DNA from: Myxococcota bacterium
GTDB taxonomy: Bacteria > Myxococcota_A > UBA9160 > UBA6930
Assembly (NCBI GenBank): GCA_028277885.1
Contig: JANQFK010000022.1
Span: 1,207 to 65,206 of the forward strand
Length of the DNA: 64,000 nt
Direction: 5' to 3'
This document shows, one piece after another, positions 1-64,000 of this stretch (the stretch's first letter is position 1; every line of letters begins with the position of its first letter). Under the pieces are notes generated by a model. That model ran no database searches. It had not been told where the DNA came from and was given only the letters and a program-made list of their open reading frames with translations. The position numbers and the translations under genes are program-made.

Positions 1-1796
1 ACCTCGTCGTGGGCCCCCACCAGGGCGTGGGCGCGCAGCGCGGCGGCGCGCGTCTCGGCCAGGGAGACCTGGGAGGGCAGCACCAGCTCGATCTGGAACT
101 GGTTGCGGTCGTTGGGCGGGAAGAACTGCTCGCTGAGGGTCGTGCTGGCCACGAACCCCGAGATCGGCAGCACCAGGGCGACGCCCACTCCCAGGGCCGG
201 CCGGCGGATCACCGCGTCGAGGGAGCGCCGGTACACGCGGCCCAGGCGCGGGCTCGTGAAGCCCTCGCGCCACCAGTGCGGCCTTCCGCTCCGCGGGCGC
301 GAGCGGGGCTCCCGGGGCGTGACGAAGCCGGCCAGGGCGGGGATCACCGTGAGCGAGACCGCCAGGGAGGTCACCACCGAGAGGCCCACGCCCACGGAGA
401 TCGGACCCACGAACTCGCCGGCTCCGCCGGGCATGAGCACGATGGGGAGGAAGGCCAGCACCGTGGTGAGGGTGGAGGCCATCAGCGGGACGAAGAGGTG
501 GCTCACCGCCTTCGCGACGGCGTCGCCGGGCGAGCGGCCCGCCCGCAGGTGCTCGTTGTAGTCGTCCACCACGACGATGGCGTTGTCGATGAGCAGGCCC
601 AGGGCGATGATGAGGCCCGTCACCGAGGTCTGGTGCAGCGGCATGCCGATCCAGTTCAGCTCGGCCAGCACGGCGACGAGGGTGAGGGGCAGGGCGGTGG
701 CGACGATGAGGGCCGAGCGCACCCCCATCGTGAAGAACAGCACCGCGACGACGATCAGCGCGCCCGCCAGGAGGTTCCAGGCCAGGGACCCGAGGCGCTC
801 CTCGGTGTAGACGCTCTGGTCGAAGAGCAGCTCGAGGCCGACGCCGCCGGGCAGCTCGGCGCGGAAGTCCTCCACGGTCCCCCGGGCGCGCGCCGCCCAC
901 AGGTCCACGCGGCGGTCGGTCTCCATGGTGGCGCTCACCACCACGGCCGCGCGTCCGTCGGCGAAGGCCAGGGTCTCCGGCGGGTCGCGCACGGTCTTGG
1001 AGACCCGCGCGACGTCGCCCACGCGCAGGAAGCGCCCGTCCGGCTCCTGGCGCAGCGGGATGCCGCGGATGCGCTCGACCGAGTCGAGCTCGCCCGCCAC
1101 CTCGATCAGCAGGTCGTTGCTTCCGTGGCGCAGCTGGCCCGCCGGCACCTTGGCGTCGGCGCGGTCGATCGCGGCCGAGATCTCCGAGGCGGTGAGGTTG
1201 ACCGCCGCCAGGGCGAAGGAGTCGATGGCGACCCGGATCTCCTCCTCGGGCTCGCCGAACAGCTCGGCTTCCTCGGTGCCGGGCAGGTTCTGGAGCCGGG
1301 CCTCGAGCTCCTCGGCGAGGCGGCGCAGGATGTCGAGCTGGGGAGCCCCCTCCCGCTCCCACACCAGCCCCGCGACCAGGGTGGTGGCCACCGCGCCGGC
1401 GTCCTCGAGGTCCGGCGCCGAGGCGCCCGGCGGAAGGCTCGGCTCCACGTCGTCGAGCCGGTCGCGCATCTTCGACCAGACGCGCTCGACCCCCGAGCCC
1501 TCGATCTCGTCCTGGAGCTCCACGCGGATCACCGAGACGCCGGCCCGGGAGAGCGAGCTCAGCTCGGTGATCTCGTACATCTCCAACAGCTCGGCCTCGA
1601 TCTTCTCGGTGACGAGGGACTCGACGCGCAACGCGCTGGCGCCGGGCAGGTAGGTGACGATGGTGCCGAAGCGGCGCGCGAGGGTCGGGTCCTCCTGGCG
1701 CGGCAGCGTGCGCAGCGCGGCGAGCCCGGCCACCAGCACCAGCCCGATGGTGAGCGCGGTGAGTCGGGTGTTGCGGTAGAACAGGTTCGCCAGCAT
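1..1796 (-). CDS. RND efflux transporter permease subunit (AcrB/AcrD/AcrF family), runs off the window start
   Basis: Not in the ORF track because it has no stop in the window. Manual translation from ATG 1796 gives MLANLFYRNTRLTALTIGLVLVAGLAALRTLPRQEDP...PGASALRVESLVTEKIE, and later ALGLLIDNAIVVVD (RND TM4 motif). Directly downstream of an MFP gene. Confidence 0.93.
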   Translation of the reverse strand, partial: MLANLFYRNTRLTALTIGLVLVAGLAALRTLPRQEDPTLARRFGTIVTYLPGASALRVESLVTEKIEAELLEMYEITELSSLSRAGVSVIRVELQDEIEGSGVERVWSKMRDRLDDVEPSLPPGASAPDLEDAGAVATTLVAGLVWEREGAPQLDILRRLAEELEARLQNLPGTEEAELFGEPEEEIRVAIDSFALAAVNLTASEISAAIDRADAKVPAGQLRHGSNDLLIEVAGELDSVERIRGIPLRQEPDGRFLRVGDVARVSKTVRDPPETLAFADGRAAVVVSATMETDRRVDLWAARARGTVEDFRAELPGGVGLELLFDQSVYTEERLGSLAWNLLAGALIVVAVLFFTMGVRSALIVATALPLTLVAVLAELNWIGMPLHQTSVTGLIIALGLLIDNAIVVVDDYNEHLRAGRSPGDAVAKAVSHLFVPLMASTLTTVLAFLPIVLMPGGAGEFVGPISVGVGLSVVTSLAVSLTVIPALAGFVTPREPRSRPRSGRPHWWREGFTSPRLGRVYRRSLDAVIRRPALGVGVALVLPISGFVASTTLSEQFFPPNDRNQFQIELVLPSQVSLAETRAAALRAHALVGAHDE

Positions 1797-1799
1797 CGG

Positions 1800-2876
1800 C
1801 TACTCGACGGCGCGCACGCGCTGCCCGGGCACCAGGCGATGCAGTCCCGTCGCGACGACGCGCTCGCCGTCCCGGAGGGTTCCGCGTACGAAGGCCCGGT
1901 CCGAGTCCACGTGGAGGAGCTGGAGCTCGCGGCGCTCCACCCGCGTCTCCCCGTCCTCGACCACCACCGCGTAGGCGGACCAGAGCCCGCGGCGTCCCTC
2001 GGTGAGCGCCGTGATGGGCAGCCAGTAGCCCGCGCTGCTGCGCTCGGTCTCGACCGACAGCCGTCCCAGGCTGCCGTTGCGCAGGTCGTCGGGCGGCTCC
2101 TCGAAGGAGAGCACGGCGGTCACGGTGCGGGTGTCGGGCTCGACGCTCGGCACCACGGTGTCGAGGCGGGCGTCGAGGGCGCGGCTCCCGACCTGGACCG
2201 GGTAGGACCGGCCCACCTCGAGCTGGGCGGCGGTCTCCGGCGGCAGCCCCACCCGGAACTCCATGGCGCCATCCTCGATCAGGCGCAGCAGGGTCTGGCC
2301 CGGTGCCACCACCGTGCCCTCGTCCACGAGCCGCGCCGTCACGCTGCCCGCGTAGGGGGCGGTCAGGCTCGAGAGCTCGAGGTCCACGCGCACGCCCTCG
2401 AGCGAGGCGCGCGCCGCGGCGAGCTGGGAGGCAAGGGCGCTCTCCTCGTGGACCGCCTCGTCGTAGCGCTGGGCGGAGATGCTGTCCTGCTCCATCAGGC
2501 GCTCGCGGCGCTCGCGGGTGAGCTTCGCCAGGGCGAGGCGCGCCTGGGTCTCGCGCACGCGGGCCGCGAGCTCCCGGCTGCGCGCCGTCAGCTGGCGCTG
2601 CTCCAGGCGGGCCAGGGTCTGCCCGGCCTCGACGCGGTCGCCTTCGTCGACCCGCACCTCGTCGAGGCGGCCCCCGCGCTCGAAGCCCAGCTCGCTGCTG
2701 CGCCGGCTCACCACGCGGCCCGCGAACCCCTCGCTCACCGCGTAGCCCTCGACGGCCTGCACGGGTCGGGTCTGGACCGGCAGGGGCCCCTCGGCGGCGA
2801 CGGGCTCCGTGGTGCCGTCGCGTCCGCCGCAGGCGAGCGCCAGGGTCGCGACCCCGAGGAGGGCGAGGCGCCTCAC
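1800..2876 (-). CDS. RND efflux periplasmic adaptor (MFP), lipoprotein
   Basis: C-terminal part of ORF 1800..3308. GTG 2876 overlaps the TetR stop (GTGA). Lipobox LALAC; MFP motifs VRVDEGDRVEAGQTLARL and LTAPYAGSV. Confidence 0.92.
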   Translation of the reverse strand: MRRLALLGVATLALACGGRDGTTEPVAAEGPLPVQTRPVQAVEGYAVSEGFAGRVVSRRSSELGFERGGRLDEVRVDEGDRVEAGQTLARLEQRQLTARSRELAARVRETQARLALAKLTRERRERLMEQDSISAQRYDEAVHEESALASQLAAARASLEGVRVDLELSSLTAPYAGSVTARLVDEGTVVAPGQTLLRLIEDGAMEFRVGLPPETAAQLEVGRSYPVQVGSRALDARLDTVVPSVEPDTRTVTAVLSFEEPPDDLRNGSLGRLSVETERSSAGYWLPITALTEGRRGLWSAYAVVVEDGETRVERRELQLLHVDSDRAFVRGTLRDGERVVATGLHRLVPGQRVRAVE

Positions 2877-3487
2877 GGCCGCGCCTCCGGCCGCACGCCG
2901 TCGAGCAGCATCCGCATCGCGGTCTCCAGGTAGGTGTCGTCGTCGGGCAGGCCGTCGCCGAAGCGCGCGCGCAGCGCCGGCCGTGCCTGGAACCAGTGCT
3001 CCACCAGGCCGAAGAAGGCGGCCAGCACCGCGGCCGGGTCGAGGTCGGCGCGCAGCTTGCCCGCGCGCTGCATCTCCCGCAGGCGGGCCACGCCGCGCGT
3101 GGTGAGGTCGCCGGACTCGGGGAAGCCGCCGCCGGCACCGGCGTTGGTCCAGCCGTGGAGCCGCGAGACCGGCGGGTTGTCGGTCAGGAAGCGGAACATC
3201 ATGCCGAGGGACTCGGCCAGGTCCTCGGCGCCGAGCTCTTCGCGGTCGAGGACGCCGTGCTGGACCCGCGCGTAGGGCCGGAAGCGGCGCCCCACGACCT
3301 CCTGCCACAGGCCCTCCTTGGAGCCGAAGTGGTGGTGGATCAGGCTGCGGGTCACGCCCGCCTGGGCGGCGACGTCGCGCAGGGCGGTCTCGCCGAAGCC
3401 CCGCTCGGCGAAGAGCCGCTCGGCGGCGTCGAGGATCGCCTCGCGGGTCGAGGAGGGGGGGGTCGGGGTGACGGGCGCGGCTTCCAA
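2873..3487 (-). CDS. TetR/AcrR family transcriptional regulator
   Basis: REAILDAAERLFAERGFGETALRDVAAQAGVTRSLIHHHFGSKEGL HTH signature; TTG start with GGAGG upstream. Confidence 0.93.
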   Translation of the reverse strand: MEAAPVTPTPPSSTREAILDAAERLFAERGFGETALRDVAAQAGVTRSLIHHHFGSKEGLWQEVVGRRFRPYARVQHGVLDREELGAEDLAESLGMMFRFLTDNPPVSRLHGWTNAGAGGGFPESGDLTTRGVARLREMQRAGKLRADLDPAAVLAAFFGLVEHWFQARPALRARFGDGLPDDDTYLETAMRMLLDGVRPEARP

Positions 3488-3514
3488 GACGTCCTCCAGG
3501 GCCGCCCGGCAGGG

Positions 3515-3534
3515 TTGGCCGGCCGGCCAGTCAA
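3515..3534. promoter_or_regulatory. Putative TetR operator (imperfect 20-bp palindrome TTGGCCGGCCGGCCAGTCAA)
   Basis: 16/20 self-complementary, about 30-50 nt upstream of the tetR start. Autoregulation is inferred from family behaviour. Confidence 0.55.
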
Positions 3535-3625
3535 GAGGATGCCCAACGGCGCGCGGGCGTCAAACCCGCCCGGGGGCTGGAGCCCAACTACCCGTTCTGG
3601 CTCAGGATACTCTGGCAGGAAGGCG

Positions 3626-5419
3626 TCAGGAGGCCGGCAGGGCGCGGGCCCAGGTCGGGATCCCGCGGGAGAGCTGGGTCTCCAGCTCGGCCGCCGAGCT
3701 GGGGCGCGCGAACAGGTAGCCCTGCATGCGGGTGCAGCCCCGCTCGAGGAGCACGTCCCGCTGGGCCCGGTTCTCGACGCCCTCGGCCACCACCGCCACG
3801 CCGAGCTCCCGGGCGATCCCGATCAGCCCGGCGGTGATCGTCATGTCGGCGCTGCGCTTCGGGATCTCGCTCACGAAGCTGCGGTCGAGCTTGATGGTGT
3901 CGACGCTCAGGTGCTTGAGGGCCGAGAGGGCCGAGTAGCCCGTGCCGAAGTCGTCGATGGCGATGCGCACGCCGAGGTCCTGGATGCGGCGGACCGTGGT
4001 GAGGGTGATGCCGCGCTCCTGGAGCACGCTGCTCTCGGTGATCTCCAGCTCGAGGCGGTCCGGGGGGAGCGCGCTGTCGCGCAGCGCCCGGGCCACCACG
4101 AGGGCGAAGCTCGGGTCGGCGAGCTGGCGGGTGGAGACGTTCACGCCGATCTTGACGCCGCGTCCGCGCGGGTCGTTCCAGGCCGCGCCCTCGTTGCAGG
4201 CGGTGCGCATCACCCACTCGCCGATGGGGTGGATCAGCCCGGTCTCCTCGGCGATCGCGATCAGCTCCGGGGTGGCGACCGTGGTCCGGTCGGGCCCGCG
4301 CCAGCGCAGCAGCGCCTCCACGCCGTAGAGCGTCCCCGTCTCGAGATCGATCTGGGGCTGGTAGGCGAGGCCGAAGCCCTCCTCCTCGATGGCGCCGCGC
4401 AGGCCGTTCTCGAGCTCGAGGCGCCGGCTCACCACGGAGTTCATGGCCTCGGAGTAGTGGGAGAAGCGGTTCAGGCCCTCGGACTTGGCGTGGTACATCG
4501 CCGTGTCCGCGTTGCGCACCAGGGTCTCGGGGTCGAGCCCGTCGCGGGGGTAGAGCGCGATCCCGATGCTGGCCGTGACGCGGTAGTCGCTGCCCTCGAG
4601 CGCGCAGGGGGCGCTGATCGCCTCGATGAGCTTCTGGCAGACGCGGCCCGGGTCGTGCTCGCGCTTCACGTCCTGGAGCATCAGGACGAACTCGTCGCCG
4701 CCGAGCCGGGCCACCATGTCGCTCGAGCGCAGCACGCCGCGGATGCGCTCGGCCACGGTGCGCAGGAGCTGGTCGCCCGCCGGGTGGCCCAGGGTGTCGT
4801 TGATGTTCTTGAAGCGGTCGACGTCCAGGAACAGGACGCCCACCTCCTTGTTGCTGCGCGAGCTGTAGGCCAGGGTGCGGCGCAGCTGCTCCTCGTAGGC
4901 GAGCCGGTTGGGCAGGCCGGTGAGGGAGTCGTGGGTGGCGAGGTAGTGCTCCTGGCGCCGGGCCTGGGCGAGGTCGGCGAGGATGCGGTGGCGCTCCACG
5001 GCGTGGCGCACGGTGCGGTGCACGAGGCGCGGCTCCGGGTCGCGCTTCACCAGGTAGTCCTGGGCGCCGTAGCGCAGCGCCTCGAGCGCCAGGACCTCGT
5101 CGTCCTGGGACGTCATCGCGATGATGGGCACCGTGGCGGCGGCGACGCGAGCCCGGGCGAGCGCGTTGAGCCCCTCGCCCTCCTCGAGGCTCAGGTCGAG
5201 GAGCACGCACTGGAAGTCGCCGTCGCGCAGCGCGCGCAGGCCCTGCTCGAGGCCCTCCACGTGGGTGATGTCGAAGTGAACCTCCCGAGCCTGGGAGAGA
5301 ATCGCTTCGATCCACTTCGCGTCGTCGGCCTCGTCCTCGACGAGCAGGACCGGGATTCGCGGGATCGCGGCGGGACGCGCCGCGTCTGCGATGGCGGTAG
5401 CCGACATGAGCTGTGTCAT
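3626..5419 (-). CDS. Response-regulator receiver-GGDEF-EAL diguanylate cyclase/phosphodiesterase
   Basis: REC (LVEDE, VLLDL, YLVK); RSSD I-site plus ARLGGDEF; VEALLRW and IDDFGTGYS. Start uncertain (5425/5419/5407). Confidence 0.93.
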   Translation of the reverse strand: MTQLMSATAIADAARPAAIPRIPVLLVEDEADDAKWIEAILSQAREVHFDITHVEGLEQGLRALRDGDFQCVLLDLSLEEGEGLNALARARVAAATVPIIAMTSQDDEVLALEALRYGAQDYLVKRDPEPRLVHRTVRHAVERHRILADLAQARRQEHYLATHDSLTGLPNRLAYEEQLRRTLAYSSRSNKEVGVLFLDVDRFKNINDTLGHPAGDQLLRTVAERIRGVLRSSDMVARLGGDEFVLMLQDVKREHDPGRVCQKLIEAISAPCALEGSDYRVTASIGIALYPRDGLDPETLVRNADTAMYHAKSEGLNRFSHYSEAMNSVVSRRLELENGLRGAIEEEGFGLAYQPQIDLETGTLYGVEALLRWRGPDRTTVATPELIAIAEETGLIHPIGEWVMRTACNEGAAWNDPRGRGVKIGVNVSTRQLADPSFALVVARALRDSALPPDRLELEITESSVLQERGITLTTVRRIQDLGVRIAIDDFGTGYSALSALKHLSVDTIKLDRSFVSEIPKRSADMTITAGLIGIARELGVAVVAEGVENRAQRDVLLERGCTRMQGYLFARPSSAAELETQLSRGIPTWARALPAS

Positions 5420-5545
5420 CGGCAATACGCATGCAGAGGGTGAGTTTGAGTGAGGCTAAACACCCCGCTCCAACAGGGGGGGAGCAGTACGGTGACATTG
5501 GAAGGAGCCGTCTGCCGGAGCCGGGCCCGCCGCCGGGCCCCGGCG

Positions 5546-5962
5546 CTAGGAGGCGGAGCGCCCCTCCAGGGTGAGCGCCACCTCCTGGCCGTGGGCGATC
5601 TCGAGGGTGTGCTGGTCCGGGTCGGAGATCAGCGCCCAGTAGCCCACGGGGTAGCCCGAGTCGACGGGGCCGTGCACCGCGTGGCCGTCGGCCCGGGCCT
5701 TCTCGCACAGCGCATCCACCTCCTCCCGGGTGCGACAGCCGACGCCGAGGTGCGCGATGGGGAGCAGCGGGTTGCGCACCTCGGGCAGCTCGAGCAGCAC
5801 GATCACGAAGGGACGCGTGCGGTCGCTGATCCAGGCCACCCGCATGCCGGTGTCGCTGCGCTGGTGAACCACCTCCATGCGGGCGTACTCGGCGTAGAAC
5901 GCGAGGCTCGCGTCGAGGTCGGTCACCGGCAGCGCCACGTGGGTGAGGCCGACGTCGCTCAT
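5546..5962 (-). CDS. VOC/glyoxalase family protein
   Basis: LTHVALPVTDLDASLAFY...AHLGV...DPDQHTLEI. Confidence 0.9.
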   Translation of the reverse strand: MSDVGLTHVALPVTDLDASLAFYAEYARMEVVHQRSDTGMRVAWISDRTRPFVIVLLELPEVRNPLLPIAHLGVGCRTREEVDALCEKARADGHAVHGPVDSGYPVGYWALISDPDQHTLEIAHGQEVALTLEGRSAS

Positions 5963-6007
5963 CGGCGCGCAGTGTAGCGCCTCGTCCCTTCCGCGGGCCG
6001 GGCGGGC

Positions 6008-7549
6008 CTAGACGATCCGGCTCTCGTGGCCCTTCCAGTAGCGATCCCGCAGCAGGCGCTTGTAGAGCTTGCCCGTGGGATGGCGCGGCAGCTCCCGCTC
6101 GAAGTCGATGCTGCGCGGGCACTTGACGTGGGCGAGGCGCTCGCGACACCACGCCAGCAGCTCCTCGGCGAGCTCGGGGCCGGCCTCGTCGGGATCCAGC
6201 AGCTGGACCGCGGCCTTCACCTCCTCGCCGAACTCCTCGTTGGGGACGCCGAAGACCGCCACGTCTGCCACCCGGGGATGGGTGACGAGCACGTTCTCCG
6301 CCTCCTGGGGGTAGATGTTCACGCCCCCGGAGATGATCATGTAGGCCTTGCGGTCGGTGAGGAACAGGAAGCCCTCGTCGTCGAGGTAGCCGACGTCGCC
6401 GAGGGTCGACCAGCCGCTCGCGGTGCGGGACGCCGCCGTCTTCTCGGGGTCGTTGTGGTACTCGAAGCTCTCGCCGCCGCCGAAGTACACGGTCCCGGTC
6501 TCTCCCGCCGGCAGCTCCTCGCCGTGCTCGCCGAGGACGTGGACCTCGCCCCGCAGCGGCCTTCCCACGGAGCCCTTCTTGCGCAGCCACGTCTCGGAGT
6601 CGATGGCGGTGAAGCCGTTGCCCTCGGTGCCGGCGTAGTACTCGTGGATCACCGGCCCCCACCACTCGATCATCTGCTCCTTCACCGGGATCGGGCAGGG
6701 CGCCGCGGCGTGGATCGCGCAGCGCAGGCTCGACACGTCGAAGCGGACGCGCTCGGCCTCGGGGAGCTTCAGCATGCGGACGAACATGGTGGGCACCCAC
6801 TGGCCGTGGGTCACCCGGTGCGCCTCGATCAGCTCGAGGGCGCGCAGGGCGTCGAAGTGCTCCATCACCACGCAGGTCGCGCCGATCCGCTGCATCGCCA
6901 GGTTGAAGCGCAGCGGCGCCGCGTGGTAGAGCGGGGCCGGCGAGAGGTAGACGCTGCTCTCGTCGCAGCCGTAGAGCACTCCCATCAGCGCGAGGAGCGG
7001 CGGCGTGGTGCCGAAGGGCGCCCCCGCGCCGCGCACCACCACGCCCTTGGGCCGCCCCGTGGTGCCCGAGGAGTAGAGCATGTCGGCGCCCTCCACCTCG
7101 TCGGCGATGGGCGTGGCGGGCTGGGCCGCGGTGGCCTCCTCCCAGGAGGTCCAGCCGCGGCGCGCCTCGTCGAGCACGAGGTGGTGCTTCACGCCGGGCA
7201 GCCGGCCCGCGAGCCCGTCGGCGAGCTCGCCCAGGGCCGCGGAGGTGAGGAACGCCCGGGCACCGCAGTCCCCCACGATGTAGGCGACCTCGTCGGGGGT
7301 GAGGCGCGAGCTGATGGGGGTGTAGATCAGGCCCGAGCGCTGGGCCGCCCAGCACAGCTCGAAGAAGCGCGGGTGGTTCTCGAGGCAGAACGCGATGGAT
7401 TCGCCCGCGGCGAGGCCGAGGGAGCGGAACAGCTGGGCGCCCTGGTTGGAGCGCTCGTCGAGCTGGCGGTAGGTGGTCGTCTGGCCGCCGTCGGCCATCA
7501 CGACGGCGGGCTTGTCGGGATGACGGCGCGCGTGCTCTCCGGGGTGCAT
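6008..7549 (-). CDS. Acyl-CoA synthetase (AMP-binding family)
   Basis: YSSGTTGRPKG, YAGTE, GDVGYLDDEG, TGKL motifs. Confidence 0.93.
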   Translation of the reverse strand: MHPGEHARRHPDKPAVVMADGGQTTTYRQLDERSNQGAQLFRSLGLAAGESIAFCLENHPRFFELCWAAQRSGLIYTPISSRLTPDEVAYIVGDCGARAFLTSAALGELADGLAGRLPGVKHHLVLDEARRGWTSWEEATAAQPATPIADEVEGADMLYSSGTTGRPKGVVVRGAGAPFGTTPPLLALMGVLYGCDESSVYLSPAPLYHAAPLRFNLAMQRIGATCVVMEHFDALRALELIEAHRVTHGQWVPTMFVRMLKLPEAERVRFDVSSLRCAIHAAAPCPIPVKEQMIEWWGPVIHEYYAGTEGNGFTAIDSETWLRKKGSVGRPLRGEVHVLGEHGEELPAGETGTVYFGGGESFEYHNDPEKTAASRTASGWSTLGDVGYLDDEGFLFLTDRKAYMIISGGVNIYPQEAENVLVTHPRVADVAVFGVPNEEFGEEVKAAVQLLDPDEAGPELAEELLAWCRERLAHVKCPRSIDFERELPRHPTGKLYKRLLRDRYWKGHESRIV

Positions 7550-7558
7550 GGCGTCTCC

Positions 7559-8227
7559 TCAGGCCGTGGGCCGGCGCTCGAGCCCGTGCTGCTGGAGCCG
7601 CCAGAGCAGCAGGTCGAGGCGGTCCTGGCCGAAGAAGGGCTCGCCCTCGAACACGCAGGTGGGCACGCCCCAGTGGCCGCCGGCCTCGAGGGCCTGCTGG
7701 TTGGCCTCGATGGCGGCGTCGAAGCGCGGCGTGTCCGCGGCGACGGCTGCCTCGAGCTCCGCGAGGTCGAGGCCTGCGCGCGCGGTGGCGTCGGCCAGGT
7801 GGGAGCCCTCGTTCCAGCCGTCGACCTTGCCGTCCCAGATGATCTTCGAGACCTCGTCGAGGAAGGGCAGGCCGCGCCCGCGCTCCGCCGCGGCCACGCC
7901 CAGGCGGGTGAGACGGTGGGCGTGGGGCTGCTCCGGGGCGGTGCGCAGTCGGCCGTCCACCGGGGTCTGGACCACCGGGTCGGGTCGCGGGATCCCGATG
8001 TCGATGCCGTGGAACTGGCCCAGGCGCACCACGTCGCGCACCAGGTAGGGCGGCCACAGCGGGTTCACGCGGTCGAAGAAGTCCGGCTCGCGCACCGCGA
8101 TGGGGAGCACCGGCCGCACGTTCACGTCGAGGTCCCACTCGGCCTCGAGCTCCACGATGCGGGCCGTCGCCAGGTACGAGTAGGGGCTGCGGAAGGACCA
8201 GAACAGATCGAAGGCGAGGGTCGCCAC
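7559..8227 (-). CDS. 2-hydroxychromene-2-carboxylate isomerase / DsbA (GST-kappa) family protein
   Basis: FWSFRSPYSYL N-terminus and GVPTCVFEGEPFFGQDR C-terminus. Confidence 0.9.
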   Translation of the reverse strand: MATLAFDLFWSFRSPYSYLATARIVELEAEWDLDVNVRPVLPIAVREPDFFDRVNPLWPPYLVRDVVRLGQFHGIDIGIPRPDPVVQTPVDGRLRTAPEQPHAHRLTRLGVAAAERGRGLPFLDEVSKIIWDGKVDGWNEGSHLADATARAGLDLAELEAAVAADTPRFDAAIEANQQALEAGGHWGVPTCVFEGEPFFGQDRLDLLLWRLQQHGLERRPTA

Positions 8228-8264
8228 GGCGCCTCCAGCCCCCCAGCGGCGCCGCCAACGTAGC

Positions 8265-8848
8265 TCAGGGGTCCGGCGACCACGCCATGGCGGCCGCGAC
8301 GTCCCGCGCGGTGCCGAAGGGGCCCGGGTAGCCGATGGCGCGGTGGCTCGCGGGCTCGCCGTAGAAGGCCAGGGCCGCCACGGACTTCACGCCCTTGAAG
8401 AGGTCGCGCTTCAGGTCGAGGCGGGAGCCCATGCAGCTCGCGAGCACCGCGTCCTGGGCCGGCCCGGCGAGGGTGGTGAAGGGCCGCAGCTTCGGCAGCA
8501 GCGGCCACACCCCGAGCTCGAGGGCGAGGAGCCCCTGACCCAGCACGGCGCCGAGGGCGGGCGTCTCGCCCAGCCAGTCGTCGGCGCGGGCCGCCGGGTC
8601 GACGCGGCGGGTCTGGATCAGCACCTCGGCGGGCGGGCCGAGCAGCCGGGCGGCGGCGGCGTTGAGGGTCGCGTAGGCGCGGGGAGAGAGAACGCGCAGG
8701 CTGCGGTCCGCGGGCGGCCCGAGCTCGGGATCCCGGCAGCCGAGGGGCACGAGCCCGGCCGCCGACGCCGCGGCGACCCCGCGCAGGAAGGCTCGCCGGT
8801 GCATGGGAGCCAGTGCGCGCTCGAGGGCGGCGGTGGGCTCGGGACGGG

Positions 8849-8852
<4 letters not shown>
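8265..8852 (-). CDS. Tat-exported (lipo)protein, gluconate 2-dehydrogenase subunit 3-like partner of the GMC oxidoreductase
   Basis: HRRAFLRG twin-arginine motif, PLGC, C-terminal AIGYPGP; coupled to the GMC gene by a 4-nt overlap. Confidence 0.7.
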
Positions 8853-10321
<1,469 letters not shown>

Positions 10322-10362
10322 GGCCCGAGTATAGGAAGCGGTGGACGCGGTACCCTCGCTGC

Positions 10363-10959
10363 GTGCTCGAGCTCGCCGCCGAGACGTCGCCGGAGTGGGC
10401 CCGCTGGGCCGCCGCCCACCGCGACGAGGTCCTGGTGGACCACGCCCACTGCGAGAAGAAGGCGGCGGGCGCGGCGGTGAACCTGATCTTCCGCCACCCC
10501 GAGCGTCCCGGCTGGCTGGCGCCGCTCTCGGCCCTCGCCCGGGAGGAGCTCTCGCACTTCGAGGGCATGCTCGCCCACCTCGCGCGTCTCGGCGTGGCGT
10601 TCGGGCGCCAGCGTCCCGGCCCCTACGGCGGGAAGCTCCACGCCCGGGTCCGTGGCCGCGAGGGCGAGCGGCTGCTCGACACCCTGCTGTGCTGCGCCCT
10701 CATCGAGGCGCGCAGCTGCGAGCGCCTGGGCCTGCTCGCCGCCGAGCTCGACGACCCGGAGCTGGCCGCCTTCTACCGCGGGCTCCACGCCGCCGAGGCG
10801 CGGCACCACCGGCTCTACCTCGATCTCGCCGCCGAGGTGGCGCCCGCTGCGGAGGTGGCGACGCGCCTCGCCGAGCTGGCCCGCCACGAGGCCGCGGTGC
10901 TGGCCGCCACGCCCCCGCTGCCGCGGCTCCACGCCGGCGGGCTGGGGGGGTGCGATTGA
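10363..10959 (+). CDS. miaE: tRNA ms2i6A37 hydroxylase MiaE
   Basis: DHAHCEKKAA, AREELSHF, ALIEARSCER, EARH diiron motifs. Confidence 0.92.
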   Translation: MLELAAETSPEWARWAAAHRDEVLVDHAHCEKKAAGAAVNLIFRHPERPGWLAPLSALAREELSHFEGMLAHLARLGVAFGRQRPGPYGGKLHARVRGREGERLLDTLLCCALIEARSCERLGLLAAELDDPELAAFYRGLHAAEARHHRLYLDLAAEVAPAAEVATRLAELARHEAAVLAATPPLPRLHAGGLGGCD

Positions 10960-11001
10960 CGCGGGGCCGAGCCCTGTGGTACCGAGCCCGCTGGACATAG
11001 A

Positions 11002-11226
11002 CGCTGGAAGGTGGCCCCGCTCCCTCGGAGCGGGGCGGCTCGACCTCCCGGGCACGGCGCCGCGCTGGCGCCCGCGACCGGGGGGGAGGGCTTCGGGAAG
11101 CCGGTGGGAATCCGGCACGAGCCCGTCGCTGTAACCGGACGCAATCCTCGAAGGACGCCACTGGCCCGCCGGGCTGGGAAGGCTCGAGGACCGGAGTCCG
11201 GAAGTCAGAAGACCGGCCTCCCAGCG
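11002..11226 (+). promoter_or_regulatory. Cobalamin (B12) riboswitch
   Basis: P1 CGCTGGAAGGT...GCCTCCCAGCG; core GGGAA-GCCGGTGGGAATCCGGC-ACGAGCCCGTCGCTGTAA; GCCACTG...GGGAAGGC; B12 box GAAGTCAGAAGACCGGCC. Upstream of a TonB-dependent receptor operon. Confidence 0.93.
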
Positions 11227-11235
11227 AGCTCAGCA

Positions 11236-11256
11236 CTTCCTTCGGGAGCAAGGAGG
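11236..11256 (+). promoter_or_regulatory. Riboswitch expression platform: hairpin sequestering a Shine-Dalgarno sequence
   Basis: CTTCCTT (11236-11242) pairs with AAGGAGG (11250-11256). The loop CGGGAGC can pair with CCCG in the L5 region (kissing loop). Confidence 0.7.
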
Positions 11257-11438
11257 CGAGTCGTCGTGAGCGGCGCATTCCCGGTCGGCATTCCTGCCCG
11301 CGCGTCGCGTCGCTCACGCCGTGTCCATCCGCAGGGGGCCAGGTCGGCGCCCGCGGTGCACCGGCCCCCGGCTGGAGCGACCCGCTCCCTCGTACCCCAC
11401 CGGGCGGCGTCGCCGCGCCGCCCCACCGGAGGCACCCC

Positions 11439-12392
11439 ATGGCCCCTCGCTGGCTGCGCATCCATCTTCCCTTCTTCCTCTCCGCAATCCTGACCGCGAC
11501 GGCTCACGCCGCTCCGATCGCGCCGGACTTCGTCGAGAGCCAGATCGCCACGCCCGACGTCGCCACCGGCGACCTGGTCGTCGTCGGTGACACGCTCTTC
11601 GTCGGGATCGGCCCCTTCCTCGACCAGGCGATCGTCCGCATCGGCCCGGGTGGCACCACGGTGATCGCCGACGGCTTCCAGTCCCTCGCGGGCCTGGCCT
11701 ACGACGCGGTGGGCGACCGGCTCGTGGCCGGCGACAACGTCGAGCAGAACGTCTTCTCCATCGCGTCGCCGTTCGGGAGCTTCGCGAGCCCCGTGGATCG
11801 CGGCACGCCGCTCATCTCCGCGGGCGGCCCGATCCCGGGCATCTCCGACGTGGTGCTCGACCCGGCCGATCCGACCGCGCTCCTCGTCTCGGACGCCGAC
11901 GACGACTTCGTGAGCCCCGACGGCAAGCTCTGGCGGGTCGCGGGAGGCGCAGCCACGGTGCTGCAGTCCGGCTTCGACTTCGCTGCTGGTCTGGCGGCCG
12001 ACGTCGGCGGCCTGTTCCTCGGCGAGTCCGACGCCATCACCTTCGGCGGCACGGTGCTCGGCCTCGCGCCCGACGGCACGGGCACGCCCTCCGTCCTCGC
12101 CTCGGGCCTGCCGGGCCAGTTCGACCTGGAGTTCGACGCCAACGGCGACCTGCTCTCCACCTCGGGGTCCCTGGTCCAGCGCATCGACGCGACCACCGGC
12201 GCCGTGGAGACCCTCGCGACGGGCTTCGTCTTCGCCGCCGGCCTGGCAACGAGCGGCGAGTCGTTCTACGTGATCGAAGGAGGCAGCCCCACCGCCGCGG
12301 TCTTTGCCTTCGATCCCGTTCCCGAGCCTTCGGTGGCGCTGCTGCTCGGGCTGGGTCTGGTCGGCATGGCACGGGTGACGGCGCGCCAATGA
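11439..12392 (+). CDS. PEP-CTERM sorting domain protein with beta-propeller-like repeats
   Basis: Signal peptide ending TAHA; C-terminal VPEPSVALLLGLGLVGMARVTARQ; repeats VIADGFQSLAGLAYD / VLQSGFDFAAGLAAD / VLASGLPGQFDLEFD / TLATGFVFAAGLATS. Confidence 0.88.
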   Translation: MAPRWLRIHLPFFLSAILTATAHAAPIAPDFVESQIATPDVATGDLVVVGDTLFVGIGPFLDQAIVRIGPGGTTVIADGFQSLAGLAYDAVGDRLVAGDNVEQNVFSIASPFGSFASPVDRGTPLISAGGPIPGISDVVLDPADPTALLVSDADDDFVSPDGKLWRVAGGAATVLQSGFDFAAGLAADVGGLFLGESDAITFGGTVLGLAPDGTGTPSVLASGLPGQFDLEFDANGDLLSTSGSLVQRIDATTGAVETLATGFVFAAGLATSGESFYVIEGGSPTAAVFAFDPVPEPSVALLLGLGLVGMARVTARQ

Positions 12393-14389
12393 CCGCCGCC
12401 CGGGCTGCGGCCGGCCTGGCGGCCCTCGTCTTCGCGGCCCCGCTGCTGGCGGAGCCGGCCCCGGAGAGCGAGCCGCCCGTGGTGCGCCGGACCGGACCGG
12501 CCCGGGTCGAGACCGTGGTCCCGAGCGAGCTCCCCGAGGACCCCACCGCGTTCACGACCGTGATCGAGGTGGACGACTTCGAGGCCGAGGCGGCGAGCGT
12601 CGAGGAGCTGCTCGGAGACGCCGTCGGCGTGCAGGTGCGCCGGTTCGGGGGCCCGGGGGAGCGCTCCGAGGTGTCGATCCGGGGCTCTACCTCGTCCCAG
12701 GTCGTCGTGCTCCTCGACGGCGTGCGGCTCAACACCGCACAGTCGGGAACCGTGGACCTCTCCACCGTTCCCCTCTCCCTGCTCGACCGGATCGAGGTCT
12801 CCCGGGGCGGAGGGTCGGTGCAGGCGGGGAGCGACTCCATCGGGGGCGTGATCAACCTGGTCACGCGGCGGCCCGGAGCCGAGACGGAGCGGCGCGTCGA
12901 GGGCAGCGCGGGCTCCTTCAGCACCTGGCAGGGGGCCGCGTTCCACCGCGGCCGCGTCGGCGGCACCGAGCTCGTGGCCGGCGTCGACGGGTTCACGACC
13001 GGCGGCGACTTCGAGTTCCAGCGCGCCTTCGAGACGCTTCCCGGGGGCGGCTCGGCGCCGCGTCTGCCCAATCCCCTCGAACGCATCAACAACCGCTCGC
13101 GCCGCTCCTCGTCCCTGGTCCGCATCGGTCGCGAGCTCGGGGACCGGACCCAGCTCTCGTTCCTGAACCACCTCGCCTACACGAGCCGTGGGCAGCCCGG
13201 ACTCGACAACACGTCGGACGCCGTCGGGGGGCAGCAGCGCGACGCGTGGGAGCGACGAACGCGAGTCGTGTCCTCCCTGCTCCTGGAGCGCTCCGAGCTG
13301 CCGCTCTCGACGATCGGACGCGCGCGCCTGTACCACCGCTGGGAGCGCACCCGCTTCGACGATCCGGCGCCCCAGCTCGGCGGGCCCATCGACACCCTGA
13401 ACCGCAACGGCGCCTTCGGGCTCGACCTCGAGCTCGACGGCTCGTTCCGGACCGGCTGGATCGACCATCGCCCCCGCTTCGTCGGTGCGCTCCGCCGTGA
13501 CACCCTCGACTCGAACGAGTCCGACGACCAGCGGCGCCGCTCGCTGGGGCTCGCCGTCCAGGACGATCTCAGCCTGTTCGGCTCGCGCCTGCGTCTGGTG
13601 CCCGCCCTCCGACTGGACGACACCGAGGGGTTCGGTGCCGAGTACCTTCCACGGATCGGGGTGGCGGTGGAGCTGCTGCCCGGGCTGCGCCTGCTCGCCA
13701 ACGCCGAGCGCTCCTACCGGGCGCCCAACCTCGACGAGCTCTTCTTTCCGGACAAGGGCTTCCTGCGCGGAAACCCGGGGCTGCTTCCGGAAGAGGCGGA
13801 GAACCTCGATGCCGGCCTCCAGCTCGCCCTGGCCCGGCTGGGTCCGCTCGAAGACGTGAACGTCGAGCTCGTCGGCTTCCGCAACGAGATCGAGAACTCG
13901 ATCGTCTTCGTCCTGGTGAGCTCGGGCACCGTGGCGCCCGTCAACACCGGCGACGCCCGGATCGAAGGACTCGAGGTCTCGCTCTCCTTCGGCGTGGCGG
14001 GCTGGATTCGGGTCGCCGCCAACTACACCGACCTCGACGCCGAGCTGAGCTCGCTGGGCACGCCGCTGCCCGGCCGCGCGGACCGGGAGGCCTCGGTGCG
14101 GGTCGAGCTGGGGCCGCCCTCGGGCGTGCTGCGCCTGACCGGCGAGCTCCGGCACACGGGCGAGATCCCGGTGAGCTTCTCGGGGCTCACGGCGCTCTCG
14201 GACCGGACCGTCTACGACGCCAGCATCGTCGCCGACCTCACCCGCTTCGCCCCGCGGCTCGGATTGGAGCTGCGGTCCCTGCTGCTCTCCTTCGGTGGCC
14301 GGAACCTCACGGATCGGGCCGTGCGGGACGCCCAGTTCTTCCCCCAGCCGGGCCGCTCGCTCTTCCTGGGCTTCCAGGTGGGCTTCTGA
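12389..14389 (+). CDS. btuB: TonB-dependent receptor, probable cobalamin transporter (BtuB-like)
   Basis: Plug motifs SIRGS, VVVLLDGVRLN, RIEVSRGGGS, GGVINLVT; SYRAPNLDELF; terminal Phe. Substrate is inferred from the riboswitch. Confidence 0.85.
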   Translation: MTAARAAAGLAALVFAAPLLAEPAPESEPPVVRRTGPARVETVVPSELPEDPTAFTTVIEVDDFEAEAASVEELLGDAVGVQVRRFGGPGERSEVSIRGSTSSQVVVLLDGVRLNTAQSGTVDLSTVPLSLLDRIEVSRGGGSVQAGSDSIGGVINLVTRRPGAETERRVEGSAGSFSTWQGAAFHRGRVGGTELVAGVDGFTTGGDFEFQRAFETLPGGGSAPRLPNPLERINNRSRRSSSLVRIGRELGDRTQLSFLNHLAYTSRGQPGLDNTSDAVGGQQRDAWERRTRVVSSLLLERSELPLSTIGRARLYHRWERTRFDDPAPQLGGPIDTLNRNGAFGLDLELDGSFRTGWIDHRPRFVGALRRDTLDSNESDDQRRRSLGLAVQDDLSLFGSRLRLVPALRLDDTEGFGAEYLPRIGVAVELLPGLRLLANAERSYRAPNLDELFFPDKGFLRGNPGLLPEEAENLDAGLQLALARLGPLEDVNVELVGFRNEIENSIVFVLVSSGTVAPVNTGDARIEGLEVSLSFGVAGWIRVAANYTDLDAELSSLGTPLPGRADREASVRVELGPPSGVLRLTGELRHTGEIPVSFSGLTALSDRTVYDASIVADLTRFAPRLGLELRSLLLSFGGRNLTDRAVRDAQFFPQPGRSLFLGFQVGF

Positions 14390-15966
14390 TGCGGCGCTGG
14401 GGAGCGTGCGTCGGGATCGCGACGACGTCCCTGCTGCTGGTCGCGGGGTCCTGCGGCGGCGGCAGCGGCAGCGGGGGGCGCGGCAGCGTCGACCGCTCCG
14501 GAAGCGTCGGCGGCCCCGACGGGGTGGCGTGCACGCTGCTGCCGGGGATCTTTCCACCGGGCCTCGACTTCGTACCGGGCCTGCCCGACCGGCTCGTGGC
14601 TGCGAACCTCTCGCCGGCCGGCCTGTTTCCCTTCGAAGCCACGTCGCCGCCGGTGGTCTCGGCGCCGGGGGCCCCGCAGATCCCGCCCGACAGCGACGGG
14701 GACGGGCTGCCCGACTTCCTCGCCCCCGTGCTCGACGGGGTGCTGGCCGTGAACCCCGACCTCGCGCTGCTCACGGCCAGCACGAACGAGCAGGTGCTGT
14801 TTGTCGACCCCGAGAGCGGCGAGCTGCGCTTCTTCGAGATCGAGGTGCCGGCCGGATTCGACCCCGACGCCTACCGCTTCCTCCCGGCCCCGGGGACCAG
14901 CGCCTTGCGGACCGCGGTCTCGACCCGGGCCTGCGTGCCCCTTCCGCCCGGCGCCGTGGACTCCGCCGGCGACCCCTTCGCGGGCTCCGCGGATTGCGCC
15001 CCCGGTCGTGTCTCGACGAGCTTCACCTCGGGCGTCGCCGTCGCCGCGGGGCGGCTCTTCGTCTCCACCTCGAACCTGGGCGCCCGCCAGGGCGCAGCGG
15101 ACACGCAGTTCCTGCCCGGCACGGTGCTGGTGTTCGAGCTGGACCTGGGTCTCGACCCGCCGCGGGTGCGCCCCGACCCGGCGGCGCCCTTTCTCCTCAC
15201 GACGGCCTTCAACCCGACCCACGTGACCCGCGTGGTGACGCCGGGCGGGCGCGAGCTCGTCCTCGTCACCCTCTCCGGCGCGTTGGGGCTGATCCTCGAC
15301 GACCCCGGCACGCCGCAGCTCGAGGCGGGCGGCATCCCCCTCAGCGACGCGGCGATCGACGTGATCGACCCCGCGACGCTGGAGCCGATCGCGACGATCC
15401 CCCTCGGCCTGGCGGCTCCGTCCTTCGACCGGCTGGCGGTGGACCCGAGCGGTCGCGTCGCCTTCACGGGAGGCAACGCGGCGCGGGAGCTCTTCGCGGT
15501 GGATCTGGCCGCCCTCGACTTGGCACCCACGACGGGTCCGCCGGCGGTGCTCGACGGGACGGATCCCCGCGCGAGCAACGCCGACGCACGGATCTTCGAC
15601 GCGACCCGACCGCTCGCGATCCCCGGGATCGCGGGCGGCGCTCCGCCCGAGACCTGCGCGGGATTCGTCACCAGCACCGCCTTCGACGCCGTGGGCGGCG
15701 AGCTCTTCGCACTCGACTTCTGCGACGGGACCCTCGCCCGGGTGAGCGTGGACCTCTCGGGCGCTCCGCCGGTCCCCGTGCCGGGCGACCGCTTCGTGGT
15801 GGACCGGGTGGTTCCCGTGGCCGCGCCCGTGGGTGCGGGCTCCCTGGGCCTCTCCCGAGCCCCGGGAGCGCTGCGCGTCCGCCCGGGCCCGGGTCAGCCG
15901 GACCTCTTCTTCCTCCTGAGCCTCGAGGAGGGGCAGCTGTGCGCCGCCGACAGCACCTCGCTCTGA
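14389..15966 (+). CDS. Lipoprotein with YncE-like beta-propeller (candidate surface B12-binding lid)
   Basis: Lipobox-like LLVAGSC then a Gly/Ser linker; DSDGDG loop; blades AIDVIDPATLEPIATIPLG and RLAVDPSGRVAFTG. ATG overlaps the receptor stop. Confidence 0.7.
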   Translation: MRRWGACVGIATTSLLLVAGSCGGGSGSGGRGSVDRSGSVGGPDGVACTLLPGIFPPGLDFVPGLPDRLVAANLSPAGLFPFEATSPPVVSAPGAPQIPPDSDGDGLPDFLAPVLDGVLAVNPDLALLTASTNEQVLFVDPESGELRFFEIEVPAGFDPDAYRFLPAPGTSALRTAVSTRACVPLPPGAVDSAGDPFAGSADCAPGRVSTSFTSGVAVAAGRLFVSTSNLGARQGAADTQFLPGTVLVFELDLGLDPPRVRPDPAAPFLLTTAFNPTHVTRVVTPGGRELVLVTLSGALGLILDDPGTPQLEAGGIPLSDAAIDVIDPATLEPIATIPLGLAAPSFDRLAVDPSGRVAFTGGNAARELFAVDLAALDLAPTTGPPAVLDGTDPRASNADARIFDATRPLAIPGIAGGAPPETCAGFVTSTAFDAVGGELFALDFCDGTLARVSVDLSGAPPVPVPGDRFVVDRVVPVAAPVGAGSLGLSRAPGALRVRPGPGQPDLFFLLSLEEGQLCAADSTSL

Positions 15967-16880
15967 TCGCGTCCGGCCTGCTCGGGCTCGTGGCCCTGCC
16001 GGTGCTCGACGTCCCGGCGTCCCGGTCGGAACGCCCGCCGGCCGGCGATGGCCCGGGGAGCGCGGGGCGGGAGCCGCCCCATGTTCCGGCTGCCTCCGGC
16101 CCGTCGCGTGCGTCGCCTGCCACGCCGGGCGACCCGGCTGCCCGCGCACCGGTGCGATCGACCTCCGTCGGCGCCGCCCGGGAGGTGGCGCGGCCCGCCG
16201 AAGCGGTTGCGGGGGCCGAGGTTCGCGGCGTTGCGGCGCCGGACCCGGGAAGACCCGGCTCCTCGGCGGGGGCGCCGCAGCTCGACGCCATCGTGGCCGA
16301 CCCGGGTGCGCTCACGGTGCGCGTCACCGGCGTCGATCCGCGCGCGCCGCGGCTCCTCGATCTCTGGCACGTCCGGGAGGATCCGGTCCGTCGCATGACG
16401 CTCGGCGGTCCGGTGGAGATCCGCCACGCGGTCGGCCTCGCCGCGCGCGGCTGGAGCGACTCCTCGGGAGAGATCCACTTCCCTCCGGTGCCGGTCGCCC
16501 CGGGATCCGTGCGCTTCGCGGCCGCACCCGAGGGCGTTCATCCCCTGGCGGCGCCGGCCTCGCCGCTCCAGGGCGTGACGCGCCCCGCGCCCGAGCCCCC
16601 CGGCTTCGAGGTTCTCGAGCAGGGCGGCGGAGAGGTGCGTCTCAGGGTCTCGCCACGGGAGCCGGGCGGGCGCGTCGTCGTCGCCGACTCCGCCCTCGAG
16701 CCCCACGCCGTGGAGGCGCTCCCGGCGGGCCCGGGCCCCCGGCCGCTCGTCTTCGAGGTGGACCTCGCGCTCGGCCCGCGGGCCCACTCGCTGTTTCTGG
16801 CCCAGGAACGTCCGGACGGACAGCGCTCGAGCTGGGCGCGCGTCGCACTGGACCTCGACTCCAAGGAGGAGAAACCATGA
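15939..16880 (+). CDS. Hypothetical exported/membrane-anchored protein (Pro/Ala-rich linker plus beta-rich domain)
   Basis: C-terminal part of ORF 14295..16880. GTG 15939 follows GAGGAGGGG; N-terminus RRRQHLALIASGLLGLVAL; stop overlaps the next ATG (ATGA). Confidence 0.65.
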   Translation: MRRRQHLALIASGLLGLVALPVLDVPASRSERPPAGDGPGSAGREPPHVPAASGPSRASPATPGDPAARAPVRSTSVGAAREVARPAEAVAGAEVRGVAAPDPGRPGSSAGAPQLDAIVADPGALTVRVTGVDPRAPRLLDLWHVREDPVRRMTLGGPVEIRHAVGLAARGWSDSSGEIHFPPVPVAPGSVRFAAAPEGVHPLAAPASPLQGVTRPAPEPPGFEVLEQGGGEVRLRVSPREPGGRVVVADSALEPHAVEALPAGPGPRPLVFEVDLALGPRAHSLFLAQERPDGQRSSWARVALDLDSKEEKP

Positions 16881-17929
16881 AGGCCCTTCCCACCATCGGA
16901 GCCCTCGCTGGCCTCGCCGTCGCGCTCCTCGGCGCCAACTGCACGCCCGCGAAGCCCCGGATCAAGCCCGTCGAGCCCGCCGTCGGCTCCACCGTCACCT
17001 GGGCACCGATCGACGTGGTGTTCGACCTGGCCCAGAGCGTCGACGTCGGCACGCTCCTCGTCGAGCTCAACGGAACGGACGTGACCGGCTTCTTCCAGGT
17101 CGGGCCCCCCGTCGGTGGGCGCATCCTCGTGAGCGCCGACCGGCTCTGGCTGGACGGGGCCCTCCTGCAGGGACCGAACGTCGTCCGGCTCGAGGCCCGC
17201 TTCAACGGCAACGTCGTCTCGAGGAGCGTCCCCTTCGAGGCCGAGGGCGACGCCTACGCCGATGCGCTGGTCCAGTACACCGCGGGGAGCGGCGGGGGGT
17301 TCGGGGCGAGCGGCCTGCCCGACGTCGTGACGGGCCCGCCCTCGGGTGCGGGCTACTTCCAGGGCTCGTTCGACGTGGTGTCCCTCGGCCTCGGGGGCTC
17401 CATCGAGCTCGAGTTCGTCGACAACGTGGTCGTGGATGGCCCGGGCTTCGACCTCACGATCTTCGAGAACGCCTTCCTCACCCTCCTGGGCCTGATCACC
17501 GACTCGGTGTTCAGCGAGCCGGGGCGGGTGCTGGTGAGCCAGGACGGGGTGGGCTGGGTGGCGTTCCCCTGTGCGCTCGACGTCCTCGAGCATCCCCTCT
17601 ACCCCGGCTGCGCGGGCGTCTACCCCGTGTTGTCGAACGCGCTGTATCCCGCGACGGGCCACGCGTCGATTCCGAGTGAGACGCCCGTCGACGATCTGCT
17701 CGGAGTCGATGCCACCACCCTGGTGCCCGAGGGCTCCGGTGGAGACAGCTTCGACCTCGCCGACGTGGGCCTCACCTGGGCGCGCTTCGTCCGGATCGAG
17801 GCGGCTCCCTTCGTGGTCGGTCCCGTGGGCGCCGATACCGCGGGCTTCGACCTCGACGCCGTCGTGGCGGCGCGCTCCGCCCCGGCGACGGACCTGAACG
17901 GCAACGGCATCCCGGACGCGGTCGAGTAG
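16877..17929 (+). CDS. Cell-surface lipoprotein: Ig-like domain plus BtuH-like domain
   Basis: LLGANC lipobox; VSLGLGGSIELEF...DGPGFDLTIFENAF...SEPGRVLVSQDG...GGDSFDLADVG...RFVRI...GFDLDAV. The resemblance to BtuH-type domains is from recall. Confidence 0.7.
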   Translation: MKALPTIGALAGLAVALLGANCTPAKPRIKPVEPAVGSTVTWAPIDVVFDLAQSVDVGTLLVELNGTDVTGFFQVGPPVGGRILVSADRLWLDGALLQGPNVVRLEARFNGNVVSRSVPFEAEGDAYADALVQYTAGSGGGFGASGLPDVVTGPPSGAGYFQGSFDVVSLGLGGSIELEFVDNVVVDGPGFDLTIFENAFLTLLGLITDSVFSEPGRVLVSQDGVGWVAFPCALDVLEHPLYPGCAGVYPVLSNALYPATGHASIPSETPVDDLLGVDATTLVPEGSGGDSFDLADVGLTWARFVRIEAAPFVVGPVGADTAGFDLDAVVAARSAPATDLNGNGIPDAVE

Positions 17930-17932
17930 GCC

Positions 17933-18382
17933 CTAGCGGGGAGCGTCGATCTCGAAGCGGATGGGGACCTCGATGCGTCCGTAGACCGCCGGGAAGGGGC
18001 CGGCCCGGCTCACGGCACGCAGGGCCGCCCGATCCAGCGCGGGCGAGCCCGAGGAGCGCTCGATGCGGACGTCCCGCGCGTGGCGTCGGCCGTCGAGAGC
18101 GAAGCCCACGATCGCCTCGCCCTCGACGCCTCGGTGGCGGGCGAGGCTCGGGTACTCGAGGGCGCCTTCGACTCGACGCCGGATCTCGTCGAGGCGGTCG
18201 GCGAGGGGCCGGCCCGCAGGGACGGCATCCATGACCGGGGGCCGGGCCGGCACGTCGACGGGACGGACCGACGGCTCCGTGGGCTCCGCTGGGGTCGCGC
18301 ACGCGAGGGCCAGGCCAGCACCCATGCCGATCCCTGCGGCGAGGACCGCGAGCCGGCCACGGTGGGAGTCACGGACCCTCAA
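17933..18382 (-). CDS. Short TonB C-terminal domain (energy transducer TonB family) protein
   Basis: YPSLARHRGVEGEAIVGF...RSSGSPALDRAALRAV...VPIRF; probable TTG start overlapping the aminotransferase stop. Confidence 0.82.
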   Translation of the reverse strand: MRVRDSHRGRLAVLAAGIGMGAGLALACATPAEPTEPSVRPVDVPARPPVMDAVPAGRPLADRLDEIRRRVEGALEYPSLARHRGVEGEAIVGFALDGRRHARDVRIERSSGSPALDRAALRAVSRAGPFPAVYGRIEVPIRFEIDAPR

Positions 18383-19503
18383 CCGGCAGCCCCAACCCGC
18401 TCGGCCCGCAGGGCCGCGAGCAGGCGCTCCACGTTCTCCACCCGGGCGTTCTCGCCCATCAGCCCCACCCGCCAGATCGCGCCGGCGAGCTTGCCGAGGC
18501 CGCCGCCCACCTCGATGCCGTGCTCCGTGAGGAGCCGCCGGCGCAGCGCCGCCTCGGGCGCACCGCACAGGGCCTCGGGCAGCCGCAGGGTGGTGAGCAT
18601 CGGCAGGCGGATCGCCTCGGGCACCAGGGGCTCGAAGCCCAGCGGAGCGACGCCCTCGAGGAGCGCACCGGCGGCCTCGCGGTGGCGTGCGGCCCGTGCC
18701 TCGAGGCCCTCCTCGCCGACCAGGCGCAGCCCCTCGAGCAGCGCGTAGATCGCCGAGATGGGTGCGGTGTGGTGGTAGACGCGCTCGCCGCCGAAGTAGC
18801 CGGCCAGCAGGGTGACGTCGAGGTACCAGCTCTGGACCGGTGTCGCGCGCCCGCGCACCCGCTCGACGGCGCGCTCGCTGAAGCTCACCGGGGAGAGGCC
18901 GGGCGGGCAGGAGAGGCACTTCTGGGTGCCGCTGTAGGCCGCGTCCACCCCCCAGGCGTCGAGCTCCACGGGCAGCCCGGAGAGCGAGGTGACGCAGTCG
19001 AGCACCACGAAGGCGTCGACGCCGCGCGCCGCCGCTGCGATCTCCTCGACGGGCTGGTACACCCCCGTCGACGTCTCGGCGTGGACGAGGCTCACCACCG
19101 TGGGCCGCACCCGCTCGATGGCGGAGCCCATCGCGTCGGGGTCGAGGGCGGTGCCGGGCTCGGTCTCGACCCGCGTGACGCGTGCGCCGATGCGCGTCGC
19201 CACGTCGGCCATGCGCTCGCCGAACACGCCCGCCACACCCACCACCACGTCGTCTCCGCGCTCGAGCAGGTTGGCGAGGCAGGCCTCCATGCCGGCGCTG
19301 CCCGTGGCCGAGAGCGGCAGGGTGAACGGGTTGCGCGTGCCGAACAGCGGTCGCAGCCGCTCCTGGACCTCGTCCATCAGCGCCAGGAACGCGGGGTCCA
19401 GGTGACCGAGCAGGGGCTGGGCCATGGCGCGCCGCACGCGCTCGGGCACGTTCGACGGGCCCGGGCCCAGGAGCAGGCGGGCGGGCAGGGTGGGGCTCGA
19501 CAT
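18379..19503 (-). CDS. Alanine-glyoxylate / serine-pyruvate aminotransferase (class V PLP enzyme)
   Basis: LLLGPGPSNV, VHAETSTGV, DCVTS, SGTQKCLSCPPG, YHHT. Confidence 0.93.
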   Translation of the reverse strand: MSSPTLPARLLLGPGPSNVPERVRRAMAQPLLGHLDPAFLALMDEVQERLRPLFGTRNPFTLPLSATGSAGMEACLANLLERGDDVVVGVAGVFGERMADVATRIGARVTRVETEPGTALDPDAMGSAIERVRPTVVSLVHAETSTGVYQPVEEIAAAARGVDAFVVLDCVTSLSGLPVELDAWGVDAAYSGTQKCLSCPPGLSPVSFSERAVERVRGRATPVQSWYLDVTLLAGYFGGERVYHHTAPISAIYALLEGLRLVGEEGLEARAARHREAAGALLEGVAPLGFEPLVPEAIRLPMLTTLRLPEALCGAPEAALRRRLLTEHGIEVGGGLGKLAGAIWRVGLMGENARVENVERLLAALRAERVGAAG

Positions 19504-19560
19504 GCCCGCGAGAGTACCCGGCCCGCGCGGCGACGCGCCTCGCGCGTGGAGCCGGGCTGC

Positions 19561-19589
19561 TTGACACCCCCGGGGCCCCTCCGTAGGGT
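19561..19589 (+). promoter_or_regulatory. Sigma70-type promoter TTGACA-N17-TAGGGT
   Basis: Consensus -35 with a 17-nt spacer, upstream of the small ORF-dgt-cutA operon. Confidence 0.7.
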
Positions 19590-19647
19590 CTTCCGCGTTC
19601 CCCCGCCTCATCCCCCACCCGGCCGGTCTGCAGGAGATCCCCCTCGC

Positions 19648-19800
19648 GTGAGGCGCTGGCTCGCAGTCTCCCTCGCCCTCGTCGTCGCACTGGGTGCCGC
19701 CTACGTGCTGGCCACGAGCGGCGCCCACCAGCACGCGCCGGAGATCGACGAGGCCTCGCGCCGCAAGCTGGTCGAGGTGCTGAGGGACGAGTCCCCGTGA
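19648..19800 (+). CDS. Small (50 aa) single-TM hypothetical protein
   Basis: AGGAG upstream of GTG; MRRWLAVSLALVVALGAAYVLATSGAHQHAPEIDEASRRKLVEVLRDESP; stop overlaps the dgt start (GTGA). Confidence 0.65.
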   Translation: MRRWLAVSLALVVALGAAYVLATSGAHQHAPEIDEASRRKLVEVLRDESP

Positions 19801-20981
19801 GCGCCGACGCCATCGAGGAGGGGCCCGCCGTGGTGCGGCGCCGCGAGCAGTACGAGGGTGAGGAGGCCGAGCGTCTGGCTCCCTTCGCCTCCCTCGCCAT
19901 GCGCTCCCGCGGCCGCGTCGTGGACGAGCCGGAGCACCCCTACCGCACCGCCTTCCAGCGCGACCGCGACCGGATCGTCCACTCGCGGGCCTTCCGCCGC
20001 CTCGAGTACAAGACCCAGGTCTTCGTCTACCACGAGGGCGACCACTACCGCGACCGGCTGACCCACACCCTCGAGGCCAGCCAGATCGCCCGGACCGTGG
20101 CGCGCGCGCTGCGCGTGAACGAGGACCTCGCCGAGGCGGTCGCCCTGGCCCACGACCTCGGCCACACGCCCTTCGGCCACGCCGGCGAGCGCGTGCTCGA
20201 CGAGCTGCTCCGCGACGACGGCGGCTTCGACCACAACCGCCAGACCCTGCGCATCGTGGACTGGCTCGAGGAGCGCTCCCCGGGCTTCCGCGGGCTCAAC
20301 CTCACCTGGGAGACCCGCGAGGGGCTGCTCAAGCACGGCTGCCGCTGGGAGCACCCGGTGCCGGTGCCGCCCGCCACGCCCCAGTCCAGCCTCGAGGCCC
20401 AGATCGCCGACGCCTGCGACGAGATCGCCTACACGAACCACGACCTCGACGACGGGCTGCGCTCGGGCCTGCTCGACCTCGAGCGCCTCGAGGCGGTGCC
20501 GCTGTGGCGCGACGCACGGCGTGGCGCCGAGCGGCGCGCGGGGCCGGCGCGGGAGCGGGTGCTGCGCGCCCAGACCATCGTGAGCCTGATCAACGCCCTG
20601 GTGACGGACCTCGTGGAGACCACGGCGAGCCGGCTCGAGAAGGCCGACCTCGCCGACGCCGACGCCCTGCGCCAGAGCGACGAGCGCCTGCTCGGCTTCT
20701 CGGAGCCCATGGCGGCGGCGAAGGCCGAGCTCAAGGCCTTCCTCCACGAGCACCTCTACCACCACCCCCGGGTGGTGCGCATGACGCGCAAGGGCGAGCG
20801 GGTGCTGGCGGACCTGTATCGCGTCTACCGCGAGGACCCGCGCCTGCTCCCGGAGCACGTGCGCGAGCGCTTCGCCGAGGACGGCGAGGCGCGCGCGACG
20901 GCGGACTACGTGGCCGGCATGACGGACCGCTTCGCCCTGGTGGAACACCGCAAGCTGCTGGACGTGCATGAGCCCGCCTGA
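19797..20981 (+). CDS. dgt: Deoxyguanosinetriphosphate triphosphohydrolase (HD family)
   Basis: FQRDRDRIVHSRAFRRLEYKTQV, RLTHTLE, AHDLGHTPFGHAGE, DYVAGMTD. Confidence 0.95.
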   Translation: MSADAIEEGPAVVRRREQYEGEEAERLAPFASLAMRSRGRVVDEPEHPYRTAFQRDRDRIVHSRAFRRLEYKTQVFVYHEGDHYRDRLTHTLEASQIARTVARALRVNEDLAEAVALAHDLGHTPFGHAGERVLDELLRDDGGFDHNRQTLRIVDWLEERSPGFRGLNLTWETREGLLKHGCRWEHPVPVPPATPQSSLEAQIADACDEIAYTNHDLDDGLRSGLLDLERLEAVPLWRDARRGAERRAGPARERVLRAQTIVSLINALVTDLVETTASRLEKADLADADALRQSDERLLGFSEPMAAAKAELKAFLHEHLYHHPRVVRMTRKGERVLADLYRVYREDPRLLPEHVRERFAEDGEARATADYVAGMTDRFALVEHRKLLDVHEPA

Positions 20982-21309
20982 GCCGCGGGCCGAGGACGTC
21001 GAGGTCGCGCTGGTGACCGCGCCCGACGCCGAGACCGGCGAGCGCATCGCCCGTGCCCTGGTGGAGGAGCGCCTCGCCGCCTGCGTGAACCTGGTGCCCG
21101 GGCTGCGCTCGATCTATCGCTGGGAGGGCGCCGTCGAGAGCGCGGAGGAGGTGCTGCTCGTGGTGAAGACCCGCGCCGATCGCGCCGAACGGCTTGAGGA
21201 GCGGCTGCTGGCGCTGCACCCCTACGACGTCCCCGAGCTGCTGCGCATCCCGACCCGCGGCGGGCACGCCGCCTACCTGCGCTGGGTGCTGGCGGAGACC
21301 GGCTCGTGA
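20968..21309 (+). CDS. cutA: Divalent-cation tolerance protein CutA
   Basis: LVEERLAACVN, SIYRWEG, HPYDVPE. Confidence 0.95.
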   Translation: MSPPEPRAEDVEVALVTAPDAETGERIARALVEERLAACVNLVPGLRSIYRWEGAVESAEEVLLVVKTRADRAERLEERLLALHPYDVPELLRIPTRGGHAAYLRWVLAETGS

Positions 21310-22511
21310 GCCTCGCCGACGCCCTGGAGCGGGCCGCCGGGGAGCTCCCCGGCGAGGCCGATGCGATCCGCCCCGCGAACGGCGACCCGGTGCGCCTGCT
21401 CGAGAGCCTCGACGCCGGCGCGGCGGGCCGTGTGCTGGGCTGGCTGCTGGCCCACGAGGCCGACGCTGCCGAGGAGCTGGTCGAGGCCTGGCTCGAGCAC
21501 GACGCCGGCCTCGCGGCCCTCGGCGCCCTCGACGAGGGCGGCCTGCCCAAGGCCGGCCGCAAGCTGCTGCGCCGCGCCCGCCACCGGCTGCGCTCCCGCG
21601 GTGTGGCGCTGCCCGAGGCCTCGCCCGAGGAGCGCGTCGCCAAGCTGCCCGAGGTCGACGACGCCATCGAGGCGGCGCTCGTCACCGCCCTCGACCCCTC
21701 GGGCGCGCGCCTCGTCTACCGCGTCGAGCCCGATCCCTCGGGCGGCGCGCGGCTGTTCGAGGTGGCGATCGACGACCGCCGCGGGGTGCTCGACGCGAGC
21801 CTCTACAGCGCCAGCCGCAGCCGGGTGCGCGCGTTCCTGCGCGAGGTGACGGGACGCTCGGGCCTGGTCGCCATCGAGGTGCCCGGCGACGCGCTGCGCG
21901 CGCTGCTGGCCCGGGCGGCGGCGCGCCACCCCGCGGACCGGCGGCTGCCGGGCGACTTCGGCGACTGGAAGGGGCGCCTCACCGCCGGCGGCGAGGAGGC
22001 CGCGACGCCCGGGCAGATCGTCGCCGAGGCCCTGGGCGAGGAGCTCGAGCCGACGCGCCTGCGGGAGGTCGCCGAGCGGGTGAGGGCGGGGGCGCTCGGG
22101 CCGTGGCCCGAGCCCGCCGAGGTGCTGCGGCCGGTGGCCGATCGCATCCGCGAGCGCGCCGAGAGCCCGGTGCTGGTGAACGCCCAGCAGCGCCGCGAGC
22201 AGGCCGAGGCCGCGCTGGTCGAGGCGCTCGACGAGGTCTACGCGGGGGAGGCGGCGGCGGTGGCGGCGGAGCGCTTCCGGGAGTGCGCCTACGTGCTCTG
22301 GCGGCGAGACGAGGAGGCCGCCGCGCGCGACTGCCTGGCCGCCGCGGCGAGCTTCGCCAAGCTGCCCGCGGCCGAGAACCCGGTGGCGCGTGCGCTGCTC
22401 GAGGTGGCGCTCGGCCCGTTGTTCGAATCCATCGATCGGGACGCGCCCTCGGCGTCGGACGAGGCCGACGAGGCCGAGCCCGAGGGCTCCCCGATCCTGA
22501 CCAAACCCTGA
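21306..22511 (+). CDS. Hypothetical protein (mostly helical, 401 aa)
   Basis: GTGA overlap with cutA and genome-typical codon usage; no recognisable motif. Confidence 0.8.
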   Translation: MSLADALERAAGELPGEADAIRPANGDPVRLLESLDAGAAGRVLGWLLAHEADAAEELVEAWLEHDAGLAALGALDEGGLPKAGRKLLRRARHRLRSRGVALPEASPEERVAKLPEVDDAIEAALVTALDPSGARLVYRVEPDPSGGARLFEVAIDDRRGVLDASLYSASRSRVRAFLREVTGRSGLVAIEVPGDALRALLARAAARHPADRRLPGDFGDWKGRLTAGGEEAATPGQIVAEALGEELEPTRLREVAERVRAGALGPWPEPAEVLRPVADRIRERAESPVLVNAQQRREQAEAALVEALDEVYAGEAAAVAAERFRECAYVLWRRDEEAAARDCLAAAASFAKLPAAENPVARALLEVALGPLFESIDRDAPSASDEADEAEPEGSPILTKP

Positions 22512-22520
22512 GGAGGGACG

Positions 22521-22880
22521 ATGCTGCTCGGTCAGGGACGCTACTGGCAGGCCTCGGTGCGCAAGGGCAGCGAGGCGGTCGTGCTGGGGCTGCTTCGCGA
22601 CGGCCTGCCCGAGGATCTCCAGGAGCTGCGGGACCTGCAGATCGAGGTGCCGTTTCCGCGCTGGAACGGGGTGCTGAAGCACGCTCGCTCGGACCGCAAG
22701 CTGCTCGGGGGCATGCTGCTCGACTACGTGCGCAACAAGGCGGCCGGGGACCAGCTCGCCGGAGCCCTCGCCGACGACCGCCTCTACGGCGAGCTGCGCC
22801 GCGTGGTGGTCGACACCAGCGCCGCCCTGGTGGAGGAGGGCCTGCTGGCCCTCTCGCCCCCCGACGTCCCGGACTCCTGA
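22521..22880 (+). CDS. Hypothetical protein (119 aa)
   Basis: Strong RBS GAGGAGG, ATG 9 nt after the upstream stop, typical codon usage. Confidence 0.8.
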   Translation: MLLGQGRYWQASVRKGSEAVVLGLLRDGLPEDLQELRDLQIEVPFPRWNGVLKHARSDRKLLGGMLLDYVRNKAAGDQLAGALADDRLYGELRRVVVDTSAALVEEGLLALSPPDVPDS

Positions 22881-22902
22881 CCCGCGGCCCCGGGCCCCGG
22901 CC

Positions 22903-23101
22903 GAGGCCCGGCGCTCGGACCCCCAGCCGGGCCGCCTCGAGGCCCGGCGCCCAGGCCCCGAGCCGGGCCGCCTCGAGGCCCGGCGCCCAGACCCCGAGCC
23001 GGGCCGCCTCGAGGCCCGGCGTTCAGACCCCGAGCCGGGCCGCCTCGAGGCCCGGCGTTCAGACCCCGAGCCGGGCCGCCTTGAGGCCCGGCGTTCAGAC
23101 C
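22903..23101. repeat. Intergenic tandem repeat, 36-bp unit x about 5.5, each unit with an internal inverted repeat
   Basis: Units GAGGCCCGGCG(T/C)(T/C)CAGACCCCGAGCCGGGCCGCCTC start at 22903, 22939, 22975, 23011, 23047 and 23083 (partial). Confidence 0.95.
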
Positions 23102-23188
23102 GTTAGGTAAGAGGGCTCATCTCGACGCCGCCCGCCGAGCTCCCCGGCCGGCCCTTCCCGGCCACCGGCCGGATGGAGGAAACCCCCC

Positions 23189-26008
23189 ATGCGAGGACGC
23201 TTCGGCCGCCGCCGCACGCGCGGCTCCAAGCCCGAAGGCGCCGCCATCGAGGCCCACTGGCTCGACCGCATCCGGGAGGCCGGGCTGGTGCCCGTGCCGG
23301 CCCTCGAGCCCCTCTCCATCGACGACGTTCCCGACTCCTTCGCGCTGGTCGCCCGGGGCAGCGCCGAGGACGGCACGGCCTGGCTGGTGACGTTCTCGCC
23401 GACCTCGGGCGGCGATGCGCTGCTGGCCGGGGTGGCGGCGGTGACGCGCCTGGCCCGGGACGAGGCCTTCGGCGGCCGGGCGGTCGCGGTCTCGCCGGTG
23501 TGGCGCGCCGCCGACCGGCGGCGCCTCGCCGCCCTGGCCGCGCTCCCCGTCGGGCTGCGGGCCCTGCCCCTGGCCGGCGACGGCGAGCCCGGAGTCGAGC
23601 CCGAGAGCGCGGCCCCGAGCCTCGTGCCCGTGGAGCGGGTGGGGGCCCAGCTCCCGGCCCCCGCGGATCGCGACGTCTTCGAGCGGGCCCTGGAGGGCCT
23701 GCGGGGCCTCGCGGCCAAGCACGGGGGTGCGGTGCGCGGCGCCGGCCGCTCCGCGGAGCTGGCGATCCTGGCGCGCCGCGTGGCCGCGCTGCACGCCGAC
23801 GAGGGCCCCCGCCTCGAGACCTTCCTGCCCACGCGCTCGAGCGTCCGGCTCGACGAGGCGAACCTCTCGGAGGCTCTGGATCGACTCGAGGGGTACGTCC
23901 GCAAGCGCCTGAACGAGCGAAGGGTTCGCGATGGCGAGGAGGGCCTGCGCGGACGCGCGCTGCCCGGCCTGCGCCGGGCCGCCGAGCTGCGCTTCGCCGA
24001 GCCCTGGCCCATGGGCGGTGCCGATCTCGACTGCCTCGATCTGGCCGGCGTGGCGGCCGACGGCACCCCCGTTGTGGGGGCGATCCGCGAGCGCCTCGAT
24101 CTCGCGGCCCTCGGCGAGATCCTGGACGGCGTGCTCGCGCTGGACGGCGTGCTGCCGGCGCTGCTGGCCCGGGCCGAGCCGCCGGTCCGCATCCTGCGCC
24201 CGCAGCTGCTGCTGGCCGCCCGGGAGACCGCGGCCTCGGTCGACGATGCGCTCTCGGGGCTCGCCCTCGACGCCTCGCTCTTCGATCTGCGCGAGGCCGC
24301 GGGCGCCCTCGAGCTGGTGGCGCGGGGCAGCCGCGGCGCCGGCGTGGCGGCCGCCGTGGTGCCGGCCGTCGAGGCGCCGGCGGCCTCGGGCCGCCGCGAG
24401 TCCGGCGGCGAGGCGCGCGCGGCTCGCGGCGAGCGCGGCCGCGGTCGCGGCCGGGAGCGAGCCGCTCCCGACGAGGGGGCCGTGGGCGGCGAGGAGGGCG
24501 AGCGCCGCGAGCGTGACGGTCGGCGCGGCAGCCGGGGCGGCCGCCGGCGTCGCGGCCGGGGCCGGGGCCGCGGCACCGCGGCGGCGGTCGCCGCCGAGGA
24601 CGTGGACGGGCCGGCGGAGTCGGGCTTCGAGGAGGTCTCCCTCTTCGACCTCGCCGACGAGGGCGGTGGCGACGCCGAGGAGAGCCGGGGCGACGACGCG
24701 CCGCGCGGCCGCAGTCGGCGCCGCGGCCGGCGCCGCGGCCGCCGCAGCGGCGAGGCCTCCAGCGAGGCGCGCAGCGAAGGCGCTCCAGAGGGCCGCGACG
24801 ATCTCGAGGACGGGGACGAGCTTCCCGCCCTCGCGCCCGAGGCCCCGGAGCTCGAGGAGGACGTCGAGTCCTCCTACGACGCCGAGGAGCTCCAGGAGGA
24901 GCCCCTCACCGCCGCCGAGCGCATCCGCCTGGAGCGCGAGCGGCGCCGGCTCGCCCGGGTCGCGAAGACGGGCCCCGACACGCCGGAGCCGCCCGAGGCG
25001 CCGGAAGGGGAGGTGGAGCCCGAGGAGGTCGAGCTGCGCCTGCCCCGGGGCCGCGCCGCGATCCTGGCCCTCGCCGACCGCGAGTCCATCGCCGCCGCGG
25101 TGCTGCTCGCCCGCGAGGTGCGCAACATCGAGGGCCTCTGGGTCTACCCCCAGGAGGAGCTGATGACCTTCTTCCGCAGCGTCTGCACCGACCTGCGGGA
25201 GAACACGCCGATCTACGTGGTGGGCTTCGTGGCGCGGCCGGCGCGCGACGCCCTCCAGGCGGCGGCGCTCTACCGCGATCGCCTGGTCTGGTTCGACCAC
25301 CACGACTGGCCGCCCGAGGACCTGGGCGCACTGCGCGACGCCATCGGCGAGCCCATGGTGCACGTGGTGGAGGGCTGCGGCAGCTCGCTGCCCCTCGCCC
25401 TCGCCCAGTGCACGCGGCGCAGCCGCTTCACCGACAAGCTGGTGGACCTCGTCACCGGCCGCTTCACGCAGCACGACTTCGAGCGCTGGGGCCGGCTGTG
25501 GTGGTCGCGGCTGGGCGCGATGGCGGAGCGGCCCGGGGACCACCGCGCCGACGTCGAGATGCTGCTCGCCGGACGGCCCTCGGACCTCGCCAAGGAGGCG
25601 GCGCGCCTGCCGGCACCGCCGCCCCCCGACGAGGTCGCCTGGGTGGCCGAGCGCGACTTCCGCCTGGTGCACTTCGGCGGGTTCGTGCTGGTGGTGGCCG
25701 ACGTTCCCGGCCACCTGAGCCTCAACCTGGTCTCCCGGGTGATGCGCGAGCGCTACGGCGCGGCCATCAGCCTGGCGCGCAGCGAGGGCGGCGACGTCTT
25801 CGTGCTGGGCGCCGACGAGGTGACGGGCCGGCGCGCCATCGACGCGGGCGCCATGGTGGACCACCTGGACGCGAAGTTCGCCTGGGTGGAGGCGCTGCCC
25901 CAGGCCGACCACGTGGCGCGCTTCCGCGCCGACGTCGCGGAAGCGCCGGAGCGCCTCGACGAGCTGGTCTCGGAGATCGCCATGGGGCGCTCGATCCTCG
26001 AAGGCTGA
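23189..26008 (+). CDS. Large hypothetical protein: N-terminal domain(s), R/G/E-rich disordered linker, degenerate DHH/DHHA1-like C-terminus
   Basis: RBS GGAGGA; LVWFDHHDW motif; central RRGSRGGRRRRGRGRGRG plus acidic tracts; stop 2 nt before queE. Confidence 0.8.
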   Translation: MRGRFGRRRTRGSKPEGAAIEAHWLDRIREAGLVPVPALEPLSIDDVPDSFALVARGSAEDGTAWLVTFSPTSGGDALLAGVAAVTRLARDEAFGGRAVAVSPVWRAADRRRLAALAALPVGLRALPLAGDGEPGVEPESAAPSLVPVERVGAQLPAPADRDVFERALEGLRGLAAKHGGAVRGAGRSAELAILARRVAALHADEGPRLETFLPTRSSVRLDEANLSEALDRLEGYVRKRLNERRVRDGEEGLRGRALPGLRRAAELRFAEPWPMGGADLDCLDLAGVAADGTPVVGAIRERLDLAALGEILDGVLALDGVLPALLARAEPPVRILRPQLLLAARETAASVDDALSGLALDASLFDLREAAGALELVARGSRGAGVAAAVVPAVEAPAASGRRESGGEARAARGERGRGRGRERAAPDEGAVGGEEGERRERDGRRGSRGGRRRRGRGRGRGTAAAVAAEDVDGPAESGFEEVSLFDLADEGGGDAEESRGDDAPRGRSRRRGRRRGRRSGEASSEARSEGAPEGRDDLEDGDELPALAPEAPELEEDVESSYDAEELQEEPLTAAERIRLERERRRLARVAKTGPDTPEPPEAPEGEVEPEEVELRLPRGRAAILALADRESIAAAVLLAREVRNIEGLWVYPQEELMTFFRSVCTDLRENTPIYVVGFVARPARDALQAAALYRDRLVWFDHHDWPPEDLGALRDAIGEPMVHVVEGCGSSLPLALAQCTRRSRFTDKLVDLVTGRFTQHDFERWGRLWWSRLGAMAERPGDHRADVEMLLAGRPSDLAKEAARLPAPPPPDEVAWVAERDFRLVHFGGFVLVVADVPGHLSLNLVSRVMRERYGAAISLARSEGGDVFVLGADEVTGRRAIDAGAMVDHLDAKFAWVEALPQADHVARFRADVAEAPERLDELVSEIAMGRSILEG

Positions 26009-26010
26009 GC

Positions 26011-26787
26011 ATGGCCGCGGTGAACGCCGTCGAGATCTTCTCCTCGGTGCAGGGGGAGGGGCCCGACGTCGGTCGCAGCACGCTCTTCGTGCGTTTCGGC
26101 GGCTGCGACCTGCGCTGCCGCTGGTGCGACTCCCCCCACACCTGGCAGCCCGCCGCCAGCTGCCGGGTGGAGACCGCCCGCGGCACCGGGAGCTTCCGCA
26201 CCCTCGACAACCCGCTCGCCCTCGACACCGTGGTGGAGTGCGCGAAGGCGCTCGACGCGCCGGCCCACGCCATGCTGGCCCTCACCGGCGGCGAGCCCCT
26301 GCTGCAGCCCGAGGCGGCCGCCGGCCTGGCCCGCGCCCTCGGCGCGCTGGGCCCCGAGGTGCTGCTCGAGACCCACGGCGTCGCCCACGAGGCGCTGCCC
26401 GAGGTGCTGCCCCACGTGGACGTCGTCTCCATGGACTGGAAGCTCGCCGGCGAGGTACGCCGAGCCTCGGACCCGGCGCGCGGCGCCGTCGCGCCCTTCG
26501 ACGACGACCACGAGCGCTTCCTCGGCGTGGCGCGCGCGGCGCCCCGGGTGGTGGTGAAGATCGTCGTGACGCCCGCGAGCGCGGACGCGGAGATCGACGA
26601 GGCGGTGGGGCGCATCGCGCGCGTGGCCCCGGCCGCCGTGCTCGTCCTCCAGCCGGTCACCCCGCGCGGTCCGGTGACCGAGCGGCCCGACGCCGCGCGG
26701 ATGCTCGGCCTGGCGGCGCGCGCCGGCCAGCGCCTGGCCGACGTGCGCGTGATCCCCCAGACCCATCCGGTCTGGGGTGCGCTCTAG
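26011..26787 (+). CDS. queE: 7-carboxy-7-deazaguanine synthase QueE (radical SAM)
   Basis: EIFSSVQGEG, FVRFGGCDLRCRWCDS, TGGEPLLQ, VIPQTH. Confidence 0.93.
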   Translation: MAAVNAVEIFSSVQGEGPDVGRSTLFVRFGGCDLRCRWCDSPHTWQPAASCRVETARGTGSFRTLDNPLALDTVVECAKALDAPAHAMLALTGGEPLLQPEAAAGLARALGALGPEVLLETHGVAHEALPEVLPHVDVVSMDWKLAGEVRRASDPARGAVAPFDDDHERFLGVARAAPRVVVKIVVTPASADAEIDEAVGRIARVAPAAVLVLQPVTPRGPVTERPDAARMLGLAARAGQRLADVRVIPQTHPVWGAL

Positions 26788-27371
26788 CGGACGCGTGCGC
26801 CGCCCTCGCGCCCTCCGCCCTGCGGCTGGGCCGCCGCGGCGTCGGACTCCAGCAGCAGGCGGACCGCCGTCGCCAGGTCCGGAGCCGCACCGGCCTCGCC
26901 GTGGAGCTCCGGGGCGCGCGGGGCCGCGCCGGGCACGAGGTGGACGGCGCCGCGCAGTCCGGCGCGGCGCGCCAGCTCGAGGTCGAGCTCGCCGTCGCCG
27001 ATCATCCAGCTCGCCCGCAGCTCGGCGCCCAGCTCGTCGCGAGCGCGCACCAGCATGCCCGGCTCGGGCTTGCGGCACGGGCAGCCCGCCTCGGGGCGGT
27101 GGGGGCAGTGGTAGGTGCGCTCGATGGCGACCCCCGCAGCCTCGAGGTCCGCCAGCAGGAGGTGCTGGAAGCGCTCGAAGTCCGCCTCGCCGAACAGGCC
27201 GCGGCCGATCCCGCTCTGGTTGGTCACGATGGCGAGGCGGAAGCCGGCCTTGCCCAGGCGCCGCAGGGCACCCGGGACCCCGGCGAGGAGCGCGTAGTCC
27301 TCGGGGCGGTGGGGGTAGCCGGTGTCGCGCACCAGCGTGCCGTCGCGGTCGAGGAACACGAAGCGGCTCAC
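26784..27371 (-). CDS. gmhB: D-glycero-D-manno-heptose-1,7-bisphosphate phosphatase (HAD IIIA)
   Basis: FLDRDGT, VTNQSGIGRG, CPH...CPCRKP, MIGD. Confidence 0.9.
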   Translation of the reverse strand: MSRFVFLDRDGTLVRDTGYPHRPEDYALLAGVPGALRRLGKAGFRLAIVTNQSGIGRGLFGEADFERFQHLLLADLEAAGVAIERTYHCPHRPEAGCPCRKPEPGMLVRARDELGAELRASWMIGDGELDLELARRAGLRGAVHLVPGAAPRAPELHGEAGAAPDLATAVRLLLESDAAAAQPQGGGREGGARVR

Positions 27372-27448
27372 GCGCGCAAGCTAGCAGGGGCTCCCCTGCG
27401 TGGCCGAGAAACCACTCGAGATCCGAGGCCCCAACGCTCCGAGGTGGT

Positions 27449-28519
27449 TCAGGAATCCGGGTCCTTCGGTGAGGCGCAGATTCCGAGCAGGGCGCAGCGC
27501 GGCTCGGGCGCCTCGGCGGCCTCGCGGGCGGCGGCGAGCAGCTCCGTCAGGTCCCCGTCGAGCTCGGCGAGGCGCTGCGCGTAGGCGGGGAGGTCCGACT
27601 GGTAGGCACCCACCAGGGCCTGGCAGGCGTCGTTGAGCCGCACCGCGGCGGCCAGCTTCGCCGCGTCCCGGGAGCCGAGGGGCAGGGCGGCGAGGCGCTC
27701 GCGGGTCTCGGCCTCGAGGCCGGCGCGGCGCCGGTCGCGCTCGGGCCCCGCGGCAAACTCGGCGTAGAGGTCCGCCACCGCGCCGCGGAAGCGCGCCAGG
27801 TCGTCGGCGATGCGGCGGTCGTCGGCGACCCGTGCGCGCTCGCGGCGGGCGTCCTCGCCGTCGGGCCCCGAGGCCGCCTCCCAGAAGCGGATCGCCGCCT
27901 CCTCGCCCACGAAGGTGGCGAGGCCCTCGTTGAAGTCGGCGTCGCCGGCCACGAAGACCGTGGCGTGGGTGAGCTCGTGGAGCAGCACCTCAACCAGGAG
28001 ACCGTCCTCGAGGCGCAGCAGCGGCGTGGTGAGGGGATCGTCGAACCAGCCCAGGGTCGAGTAGGCGCGCACCGGGGAGACGCAGGTGTCGAGGCCGCTC
28101 GCCGCCAGGCGCTCCGCCTCGGCCCGGGCGCGGTCCGGGTCGAAGAAGCCCTTGTAGGGCAGGCGGCCCACCACCGGGAACCAGAAGCCGGCCGGCTCGA
28201 TCTCGCCCGGGCGGGTCCCCACCACGGTGGTCACCACGGCCTCGCCCGGCACCTCGACCAAGCTCGTATACTGCCCGTCCACGTCGAGGCCGAGCTCCGC
28301 CCCGAAGCCGCGCACCCGCTCCACCAGCTCCAGGCGCGCGCGCAGCGGGGCGGGGGTGGCGGCGTCCTCGAGCAGGCGCGCCACGGGCTGCCGGCCCCAG
28401 AGCAGGCGCATCTGGCCGCCGGCCACGTGGGCGAGGTAGCAGCCCTGCGCCGGCGCGAGGGCGAGGAGGAGGGCCAGGGTGAAGGCGCGCTTCGTTCGCC
28501 TCGCGGTGGCCGCCGCCAC
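27449..28519 (-). CDS. Putative zinc aminopeptidase lipoprotein (DUF2265-like)
   Basis: AQGC lipobox, FPVVGRLPYKGFF, AYSTLGWFDDP, HELTH...FNEGLA. Start placed at GTG 28519 (uncertain). Confidence 0.85.
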   Translation of the reverse strand: MAAATARRTKRAFTLALLLALAPAQGCYLAHVAGGQMRLLWGRQPVARLLEDAATPAPLRARLELVERVRGFGAELGLDVDGQYTSLVEVPGEAVVTTVVGTRPGEIEPAGFWFPVVGRLPYKGFFDPDRARAEAERLAASGLDTCVSPVRAYSTLGWFDDPLTTPLLRLEDGLLVEVLLHELTHATVFVAGDADFNEGLATFVGEEAAIRFWEAASGPDGEDARRERARVADDRRIADDLARFRGAVADLYAEFAAGPERDRRRAGLEAETRERLAALPLGSRDAAKLAAAVRLNDACQALVGAYQSDLPAYAQRLAELDGDLTELLAAAREAAEAPEPRCALLGICASPKDPDS

Positions 28520-29387
28520 CCCCGAGCTCGCCGAGCGTGCCGCCGCCGAGGCCTTCGGGGCCGGGGCCTCGGGGGTCGAGGAGCTCGACGGCGGGGACGG
28601 GACGGGCACGCGCTGGCTCCTCTACGCGCCGGCCGAGCGCGCGGCGGCGCTCGGCGAGGCGCTGCGGGCCCTGGGCGAGCCCGGCCTTCGCATCGGCGAT
28701 CCCGAGCCGGTCCCGGAGCGCGACTGGTCCCGGGACTGGCAGATCGGGCTGCGCGCGACGCGCATCTCCCCGCGCCTCGCGGTGCGGCCCGAGAGCGTCG
28801 CCCTCGAGCCGGAGCCCGGGCAGCGCGTGCTGGTGATTCCGCCCGCCCAGGCCTTCGGCACCGGCGGCCACGCCTCGACGCGCCTCGCGCTCGCCTGGCT
28901 CGACGCGCTCACGGAGGGCCCGCTGCGCGGCGCCCGGGTGCTCGACGTCGGCTCCGGGAGTGGCGTGCTGGTCCTCGCCGCGCTGGCCCTCGGTGCGCGC
29001 CGCGGGGTGGCGTTCGACCTCGACCCGGTCGCGGCCCGCGCCACCCGGGACAACGCCGCGGGCAACGACCTCGCCGACGGGCTGCTCACCTTCTGCGGCG
29101 GGCCGGCGGCGCTCCGCGCGCCGGGTCGCTTCGAGGTCGTCGTGGCGAACCTGCTGCGCAGTGAGGTCGAGCCGGTGCTCCCGGAGCTCGCGGCGGCGCT
29201 CGCGCCCGGCGGTCGGCTGGTGCTGTCGGGCCTGCTCGACCGCGACCGCGAGCCCCTCTCGCGGGCGCTCGCGAAGTGCGGCCTCACCGCCGTGGGGGAG
29301 CGCCGCGAGGACGACGGCGGCGACGTGTGGATCGCGCTCCTCACCCGGCGGCGACCTGCTTCCGCCAGTGGTCGAGGAGACGGCTGA
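28479..29387 (+). CDS. prmA: 50S ribosomal protein L11 methyltransferase PrmA
   Basis: AFGTGGHAST, VLDVGSGSGVL, VVANL, LVLSGL; AGGAGG upstream. Confidence 0.9.
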   Translation: MKARFVRLAVAAATPELAERAAAEAFGAGASGVEELDGGDGTGTRWLLYAPAERAAALGEALRALGEPGLRIGDPEPVPERDWSRDWQIGLRATRISPRLAVRPESVALEPEPGQRVLVIPPAQAFGTGGHASTRLALAWLDALTEGPLRGARVLDVGSGSGVLVLAALALGARRGVAFDLDPVAARATRDNAAGNDLADGLLTFCGGPAALRAPGRFEVVVANLLRSEVEPVLPELAAALAPGGRLVLSGLLDRDREPLSRALAKCGLTAVGERREDDGGDVWIALLTRRRPASASGRGDG

Positions 29388-30237
29388 GGGTGTCCTCGAA
29401 GGCGATGCGGGGCTGCCAGCCCGTGACCTCGCGCAGCCGCGAGGCGTCGCCCACGCCGGCGTCGGCGGGACGCCAGCGCGCCGGGTCCTCGCGGATCGCG
29501 GGCCGCTGGGAGGTGAGGGCCAGCAGCCCGTCCAGCACCGCGCGGATCGGGCGGCCGCGGCCGCTCGCCACGTTGTAGACGCCCGCGGGCGTGGTCGGGT
29601 CGAGCAGGCGCAGGTAGGCGTCCACCACGTCGTCGACGTCGAGGAAGTCGCGCACCGCGTCGAGGTTCCCGACCGCGACGCGTCCGTCGCCCCGGCCGGC
29701 CTCGAGCTCGGCGAGCTGGCGCGCGAAGCTCGACTCCACGAAGGCGTCCGGCCGGCCGGGCCCGGTGTGGTTGAAGGGCCGGGCACGGACCACGTCGAGG
29801 CCCCGGGCCGCGCGCAGCGCGCCCAGGCGGTCGGCGGCCGCCTTGCTCCAGGCGTAGGGCGAGGCGGGGCGCAGGGGCGCGGACTCGTCGAAAGGCGGGG
29901 TGCCCGGCGCGGCGCTGCCGTAGACGGCCCCGGAGCCCACCAGCAGCACCCGCGCGGCGGGGGCCGCGGCCGCGGCGGCGTCCAGCACCGAGCGCCCGCC
30001 GAGGAAGTTCACCCGGAAGGCGGCCTCGGGGGCGCTCCAGGAGTCCGGCACGAAGCTCAGTGCGGCGAGGTGGGCGACGGCGTCGGGTCGGAAGCCCGCG
30101 AGGGCGGCCCCGACCGCGTCGGGCCGCGTCACGTCGAGCTCGCGGTCGGTGGCCTCCACGGCGTCGCCCCGCGCGCGCAGCCGCGCGACCAGGCGGCTCC
30201 CCACGAACCCCGCCGCGCCGGTGACGAAGACCCGCAT
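29341..30237 (-). CDS. NAD-dependent epimerase/dehydratase (GDP-mannose 4,6-dehydratase / Rmd-like)
   Basis: VTGAAGFVG, HLAALSFV, SPYAWSK, RPFNHTGP, GNLDAVRDF. Confidence 0.9.
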   Translation of the reverse strand: MRVFVTGAAGFVGSRLVARLRARGDAVEATDRELDVTRPDAVGAALAGFRPDAVAHLAALSFVPDSWSAPEAAFRVNFLGGRSVLDAAAAAAPAARVLLVGSGAVYGSAAPGTPPFDESAPLRPASPYAWSKAAADRLGALRAARGLDVVRARPFNHTGPGRPDAFVESSFARQLAELEAGRGDGRVAVGNLDAVRDFLDVDDVVDAYLRLLDPTTPAGVYNVASGRGRPIRAVLDGLLALTSQRPAIREDPARWRPADAGVGDASRLREVTGWQPRIAFEDTLSRLLDHWRKQVAAG

Positions 30238-30329
30238 CGGGACCAAGCTAGCGGCCCCACGCGGCGAGTTCGCGCGGGGCCCCGCGGGCCGGGTTGACCG
30301 CGCCCGGCCGGGACGGTACGAGGAGGGCC

Positions 30330-31349
30330 ATGATCCTGGGAGTGTCGGGCCCCTACGCGGCGGGCAAGAGCGCCGTGGTGGCGTTCCTGGAGGCGCGCAG
30401 CTTCTACGGGCTCTCGCTCTCGGACGTGCTGCGCGAGGAGCTCTCGGCGCGGGGCCTCGAGGAGACCCGCGAGCGCATGATCGAGCTCGGCAACGAGCTG
30501 CGGGCCGCCGAAGGGCCCGGCGCGCTCGCCGTGCGCCTCGGCCGCCGCTTCCAGCCCGACCGCAACCACGTCATCGACTCGATCCGGCACCCCGCCGAGG
30601 TCGAGGCGCTGCGCGCGGCGAGCCCGCACTTCCAGCTGCTGTGGGTGGAGGCCGAGGAGGGGACGCGGCTCGAGCGCCTCCAGGCCCGCGGGCGCGGCGG
30701 CGACCCCACCAGCCTCGGCGAGATGCGCGCGCTCGAGGGCCGGGAGCTCGCCAGCGACGACCCCGCGGCCCAGCAGCTGCTCGCCGTGCGGGAGCTCGCC
30801 GACGAGGTGATCGCCAACGACGGCAGCCTCGAGGACCTCCACCGCAGCGTGCAGGCCGTCCTCAAAAAAAGTCTCTACTTCGACCGGCCGAGCTGGGACG
30901 AGTACTTCATGAGCATCGCCCGGGTGGTGGCGTCGCGCAGCAACTGCGTGAAGCGAAAGGTGGCCGCGGTCATCACCCTGGACAAGCGCATCATATCCAC
31001 GGGCTACAACGGCACGCCCCGGGGCGTGCGCAACTGCAACGAGGGCGGCTGCCCGCGCTGCAACACCTTCTCTCCGGGCGGGGCGGACCTGGGCGAGTGC
31101 CTGTGCTCCCACGGCGAGGAGAACGCCATCACCCAGGCCAGCTACCACGGCGTCTCGGTGGCCGGCGGGACCATCTACACCACCTTCTGCCCCTGCCTGC
31201 TCTGCACCAAGATGATCATCAACTCGGGCATCGCCGAGGTGGTCTACAACGCCGACTACCCGCTCGGCGACGTCTCCCTGGCCCTGCTGCGCGAGGCGGG
31301 CCTCAAGGTCCGCCAGGTCGAGCCGTCGGGAGACGCCCCGGGAGGCTGA
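30330..31349 (+). CDS. P-loop nucleoside monophosphate kinase-like domain fused to dCMP deaminase
   Basis: GPYAAGKS Walker A and DSIRHPAEV; then RPSWDEYFM, STGYNG, HGEENAI, PCLLC. Confidence 0.9.
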   Translation: MILGVSGPYAAGKSAVVAFLEARSFYGLSLSDVLREELSARGLEETRERMIELGNELRAAEGPGALAVRLGRRFQPDRNHVIDSIRHPAEVEALRAASPHFQLLWVEAEEGTRLERLQARGRGGDPTSLGEMRALEGRELASDDPAAQQLLAVRELADEVIANDGSLEDLHRSVQAVLKKSLYFDRPSWDEYFMSIARVVASRSNCVKRKVAAVITLDKRIISTGYNGTPRGVRNCNEGGCPRCNTFSPGGADLGECLCSHGEENAITQASYHGVSVAGGTIYTTFCPCLLCTKMIINSGIAEVVYNADYPLGDVSLALLREAGLKVRQVEPSGDAPGG

Positions 31350-31385
31350 CCCCGCCGGGCCTTTCGCTAATCTCCCCGACCCCGT

Positions 31386-31461
31386 GGCGGTGTAGCTCAG
31401 GGGTTAGAGCAGCGGTTTCATAAGCCGCGTGTCGGTAGTTCGATTCTACCCACCGCCACCA
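31386..31461 (+). tRNA. tRNA-Met (CAT), elongator type
   Basis: GGCGGTG/CACCGCC acceptor stem, anticodon arm GCGGT-TTCATAA-GCCGC, T arm GGTAG-TTCGATT-CTACC, encoded CCA. G1-C72 is paired and the three G-C initiator pairs are absent. Ile2 is not fully excluded. Confidence 0.93.
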
Positions 31462-31478
31462 GCTCTCCTGGAGACGGC

Positions 31479-32648
31479 GTGAGCGACGTCCGAGTTCCGC
31501 TCCTCGACCTGCGACCGCAGTACGCCGGCCTCCGCGAGGAGATCGCGGAGGCGATCCAGGGCGTTCTCGACTCCCAGCAGTTCGTGCTGGGTCCCGAGGT
31601 CGAGGCCCTGGAGGCGGAGGTCGCGGCCTACAGCGGCGCCGCCCACGGCGTGGGCTGTGCATCCGGCTCCGACGCGCTGCTGCTGCCGCTGATGGCCCTG
31701 GGCGTGGGGCCCGGCGACCAGGTCGTGGTGCCGACCTACACCTTCTTCTCCACGGCGGGAAGCGTCTACCGCCTGGGCGCCGAGCCGGTCTTCGCCGACA
31801 TCGAGCCGCGCACCTACAACGCCACCCCCGAGACCCTCGCCCGGGCCGCCGAGCGCTGCACGCGACTGAAGGCGATCATGCCCGTGCACCTCTACGGACA
31901 GGCGGCGGACGTGGACGGCATCGCCGCCCTGGGCGCGTCCCTCGGCGTTCCGGTCTACGAGGACGCCGCCCAGGCGATCGGCGCCGAGGACGCCCGCGGA
32001 CGGCGCGTGGGCGGGGCCGGGCAGACGGCTTGCTTCAGCTTCTTCCCGACCAAGAACCTCGGCAGCTTCGGCGAGGGCGGCATGGTGACCACCGACGACC
32101 CCGACCTCGCCCGGGAGCTGCGCCAGCTCCGGGTCCACGGCATGGAGCCGAAGTACTACCACGCGAAGGTCGGGCTGAACGCCCGGCTGCACGCGCTCCA
32201 GGCCGCGGTGCTGCGGGTGAAGCTGCGCCACCTGGAGCCCTGGCAGGAGGCGCGCCGCCGCAACGCGAGCCACTACGACGAGCTCTTCCGCAACGCCGGG
32301 GCCCGGACCTCGGCGGTGCCGCTCGCGGAGGGCGGCCTGCCCCTGCGCGTGCCCGCGATCCCCGAGGAGCCCGTGCGCCACGTCTTCAACCAGTACGTGG
32401 TCCGGGTGCCCGCGGAGCGCCGCGATGCGCTGCGCGCCCACCTGACCGAGCACCGCATCGGCAGCGAGATCTACTACCCGGTCCCGCTCCACCTCCAGGA
32501 GTGCTTCCGCGAGCTGGGCGGCAAGCCCGGCGACCTCCCCGAGTCCGAGGCCGCGGCCCGCGAGACCCTGGCGCTGCCCATCTTCCCGGAGCTCGAGAAG
32601 CGCCAGCGCGAGCACGTGGCCGCGACGATCGTCGACTTCCTGTCCTAG
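31479..32648 (+). CDS. DegT/DnrJ/EryC1/StrS sugar aminotransferase
   Basis: SGSDAL, PVHLYGQ, EDAAQA, SFFPTKNLG. Confidence 0.93.
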   Translation: MSDVRVPLLDLRPQYAGLREEIAEAIQGVLDSQQFVLGPEVEALEAEVAAYSGAAHGVGCASGSDALLLPLMALGVGPGDQVVVPTYTFFSTAGSVYRLGAEPVFADIEPRTYNATPETLARAAERCTRLKAIMPVHLYGQAADVDGIAALGASLGVPVYEDAAQAIGAEDARGRRVGGAGQTACFSFFPTKNLGSFGEGGMVTTDDPDLARELRQLRVHGMEPKYYHAKVGLNARLHALQAAVLRVKLRHLEPWQEARRRNASHYDELFRNAGARTSAVPLAEGGLPLRVPAIPEEPVRHVFNQYVVRVPAERRDALRAHLTEHRIGSEIYYPVPLHLQECFRELGGKPGDLPESEAAARETLALPIFPELEKRQREHVAATIVDFLS

Positions 32649-34186
32649 GGTCCCTCGACCAGGCGGTGCTTCTGGACCTTGCCCGTCACCGTGCGCGGCA
32701 GCTCCTTCTCGGCCACGAACTGCCGGGGGACCTTGAAGACGGCGAGGCGCTCGCGCCCCCAGGCCTGGAGCGCCTCGGGGTCGAGGCTCGCGCCGGGCGC
32801 CAGCACCACGTGGGCGCGGCCGACCTCCCCCCAGCGCTCGTCGGGCACGCCCACCACCGCGATGTCGGCCACCGCGGGGTGCTCGCGGTAGGCAGCCTCC
32901 ACCTGGGCGGGGTAGACGTTCTCGCCGCCGGAGATGTAGAGCTCCCGGGCGCGTCCGGTGAGGAAGAAGAACCCCTCGGCGTCGCGGTGGGCGAGGTCGC
33001 CGGTACGCACCCAGCCCGCGCGCAGGGTCTCGGCGGTGGCCTCGGGGCGGCGCCAGTAGCCCAGCATGGTGATGGGCCCGCGCACCACGATCTCGCCGCT
33101 CTCGCCGACGTCGGTGTCCTCCCACGCCTCGGGGCCGCGCTCGAGGGTCGCGGGGCGCACGATGCGCACCTCGGCGTGGAACACGGGCCGCCCGACGCTG
33201 CCGGCCTTGCGCACCGCGTCCCCGGCGTCGAGGCAGCACAGGATCGAGGTCTCGGTCTGGCCGAAGCCCTGCTTCAGCACCAGCCCCCGCGCCTCGAAGG
33301 AGCGGATGCGCTCCACCGGGATGGCGGCGCCGGCGGTGAACAGGAAGCGCAGGCTGTCGAGCGAGACGGGCGACGCCGCGCTCTCGAGGGCGGCGTCGAG
33401 GGCGTCGAACATGGTCGGGACGCCGCCCAGGTAGGTGACTCCGTGCTCCTCGACGGCGCGCCACACCGCCTCGGCGTCGAAGCGCCGCTGGAGCACCACC
33501 TCGGCGCCGGCGTAGAGGGCCGGGATCGCCAGGATCTTGAGCCCGAAGGAGTGGAACAGAGGCACCACGACGAGCACGCGGTCCCGCGCCGTGAGCTCGA
33601 AGAAGAGCTGGGCGTTCAGGCTGTTGAAGAGCGTCTTGCGATGGGGGAGCAGCGCTCCCTTGGGCCGCCCCGTGGTGCCCGAGGTGTACATCAGGATCAT
33701 GGGGTCCTCGGGGCTCACCGCCTCGACGTGGGGGTCGGGTGTGGCGGCCGCGAGCGCCTGCTCCCAGGCGTCGGGCGCGCCGCCCACCGCGAGTCTCCGC
33801 TCCGGCGGCTCCTCGGCGGCGTCGCAGGCCGCGGCGGCGAGGGCCTCGAGGGAGGCCTCGTGGACCAGCACCCGGGGCGCGCAGTCGTCGAGGAGCTCGC
33901 GCACCTCGGGTGCGGCGAGTCGCGCGTTCACCGGCACCGCGATGGCGCCGAGGCGCGCGGCGGCGAAGACGAGCTCGAGGTAGGCGGAGCGGTTCGCGAG
34001 CAGCAGCACCACCCGGTCGCCGCGGCCCACGCCTGCGCCGCGCAGCCAGGCGACGGCGCGCCGGCAGCGGTCCTCGAGCTCCGCCCAGGTGAGCCGCCGC
34101 TCGTCGTCGACGACGGCGACCCGCCCGCCCCTCAGCGTCGCGCGGCGGGTGAGCCAGCCGCCCACGTTGTGGACGGGCGATCGCAC
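32645..34186 (-). CDS. Acyl-CoA synthetase (MenE/long-chain fatty acid-CoA ligase-like)
   Basis: YTSGTTGRPKG, GFGQTE, RTGD, SGGENVYP, TGKVQK; start GTG 34186 approximate. Confidence 0.9.
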   Translation of the reverse strand: MRSPVHNVGGWLTRRATLRGGRVAVVDDERRLTWAELEDRCRRAVAWLRGAGVGRGDRVVLLLANRSAYLELVFAAARLGAIAVPVNARLAAPEVRELLDDCAPRVLVHEASLEALAAAACDAAEEPPERRLAVGGAPDAWEQALAAATPDPHVEAVSPEDPMILMYTSGTTGRPKGALLPHRKTLFNSLNAQLFFELTARDRVLVVVPLFHSFGLKILAIPALYAGAEVVLQRRFDAEAVWRAVEEHGVTYLGGVPTMFDALDAALESAASPVSLDSLRFLFTAGAAIPVERIRSFEARGLVLKQGFGQTETSILCCLDAGDAVRKAGSVGRPVFHAEVRIVRPATLERGPEAWEDTDVGESGEIVVRGPITMLGYWRRPEATAETLRAGWVRTGDLAHRDAEGFFFLTGRARELYISGGENVYPAQVEAAYREHPAVADIAVVGVPDERWGEVGRAHVVLAPGASLDPEALQAWGRERLAVFKVPRQFVAEKELPRTVTGKVQKHRLVEGP

Positions 34187-35388
34187 GGCGCCCGGGATAC
34201 CCGAGGCCGGCGCGGGCTGCCAGCGCGCGCGGGCAGGCGATCCAGGGCCGCGAGGGCGTCGATCACCCGGGCCAGGTCGGCCTCGCCGAGCTGGGGCCCG
34301 ATCGGCAGCGAGAAGGTCGTGGCCCCGACGTGCTCGGCAACCGGGAAGCGGCCCGGCGCGTGGCCCAGGGTGCGGCGGTACCAGGGCTGCAGGTGGACCG
34401 GCTGGTAGTGGACGGCGGCCCCCACGCCGCGGCGCCGCAGCTCGAGCAGCCCCTCGTCGCGGTCGATGCCGTCGGCGCTGACGGTGAAGAGGTGCCAGGC
34501 GTGGCGGCCCGGTCCGTCGGGCGGCGGTCCCGACAGCCGCTCGAGGCGGCCGAGGGCCTCGCGGTAGCACGCCGCCTGCTCCTCGCGGGCGGTGAGGAAG
34601 CCCTCGAGCCGGCCGAGCTGCACCCGGCCCAGCGCGGCCTGGAGATCGGTCATGTTGTACTTGAAGCCGAGCTCCTGCATCTCGCTGCGCACCAGCTCGC
34701 GCGAGCCGTAGCGCTTCCAGGCGTCGTTGCTGAGCCCGTGGAGGCGCAGCCGCCGGTAGCGGCGCGCACGCGCCGCGCTGCGCGTGGTGAGCATGCCGCC
34801 CTCGCAGCTCGTGAGGTTCTTGTTCGGGTAGAAGCTGAAGCAGGCGTCGGTGCCGCCGCCCACGGGCCGGCCGTCGGCGTAGGTGGCGCCCACGGCGTGG
34901 GCCGCGTCCTCGATCAGGGCCAGGCCGTGGCGCGCGGCGATGCGCCGCAGCGGCGTCATGTCGCAGGCCCGCCCGGCGAAGTGGACGGGCAGCAGGGCCC
35001 GGGTGCGCGGCGTGAGGGCGCGCTCGACCTGCTCCGGGTCGAGGTTGAAGGTGTCGGGCTCGACGTCGACCAGGACGGGCCGGGCGCCGGCGTGGAGGAT
35101 CGCGTTCGCGGTGGCGACGAAGGTGAGGGTCGGGGTCACGACCTCGTCCCCGGGGCCCACGCCCGCGCCGAGCAGCGCGAGGTGGAGCGCCGCCGTGCAC
35201 GACGAGACCGCGACGGCGTGGCGCGCCCCCACCGCGGCCGCGAACTCCTCCTCGAAGGCCGCCACCTCGGGTCCGGTCCCGATCCAGCCGCTGCGCATGA
35301 CCCGCAGCACGGCCGCCTCCTCCTCGGGGCCGAGGCTCGGGACCCCGAAGGCGAGGAAGGCAGGGGAGGGGTGCTCGGCGGCCGCCAT
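34132..35388 (-). CDS. DegT/DnrJ/EryC1/StrS sugar aminotransferase (ArnB-like)
   Basis: SGWIGTGP, SSCTAALH, EDAAHA, SFYPNKN, GFKYNM. Confidence 0.92.
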   Translation of the reverse strand: MAAAEHPSPAFLAFGVPSLGPEEEAAVLRVMRSGWIGTGPEVAAFEEEFAAAVGARHAVAVSSCTAALHLALLGAGVGPGDEVVTPTLTFVATANAILHAGARPVLVDVEPDTFNLDPEQVERALTPRTRALLPVHFAGRACDMTPLRRIAARHGLALIEDAAHAVGATYADGRPVGGGTDACFSFYPNKNLTSCEGGMLTTRSAARARRYRRLRLHGLSNDAWKRYGSRELVRSEMQELGFKYNMTDLQAALGRVQLGRLEGFLTAREEQAACYREALGRLERLSGPPPDGPGRHAWHLFTVSADGIDRDEGLLELRRRGVGAAVHYQPVHLQPWYRRTLGHAPGRFPVAEHVGATTFSLPIGPQLGEADLARVIDALAALDRLPARAGSPRRPRVSRAPCDRPSTTWAAGSPAARR

Positions 35389-35505
35389 GGCCTCGGGGAT
35401 CGGCAGAACGGGTGCGGATCCTGAGAAGAACGGACGCGAACTCCCCGGAATCACGGAGTGGCGGCTCCCCTCAAGGCCCGAGGCCCGGCCTCCGATCCGG
35501 GAGCC

Positions 35506-36723
35506 ATGCGCCCCGCTCGCGTCCTCTACGTGGTGGAGACCCTGGCCCCCTGCGGCACCACGGATCTGGTGCGCCAGCTCGCTTGCCAGCTCGACCGGCG
35601 CCGCTTCGCGCCCGGGGTGCTGGCCCTGCGCGCGGAGGGCAGCGGGGGGCCGCCGGCGCGAGAGGCCGAGGGCGCGCGGCGCCTCGCCGAGGCGGAGATC
35701 CCCGCCGACACGTTGGCCCTGGATCCCGGCGTCTCCTTCCGTGGCCGCATCCGACCGCTGGTGGCCCGGCTCGCGCGCCAGCGACCGGACGTGATCCATG
35801 CCCACAGCCGGCCGGGGGACCTGTGGAGCACCTGGGCCGCGGCCTCGGCCGGCGTGCCCGTGCGGCTCTACACCCGGCAGGCGACCTACGGCGGTCTCGC
35901 CGCGGCGACCCGGGCCCGCTACGCCCTCACCGCGCGGATCGCGACCCGGGTGGTGGCGCCCTCCGAGGCGGTGCGCAGCCATCTGGTCCGGCGCGAGGGC
36001 GTGCCGCGCGGCCGCATCGAGCTGATCCACGACGGCATCGACCTCGAGGCCCTGGCCCGGCCCGTTCCGGCCGCCGCCGTGCGACGGAGCCTCGGGGTGC
36101 CCGAGCACGCGCCCCTGGTGGGCTGCGTGGCCTCCCTCGAGCCGCGCAAGGGAGCCCACCACCTGGTCTCCGCCGCGGCGCGCCTGCGCGCGCGACACCC
36201 GGAGGCGCGCTTCGTGTGGATCGGCGACGGCCCGGAGCGCGAGATCCTCGCTCGGCGCATCGCGTCCCTCGGGCTGGCGGACCGCTTCCTGCTGCCGGGC
36301 TTCCGCGCCGACTTCGCCGACTGCATCGCGGCCCTCGACGTCTTCGTGCTGCCGTCCCTGTGGGAGGGGTTCAACCTCTCGCTCCTCACCGCCTGTGCGC
36401 TCGGCCGCGCCGTGGTCGCGACCCACCTCGCCTCCAACCGCGAGATGATCGTGCCCGGCACCACCGGGCTCCTGCCCACGCCCCCGGAGCCGGTGCTCGA
36501 GGCCCGCGACGACGACGTCGACCCCGACGCCCTCGCCGACGCGATCCACGGCCTGCTCCAGGACTCGGAGCGCCGGGCGCGGCTGGGGGCCCGGGCCCGC
36601 CAGCACGCCTGGGCGCGCTTCGGCGCCCGCGCCATGGCGGCCCGCCACGAGGAGCTCTACGGCCGCCTGCTGCGCCGGCGCGCCCGAGCGCGGGCCGCGG
36701 CGCCGCTCCACCCCACGCCCTGA
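35506..36723 (+). CDS. Glycosyltransferase family 4
   Basis: PDVIHAH, LEPRKG, FVLPSLWEGFNLSLL. Confidence 0.9.
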   Translation: MRPARVLYVVETLAPCGTTDLVRQLACQLDRRRFAPGVLALRAEGSGGPPAREAEGARRLAEAEIPADTLALDPGVSFRGRIRPLVARLARQRPDVIHAHSRPGDLWSTWAAASAGVPVRLYTRQATYGGLAAATRARYALTARIATRVVAPSEAVRSHLVRREGVPRGRIELIHDGIDLEALARPVPAAAVRRSLGVPEHAPLVGCVASLEPRKGAHHLVSAAARLRARHPEARFVWIGDGPEREILARRIASLGLADRFLLPGFRADFADCIAALDVFVLPSLWEGFNLSLLTACALGRAVVATHLASNREMIVPGTTGLLPTPPEPVLEARDDDVDPDALADAIHGLLQDSERRARLGARARQHAWARFGARAMAARHEELYGRLLRRRARARAAAPLHPTP

Positions 36724-36769
36724 GCCGCGCGCCCGCCTGTGGTACGACTCCGGCACCACCGGAGGCCCC

Positions 36770-37627
36770 ATGAACCTGCTGGGACAGCCCGCCCACGTCG
36801 GCCGCCACTGCGGCAGCCACGAGTACGACGTCACCCCCGAGGTCGTGGCGTTCTACGCCGACGCCCTCGACGACCGCCACCCGCTCCAGGCCGACTTCGC
36901 GCCGCCGCTGCTCCACCACTCCGAGTGCTACACCGTGCTCGGCGAGTGGTACCTGAAGAACCTGTTCGGGAACCTCCACGCCCGCCAGGACTGGGAGCTC
37001 TTCGCGCTCATCCGGATCGGCAGCCGGGTGCGCACGCGCTCCACCATCGTCGAGCGCTACGCGAAGCGCGGACGCGACTACGTGGTGAACGAGACGGACC
37101 TGATGGACGCCGCCGACGGCCGCCTGCTCGTGCGTGGCCGCACCCACCAGTCCTTCCTGCCTCCCGAGAAGGAGAAGGGCGACGGCTTCGTGGTGGACGA
37201 GAGCACGGCGAAGAAGAAGGAGCCGCGGGCCCCGTTCCCCACCGCCACCGGCGAGGACCTCGAGCCCGTGGTGAAGACCGTGGACGCCCGGCGCTGCTGG
37301 ATGTTCTCCGGCCCCGGGCGCAACTACCACACCGACGCCGAGGAGGCGCGCAAGCTGGGCTTCCCCAACATCGTGGTCCAGGGCATGATGAGCACCTGCT
37401 TCGTCTCCGAGGTGATGCAGCGGCGCTTCGGGATGGGCTGGCTCGAGGGGGGCAAGCTGAGCGTGAAGCTCACCAACGTGCTCTGGGTGGACGAGCGCGT
37501 CACCGCCCACGCCCGGGAGCGCGAGCGCCACGCCGAGGGCACCCGCACCCGCGTCCACTGCGACGTCTGGATCGACAAGGACGACGGCACCCGGATCCTG
37601 CTCGGCGACGCGAGCGGGCTCGAGTAG
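36770..37627 (+). CDS. MaoC family (double hot-dog) dehydratase
   Basis: NLHARQDWE and NYHTDAEEARKLGFPNIVVQGMM hydratase-like motif; RBS GGAGG. Confidence 0.82.
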   Translation: MNLLGQPAHVGRHCGSHEYDVTPEVVAFYADALDDRHPLQADFAPPLLHHSECYTVLGEWYLKNLFGNLHARQDWELFALIRIGSRVRTRSTIVERYAKRGRDYVVNETDLMDAADGRLLVRGRTHQSFLPPEKEKGDGFVVDESTAKKKEPRAPFPTATGEDLEPVVKTVDARRCWMFSGPGRNYHTDAEEARKLGFPNIVVQGMMSTCFVSEVMQRRFGMGWLEGGKLSVKLTNVLWVDERVTAHARERERHAEGTRTRVHCDVWIDKDDGTRILLGDASGLE

Positions 37628-37642
37628 CTCCAGCCCGGCCCG

Positions 37643-40920
<3,278 letters not shown>

Positions 40921-40924
<4 letters not shown>

Positions 40925-42117
40925 GGCCGGCTCCGGGCGAGCTCCGCGCTCTCCACCGCGATGCGCACCGCCATGCCGTCCACCGCGGCGGAGAGCGGCG
41001 ACACGCAGACCTGCTCGCCTGCGCGGAGACCCGCGCCGATCACGACGCGCTCGCGCTCGGTGCGCAGCACCTCGACGTCGCGGAAGCGCAGGCGTCCCTC
41101 GGCGTCCACCACCAGCACGCGGTCGCCCTCGCGCAGGGCGGCGCGGGGCAGCACCACCGCGTCCGCGACCGAGCGGCCCTCGATCTCCGCCTCCACGAAC
41201 AGGCCCACGGCGAGCGGCGGCGCGGCGCCGGCCTCGCCGCGGCCGTAGGGGTCCTCCACCCGCGCGACGGCGTTCACCATCCGGCTGCGCGGGTCGATCT
41301 CGCCCTCGGTGCGCACGATGCGTCCCGTCCACACCTGGGACGCGCCGGCGAACTCGGCTCGCAGCTTCACCGTCGGGCCCGCCTCGTGGGCCTCGGGCTC
41401 GGCGGCGGCGGCGCGGCGGCCGAGGGGCAGGTCGAGGAAGGCGAGCTCGCGGTCCGGCAGCGGCAGGCGCACCTCGGCCCAGTCGACGGCGTAGAGGGTC
41501 GCCACCGAGACGCCCCGGGAGACGAACTGGCCCACGTCGACGCGCTCCTCGCGCACGCGGCCCGCGTAGGGGGCGACGAGCTCGGTGCGCTCGAGGTCCC
41601 GCTCGGCCCGGGTCACCCGGGCGCGGGCCTCGCGCAGCGCGGCCTGGGCCACGCGGGCGGCGTTCTCCGCGTCGTCGATGCGGGCCTGGCTGGTCACCGA
41701 CTGGGCGGCGAGGCGGCGCTGGCGCTCGAGCTCCTTGCGGGCGCGGGCGGCCTCGCTCGACGTGCGCGCCACGGCGGCGCGGGCGCTCTCGAGCTCGATC
41801 TCGTAGTCGGTGCGCTCGACGCGCAGCAGCGGCTCCCCCTCCTCGAAGGAGCCCCCCGAGACCAGGCCCGGGGAGAGCCACACCACCTCGCCCGACACCT
41901 GGGGCACCAGCTCGCTCTCGGTGCGCGGCACCACGGTGCCCTGGGTGTGGACCGCGAAGCGGACGGGCTCGGGCGCGACCGTCACGACGCGCACCAGCGG
42001 GGCCACCGCCTCGGGCGGCTCCGGCTCCACCACCGGCCGCGTGAGCCAGACCAGCGCCGTGGCGAGCAGCCCGGCGCCGAGGACGTAGAGGGCGATCACG
42101 GCCTTGCGGAAGCTCAT
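40921..42117 (-). CDS. RND efflux periplasmic adaptor (MFP)
   Basis: N-terminal TM, PQVSGEV, LVAPYAGRV, VDVGQFV; coupled to both neighbours by 4-nt overlaps. Confidence 0.93.
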
Positions 42118-42830
42118 GCGGATCCTCCTTCGGGCGCCGGGGCGGCCGGCCGCGTCGCGCGCATCCCGGCGGCGACGAAGTCCAGCATCCGCTGAAGCAG
42201 GCTCTCGTCGGAGAGCTCGCCGAGGTCGAGGGGCGTGCCCGGCACGGACTCGAGGTGGCCCGCCATCACGTGCACCATCACGCCCACGGTGAACTGCCAG
42301 CCGAGTGCGATCGCCTCGGGGCCGTGGCCCGGCAGGGCGCGATCCAGTGCGCCCATGAAGCGGGCCCCGATGCTGCTGAACATCTCGCGCTTGATGGCGT
42401 TCACGAGCTCCGGCGGATCGGAGTAGAGCCGCGCCGCGACGCGCCGGTAGCGCATGCGGGACTCGACGCTCGCCGAGCGCATCTCGAAGCCGGGGCGCAG
42501 GAAGGCGTCGAGGACGGCCTCGAGCGAGGGGCGGGCGCCGTCGGCCTCCAGGGCGTCGAGGCGCTCGATCCGCAGCCGGTTCACCGGCTCGAGGCGCCGC
42601 ATCAGGGTCGCGCGGAGCAGGCCCTCCTTGGAGCCGAAGTGGTAGTTGACCGCCGAGAGGCTCGAGGCGGCGGCGCTCGTGATCGCGCGCATCGAGGTCC
42701 CCTCGAAGCCGCGCTCGGCGAACAGGTCCTCGGCGGCGTCGAGCAGGCGCTCCCGGGTGTCCTGGCCGCGATCGGGGCTGCCGGAGCCGTCCGGGGTCTC
42801 GGTGGGGGTGGGCTGGATCTCGCTGGCCAA
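42114..42830 (-). CDS. TetR/AcrR family transcriptional regulator
   Basis: TRERLLDAAEDLFAERGFEGTSMRAIT...AVNYHFGSKEGL; TTG start at 42830 after GGAG. Confidence 0.9.
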   Translation of the reverse strand: MASEIQPTPTETPDGSGSPDRGQDTRERLLDAAEDLFAERGFEGTSMRAITSAAASSLSAVNYHFGSKEGLLRATLMRRLEPVNRLRIERLDALEADGARPSLEAVLDAFLRPGFEMRSASVESRMRYRRVAARLYSDPPELVNAIKREMFSSIGARFMGALDRALPGHGPEAIALGWQFTVGVMVHVMAGHLESVPGTPLDLGELSDESLLQRMLDFVAAGMRATRPAAPAPEGGSA

Positions 42831-42877
42831 ACGGCGTCTCCAAACGGGCGGGCTCCCATGGGCGCTCGGGAGCCCTC

Positions 42878-42920
42878 GAACGGTCGTTCGGAACGTACGT
42901 TCCAGATCTGAAGCTGTCAA
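42878..42920 (-). promoter_or_regulatory. Sigma70 promoter TTGACA-N17-TACGTT overlapped by two tandem palindromes (putative TetR operator)
   Basis: -35 at 42920-42915 and -10 at 42897-42892; GGAACGTACGTTCC (42890-42903) and GAACGGTCGTTC (42878-42889). Confidence 0.75.
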
Positions 42921-43049
42921 ATCGGGGGAGGGGGGCCGCGCCTCGGGAGCGGGGCGGCCGGGACGGCCGCCGGCGGGCTTCCTGGGGCCTAGCTGGCGGG
43001 CCGGGCGCAGCCCAGCGGCGGCTCCGGATGTGGGGGCCATCGGGGGCGG

Positions 43050-44033
43050 CTACTCGTCGCCACCGCCTCCGGCCGCCCGGCTGATCTGCTCCGCCTTGAT
43101 CTTCCCGGGCTCGAACTTCGCTGCCTTGTCCTGCATGTGGTCGAGCAGGCCCTCGACGTCGGGCGCGGGCTTGCCCCGGGGCCGGAAGGGCCGGATGCGC
43201 GCCACCACGAAGTTGCGCAGGTAGGGGCTGTCGAAGCCCCGCTCCTTCAGCCCGGCGATGATCCCGGTCACCTGGGCGTCGATGGCGAGCAGCCGCTCGG
43301 CCCAGCCCGCGCGGCGCTCGAGGGCCGCCGCGATGCCGCCGTCGGAGAACGCGTCGCTGGCGCGCAGCGCCGGCGCGTAGGCGCCCCCGGCGAAGCGCGC
43401 CCGCCCCTCGTAGCAGAGGCCCAGGGTGACGAGGGCCGCCTCCTCGAGCTCGAGGGCGTAGCGGCTCTCGGGCGCTTCGGGCTCCGCCTCGGCCAGCCCG
43501 CGCGCCATGCGCACGGCCTCGAGGGCGCGCTCCTTCACCGTGTGGGCCTTCTCGGTGTTGAGGGCGAGGATGCGGTAGGCGAGGGCGGGGTCCGCGGAGA
43601 CGAGGGCGGTCACGCTCCTCGCGCCGAGGCGCGTGAGCGCGGTCAGCCGGTGCAGCCCGTTGGGGGTCCAGAAGCGCACGGGCGCGGGGGTGGCGTCCGG
43701 CGCCGGCACCGCGACCAGCGGATCCAGGAACACGTCGAGCTTCTCGATCACGTCGGTGAGCCGCTTGGCGTGGGCGTCGGAGAGGTCGCGCTGGAAGGGC
43801 GTGGGCGCCACGCTCTCGACGGGGAGCGCGGCGAGGGCCAGCCAGTGGCCGCCGAGGGGGTCGCGGTAGTGGGCCAGCGCGCTCCCGCCGGCCTCGCGGA
43901 TCGCGTCGTCCAGGGCCTCGGCGGCGGCGGGCGGGTCGCCGGCCGCCACCTCGGCCGCGGCCAGCCCGCGCGAGCCCGGCTCCGCGGCCTTCTTCCGCGT
44001 GGTCTTCCGCGTCGCCTTCTTTCTCGCCGCCAC
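43050..44033 (-). CDS. ParB/Srx N-terminal domain protein with Lys-rich N-terminal tail
   Basis: VAPTPFQRDLS...LDPLVAV...TPNGLHRL...ALNTEK; RBS GGAGG before GTG 44033. Confidence 0.85.
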   Translation of the reverse strand: MAARKKATRKTTRKKAAEPGSRGLAAAEVAAGDPPAAAEALDDAIREAGGSALAHYRDPLGGHWLALAALPVESVAPTPFQRDLSDAHAKRLTDVIEKLDVFLDPLVAVPAPDATPAPVRFWTPNGLHRLTALTRLGARSVTALVSADPALAYRILALNTEKAHTVKERALEAVRMARGLAEAEPEAPESRYALELEEAALVTLGLCYEGRARFAGGAYAPALRASDAFSDGGIAAALERRAGWAERLLAIDAQVTGIIAGLKERGFDSPYLRNFVVARIRPFRPRGKPAPDVEGLLDHMQDKAAKFEPGKIKAEQISRAAGGGGDE

Positions 44034-44069
44034 CGGGCACCTCCCCGAGCGAGCATATAAGATCGCGTC

Positions 44070-45080
44070 ATGATCCAACGCGCGGTCCTCGCGGCGGCGC
44101 GCGCCCACGGCCTCGCGGGTCGGCGGGTCCTGGTCGCCGTCTCCGGCGGCGTCGACTCCACGGTGCTGCTGCATCTGCTGCGCGAGGGCGCGACGGCCCT
44201 CGACCTCGAGCTCGCCGTGGGCCACGTCGACCACGGGCTGCGCGGCGCGGCCTCGGCGGCCGACGCCGAGTTCGTGGGCCGGCTGGCGGCGAAGCTCGAC
44301 CTGCCGTTCCTGTCGGCCCGGGTGGCGCCCGGGTCGCTCCGCGCGGGCCGCCCCAGCCGCGCGCGTCCGACCCTCCAGGAGGCCGCGCGGCGCGCCCGCT
44401 ACGACGCGCTGGACGGGCTGGCCCGCCGCACCGGCGCCGAGCGGATCGCCACCGCCCACACCGCGGACGACCAGGCGGAGACGGTGCTGCTGCGGCTGCT
44501 GCGCGGTGCCGGCCCCGACGGCCTGGGCGGCATCCCGGAGCGCTCCCCGGACGGCCGGCTGGTGCGACCGCTCCTGGGCGTGACCCGGGCGCAGATCCTC
44601 GCCTGGGCCGGAGAGCGGGGCATCGACTGGCGCGAGGACCCCAGCAACGCGGACCCACGCTTCGCCCGGGCGCGGCTGCGCGGCCGGTGGCTTCCGGGCC
44701 TCGCCGAGGAGTTCAACCCGCGGCTGCTCAGGGCCCTCGCCGATCTGGCCGAAGCGCAACGCAGGGACGCGGAGTGGATCGACGCGTGGGTGGAGCACGA
44801 GGCGGCGAGGCGGCTCCGGATGGAGCCCGACGGGCTGGCCATCGAGGCCGGGGGGTGGTCCGCGCTTCCCGAGGCCCTGGCGCGGCGCCTGGCGCGCCGT
44901 GCGCTCCGCGAGCTGGGTGGCGGGCGTGAGGTCTCCCGCACCCATCTCCATCGCATGCTGGAGTTCCTCCGCAGCGGCCGGCGGGGCGCCGAGCTCCAGT
45001 TCCCTGGGGGAATCGTGCTTCGCCGGGGCCGCGACGGGTTCCGCCTCTCGCGGCCGGTGGGGCGCGATGGCTCCGGCTAG
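44070..45080 (+). CDS. tilS: tRNA(Ile)-lysidine synthase TilS
   Basis: VAVSGGVDS, HVDHGLR, AARRARY, TAHTADDQAET, RPLL, EDPSN. Confidence 0.95.
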   Translation: MIQRAVLAAARAHGLAGRRVLVAVSGGVDSTVLLHLLREGATALDLELAVGHVDHGLRGAASAADAEFVGRLAAKLDLPFLSARVAPGSLRAGRPSRARPTLQEAARRARYDALDGLARRTGAERIATAHTADDQAETVLLRLLRGAGPDGLGGIPERSPDGRLVRPLLGVTRAQILAWAGERGIDWREDPSNADPRFARARLRGRWLPGLAEEFNPRLLRALADLAEAQRRDAEWIDAWVEHEAARRLRMEPDGLAIEAGGWSALPEALARRLARRALRELGGGREVSRTHLHRMLEFLRSGRRGAELQFPGGIVLRRGRDGFRLSRPVGRDGSG

Positions 45081-45230
45081 GACCCGCGGGGGTGCGGCGC
45101 CACGGCGCATGCTACCCTCCGGATGCTCCCAAGCATCAGAAGGATCGAGGACGGGCAGCCCCGGGGGGAGCAGCGAGGACACTCGTCGGCCCCATCGTCC
45201 CCGGGTGGAGAAGCGGCGCCAGGAGACCAA

Positions 45231-47147
<1,917 letters not shown>

Positions 47148-47186
47148 CCCCGAGCGCGCCGAGGACCGCCTCCCAGGGAGAAGCCC

Positions 47187-48053
47187 GTGACCCAGCACCC
47201 GACGATCCTCCCGCGCGACCGCGTGACGATCGTCGGGGTGCTGAACGTCACCCCCGACTCCTTCTCCGACGGCGGCCGCTTCGTGGGCGACACCGGCCTC
47301 GACCTCGAGGCCGCCGTGGCGGCGGGCGCCGCCCTGGCGGCCGAGGGCGCCCGCTGGATCGACGTGGGCGGCGAGTCGACCCGGCCCGGCTCGCGCGCCG
47401 TCCCCGTGGAGGAGGAGATCGCGCGCACGCGACCGGTGATCGAGGCGCTCGCCAAGGAGCTCCCGGTCCCGCTCTCCATCGACACCCGCAAGGCCGAGGT
47501 CGCCGAGGCCGCCCTCGAGGCCGGCGCCCGGGTGGTGAACGACGTCTCCGGCGGCGCCCACGACCCGGCGCTGCTCGCCGTGGCGGCGCGCGCCGGCGCC
47601 GGGCTCGTCCTCGGGCACCTGCGCGGCGAGCCCGCCACCATGCAGGATGGGATCGCGTTCGACGACGTGGTGGCCGAGGTGGGGGACGAGCTCGAGGCCG
47701 CCGTGTCCCGGGCGCGGGACGCGGGCGTGCCCCGCGCCCGCCTCGCCGTCGACCCCGGCATCGGGTTCGGCAAGCAGCTCGACCACAACCTCGCGCTGCT
47801 CGCCAACGTGGGAGCGCTGCGCCGGCGCCTGGGTCTGCCGGTCCTGGTCGGTCCCTCGCGCAAGTCCTTCCTCGGCGCCCTCACCGGGGATCCGGCCGCC
47901 GAGCGCGACCTCGCCAGCCACGCGGCCTGCGCGGTGGCGATCTTCGCCGGCGCCGACGCGGTGCGGGTCCACGACGTGGCCGGGGCGCGGCGCGCCGTCG
48001 CCGTCGCCGAGGCGCTGCGTGGCGCGCGCGCGGCGGGGGAGGGGGCGGCGTGA
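47187..48053 (+). CDS. folP: Dihydropteroate synthase
   Basis: GVLNVTPDSFSDGG, GGESTRPG, DPGIGFGK, SRKS, RVHDV. Confidence 0.96.
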   Translation: MTQHPTILPRDRVTIVGVLNVTPDSFSDGGRFVGDTGLDLEAAVAAGAALAAEGARWIDVGGESTRPGSRAVPVEEEIARTRPVIEALAKELPVPLSIDTRKAEVAEAALEAGARVVNDVSGGAHDPALLAVAARAGAGLVLGHLRGEPATMQDGIAFDDVVAEVGDELEAAVSRARDAGVPRARLAVDPGIGFGKQLDHNLALLANVGALRRRLGLPVLVGPSRKSFLGALTGDPAAERDLASHAACAVAIFAGADAVRVHDVAGARRAVAVAEALRGARAAGEGAA

Positions 48054-48949
48054 TCGAGTTCCTGTGGCAGCGCGTGAGCGACCTGGCCTCGGACCTGCTC
48101 GCCTTCCTGACGTCGAGCTTCGATCCGTTCCGCGACACCCTCGACATCGTCCTGGTGTTCCTGGCCGTCTACTGGGTGCTGCTGCTCATCAAGGGCACCC
48201 GCGCCGTGCAGATCCTCGTCGGCGTGCTGGCGCTGATCGCGGCGCGGCTGGTGGCCGAGCTCGCCCAGCTCGCCACCCTGTCCTGGATCCTCGACACCTT
48301 CTTCGTCTACGGCGTCCTGATCATCATCATCATCTTCCAGGCCGACATCCGGCGCGCCCTGGCCCGGGTCGGACGCGGCTTCTTCCGCGGCGTCTCCGAG
48401 CACCAGGAGTCCCAGATCCTCGAGGAGATCGTGCGCGCCGCCCAGGTGCTGGCCCAGAAGCGGGTGGGCGCCCTCATCGCGCTGGAGCGGATGAGCGGCC
48501 TGGAGGACCTGATCGAGGCGGGCACGCCGCTCGATGCGGTGGTGTCGAAGGAGCTCCTCACGGCGATCTTCCTGCCCTACTCGCCGCTCCACGACGGCGC
48601 CGTGGTGGTGGGCGGCGGGCGGGTCACCCACGCGGGCTGCATCCTGCCCCTCACCCTGCGCACCGACCTGCCCGAGGGCGTCGGCACCCGGCACCGCGCC
48701 GCGGTGGGGATCACCGAGGAGAGCGACGCGGTGGTGATCGTGGTCTCCGAGGAGACCGCCGCGATCTCGGTGGTGGTGGGGGGCGAGCTGATCCACGGCC
48801 TCGACGCCCCGCGCCTGCGCGAGGTGCTGCGCGACCTGTTCGTGCGCGGGGACGGCAGCGGCGAGGCCGAGCCCGACGCGCCCGAGCCCGAGCCCCCGGG
48901 CTCGGAGGCCGCCCCCGGTGCGGCCGCCGATCTCGAATCCACCGGCTAG
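48050..48949 (+). CDS. cdaA: Diadenylate cyclase CdaA
   Basis: Three TMs, PLHDGAV and GTRHRAA catalytic motifs, VSEET. Confidence 0.95.
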   Translation: MIEFLWQRVSDLASDLLAFLTSSFDPFRDTLDIVLVFLAVYWVLLLIKGTRAVQILVGVLALIAARLVAELAQLATLSWILDTFFVYGVLIIIIIFQADIRRALARVGRGFFRGVSEHQESQILEEIVRAAQVLAQKRVGALIALERMSGLEDLIEAGTPLDAVVSKELLTAIFLPYSPLHDGAVVVGGGRVTHAGCILPLTLRTDLPEGVGTRHRAAVGITEESDAVVIVVSEETAAISVVVGGELIHGLDAPRLREVLRDLFVRGDGSGEAEPDAPEPEPPGSEAAPGAAADLESTG

Positions 48950-48973
48950 CATGTCGCGCGGGGGGAACCTGAG

Positions 48974-49660
48974 GTGAGGTGGCTCTACGCCAACCCGGGC
49001 TACAAGCTGCTCGCGCTGGCGATCGCGCTCGGCCTGTGGGGTCTCTCCCACAGCTCCTCGGACGAGGAGCGGGGCATCGAGGTGCCCGTGGTGATCACCG
49101 GGGTTCCCGAGGACCTGGTCGTCACCGAGAAGAGCGCCGAGGAGGTCAACCTGCGCGTGATGGGCACCCGCGCCGCCCTGCGCAACCTCGCCGCCGGCGA
49201 GCTCGAGTACCCCATCGACCTCTCGGGCGCGAAGCCCGGTGAGACCGTGGTGGAGGTGGAGGCGGAGTCCCTGAACCTGCCCCGGGGCACCCGCGTGGTG
49301 CGCCGCTCCCCCTCCCAGGTGGCCCTGTCCCTCTCGCGGCGGGGCAGCCGCTCCGTCGAGGTCCGGGTGGACGTGGAGGGCGAGCCCGCCGAGGGCCACC
49401 GCATCACGGCGGTCGAGGTGGAGCCCCCGCGGGTCCGAATCACCGGCGCACGCGCGGAGGTGCTTCGGTTGAGCGCCGTGATGACCGAAACGGTGGATGT
49501 GAACGGTGCCGAAGCCGACGTCGAGCGCGAGGTGCGGCTCTCCCTGGGCCAGGGGAACGTGTGGCTCGAGGAGCCCACCAAGATCCAGGTGAAGGTGCGC
49601 ATCGCCACCGAGCCCACCGAGGCCGAGGGGGCCGGGGCCGAGCCCGAGGAGACGGCGTGA
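48974..49660 (+). CDS. cdaR: CdaR/YbbR-like regulator
   Basis: N-terminal KLLALAIALGLW TM and two YbbR-like beta repeats; located between cdaA and glmM. Confidence 0.88.
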   Translation: MRWLYANPGYKLLALAIALGLWGLSHSSSDEERGIEVPVVITGVPEDLVVTEKSAEEVNLRVMGTRAALRNLAAGELEYPIDLSGAKPGETVVEVEAESLNLPRGTRVVRRSPSQVALSLSRRGSRSVEVRVDVEGEPAEGHRITAVEVEPPRVRITGARAEVLRLSAVMTETVDVNGAEADVEREVRLSLGQGNVWLEEPTKIQVKVRIATEPTEAEGAGAEPEETA

Positions 49661-51036
49661 GCTCCCGTGGCCGGCTCTCCCTGTTCGGGACCGACGGCGT
49701 GCGCGGCACCGCCAACGTCTACCCGATGACCGCCGAGATGGCCCTCGCCCTGGGCCAGGCCGTGGCCCACGTGTTCCGCGGGGGCGGCAACGGCAACCAC
49801 CGCATCCTGATCGGCAAGGACACCCGGCTCTCGGGCTATATGTTCGAGGACGCCCTGGCGGCGGGCATCTCCTCCATGGGGGTGAACGTGATCCAGGTCG
49901 GCCCGATGCCGACCCCGGGCATGGCGTTCCTCACCGCCGACATGCGCTGCGACGCCGGCGTGATGATCTCCGCCAGCCACAACGGCTACCGCGACAACGG
50001 CATCAAGTTCTTCGGCGCCGACGGCTACAAGCTCGCCGACGAGCTCGAGGACCGCATCGAGGACCTGATCGCCTCGGGCGAGCTCGACGGCCTGCGCGCG
50101 GGGCCCGACGACATCGGGCGCGCCCGGCGCATCGAGGACGCCGAGGGGCGCTACGTGGTCTTCCTCAAGAAGACCTTCCCGCGGGACCTCACCCTCGACG
50201 GCCTGCGGGTGGTGCTCGACTGCGCCAACGGCGCCGCCTACAAGGTGGGCCCCACGGTGCTCGAGGAGCTGGGCGCCGAGGTCTTCACCATGGGGGTGGA
50301 GCCGAACGGTCGCAACATCAACCGGGACTGCGGCTCGCTCTATCCCGAGAAGGTGGCGGCCCGGGTGCGCGAGCTGCGTGCCGACGTGGGCATCGCCCTC
50401 GACGGCGACGCGGACCGCTGCGTGGTGGTCTCCGAGCGCGGCGAGGTGGTGGACGGCGACGCCGTGCTGGCCCTGTGCGCCCGGGACCTGGCCATGCGGG
50501 GCGAGCTCAAGGGCGGCAGCGTGGTGGCCACGGTGATGAGCAACCTCGGCCTCGAGAAGGCGCTCGAGGAGCTGGGGGTGGGCCTGGTGCGCACCCAGGT
50601 GGGCGACCGCTACGTCGTCGAGGCCATGCGCAATGGCGGCTACAACCTGGGCGGCGAGCAGTCCGGCCACATCGTCTACCTCGACCACAACACCACCGGC
50701 GACGGGCTGCTCACGGGGCTCCAGACCCTGGCGATCATGCGTCGCGCCGAGCGGCCGCTCTCGGAGCTGGCCGGCCACATCAAGCGCTTCCCCCAGGCCC
50801 TCGTGAACGTCACCGTGGCGGAGAAGCGGCCCCTCGAGTCGCTGCCCGACTTCCAGGAGTCGGTCCGCAAGGTGGAGGACCGCCTCGCCGGCCGCGGGCG
50901 CGTGCTGATCCGCTACAGCGGCACCGAGCCCAAGGCGCGGGTGATGGTCGAGGGCGACGACGAGGCCCAGGTGAACGAGCTCGCCGAGGACCTGGCCGCG
51001 AGGCTCCAGCGCGCGCTCGCCGGGGCGGGAGCCTAG
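49657..51036 (+). CDS. glmM: Phosphoglucosamine mutase
   Basis: FGTDGVRG, GKDTRLSG, SASHN, DGDADR, GGEQSGH, RYSGTEP. Confidence 0.97.
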   Translation: MSSRGRLSLFGTDGVRGTANVYPMTAEMALALGQAVAHVFRGGGNGNHRILIGKDTRLSGYMFEDALAAGISSMGVNVIQVGPMPTPGMAFLTADMRCDAGVMISASHNGYRDNGIKFFGADGYKLADELEDRIEDLIASGELDGLRAGPDDIGRARRIEDAEGRYVVFLKKTFPRDLTLDGLRVVLDCANGAAYKVGPTVLEELGAEVFTMGVEPNGRNINRDCGSLYPEKVAARVRELRADVGIALDGDADRCVVVSERGEVVDGDAVLALCARDLAMRGELKGGSVVATVMSNLGLEKALEELGVGLVRTQVGDRYVVEAMRNGGYNLGGEQSGHIVYLDHNTTGDGLLTGLQTLAIMRRAERPLSELAGHIKRFPQALVNVTVAEKRPLESLPDFQESVRKVEDRLAGRGRVLIRYSGTEPKARVMVEGDDEAQVNELAEDLAARLQRALAGAGA

Positions 51037-51038
51037 GG

Positions 51039-51746
51039 ATGCCGCGCCTCACCGTCGTGCTCGACGCCGTGGCCGCGCTGCGCGAGGCCGCCGACGCGCC
51101 GGACGCCGATCCCACGGCCTCGGCGACCCTGGCCGAGCTCGCCGGCGCCGACGCGCTGCAGCTGGGCGTCTGCGAGGAGCTGCGTCCCGTGGGCGAGTCC
51201 GACGTGCGCCAGGTGCGTCGCGCCGCATCGGCGCTCGAGCTGCGCATGGCGCCGGCGCCGGGCCTGCTCAAGCTGGCCCTCGAGGTCCAGCCGGATCGCG
51301 TGGTGCTGGCCAGCGAGGCCAGCTCCGGCGGCGGCCGCGCCGCGCCCCTCGACTTCCGCTCCTGGGGCACCGCCATCGCGCCCGCCGCGCGCACGCTGCG
51401 CGAGGCGGGCATCCGGGTGGGGGCGCTCGTCACTCCCGAGCTCGACGCCGTGAAGGCGGCCCACGCCGCCGACCTCGAGGCCGTGGACCTCTACACCGGC
51501 TCGGTGGTGGACCTGCCCGCCGCCGAGCGCGCCGGCGCCGCGGAGACCCTCGGCGACGCCGCCCGCCTGGCGGCGAAGCTGCGCCTCGGCGTGGGGCTCT
51601 CCGGCGGGCTCGGCTTCCGCAGCCTGGGCTGGCTGCTGCCGGCGCTGCCCAGCGTGCAGCGCATCGCCGTGGGCCGCGCCTTCGCGGCGCGCGCGCTGCT
51701 GGTGGGCATCGACCGAGCGATCCGGGATCTGCGGCAGGCCTTCTGA
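51039..51746 (+). CDS. pdxJ: Pyridoxine 5'-phosphate synthase (PdxJ) family protein with degenerate active site
   Basis: Collinear with PdxJ ([13 protein letters not shown], GRALxxG-like C-terminus) and in the usual position after glmM, but catalytic residues are substituted. Confidence 0.8.
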
Positions 51747-51750
51747 ACCT

Positions 51751-51870
51751 CAGGGCTCTCTGAACTCCGCAGGGGCTTCGCCCCTGCTGCGCGCGCAGCC
51801 CGCCGGAGGCGGGCCGCGCTTGCATGCTTGCCCTCGCACACGCCGGGGTGGGCTCGCGTCCTTCGGACGC
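51751..51870. repeat. Cluster of short perfect hairpins (REP/MITE-like or structured RNA)
   Basis: GCAGGGGC-TTC-GCCCCTGC (51769-51787), palindrome GCTGCGCGCGCAGC (51786-51799), GCCCGCC-GGA-GGCGGGC (51798-51814), GCGTCC-TTC-GGACGC (51856-51870). Confidence 0.55.
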
Positions 51871-52002
51871 TCGTTCTCGCGGGCGATTCCATCCTGGCGC
51901 GAGGCCTCCTCGTTCGGGCTCCGTCTTGGCGTGCGGCTTCTGCTTCGCGGGCTGGAGGCCGTGCGGGGGGACCCTCGTGCGGGTGCGTGCTAAGACCCCG
52001 GC

Positions 52003-53610
52003 ATGCTTGGTGACGTCTGGCCGTTGGTCTCGGCGGGGACGATGCGGGGGCTCGATCGGTTCACGATCGAGACGTTGGGGGTGCCGGGCGAGCTGCTGAT
52101 GGAGTCGGCGGGGCGAGCGGTGGCGGTGGCGGCGCTGGGGCTGGGTGCGGCGGAGCGCGGCTGCTGGGTCGTGTGCGGCGGCGGCAACAACGGTGGCGAC
52201 GGCTGGGTGGCGGCGCGTCACCTGCACCTCCAGGGCGTCCCGGTGCGTGCGGTGAGCGTCGTGGATCCGGAGGGGCTGCGCGGGGACGCGGCGGCGAACC
52301 TCGCGCGGGCCCGGGCCGCGGGCGTGGCCGAGGCCGGCACGCGCTTCCGCCCCGAGGCCGGGGCCGTGGTGGTGGACGCGATCTTCGGCACGGGGCTCGC
52401 GCGCCCGCTGGAGGGCGATGCGGCCGCGTGGGTGAAGCGGGTGAACGCCGCGCGCACGCGCGACGCCTGTCGCGTGCTCGCCGTCGACCTGCCGAGCGGC
52501 CTCGACGCGGACACGGGCCAGGTCCAGGGCGTCGCGGTGGCGGCCGACGCGACGCTGACCCTGGGCCTTCCGAAGCTGGGGCTCGCCCTCGAGCCGGGCC
52601 GGGGGCTCGCGGGCCGCATCGAGGTGGCGCGGATCGGGATCGCCGACGAGACGCCGGAGCACACCCCCGAGGCCGGCCTGCTCACCCGCGCCGGCGCGGG
52701 CGCGCGCCTGCCGGCGCGCCCCGCGGCGGGCCACAAGGGCAGCTTCGGCCACGTGCTGGTGATCGCGGGCTCCCAGGGCAAGACCGGTGCGGCGGCGCTG
52801 GCCGCCGAGGGCGCGGGCCGGGTCGGGGCCGGCCTCGTCACGTTGGCCTGCCCGGCGGGCCTGAACCCGATCCTCGAGGCCAAGTGCACCGAGGCCATGA
52901 CGGCCCCGGTGCCCGAGACCTCGGCCCACGCCTTCGCGCTCGAGGCCGAGAAGCCGCTCCTCGACCTCGTCTCGGGTCGCGACGTGGTGGCCCTCGGGCC
53001 GGGGATCGGCCGCGCCGACGAGACCACGGACCTGGTGCGGCGGCTCGCGGCGGAGATCGAGCGACCGCTCGTGCTCGACGCCGACGGCGTGGTGGCCTTC
53101 GCGGACGAGCCCGAGGGGCTGGCGGCGCGGCGCAGCGCGACGGTGGTGACGCCGCACCCCGGCGAGGCGGCGGCCCTCGGCGTGGGACGCACCGCGGAGA
53201 TCAACGCCGACCGCGTCGGCGCGGCGCGGCGGCTCGCCGAGCGCACCGGCGCGGTGGCGGTGCTGAAGGGCGCGGCCACGGTGGTCGCCGCGCCCGACGG
53301 GCGCCTCGGCGTGAACCCCACCGGGGGGCCGGCGCTGGCCACCGGCGGCACCGGCGACGTGCTGACCGGGGTGATCGCGGGCCTGCTGGGGCAGGGGCTC
53401 GACGCCTTCGAGGCGGCGCGGGTCGGCGTGTTCCTGCACGGCCACGCCGCCGACGTCCTCGCGGCGCGGCGCGGCGAGGTGGGGGTGCTGGCCGGCGACC
53501 TCGCCGGGGCGCTGCCCGAGAGCGCCCGGGCGCTGCGGCTCGACGCGAGGCAGGGGCAGGGATCGGGCCCGAGGGCCGGCGATGCGGTGGCGTTCCCGGA
53601 GCCCGGCTGA
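52003..53610 (+). CDS. nnr: Bifunctional NAD(P)H-hydrate epimerase/dehydratase Nnr
   Basis: [43 protein letters not shown]. Confidence 0.95.
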
Positions 53611-54097
53611 GACCCGCGCCGCCGCCGCCGCACTGGCTCGCGCGGTCGGGCCGGCCGGTGGCGTGATCGTGCTGGAGGGCCCCCTCGGCGCGGGCAAGAC
53701 CGTCTTCGCCAAGGGGCTCGCCGAGGGCCTGGGCCTGGACCCCGACGGCGTGGCGAGCCCGACCTTCGTGATCGCCAGCGAGTACCCGGCCCCCGACGGC
53801 CGCCGCCTGGTGCACGTGGACGCCTACCGCGTGGAGAGCGAGGCCGAGCTCGAGGCCGCCGGCCTCCTCGACTGGCTCGTGCCGCGCACCCTGGTGGCGG
53901 TGGAGTGGGGCGACCGGGTGCGCTCCGCGCTGCCCGCGGACCGCCTCGAGCTGCGGCTCGAGCCGGGCGACGCCGCGACGCGCACCCTCCACCTCGACGC
54001 CACCGGGCCCGATTCCCGGGCGGTCCTCGAGCGCTTCGCCTCGGCCCGGCGTGCCGTCGAAGCGGGGGCGCGCGATACTCCCCCGGCCCGCCACTAG
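53582..54097 (+). CDS. tsaE: tRNA threonylcarbamoyladenosine biosynthesis ATPase TsaE
   Basis: [21 protein letters not shown]. Confidence 0.93.
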
Positions 54098-54120
54098 CGC
54101 GGGCAGCGTCGGGAGCGAGC

Positions 54121-55362
<1,242 letters not shown>

Positions 55363-55469
55363 GCCCGCCTCTCCCCGCCTTCACCCGGTCCCGCGGGTCC
55401 CCCCCACTGGACGAGCCCCTCGCCTCCCGAGGCGGCGCCGAGCCCGGCGCCCACGCGGCCGCCGGGCGG

Positions 55470-55883
55470 GTGCGCGCGGCGACCTGGCTCGCCCTGGCGC
55501 TCGGGCTGGCGGCCTGGCCCGCCGGCCCGGCTCCGCCGGTCGACTGCCCCCACCCCCGGCCCGCCGGGCCCGGGCCGGGCTGGACCCGGACCGTGCGCTG
55601 CGACCGGACGGGCCCCGGCCCCGGGCTGCGCGGTCCCGCGCGCCAGCTCTTCGGCCTCGGCCTCGACCCCAACGCCGCCGACGCCGCGACCCTCGAGACC
55701 CTGCCGGGGATCGGCCCCGCCCGGGCCCGCGCCATCGTGGAGGCACGCCGGGAGGGGCCCTACTGCCGGCCTCGGGACCTGGAGAGGGTGCCGGGAATCG
55801 GCCCCATCACGCGCGGTCGCCTCGAGTCCCGGCTCCGGCTCCGGGCGCCCCCGGGCTGCCACGGAAGTGCCGCGGGCCCGTGA
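55470..55883 (+). CDS. ComEA-like helix-hairpin-helix DNA-binding protein
   Basis: LDPNAADAATLETLPGIGPARARAIV...LERVPGIGP; start uncertain. Confidence 0.82.
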   Translation: MRAATWLALALGLAAWPAGPAPPVDCPHPRPAGPGPGWTRTVRCDRTGPGPGLRGPARQLFGLGLDPNAADAATLETLPGIGPARARAIVEARREGPYCRPRDLERVPGIGPITRGRLESRLRLRAPPGCHGSAAGP

Positions 55884-55997
55884 CGAACCGGGAAGAATGG
55901 TTATGCTGCCGACCGTTCGGACGCATCCTGCCGATCCACAACGGATTCTCCGCTCCGGATCGTGTCGCGGGATCGCTATTGCGTAGGGGGACTGTCG

Positions 55998-56690
55998 ATG
56001 TTGCGAGTTCGTTTTGCCTGCGTGGTCGTCGCCACCGCAGTAGCGACCCTGGGTTGTGCCACCACGTCCGCGCCGGATCCGAAGGTCTGCGCGGCGCTCG
56101 GCGCCATCGCGGGGGCCGGCGGCGGAGCCGCGGTCGGCCTCTCGAACGACAAGGGGAGCGACTGGGACTCGGCCACCGGGACCGGCGCCATCGGCGCCAT
56201 CGGGGTGGGAGCCGCCGGCTACATCCTGTGCACGCTGCTCCAGCCCAAGGAGGAGATCGCGATGGCTCCGGCGCCGCCGCCGCCCGCGCCTCCGCCGCCG
56301 CCGCGCGCCGCCCCGCCGCCGCCGGCCCCGCCGCCGAGCGAGGGCGTGCGCGAGCGCATCGTCCTGCGCGGCGTGAACTTCGACTTCGACAAGGCGGACA
56401 TCCGGGCCGACGCCGCCGTGATCCTGGACGAGGCGGCGTCGATCCTGAACCGCAGCCGCCGCTTCCAGGTGCGCGTCGAGGGCCACACCGACTCGACCGG
56501 CCCCGCGGAGTACAACCAGGGCCTGTCGGAGCGGCGCGCCGCCGCCGTGAAGCGCTACCTGGTGGAGCAGGGCGTCTCGGCCTCGCGGCTCCAGACCGCG
56601 GGCTTCGGCGAGGGCAACCCGATCGCGGGCAACGACACGCGGGACGGGCGCGCGCTGAACCGGCGGGTCGAGCTCCAGGTCCTGGAGTAG
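55998..56690 (+). CDS. OmpA family lipoprotein
   Basis: TLGC lipobox, Gly zipper, poly-Pro linker, VNFDFDK, EGHTD, NQGLSERRA, NRRVE. Confidence 0.93.
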   Translation: MLRVRFACVVVATAVATLGCATTSAPDPKVCAALGAIAGAGGGAAVGLSNDKGSDWDSATGTGAIGAIGVGAAGYILCTLLQPKEEIAMAPAPPPPAPPPPPRAAPPPPAPPPSEGVRERIVLRGVNFDFDKADIRADAAVILDEAASILNRSRRFQVRVEGHTDSTGPAEYNQGLSERRAAAVKRYLVEQGVSASRLQTAGFGEGNPIAGNDTRDGRALNRRVELQVLE

Positions 56691-56739
56691 GGCCACGTCC
56701 GACTGGCTGGAGCGGCTCCGCCGTTTCACGGCGGAGCAG

Positions 56740-58041
56740 TTGTGGAGCCGGGAGCCGCTCCAGCCGGCCGCGCTCGCCTGGGCGCGCAGCGGTCTCCAGT
56801 TCGCCTTCATGGTGGGCCAGGGCTTCGTGCGCGACCACCTGCTGCTGCGCGCCCACTCGCTCACCTTCCTGAGCATCCTCTCGGTGGTGCCGCTGCTCGC
56901 CCTGGCGGTCTCCATGGTCGAGCTGTTCGGGGTGACCGAGAACCTCACGGGCTTCTTCGTGGGGTTCATCGCCGCGGGGGCCCCGGAAGCGGCGGAGCGC
57001 ATCCCCGAGCTGGTCACCCAGCTGAACTTCGGCGCCCTCGGCACCGTGGGCGCCGTGGCGCTGCTCTCCACCACCGTGCTGATGATCGGGAGCATCGAGC
57101 GCTCGCTGAACGCGATCTGGGGCATCCACAGCCAGCGGCCCTGGGTGCGCCGGATCCCGGACTACCTGGCGGTGCTGCTGGTGGCGCCGCTCCTGCTCGG
57201 CGTCTCGATCTCCCTGGGCACGAGCCTGCGCAGCCAGTGGCTCGTCCAGCGCCTGCTCGACTACCCGCTGTTCACGCAGCTCTGGGACCTGGGCCTGCGC
57301 CAGGCGCCGACGCTCTTCGTGATCGTGGGCTTCACGTTCCTCTACTGGTTCCTGCCCAACACGTCGGTGCGGCTGGCCTCGGCCGGGCTCGGCGCCGTCT
57401 TCGCGGGGCTGCTCTTCACCCTGGCCCAGCAGGCCTACGTGGGGCTCAACGTGGGCGCGGCGCGCTACAACGCGCTGTTCGCCGGCTTCGCGTGGTTCCC
57501 GCTGTTCATGGTCTGGCTCTACTTCTCCTGGGCCATCACGCTCCTGGGCGCCGAGGTCGCCTACGCGCACCAGACCCTGCGCCTGTACCGGCGGGAGGTG
57601 CGCGAGGCCGGGGCGGGCGCGGCGGCCCGGGAGAGCATCGGGCTCGCCATCGCGCTCGAGGTGGCGCGGGCCTTCCGCGACGGGTCGACGCCGTGGAGCG
57701 ACGACGCGCTCTCCGAGCGGCTCGACGTGCCCGTGCGCACGGTCCGCGCCCTGCTGGCGCGGCTCGGCGAGGCCGGGCTGCTGGCCGAGCTGGGCGGGGA
57801 GGGCCGCAGCGGCACTTGGCAGCTCGCCCGCCCCGCCGACCGCATCCGCGTGGCCGACGTCATCGAGGCCCTGCGCGGCCCGCGCCTCACCCCCGCCGCG
57901 GAGCCCGAGATCGCGAAGGTGGTGACCGAGGTCTTCGCCCGCATCGACCGCGAGACGGCGGGCCAGGCCGGTGCCCAGACCCTGCGCGAGCTCGTCGAGC
58001 TCGCCGACCGGCCCGTTGACCCCCTCGGGAGCGGGGAGTAG
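56740..58041 (+). CDS. YihY/BrkB family membrane protein with C-terminal Rrf2-like winged HTH
   Basis: AHSLTFLSILSVVPLL, IERSLNAIW, LYWFLPN, LLGAE; C-terminal WQLARPADRIRVADVIEAL. Start uncertain. Confidence 0.88.
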   Translation: MWSREPLQPAALAWARSGLQFAFMVGQGFVRDHLLLRAHSLTFLSILSVVPLLALAVSMVELFGVTENLTGFFVGFIAAGAPEAAERIPELVTQLNFGALGTVGAVALLSTTVLMIGSIERSLNAIWGIHSQRPWVRRIPDYLAVLLVAPLLLGVSISLGTSLRSQWLVQRLLDYPLFTQLWDLGLRQAPTLFVIVGFTFLYWFLPNTSVRLASAGLGAVFAGLLFTLAQQAYVGLNVGAARYNALFAGFAWFPLFMVWLYFSWAITLLGAEVAYAHQTLRLYRREVREAGAGAAARESIGLAIALEVARAFRDGSTPWSDDALSERLDVPVRTVRALLARLGEAGLLAELGGEGRSGTWQLARPADRIRVADVIEALRGPRLTPAAEPEIAKVVTEVFARIDRETAGQAGAQTLRELVELADRPVDPLGSGE

Positions 58042-58044
58042 GGT
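58016..58044 (+). promoter_or_regulatory. Sigma70-type promoter TTGACC-N17-TAGGGT
   Basis: Lies within the yihY 3' end (its stop TAG is part of the -10), upstream of the iscS-mnmA-rnc-era operon. Confidence 0.6.
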
Positions 58045-58070
58045 CGATCCTTCTCCTCGGAGAGGGCCTC

Positions 58071-59200
58071 GTGCGCGTCTACCTCGACCACAATGCGACC
58101 ACGCCGCTGCACCCCGCGGTGCGCGACGAGATGGGGCGCGTGCTCGGCGAGGTCTTCGGCAACCCGTCGAGCGTGCACGCCGAGGGCGCCGCCGCCCGCG
58201 CGGAGCTGGAGCGCGCGCGGGCCCGGACCGCCGCCGCCGTCGGCGCCGACCCGGCCGACCTGGTCTTCACCGGCAGCGCCACCGAGGCCAACAACACCGC
58301 GGTGTTCGCGGCGACCCGGGACGGGGGCCACGTGGTCACCACGGCGGTGGAGCATCCCTCGGTCGAGGCCCCGCTCGCGGTGCTCGAGGAGCGGGGCGTG
58401 GCGGTCACCCGGGTGGGGGTCGACGCCGACGGACGCGTCGACCCCGCGGCCTTCGAGGCCGCCTTCCGTCCCGACACCGTGCTGGCCAGCGTGCTGTGGG
58501 CCAACAACGAGACCGGCGTGATCCAGCCGGTCGCGGAGCTCGCCGCCCTCGCCCGGGCCCGCGGCGCGCTGCTGCACCTCGACGCCACCCAGGCCGTCGG
58601 CAAGCTCCCCGTGGACTGCGCGGAGCTGGGCGCGGACTTCCTGGTCGCCTCGGCCCACAAGTTCAACGGACCCAAGGGCGCCGGCTTCCTCGTGGCCCGG
58701 GGCGGCGAGCTGCGCCCGCGGCTCCACGGCGGCCCCCAGGAGCGACGCCGGCGCGGAGGCACCGAGAACCTCGCGGGCATCGTGGGCCTCGGCGTGGCGG
58801 CGGAGCTCGCCGCCCGCGACGGGCCCGAGCGCTCCGCGCGCCAGGTGCGCCTGCGCGACCGGCTCTGGGAAGGGATCGCGTCCAAGGTGCCGCGGGTGCG
58901 GCGCAACGGGAGCACCGGGCACGTGCTTCCCAACACGCTGAACGTCGAGTTCGTCGACACCGCGGGCGAGGTGCTGCTCGAGGCCCTCGACCTCGAGGGC
59001 GTCGCGGTCTCGTCCGGCGCCGCCTGCGCGTCGGGCTCGATCGAGCCCTCGGCGGTGCTGGTCGCCATGGGACGCCGCCCCGAGCAGGCCCGGGCGTCGC
59101 TCCGCTTCAGCGTCGGCCTGGGCAGCGACGAGGCCCAGATCGATCGCGTCCTGGCGCTGCTGCCGGACCTGGTCGCCCGGGTCCGGAGCGCCGTGGCGCC

Positions 59201-59204
<4 letters not shown>
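58071..59204 (+). CDS. iscS: Cysteine desulfurase (IscS/NifS group I)
   Basis: YLDHNATTP, GNPSS, NNETG, SAHKFNGPKG, SSGAACASG. Confidence 0.92.
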
Positions 59205-60304
<1,100 letters not shown>

Positions 60305-60315
60305 GGGCCCGGTCG

Positions 60316-61029
60316 GTGGACGCCGCGGACCGGGTGCGCCGCCTGGAGGACCGGCTCGACCACCGCTTCCGGGACCGGGGCCTGCTCGAGGCGGCGCTCA
60401 CCCACCCCTCCTACTCCGCCGAGGAGCCCGAGGCCGAGGGCAACGAGCGCCTGGAGTTCCTCGGCGACGCGGTCCTCGACCTCGTGGTCGCCGGCCTGCT
60501 CTACGCCCGCCAGCCGCGCTGGAGCGAGGGCCAGCTCACCCGGGCCCGGGCCGCCCTCGTGAACACGGTCTCCCTCGCCGAGCAGGCCCGGGCCCTCGAG
60601 CTCGGTCGGGTGGCGCGCCTGGGCCGCACCGAGCGCGGCGCCGACGGCGGAACCGACAAGGAGTCGATCCTCGCGAACCTGTTCGAGGCGGTGCTCGGCG
60701 CGCTCTACCTCGACGGCGGCTTCGAGCCCGTGCGGGCGCTGGTGTCGCGCCAGTTCTCCGAGGTCCTCGACTCTGGCGAGGACGTGCTGGCCCGGGATCC
60801 CAAGACCCACTTCCAGGAGTGGGCCCACGCCCGGCTGCGCACCACCCCGCGCTACCGCGCGCTGACCGACAGCGGGGTGGAGGACGCCGAGGACCGCTTC
60901 ACCGTCGAGGTGCAGGTGGGGGGCGAGGCCTGGGGGCAGGGTACGGGGCGCACCAAGCGGGCCGCGGAGCGGGCTGCCGCTGCCGATGCCCTCGACCGCG
61001 TGAAGGACGCCGAGCGCGCCGATGCCTGA
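60316..61029 (+). CDS. rnc: Ribonuclease III
   Basis: ALTHPS, NERLEFLGDAVL, FEAVLGALYLDGG, dsRBD DPKTHFQE. Confidence 0.96.
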   Translation: MDAADRVRRLEDRLDHRFRDRGLLEAALTHPSYSAEEPEAEGNERLEFLGDAVLDLVVAGLLYARQPRWSEGQLTRARAALVNTVSLAEQARALELGRVARLGRTERGADGGTDKESILANLFEAVLGALYLDGGFEPVRALVSRQFSEVLDSGEDVLARDPKTHFQEWAHARLRTTPRYRALTDSGVEDAEDRFTVEVQVGGEAWGQGTGRTKRAAERAAAADALDRVKDAERADA

Positions 61030-61900
61030 GGGCGTCTCCCGCGCCGGCGTGGTGGCCCTGCTGGGCCGGCCCAACGCGGGCAAGTCCACGCTGCTGAACC
61101 GGCTGCTGGGCGAGAAGCTCGCCATCGTGACGGCGCGCCCCCAGACCACCCGCAGCCGCATCCTGGGGATCCTCACCCGGGGCGACGCCCAGCTGCTGCT
61201 GCTCGACACCCCGGGCTTCCACGAGTCCCCCAAGGCGCTGAACCGCGCCCTCAACGCCGTGGTGGAGGAGGCCCTCGAGGACTGCGACGTCGCCGTGCTC
61301 GTGGTGGACCCCGGCGCGGGCTGGGATGCCGCCCACGACGCGGTACGGGCCCGGATCGAGAAGCGCGGGGTGCCCTGGCTGCTGGTCGGAACGCGCTCGG
61401 ACCGGCCGGGGCCGGCCGGGGCGTGGCCGCCGCCGGGCGCCGCCGGGGCCCACGCCCTGCGGGTCTCGGGGCGGACGGGGGAGGGCGTGGAGGCGCTCCT
61501 CGACGGCCTGGTGGCCCGGCTCCCCGAGGGCCCGCACTTCTATGCCGAGGACGAGCTCACCGACCGGCCGCTGCGCTTCCTGGCCGCCGAGCTGGTGCGG
61601 GAGGTGGCGTTCGAGGAGCTCGCCCAGGAGGTGCCCTACTGCCTCGCCGTGGAGGTGGAGGAGTTCGACGAGTCCGGGGAGGACGGCGTCCGCATCCGCG
61701 CGAACCTCCTCGTGGAGCGCGCCTCCCAGAAGCCCATCGTGCTCGGCCGGGGCGGGTCGCGCATCAAGGCCATCGGCAGCGAGGCGCGGCGCCGCATCGC
61801 CGAGCTGCTGGGGCGGCCCGCCCATCTGTCGCTCTGGGTGAAGCACGAGCCGCGCTGGAGCCGCCGGCCCAAGCGCCTGAAATCCCTCGGCTACCACTGA
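61022..61900 (+). CDS. era: GTPase Era
   Basis: GRPNAGKSTL, QTTR, DTPG, QEVPY, KH-like LGRGGSRIK; follows rnc. Confidence 0.94.
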   Translation: MPEGVSRAGVVALLGRPNAGKSTLLNRLLGEKLAIVTARPQTTRSRILGILTRGDAQLLLLDTPGFHESPKALNRALNAVVEEALEDCDVAVLVVDPGAGWDAAHDAVRARIEKRGVPWLLVGTRSDRPGPAGAWPPPGAAGAHALRVSGRTGEGVEALLDGLVARLPEGPHFYAEDELTDRPLRFLAAELVREVAFEELAQEVPYCLAVEVEEFDESGEDGVRIRANLLVERASQKPIVLGRGGSRIKAIGSEARRRIAELLGRPAHLSLWVKHEPRWSRRPKRLKSLGYH

Positions 61901-61923
61901 CTCCCGGTCCGCCGGCGGGTCGA

Positions 61924-61953
61924 TTGACGCGCCGCGCCGCGGTAGGATAGGGT
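61924..61953 (+). promoter_or_regulatory. Putative sigma70-type promoter TTGACG-N18-TAGGGT
   Basis: Intergenic, upstream of the thiolase; same -10 hexamer as at 19584 and 58039. Confidence 0.5.
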
Positions 61954-62036
61954 GCTCGCTTTCGAGCGGTCCCGATCGGTCGATCGATCGAAGCCACCCT
62001 CCAACGACAGCCACCGACGAGAGGAAACACAGCCCC

Positions 62037-63221
62037 ATGAGTGATCAGGACGTCGTCATCGCCAGTGCCGTGCGCACCCCCATCGGCACCTTCCAGGGCG
62101 CCTTCTCGTCGCTCTCGGCCTCGGACCTCGGCGCCATCGCGGTGAAGGAGGCCGTGCGCCGCGCCCAGGCCAAGCCCGACCAGGTCGAGCGGGTCATCAT
62201 GGGCAACGTGCTCTCCGGCGGCATGGGCCAGGCTCCGGCGCGCCAGACCGTGATCAAGTCCGGCCTGCCGGTCTCCGCCGGCGCCGTCACGGTGAACAAG
62301 GTCTGCGGCTCCGGCCTCCAGGCGGTGATGTTCGCCCGGCGCGAGGTGCTGATGGGCGACGCCGACGTGATCGTGGCGGGCGGCATGGAGTCCATGACCA
62401 ACGCGCCCTACGTGCTCCCCAAGGCCCGCGGCGGCTACCGGATGGGGAACGGCCAGATCGTCGACACCATGATCAACGACGGCCTGTGGGACCCCTACGA
62501 CGACATGCACATGGGCAACTGCGGCGACATGGTGGCCGAGAAGTACGGCTTCACCCGCGAGGACCAGGACCGCTTCGCGACCACGAGCTACCAGCGCGCC
62601 CAGGCGGCCCAGAAGGAGGGGCGCTTCAAGGAGGAGATCGTCCCCGTCGAGGTGCCCCAGCGGAAGGGCGAGCCCCTGCTGGTGGACGAGGACGAGGACC
62701 CCAAGCGCGTGAACCTCGAGAAGATGGGCAGCCTGCGCCCGGCCTTCTCGAAGACGGGCACCGTCACCGCCGCCAACGCGTCGAGCATCAACGACGGCGC
62801 GGCCGCGCTGCTGGTCTGCTCCGCCGAGACCGCGAAGCGCAACGGCTACGCGGTGCTCGCGAAGATCGTGGCCGACTCGTCGGCCGCGGTGGAGCCCAAG
62901 TGGTTCACCATCGCGCCGGTGGATGCGCTGCGGAAGCTCTACGAGAAGACCGGCAGCCAGCCCGGCGACTGGGACCTCTACGAGATCAACGAGGCCTTCT
63001 CCGGCGTCACCCTGGCGGCGGTGAAGGAGCACGGCCTGGATCCCGAGACCGTCAACGTGAACGGCGGCGCCGTCTCCCTCGGCCACCCCATCGGCTGCTC
63101 GGGCGCCCGGGTGCTGGTCACCCTGATCCACGCCCTGCGCGACCGCAAGAAGAAGACCGGCATCGCGACGCTGTGCATCGGCGGCGGCGAGGCCGTGGCC
63201 CTGGCCGTGGAGGTCGCGTAG
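62037..63221 (+). CDS. atoB: Acetyl-CoA C-acetyltransferase (thiolase)
   Basis: NKVCGSG, AGGMESM, EINEAF, GHPIG, LCIGGG. Confidence 0.95.
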   Translation: MSDQDVVIASAVRTPIGTFQGAFSSLSASDLGAIAVKEAVRRAQAKPDQVERVIMGNVLSGGMGQAPARQTVIKSGLPVSAGAVTVNKVCGSGLQAVMFARREVLMGDADVIVAGGMESMTNAPYVLPKARGGYRMGNGQIVDTMINDGLWDPYDDMHMGNCGDMVAEKYGFTREDQDRFATTSYQRAQAAQKEGRFKEEIVPVEVPQRKGEPLLVDEDEDPKRVNLEKMGSLRPAFSKTGTVTAANASSINDGAAALLVCSAETAKRNGYAVLAKIVADSSAAVEPKWFTIAPVDALRKLYEKTGSQPGDWDLYEINEAFSGVTLAAVKEHGLDPETVNVNGGAVSLGHPIGCSGARVLVTLIHALRDRKKKTGIATLCIGGGEAVALAVEVA

Positions 63222-63223
63222 CC

Positions 63224-64000
63224 ATGGACCGCATCGGCGTGATCGGCACCGGGACCATGGCGACCGGCATCGTGCAGCAGGCCGCCCAGTCGGGCTTCCC
63301 CGTGGTGGTGCGCGCCCGCAGCCAGGAGTCCCTCGACGGCTGCCTGGGCGGCGTGAAGAAGGCCCTCGGGCGCCTGGTCTCGAAGGAGAAGATCACCCAG
63401 GCCTCCGCGGACGAGGCCCTGGGACGCATCCAGGGCACCCTGGCCCTCGAGGACCTCAAGGGCTGCGACTTCGTCCTCGAGTCCGTGGCCGAGGAGCTCG
63501 AGATCAAGCAGCCGATCCTCGAGAAGATCGACCAGATCGTGGACGACGCCTCCATCATCGCCACCAACACCTCGAGCCTGTCCGTGACCAAGCTCGCGTC
63601 CCTGGTGAGCCGCCCGGCCCACTTCATCGGGATGCACTTCTTCAACCCCGTGCCGATGATGGCCCTGGTGGAGGTCGTGCGCGGCATGCGCACCTCCGAC
63701 GCCACCCACTCCCGCGTGGTGGACCTCGCCGAGCGCCTGGGCAAGACGCCGGTGGACGTCAAGGACTCGCCGGGCTTCGTGGTGAACCGGGTGCTCTTCC
63801 CGATGATCAACGAGGCCGCCTTCGTGCTCCAGCAGGGCGTGGCCAGCGCCGAGGACATCGACGCCGCCATGAAGGGCGGCTGCAACCACCCCATGGGCCC
63901 CCTGGCCCTGGCCGACCTCGTCGGCCTGGACGTGGTCTACGCCATCCTCGACAGCCTCTACCGCGAGTACGGCGAGCCCCGCTACGCCCCCTGCCTCGAG
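63224..64000 (+). CDS. hbd: 3-hydroxybutyryl-CoA dehydrogenase, runs off the window end
   Basis: Manual translation: MDRIGVIGTGTMATGI...ATNTSSL...GMHFFNPVPMMALVE...PGFVVNR...NHPMGPLALADLVGLD. Confidence 0.93.
   Translation, partial: MDRIGVIGTGTMATGIVQQAAQSGFPVVVRARSQESLDGCLGGVKKALGRLVSKEKITQASADEALGRIQGTLALEDLKGCDFVLESVAEELEIKQPILEKIDQIVDDASIIATNTSSLSVTKLASLVSRPAHFIGMHFFNPVPMMALVEVVRGMRTSDATHSRVVDLAERLGKTPVDVKDSPGFVVNRVLFPMINEAAFVLQQGVASAEDIDAAMKGGCNHPMGPLALADLVGLDVVYAILDSLYREYGEPRYAPCLE

Follow-up and report, generated by a model that had tools for sequence, protein, structure and literature searches.

A cobalamin riboswitch-headed operon in a Myxococcota genome encodes a probable outer-membrane B12 uptake system with surface helper proteins

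Introduction

B12 uptake in Escherichia coli operates without surface accessory proteins. In Bacteroides thetaiotaomicron, a BtuB-BtuG-BtuH-BtuJ-BtuK cobamide relay is described in sections of Putnam 2022 (PMC8941943), Abellon-Ruiz 2023 (PMC10404256), and a review (PMC13616437); according to the first, BtuH2 relies mainly on the corrin ring and nucleotide loop to hold B12, and contacts the lower ligand weakly. Proteins of the jelly-roll family DUF4465 (PF14717, BtuJ) bind B12 experimentally and are often co-located with TonB-dependent receptors and propellers, as stated in parts of Clarke 2026 (PMC13398666), where the legend of Fig. 1 gives Myxococcota among the clades and the main text contains 0 occurrences of PEP-CTERM or exosortase.

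Here we describe a five-gene operon (g1–g5) from a Myxococcota-like MAG (73.6% GC), located in a 64,000-nucleotide stretch of DNA that was analysed as a whole (the window). Like the B. thetaiotaomicron relay, it appears as a B12-riboswitch-controlled operon in which a BtuB-type receptor is followed by a seven-bladed propeller lipoprotein; g5 combines an N-terminal Ig-like region with a BtuH-fold domain, as BtuH2 does in the relevant section of Putnam 2022 (PMC8941943); a further propeller protein, g1, can be compared with BtuK; DUF4465/BtuJ occurs in relatives' operons; and the host is seemingly unable to make B12. In contrast to the Bacteroides system, the organism belongs to another phylum, g3 and g5 fall in no Pfam family (0/32 and 0/34 members match PF16819 or PF14717) and share at most about 20% identity with the Bacteroides proteins when structurally aligned, g5 carries a single Ig-like domain instead of three, PEP-CTERM/exosortase rather than a lipoprotein anchor holds g1 and the relatives' DUF4465 proteins, no Bacteroides counterpart of g4 was found, and the ABC importer lies outside the locus. 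The arrangement resembles E. coli btuB with its AdoCbl riboswitch in having a riboswitch-controlled TonB-dependent B12 receptor and unlinked BtuF/BtuC-like genes, but adds four more exported proteins in translational coupling with the receptor.

Operon architecture

A cobalamin riboswitch, proposed in the initial annotation, stands at the operon head, scoring far above the RF00174 gathering score of 31.5 and covering model positions 45–169 of 189 (Table 1). No second RF00174 match turned up in the 5.19 Mb genome (150 of 365 first-look candidates scored), and 79 columns of the aptamer are invariant across seven syntenic relatives. The 223-nt leader between aptamer and g1 start yielded no consensus terminator when searched for an expression platform, and its fold z-score was −1.07.

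Table 1. Positions in the window of the riboswitch and the five operon genes.
Feature	Position	Strand	Description	Evidence
Riboswitch	11094..11215	+	Cobalamin riboswitch aptamer (RF00174)	Rfam 83.3 bits, E 5.1e-19
g1	11439..12392	+	Secreted NHL-type beta-propeller with C-terminal PEP-CTERM (exosortase) sorting signal, 317 aa	Pfam, NCBIfam, Atlas
g2	12389..14389	+	TonB-dependent receptor, BtuB-like, 666 aa	Plug 78 bits, barrel 125.9 bits
g3	14389..15966	+	Seven-bladed beta-propeller lipoprotein, candidate BtuG-like lid, 525 aa	AF2 model, synteny
g4	15939..16880	+	N-terminal anchor/signal, linker, and conserved C-terminal domain, 313 aa, GTG start	Family conservation
g5	16877..17929	+	Probable lipoprotein, 350 aa: Ig-like ~26–124, BtuH-fold domain ~124–334	AF2, structural search

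The genes span 11439–17929 on one strand, and their ends overlap at every junction exactly as first reported: by ATGA at g1/g2 and g4/g5, TGATG at g2/g3, and 28 nt at g3/g4. GC at the third codon position is 0.92–0.93 in g1, g2, g3, and g5. Export signals, assigned by eye, could be recognized in all five products, comprising signal peptides in g1, g2, and g5, the lipobox of g3, and a hydrophobic anchor in g4; the two surface-anchoring routes proposed earlier, lipobox and PEP-CTERM, are represented by g3 and g1. The window holds no btuCDF ABC genes, again as first noted, and the FecCD permease is absent from the whole operon contig.

The g1 product has a Sec signal (..TATAHA/AP) and ends in a VPEP-TM-basic tail, which exceeds the PEP-CTERM cut-offs of Pfam (PF07589, 21.5 bits; cut-off 20.7) and NCBIfam (TIGR02595, 16.2 bits; cut-off 16). 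Its Atlas score to NHL + PEP-CTERM clusters is 0.96, its score to a ScyD/ScyE-like family (34 bits) is under the cut-off, and its contig also carries one exosortase gene; its annotation as a PEP-CTERM propeller thus stands.

The g4 reading frame has ambiguous codon-position GC (0.85/0.61/0.87, the same as its antisense frame). It nevertheless represents a real gene, since its C-terminal ~190 residues are conserved in the same slot of 12 loci (28–35% identity, with the motifs G-x-DP-x-APR-x3-LWR and DG-x-RS-x-W) and a profile of this domain picks up 276 cluster representatives at E ≤ 1e-3, 229 of them at ≤ 1e-10; most are 280–320 aa long and have the domain near residues 110–300. The domain is preceded by a hydrophobic membrane anchor or signal and a ~100-residue Pro/Ala/Gly/Arg-rich linker. 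No family match in Pfam or NCBIfam and no PDB sequence match were obtained, and the Atlas lead, CarboxypepD_reg-like sandwiches, reached merely 0.77–0.80; g4 therefore remains, as annotated, a member of no known family, now with a genuine gene family around it.

Receptor and propeller lipoprotein

The identification of g2 as a TonB receptor of the BtuB kind was upheld by both its best NCBIfam family, TIGR01779 (TonB-B12), and its best PDB sequence, E. coli BtuB (E 6.3e-34, 120.7 bits; next receptor Cir, 75.4 bits). It misses both NCBIfam BtuB equivalog cut-offs (173.7 vs 599.7 bits for TIGR01779; 126.6 vs 836) and also scores 106–112 bits to haem and siderophore receptor families.

For g3, the lipobox VAGS-C followed by a Gly/Ser tether, together with seven blades in the AF2 model (pLDDT 88.5, pTM 0.89), establishes a propeller lipoprotein. 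In a structural search, E. coli YncE and Ciao1 aligned over ~300 residues at Z 31.0, a value that fell just to 29.2 across the top 50, so that generic seven-bladed propellers fit equally well. BtuG2 was absent from that top 50 and its structure (8bmz) ranked 45th among generic propellers in Foldseek; PF16819 was likewise matched by none of the g3 family members compared. The suggested likeness to BtuG thus holds for fold class and position, and does not extend to a specific match. The family (300 homologues) has six invariant Cys, and g3 directly follows the receptor in all 21 syntenic loci.

Co-folding of g2 with g3 scored 0.40 (runs 0.34, 0.54, and 0.40) against 0.00 for the best control, with at least 69% of contacts agreeing between runs and partner pLDDT of at least 85, for a verdict of “weak support”. 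In the tool's calibration, 58 of 80 solved complexes and two of 110 mismatched pairs attained the mark, and at scores ≤ 0.60 only seven of the 80 solved complexes and both mismatches did so; a weak pass such as that of g2–g3 is therefore wrong in more cases than not, except where the pairing was already likely. The proposed co-folding of accessory proteins with the receptor accordingly gave a pass for g3 that is weak by this calibration. The candidate BtuG-like role of g3 draws on gene position, fold class, and this weak co-fold score.

A BtuH-like fold in g5

The boldest assignment in the initial annotation, a BtuH-like lipoprotein, proved apt for g5. Foldseek placed 7BIZ first (E 3.8e-8), and re-alignment gave Z 12.3 to 7biz_A (BtuH2) and 11.1 to 8blw_B (BtuG1 H-domain). 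A search of the C-terminal domain against 48,161 PDB representative chains, independent of Foldseek preselection, returned BtuH2 (7biz_B; Z 11.8, rmsd 3.2, 160 residues aligned) and the BtuG1 H-domain (8blw_B; Z 11.1, rmsd 3.7, 157 aligned) as the sole well-superposed matches, other rows across the region having rmsd > 11. Of the structural parallels with BtuG and BtuH anticipated for the accessory proteins, the one for g5 was thus found, and that for g3 went as far as fold class.

The AF2 model has a mean pLDDT of 75.9, dropping below 50 at residues 144–165 and 248–271, in loops where the ligand site would lie. Identity to BtuH domains in structural alignments is 18–22%. A g5 sequence profile matched 8blw_B marginally (E 0.19), at the structurally equivalent region and with the common motif SLG-x-GG ... 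DF ... NA ... EPG-x-V-x-VS-x-D, and a broader profile retrieved no BtuH chain at E ≤ 10. The signal peptide ends at a family-conserved Cys, preceded in the window copy by Asn at −1 (a non-canonical lipobox), and a conserved TD-x-NGNG-I/V-PDAVE closes the C-terminal domain.

The g5 family comprises 1136 homologues. All 24 C-domain sequences compared match NF033170 (best E 6.2e-17), the LIC_13355 family, of which g5 itself is not a member (31–33 bits vs a cut-off of 120). In the searched text of PMC11891782, LIC_13355 of Leptospira figures solely as a lipoprotein that binds the host, and nothing there connects it to B12.

Conservation and genome context

Of the loci that encode a full-length g5 homologue and extend far enough upstream, all 20 have receptor and g3 upstream on the same strand, as does one short-form locus; this receptor-g3-g5 linkage (21/21) is kept at ~50% protein identity. 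A riboswitch is present in 19/19 of these loci with DNA upstream of the receptor. More broadly, g5-like domains were located at 78 loci, and at 60 of these our own cobalamin riboswitch model has a match upstream on the same strand; Rfam confirmed its matches in 7/7 cases and in 16/16 from 14 rechecked loci. Among the 78, g1-like matches occur in 17; three (L036, L037, and L066) have the g5-like domain behind its own riboswitch with no receptor in the same operon; and in three others (L002, L003, and L016) the slot taken here by g1, with the riboswitch on one side and the receptor on the other, holds a gene for DUF4465 (159–169 bits) with PEP-CTERM. At L066, in Myxococcus xanthus, the order is riboswitch, receptor, NHL protein, Peripla_BP_2, and FecCD, then a second riboswitch, a 521-aa gene of unknown nature, and the g5-like gene, which thereby adjoins btuB-btuF-btuC homologues. 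The g5 domain is absent from all nine further genomes sampled within the organism's family, and the system is therefore patchy.

The genome (89.55% complete) encodes eight PF02310 B12-binding domains above cut-off and gave no match to CbiC, CobS, or DUF4465; judged by gene content, it looks dependent on imported B12. Its three FecCD matches lie on contigs C6, C82, and C62. Because BtuF- and BtuC-like genes are encoded elsewhere in the genome, the inner-membrane step is probably conventional.

Discussion

These observations were weighed against a plain btuB operon, in which g2 alone would serve B12 uptake and g1, g3, g4, and g5 would be unrelated surface passengers for adhesion, predation, or polysaccharide/protein binding. 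Such a reading would suit two generic propellers without family assignment (g3 and g1), a g4 without known fold, a g5 match that depends on a model of mean pLDDT 75.9, and the publication of the relative LIC_13355 as a host-component-binding lipoprotein (parts of PMC11891782). Passengers would drift apart, yet receptor, g3, and g5 stay linked; moreover, g5-like domains follow cobalamin riboswitches even in the receptor-less operons, the PDB folds that match the g5 C-domain are confined to two BtuH domains that bind B12, and relatives' operons hold a proven B12-binding family, DUF4465. We consider this explanation unlikely. That the substrate is cobinamide, another corrinoid precursor, or another metallo-tetrapyrrole, with the riboswitch acting as a B12-status sensor only, is very unlikely: the sub-equivalog scores of g2 and its haem and siderophore matches would allow it, as would a BtuH fold that, by the corrin-ring and nucleotide-loop contacts of BtuH2 (section of Putnam 2022, PMC8941943), could take varied corrinoids, but BtuB is clearly the best receptor match, at least eight B12-binding domains need the complete cofactor, and incomplete corrinoids apparently could not be finished in a genome with no CobS/CbiC match at its estimated completeness.

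Highly unlikely, in our assessment, is that the likeness of g5 to BtuH reflects convergence or a common jelly-roll-like sandwich in what would actually be a module for binding carbohydrate or protein. Low identity, sequence profiles short of significance, and Foldseek hits to sialidase carbohydrate-binding modules and SusE-like proteins (E 7e-7 to 3e-5) speak for it; re-alignment, however, drops the carbohydrate modules from the top 50 while both BtuH domains keep Z 11–12 over ~160 residues, the marginal sequence match falls at the equivalent region with a common motif, and the riboswitch linkage would be unexpected for a lectin.

We therefore favour, with a probability of about three in four, a Myxococcota form of the cobamide relay aided by lipoproteins, i.e. 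a cobalamin-riboswitch-repressed operon for outer-membrane cobamide uptake with surface capture proteins. The corrinoid-scavenging system envisaged in the initial annotation is backed by the relatives' synteny, the riboswitch linkage, DUF4465 in three relatives' operons, and a genome that appears to import its B12. At low intracellular coenzyme B12, the leader RNA would permit expression of the five translationally coupled genes, and B12 would repress it. The g2 receptor would form the channel, with the g3 lipoprotein, possibly itself B12-binding, on its extracellular face as BtuG is on Bacteroides BtuB. At the surface, g5 would catch free cobamide with its BtuH-fold domain, held out by the Ig-like spacer, and hand it on, while the exosortase-sorted g1 may be an additional, perhaps B12-binding, surface component in the slot filled in relatives by a PEP-CTERM-anchored BtuJ-type B12 binder. 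The anchored g4 would be an accessory protein, and inner-membrane transport would fall to the BtuF/BtuC-like ABC system encoded on contig C6.

The operon thus most likely encodes a riboswitch-controlled machine for taking up B12 across the outer membrane, aided by surface proteins, and is most likely the soil- or marine-bacterium counterpart of a surface B12 system hitherto described mainly from gut Bacteroides.

Riboswitch-headed operon

A cobalamin riboswitch heads five same-strand genes (g1–g5), and the overlap at each junction (ATGA, TGATG, 28 nt, and ATGA from g1/g2 to g4/g5) forms a pattern of translational coupling. The Rfam scan bore out the riboswitch proposed in the initial annotation (RF00174; score 83.3 bits, gathering score 31.5, E 5.1e-19), and alignment of the window with seven relatives revealed a common B12-box core with 79 invariant columns. 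Third-codon-position GC is 0.92–0.93 in g1, g2, g3, and g5 and is uninformative for g4 (genome 73.6% GC). The flanking MiaE and class-V aminotransferase genes are unrelated to the operon, so that the unit comprises the riboswitch and five genes.

Consensus scans returned no promoter or terminator around the leader or 3′ of g5, and the leader fold is not distinctive (z-score −1.07). A whole-genome scan, in which 150 of 365 first-look candidates were scored, yielded no second RF00174 match in the assembly (5.19 Mb, 89.55% complete). The leader also holds a strong Shine-Dalgarno-like AAGGAGG followed by GTG, out of frame with g1 and ∼170 nt 5′ of its start; this element could be a short leader ORF or belong to the expression platform. 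A tRNA gene elsewhere in the window has no relation to the operon.

Coordinates of the operon, its flanks, and related features in the same genome and in relatives
Feature	Sequence	Positions	Strand	Remarks
MiaE gene	window	ends 10959		5′ flank
Cobalamin riboswitch aptamer	window	11094–11215	+	RF00174
AAGGAGG then GTG	window	11250–11270		leader
g1	window	11439–12392	+	NHL propeller, PEP-CTERM
g2	window	12389–14389	+	BtuB-like receptor
g3	window	14389–15966	+	propeller lipoprotein
g4	window	15939–16880	+	orphan family
g5	window	16877–17929	+	BtuH-fold
g5 C-terminal motif	window	17891–17926		
Class-V aminotransferase gene	window	18379–19734		convergent, 3′ flank
tRNA gene	window	31386–31458	+	RF00005, 66.9 bits
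Exosortase gene	C39 (contig of operon)	398476–399237		PF09721
Peripla_BP_2 and FecCD pair	C6 (contig of same genome)	68900–70900		L084 4936–6900
Second receptor locus	C82 (contig of same genome)	26000–38000		L085
DUF4465 + PEP-CTERM gene	L002 (related operon)	4458–5354		riboswitch-proximal slot
DUF4465 + PEP-CTERM gene	L003 (related operon)	4177–5439		riboswitch-proximal slot
DUF4465 + PEP-CTERM gene	L016 (related operon)	4573–5415		riboswitch-proximal slot
Two-riboswitch locus	L066 (Myxococcus xanthus AM003)	2171–10573		
Receptor gene in two frames	L032 (relative)	4266–6498		

Synteny and riboswitch linkage across relatives

A one-genome-per-species scan recovered at least 460 stretches encoding a g5 relative, and 78 loci were kept, mostly from Myxococcota MAGs and cultured Myxococcus, Corallococcus, Pyxidicoccus, and Sorangium, with Binatia and a few others also represented. 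Full-length g5 homologues occur in 24 loci, 20 of them with enough upstream DNA for assessment; all 20 carry a same-strand receptor (42–54% identity) and g3 (41–55%), in agreement with the earlier view of these genes as one system, and one short-form g5 locus likewise has both upstream on the same strand. The usual order in relatives is receptor, g3, g4, g1, g5, with g4 detected in about half of the loci and g1 in eight; three loci have receptor, g3, and g5 alone, and the window is unusual in placing g1 first.

Rfam located a riboswitch 5′ of the receptor in 7/7 syntenic loci tested. We then used a covariance model built on the short core alignment of riboswitches upstream of the receptor in syntenic loci: it matches 63 of the 78 loci, in 60 of them on the same strand as and upstream of the g5-like domain, and Rfam confirmed 16/16 of its matches in seven further loci. 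All 19 syntenic loci whose sequence extends upstream of the receptor have a riboswitch. Among the 15 loci that this model does not match are short contigs and contig edges, but also some long loci (e.g. L069 and L073).

In M. xanthus (L066), one riboswitch heads genes for a receptor, a Stig1/NHL protein, a BtuF-like Peripla_BP_2 protein, and a BtuC-like FecCD permease, and a second heads a 521-aa gene without known family followed by a 287-aa g5-like gene; the 521-aa protein shows no similarity to g3 by BLASTP (best E 2.3). M. xanthus also has a B12-dependent CarH light response. Cultured Myxococcus and Corallococcus (L066, L038, L047, L055, L059, and L062) carry two to three cobalamin riboswitches within 10 kb, one heading btuB-NHL-btuF-btuC homologues and another a ∼520-aa gene plus a short g5-like gene. 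In one relative, L032, the receptor gene matches in two frames (residues 24–165 and 227–666), through a frameshift, an assembly error, or pseudogene formation.

Across the window's phylum, the g5 C-domain profile has a match in 196 of the 301 genomes sampled (175 of the 272 high-quality ones), with at least 106 matches at E < 1e-49 among the matches listed. The domain is absent from 9/9 other sampled genomes of the window's own family, a distribution that suggests loss in the family or acquisition by the window's genome.

A BtuH-fold lipoprotein family

The initial annotation had guessed that g5 is BtuH-like, and structure supports this. The protein falls in no Pfam family and has >1100 detectable homologues, with a signal peptide terminating in a conserved Cys; the lipobox of the window copy is non-canonical. 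Its AlphaFold model (pLDDT 75.9) consists of an Ig-like domain (residues 26–124, Z 9–11.7) and a C-terminal domain, and a Foldseek search of the PDB ranks 7BIZ first (E 3.8e-8), a structure of the B. thetaiotaomicron B12-binding lipoprotein BtuH2. On re-alignment, g5 residues 124–333 superpose on BtuH2 residues 317–592 (7biz_A) with Z 12.3 and rmsd 3.0 over 158 aligned residues at 20% identity, and the C-domain superposes on 7biz_B with Z 11.8 (rmsd 3.2, 160 aligned) and on the BtuG1 H-domain (8blw_B residues 392–660) with Z 11.1 (rmsd 3.7, 157 aligned). A Foldseek-independent search of 48 161 representative chains gave BtuH2 and the BtuG1 H-domain as the only well-superposed matches of the C-domain (Z 11.8 and 11.1), and BtuH chains rank top in both structural searches. 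The accessible text of PMC8941943 describes BtuH2 as N-terminal Ig-like domains followed by a C-terminal B12-binding domain “with no known structural homologs”, and that of PMC10404256 describes a BtuH domain fused to BtuG1. g5 shares the BtuH layout, with a lipoprotein signal and an N-terminal Ig-like/PKD spacer, and its genomic setting, in a receptor operon under a B12 riboswitch.

Sequence similarity to BtuH is marginal. The narrower of two g5 profiles (A1) reaches 8blw_B at E 0.19 over 59 residues, with the common motif SLG-x-GG...DF...NA...EPG-x-V-x-VS-x-D, and the broader C-domain profile (A6) retrieves no BtuH chain from PDB sequences at E ≤ 10. Among the ligand- and metal-site residues of BtuH2 (Y510, W511, W577, H476, N399, and Q333; E406, E584, D522, and S582), N399, together with F401, might conjecturally be equated with the invariant E197-N198 and near-invariant F200 of g5. 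The invariant D290/D293 and D325/D327 of g5 are further candidate equivalents of BtuH2 site residues. A DUF4465 assignment for g5 was rejected, with 0 sequence matches.

All 24 diverse C-domain sequences of the A6 profile match NCBIfam NF033170, “LIC_13355 family lipoprotein”, below the cut-off (best E 6.2e-17). Work on Leptospira LIC_13355 has treated it as a host-binding lipoprotein lacking any recognised domain, and the passages searched (PMC11891782) make no mention of B12. The Leptospira protein may share the BtuH fold and bind B12.

The C-terminus of the full-length g5 family is a nearly invariant TD-x-N-G-N-G-I/V-P-D-A-V-E, which resembles one calcium-binding repeat of the thrombospondin-type-3-like kind. 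Past this motif, the proteins of Binatia-like relatives run on for another ∼250 residues.

Receptor, propeller lipoprotein, and g4

g2 matches the Plug (PF07715, 78 bits) and barrel (PF00593, 125.9 bits) families, in keeping with the Plug plus 22-strand-barrel architecture of a TonB-dependent receptor. Its top NCBIfam family is the TonB-B12 receptor TIGR01779, at 173.7 bits against an equivalog cut-off of 599.7, and it scores 126.6 bits against the NF007926 equivalog (cut-off 836). Among PDB sequences, E. coli BtuB comes first (E 6.3e-34, 120.7 bits), followed by the receptor Cir with 75.4 bits. BtuB is thus the best family and PDB match, but below equivalog cut-offs, and we term g2 BtuB-like rather than an equivalog.

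In g3, a Gly/Ser tether comes after a lipobox recognised by visual inspection (VAGS-C), and six cysteines are invariant; the protein is modelled as a seven-bladed propeller (pLDDT 88.5, pTM 0.89). The earlier comparison with BtuG holds in part. A seven-bladed lipoprotein does adjoin the receptor, in 21/21 syntenic loci, but the fold is not BtuG-specific: E. coli YncE and Ciao1 match equally at Z 31.0, rank 50 still reaches Z 29.2, and BtuG2 appears only at Foldseek rank 45. Membership in the relevant Pfam family, PF16819 (DUF5074), was rejected, as g3 gives no match at E ≤ 0.1 and 0/32 g3-family members match at E ≤ 1. Co-folding of g3 with g2 (cut to residues 160–666) scored 0.40 (runs 0.34, 0.54, and 0.40; best control 0.00), with at least 69% of contacts agreeing between runs and partner pLDDT of at least 85. 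Of 80 solved complexes, 58 attain the co-fold mark, as do 2 of 110 mismatched pairs; at scores ≤ 0.60, only 7 of the 80 solved complexes and both mismatches do so. The co-fold is graded as weak support, and the modelled interface would add only a small increment to the case for a complex.

g4 has an N-terminal hydrophobic anchor, a Pro/Ala/Gly/Arg-rich linker of ∼100 residues, and a conserved C-terminal domain. This domain occupies the same slot in 12 loci at 28–35% identity with clear motifs, and its profile matches 276 cluster representatives at E ≤ 1e-3, mostly of ∼280–320 aa and the same layout, marking g4 as a real gene of an uncharacterised family. A word-index search returned g4 alone, Pfam and NCBIfam gave nothing relevant, and the top PDB sequence match, a biofilm surface protein (E 0.28), establishes no relation. 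A CarboxypepD_reg-like/prealbumin-like sandwich was set aside at an atlas score of 0.77–0.80, under the 0.9 guide, and a TonB-like reading of the anchor, Pro-rich linker, and C-domain was dropped because no TonB_C match was obtained.

PEP-CTERM sorting

g1 combines a Sec signal with a PEP-CTERM tail that scores just over both cut-offs (PF07589, 21.5 against 20.7 bits; TIGR02595, 16.2 against 16 bits) and shows the PEP motif, transmembrane helix, and basic tail of an exosortase substrate. An exosortase gene (187.8 bits) lies on the same contig as the operon. g1 is weakly similar to a ScyD/ScyE-like NCBIfam family, and in the protein atlas it falls among NHL-repeat + PEP-CTERM clusters with a score of 0.96.

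In three related operons (L002, L003, and L016), the first gene 3′ of the riboswitch, before the receptor, encodes a DUF4465 protein (159–169 bits) with a PEP-CTERM tail, which points to exosortase-sorted B12 capture proteins. DUF4465/BtuJ proteins of several phyla bind B12 experimentally (PMC13398666), and the main text of that paper does not mention PEP-CTERM. DUF4465 (PF14717) is absent from the five proteins of the window's operon and from the 89.55%-complete genome.

B12 physiology of the genome

The genome encodes eight B12-binding domains over Pfam cut-offs and a single g5-like gene, and CbiC and CobS have no match in it, an absence not proven at 89.55% completeness. On another contig, between the housekeeping genes for polyprenyl synthetase and enolase, a FecCD permease gene comes immediately after a Peripla_BP_2 gene, with no riboswitch found there; this pair is a candidate BtuFC and the likeliest inner-membrane B12 importer. 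Taken together, these features fit an organism obliged to import complete cobamides. A second TonB-dependent receptor locus carries a TSP3/CBM96/dockerin-like protein, its own FecCD permease, and another PEP-CTERM protein.

A putative extracellular cobamide relay

We estimate a probability of about 75% that the locus serves B12 uptake; confidence in the particular functions of g1, g3, and g4 is far lower. Regulation is predicted to follow from the riboswitch, with low B12 derepressing the operon. The BtuB-like receptor would then work with surface proteins capturing scarce cobamide: the BtuH-fold domain of g5, which the Ig-like spacer would keep at a distance from the membrane, would bind cobamide, and g3 would form a complex with the receptor as a BtuG-like cap. 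g1, putatively a further component anchored by exosortase, takes the position that a DUF4465 binder has in relatives.

Among known systems, the Bacteroides BtuB/G/H/J/K relay comes closest; the operon has its logic and at least one of its folds, that of BtuH. It differs in phylum, in drawing its propeller and BtuH-like protein from Pfam-orphan families, in the addition of g4, in PEP-CTERM sorting for some components, and in having its ABC importer elsewhere in the genome. A September 2026 review reports, in its accessible text, BtuH homologues predominantly in Bacteroidota plus three Firmicutes (PMC13616437). We found no description of the present system in the main texts of the literature searched.

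Tentatively, and at somewhat less than even odds, we suggest that Myxococcota and Binatia-like lineages possess a widespread extracellular cobamide relay of their own, made of several proteins, paralleling the one in Bacteroidota, and built from four components together: a divergent, Pfam-uncovered BtuH-fold lipoprotein family, a distinct seven-bladed lid on BtuB, a fast-evolving anchored g4 without counterpart, and capture proteins that are exosortase/PEP-CTERM-sorted rather than lipidated. If so, this would be the first nutrient-uptake role of the PEP-CTERM pathway, and lipoprotein-assisted TonB B12 transport would be general in B12-auxotrophic environmental Gram-negatives rather than a speciality of gut Bacteroidota. 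It would also follow that members of the Leptospira LIC_13355 “adhesin” family bind B12.

Few microbes make vitamin B12 and most need it, so its capture by auxotrophs shapes communities; to our knowledge, lipoprotein-assisted surface uptake is known almost only from gut Bacteroides. The g5 BtuH-fold family is linked with cobalamin riboswitches, BtuB-like receptors, and a dedicated propeller lipoprotein, joined in some genomes by PEP-CTERM-anchored DUF4465 binders. If confirmed, the relay model would extend to predatory bacteria of soil and sea, the large orphan families of g3, g4, and g5 would gain a function, the exosortase pathway would be linked with nutrient capture, and M. xanthus, with a g5-like gene beside btuBFC homologues, would offer a genetic test system.
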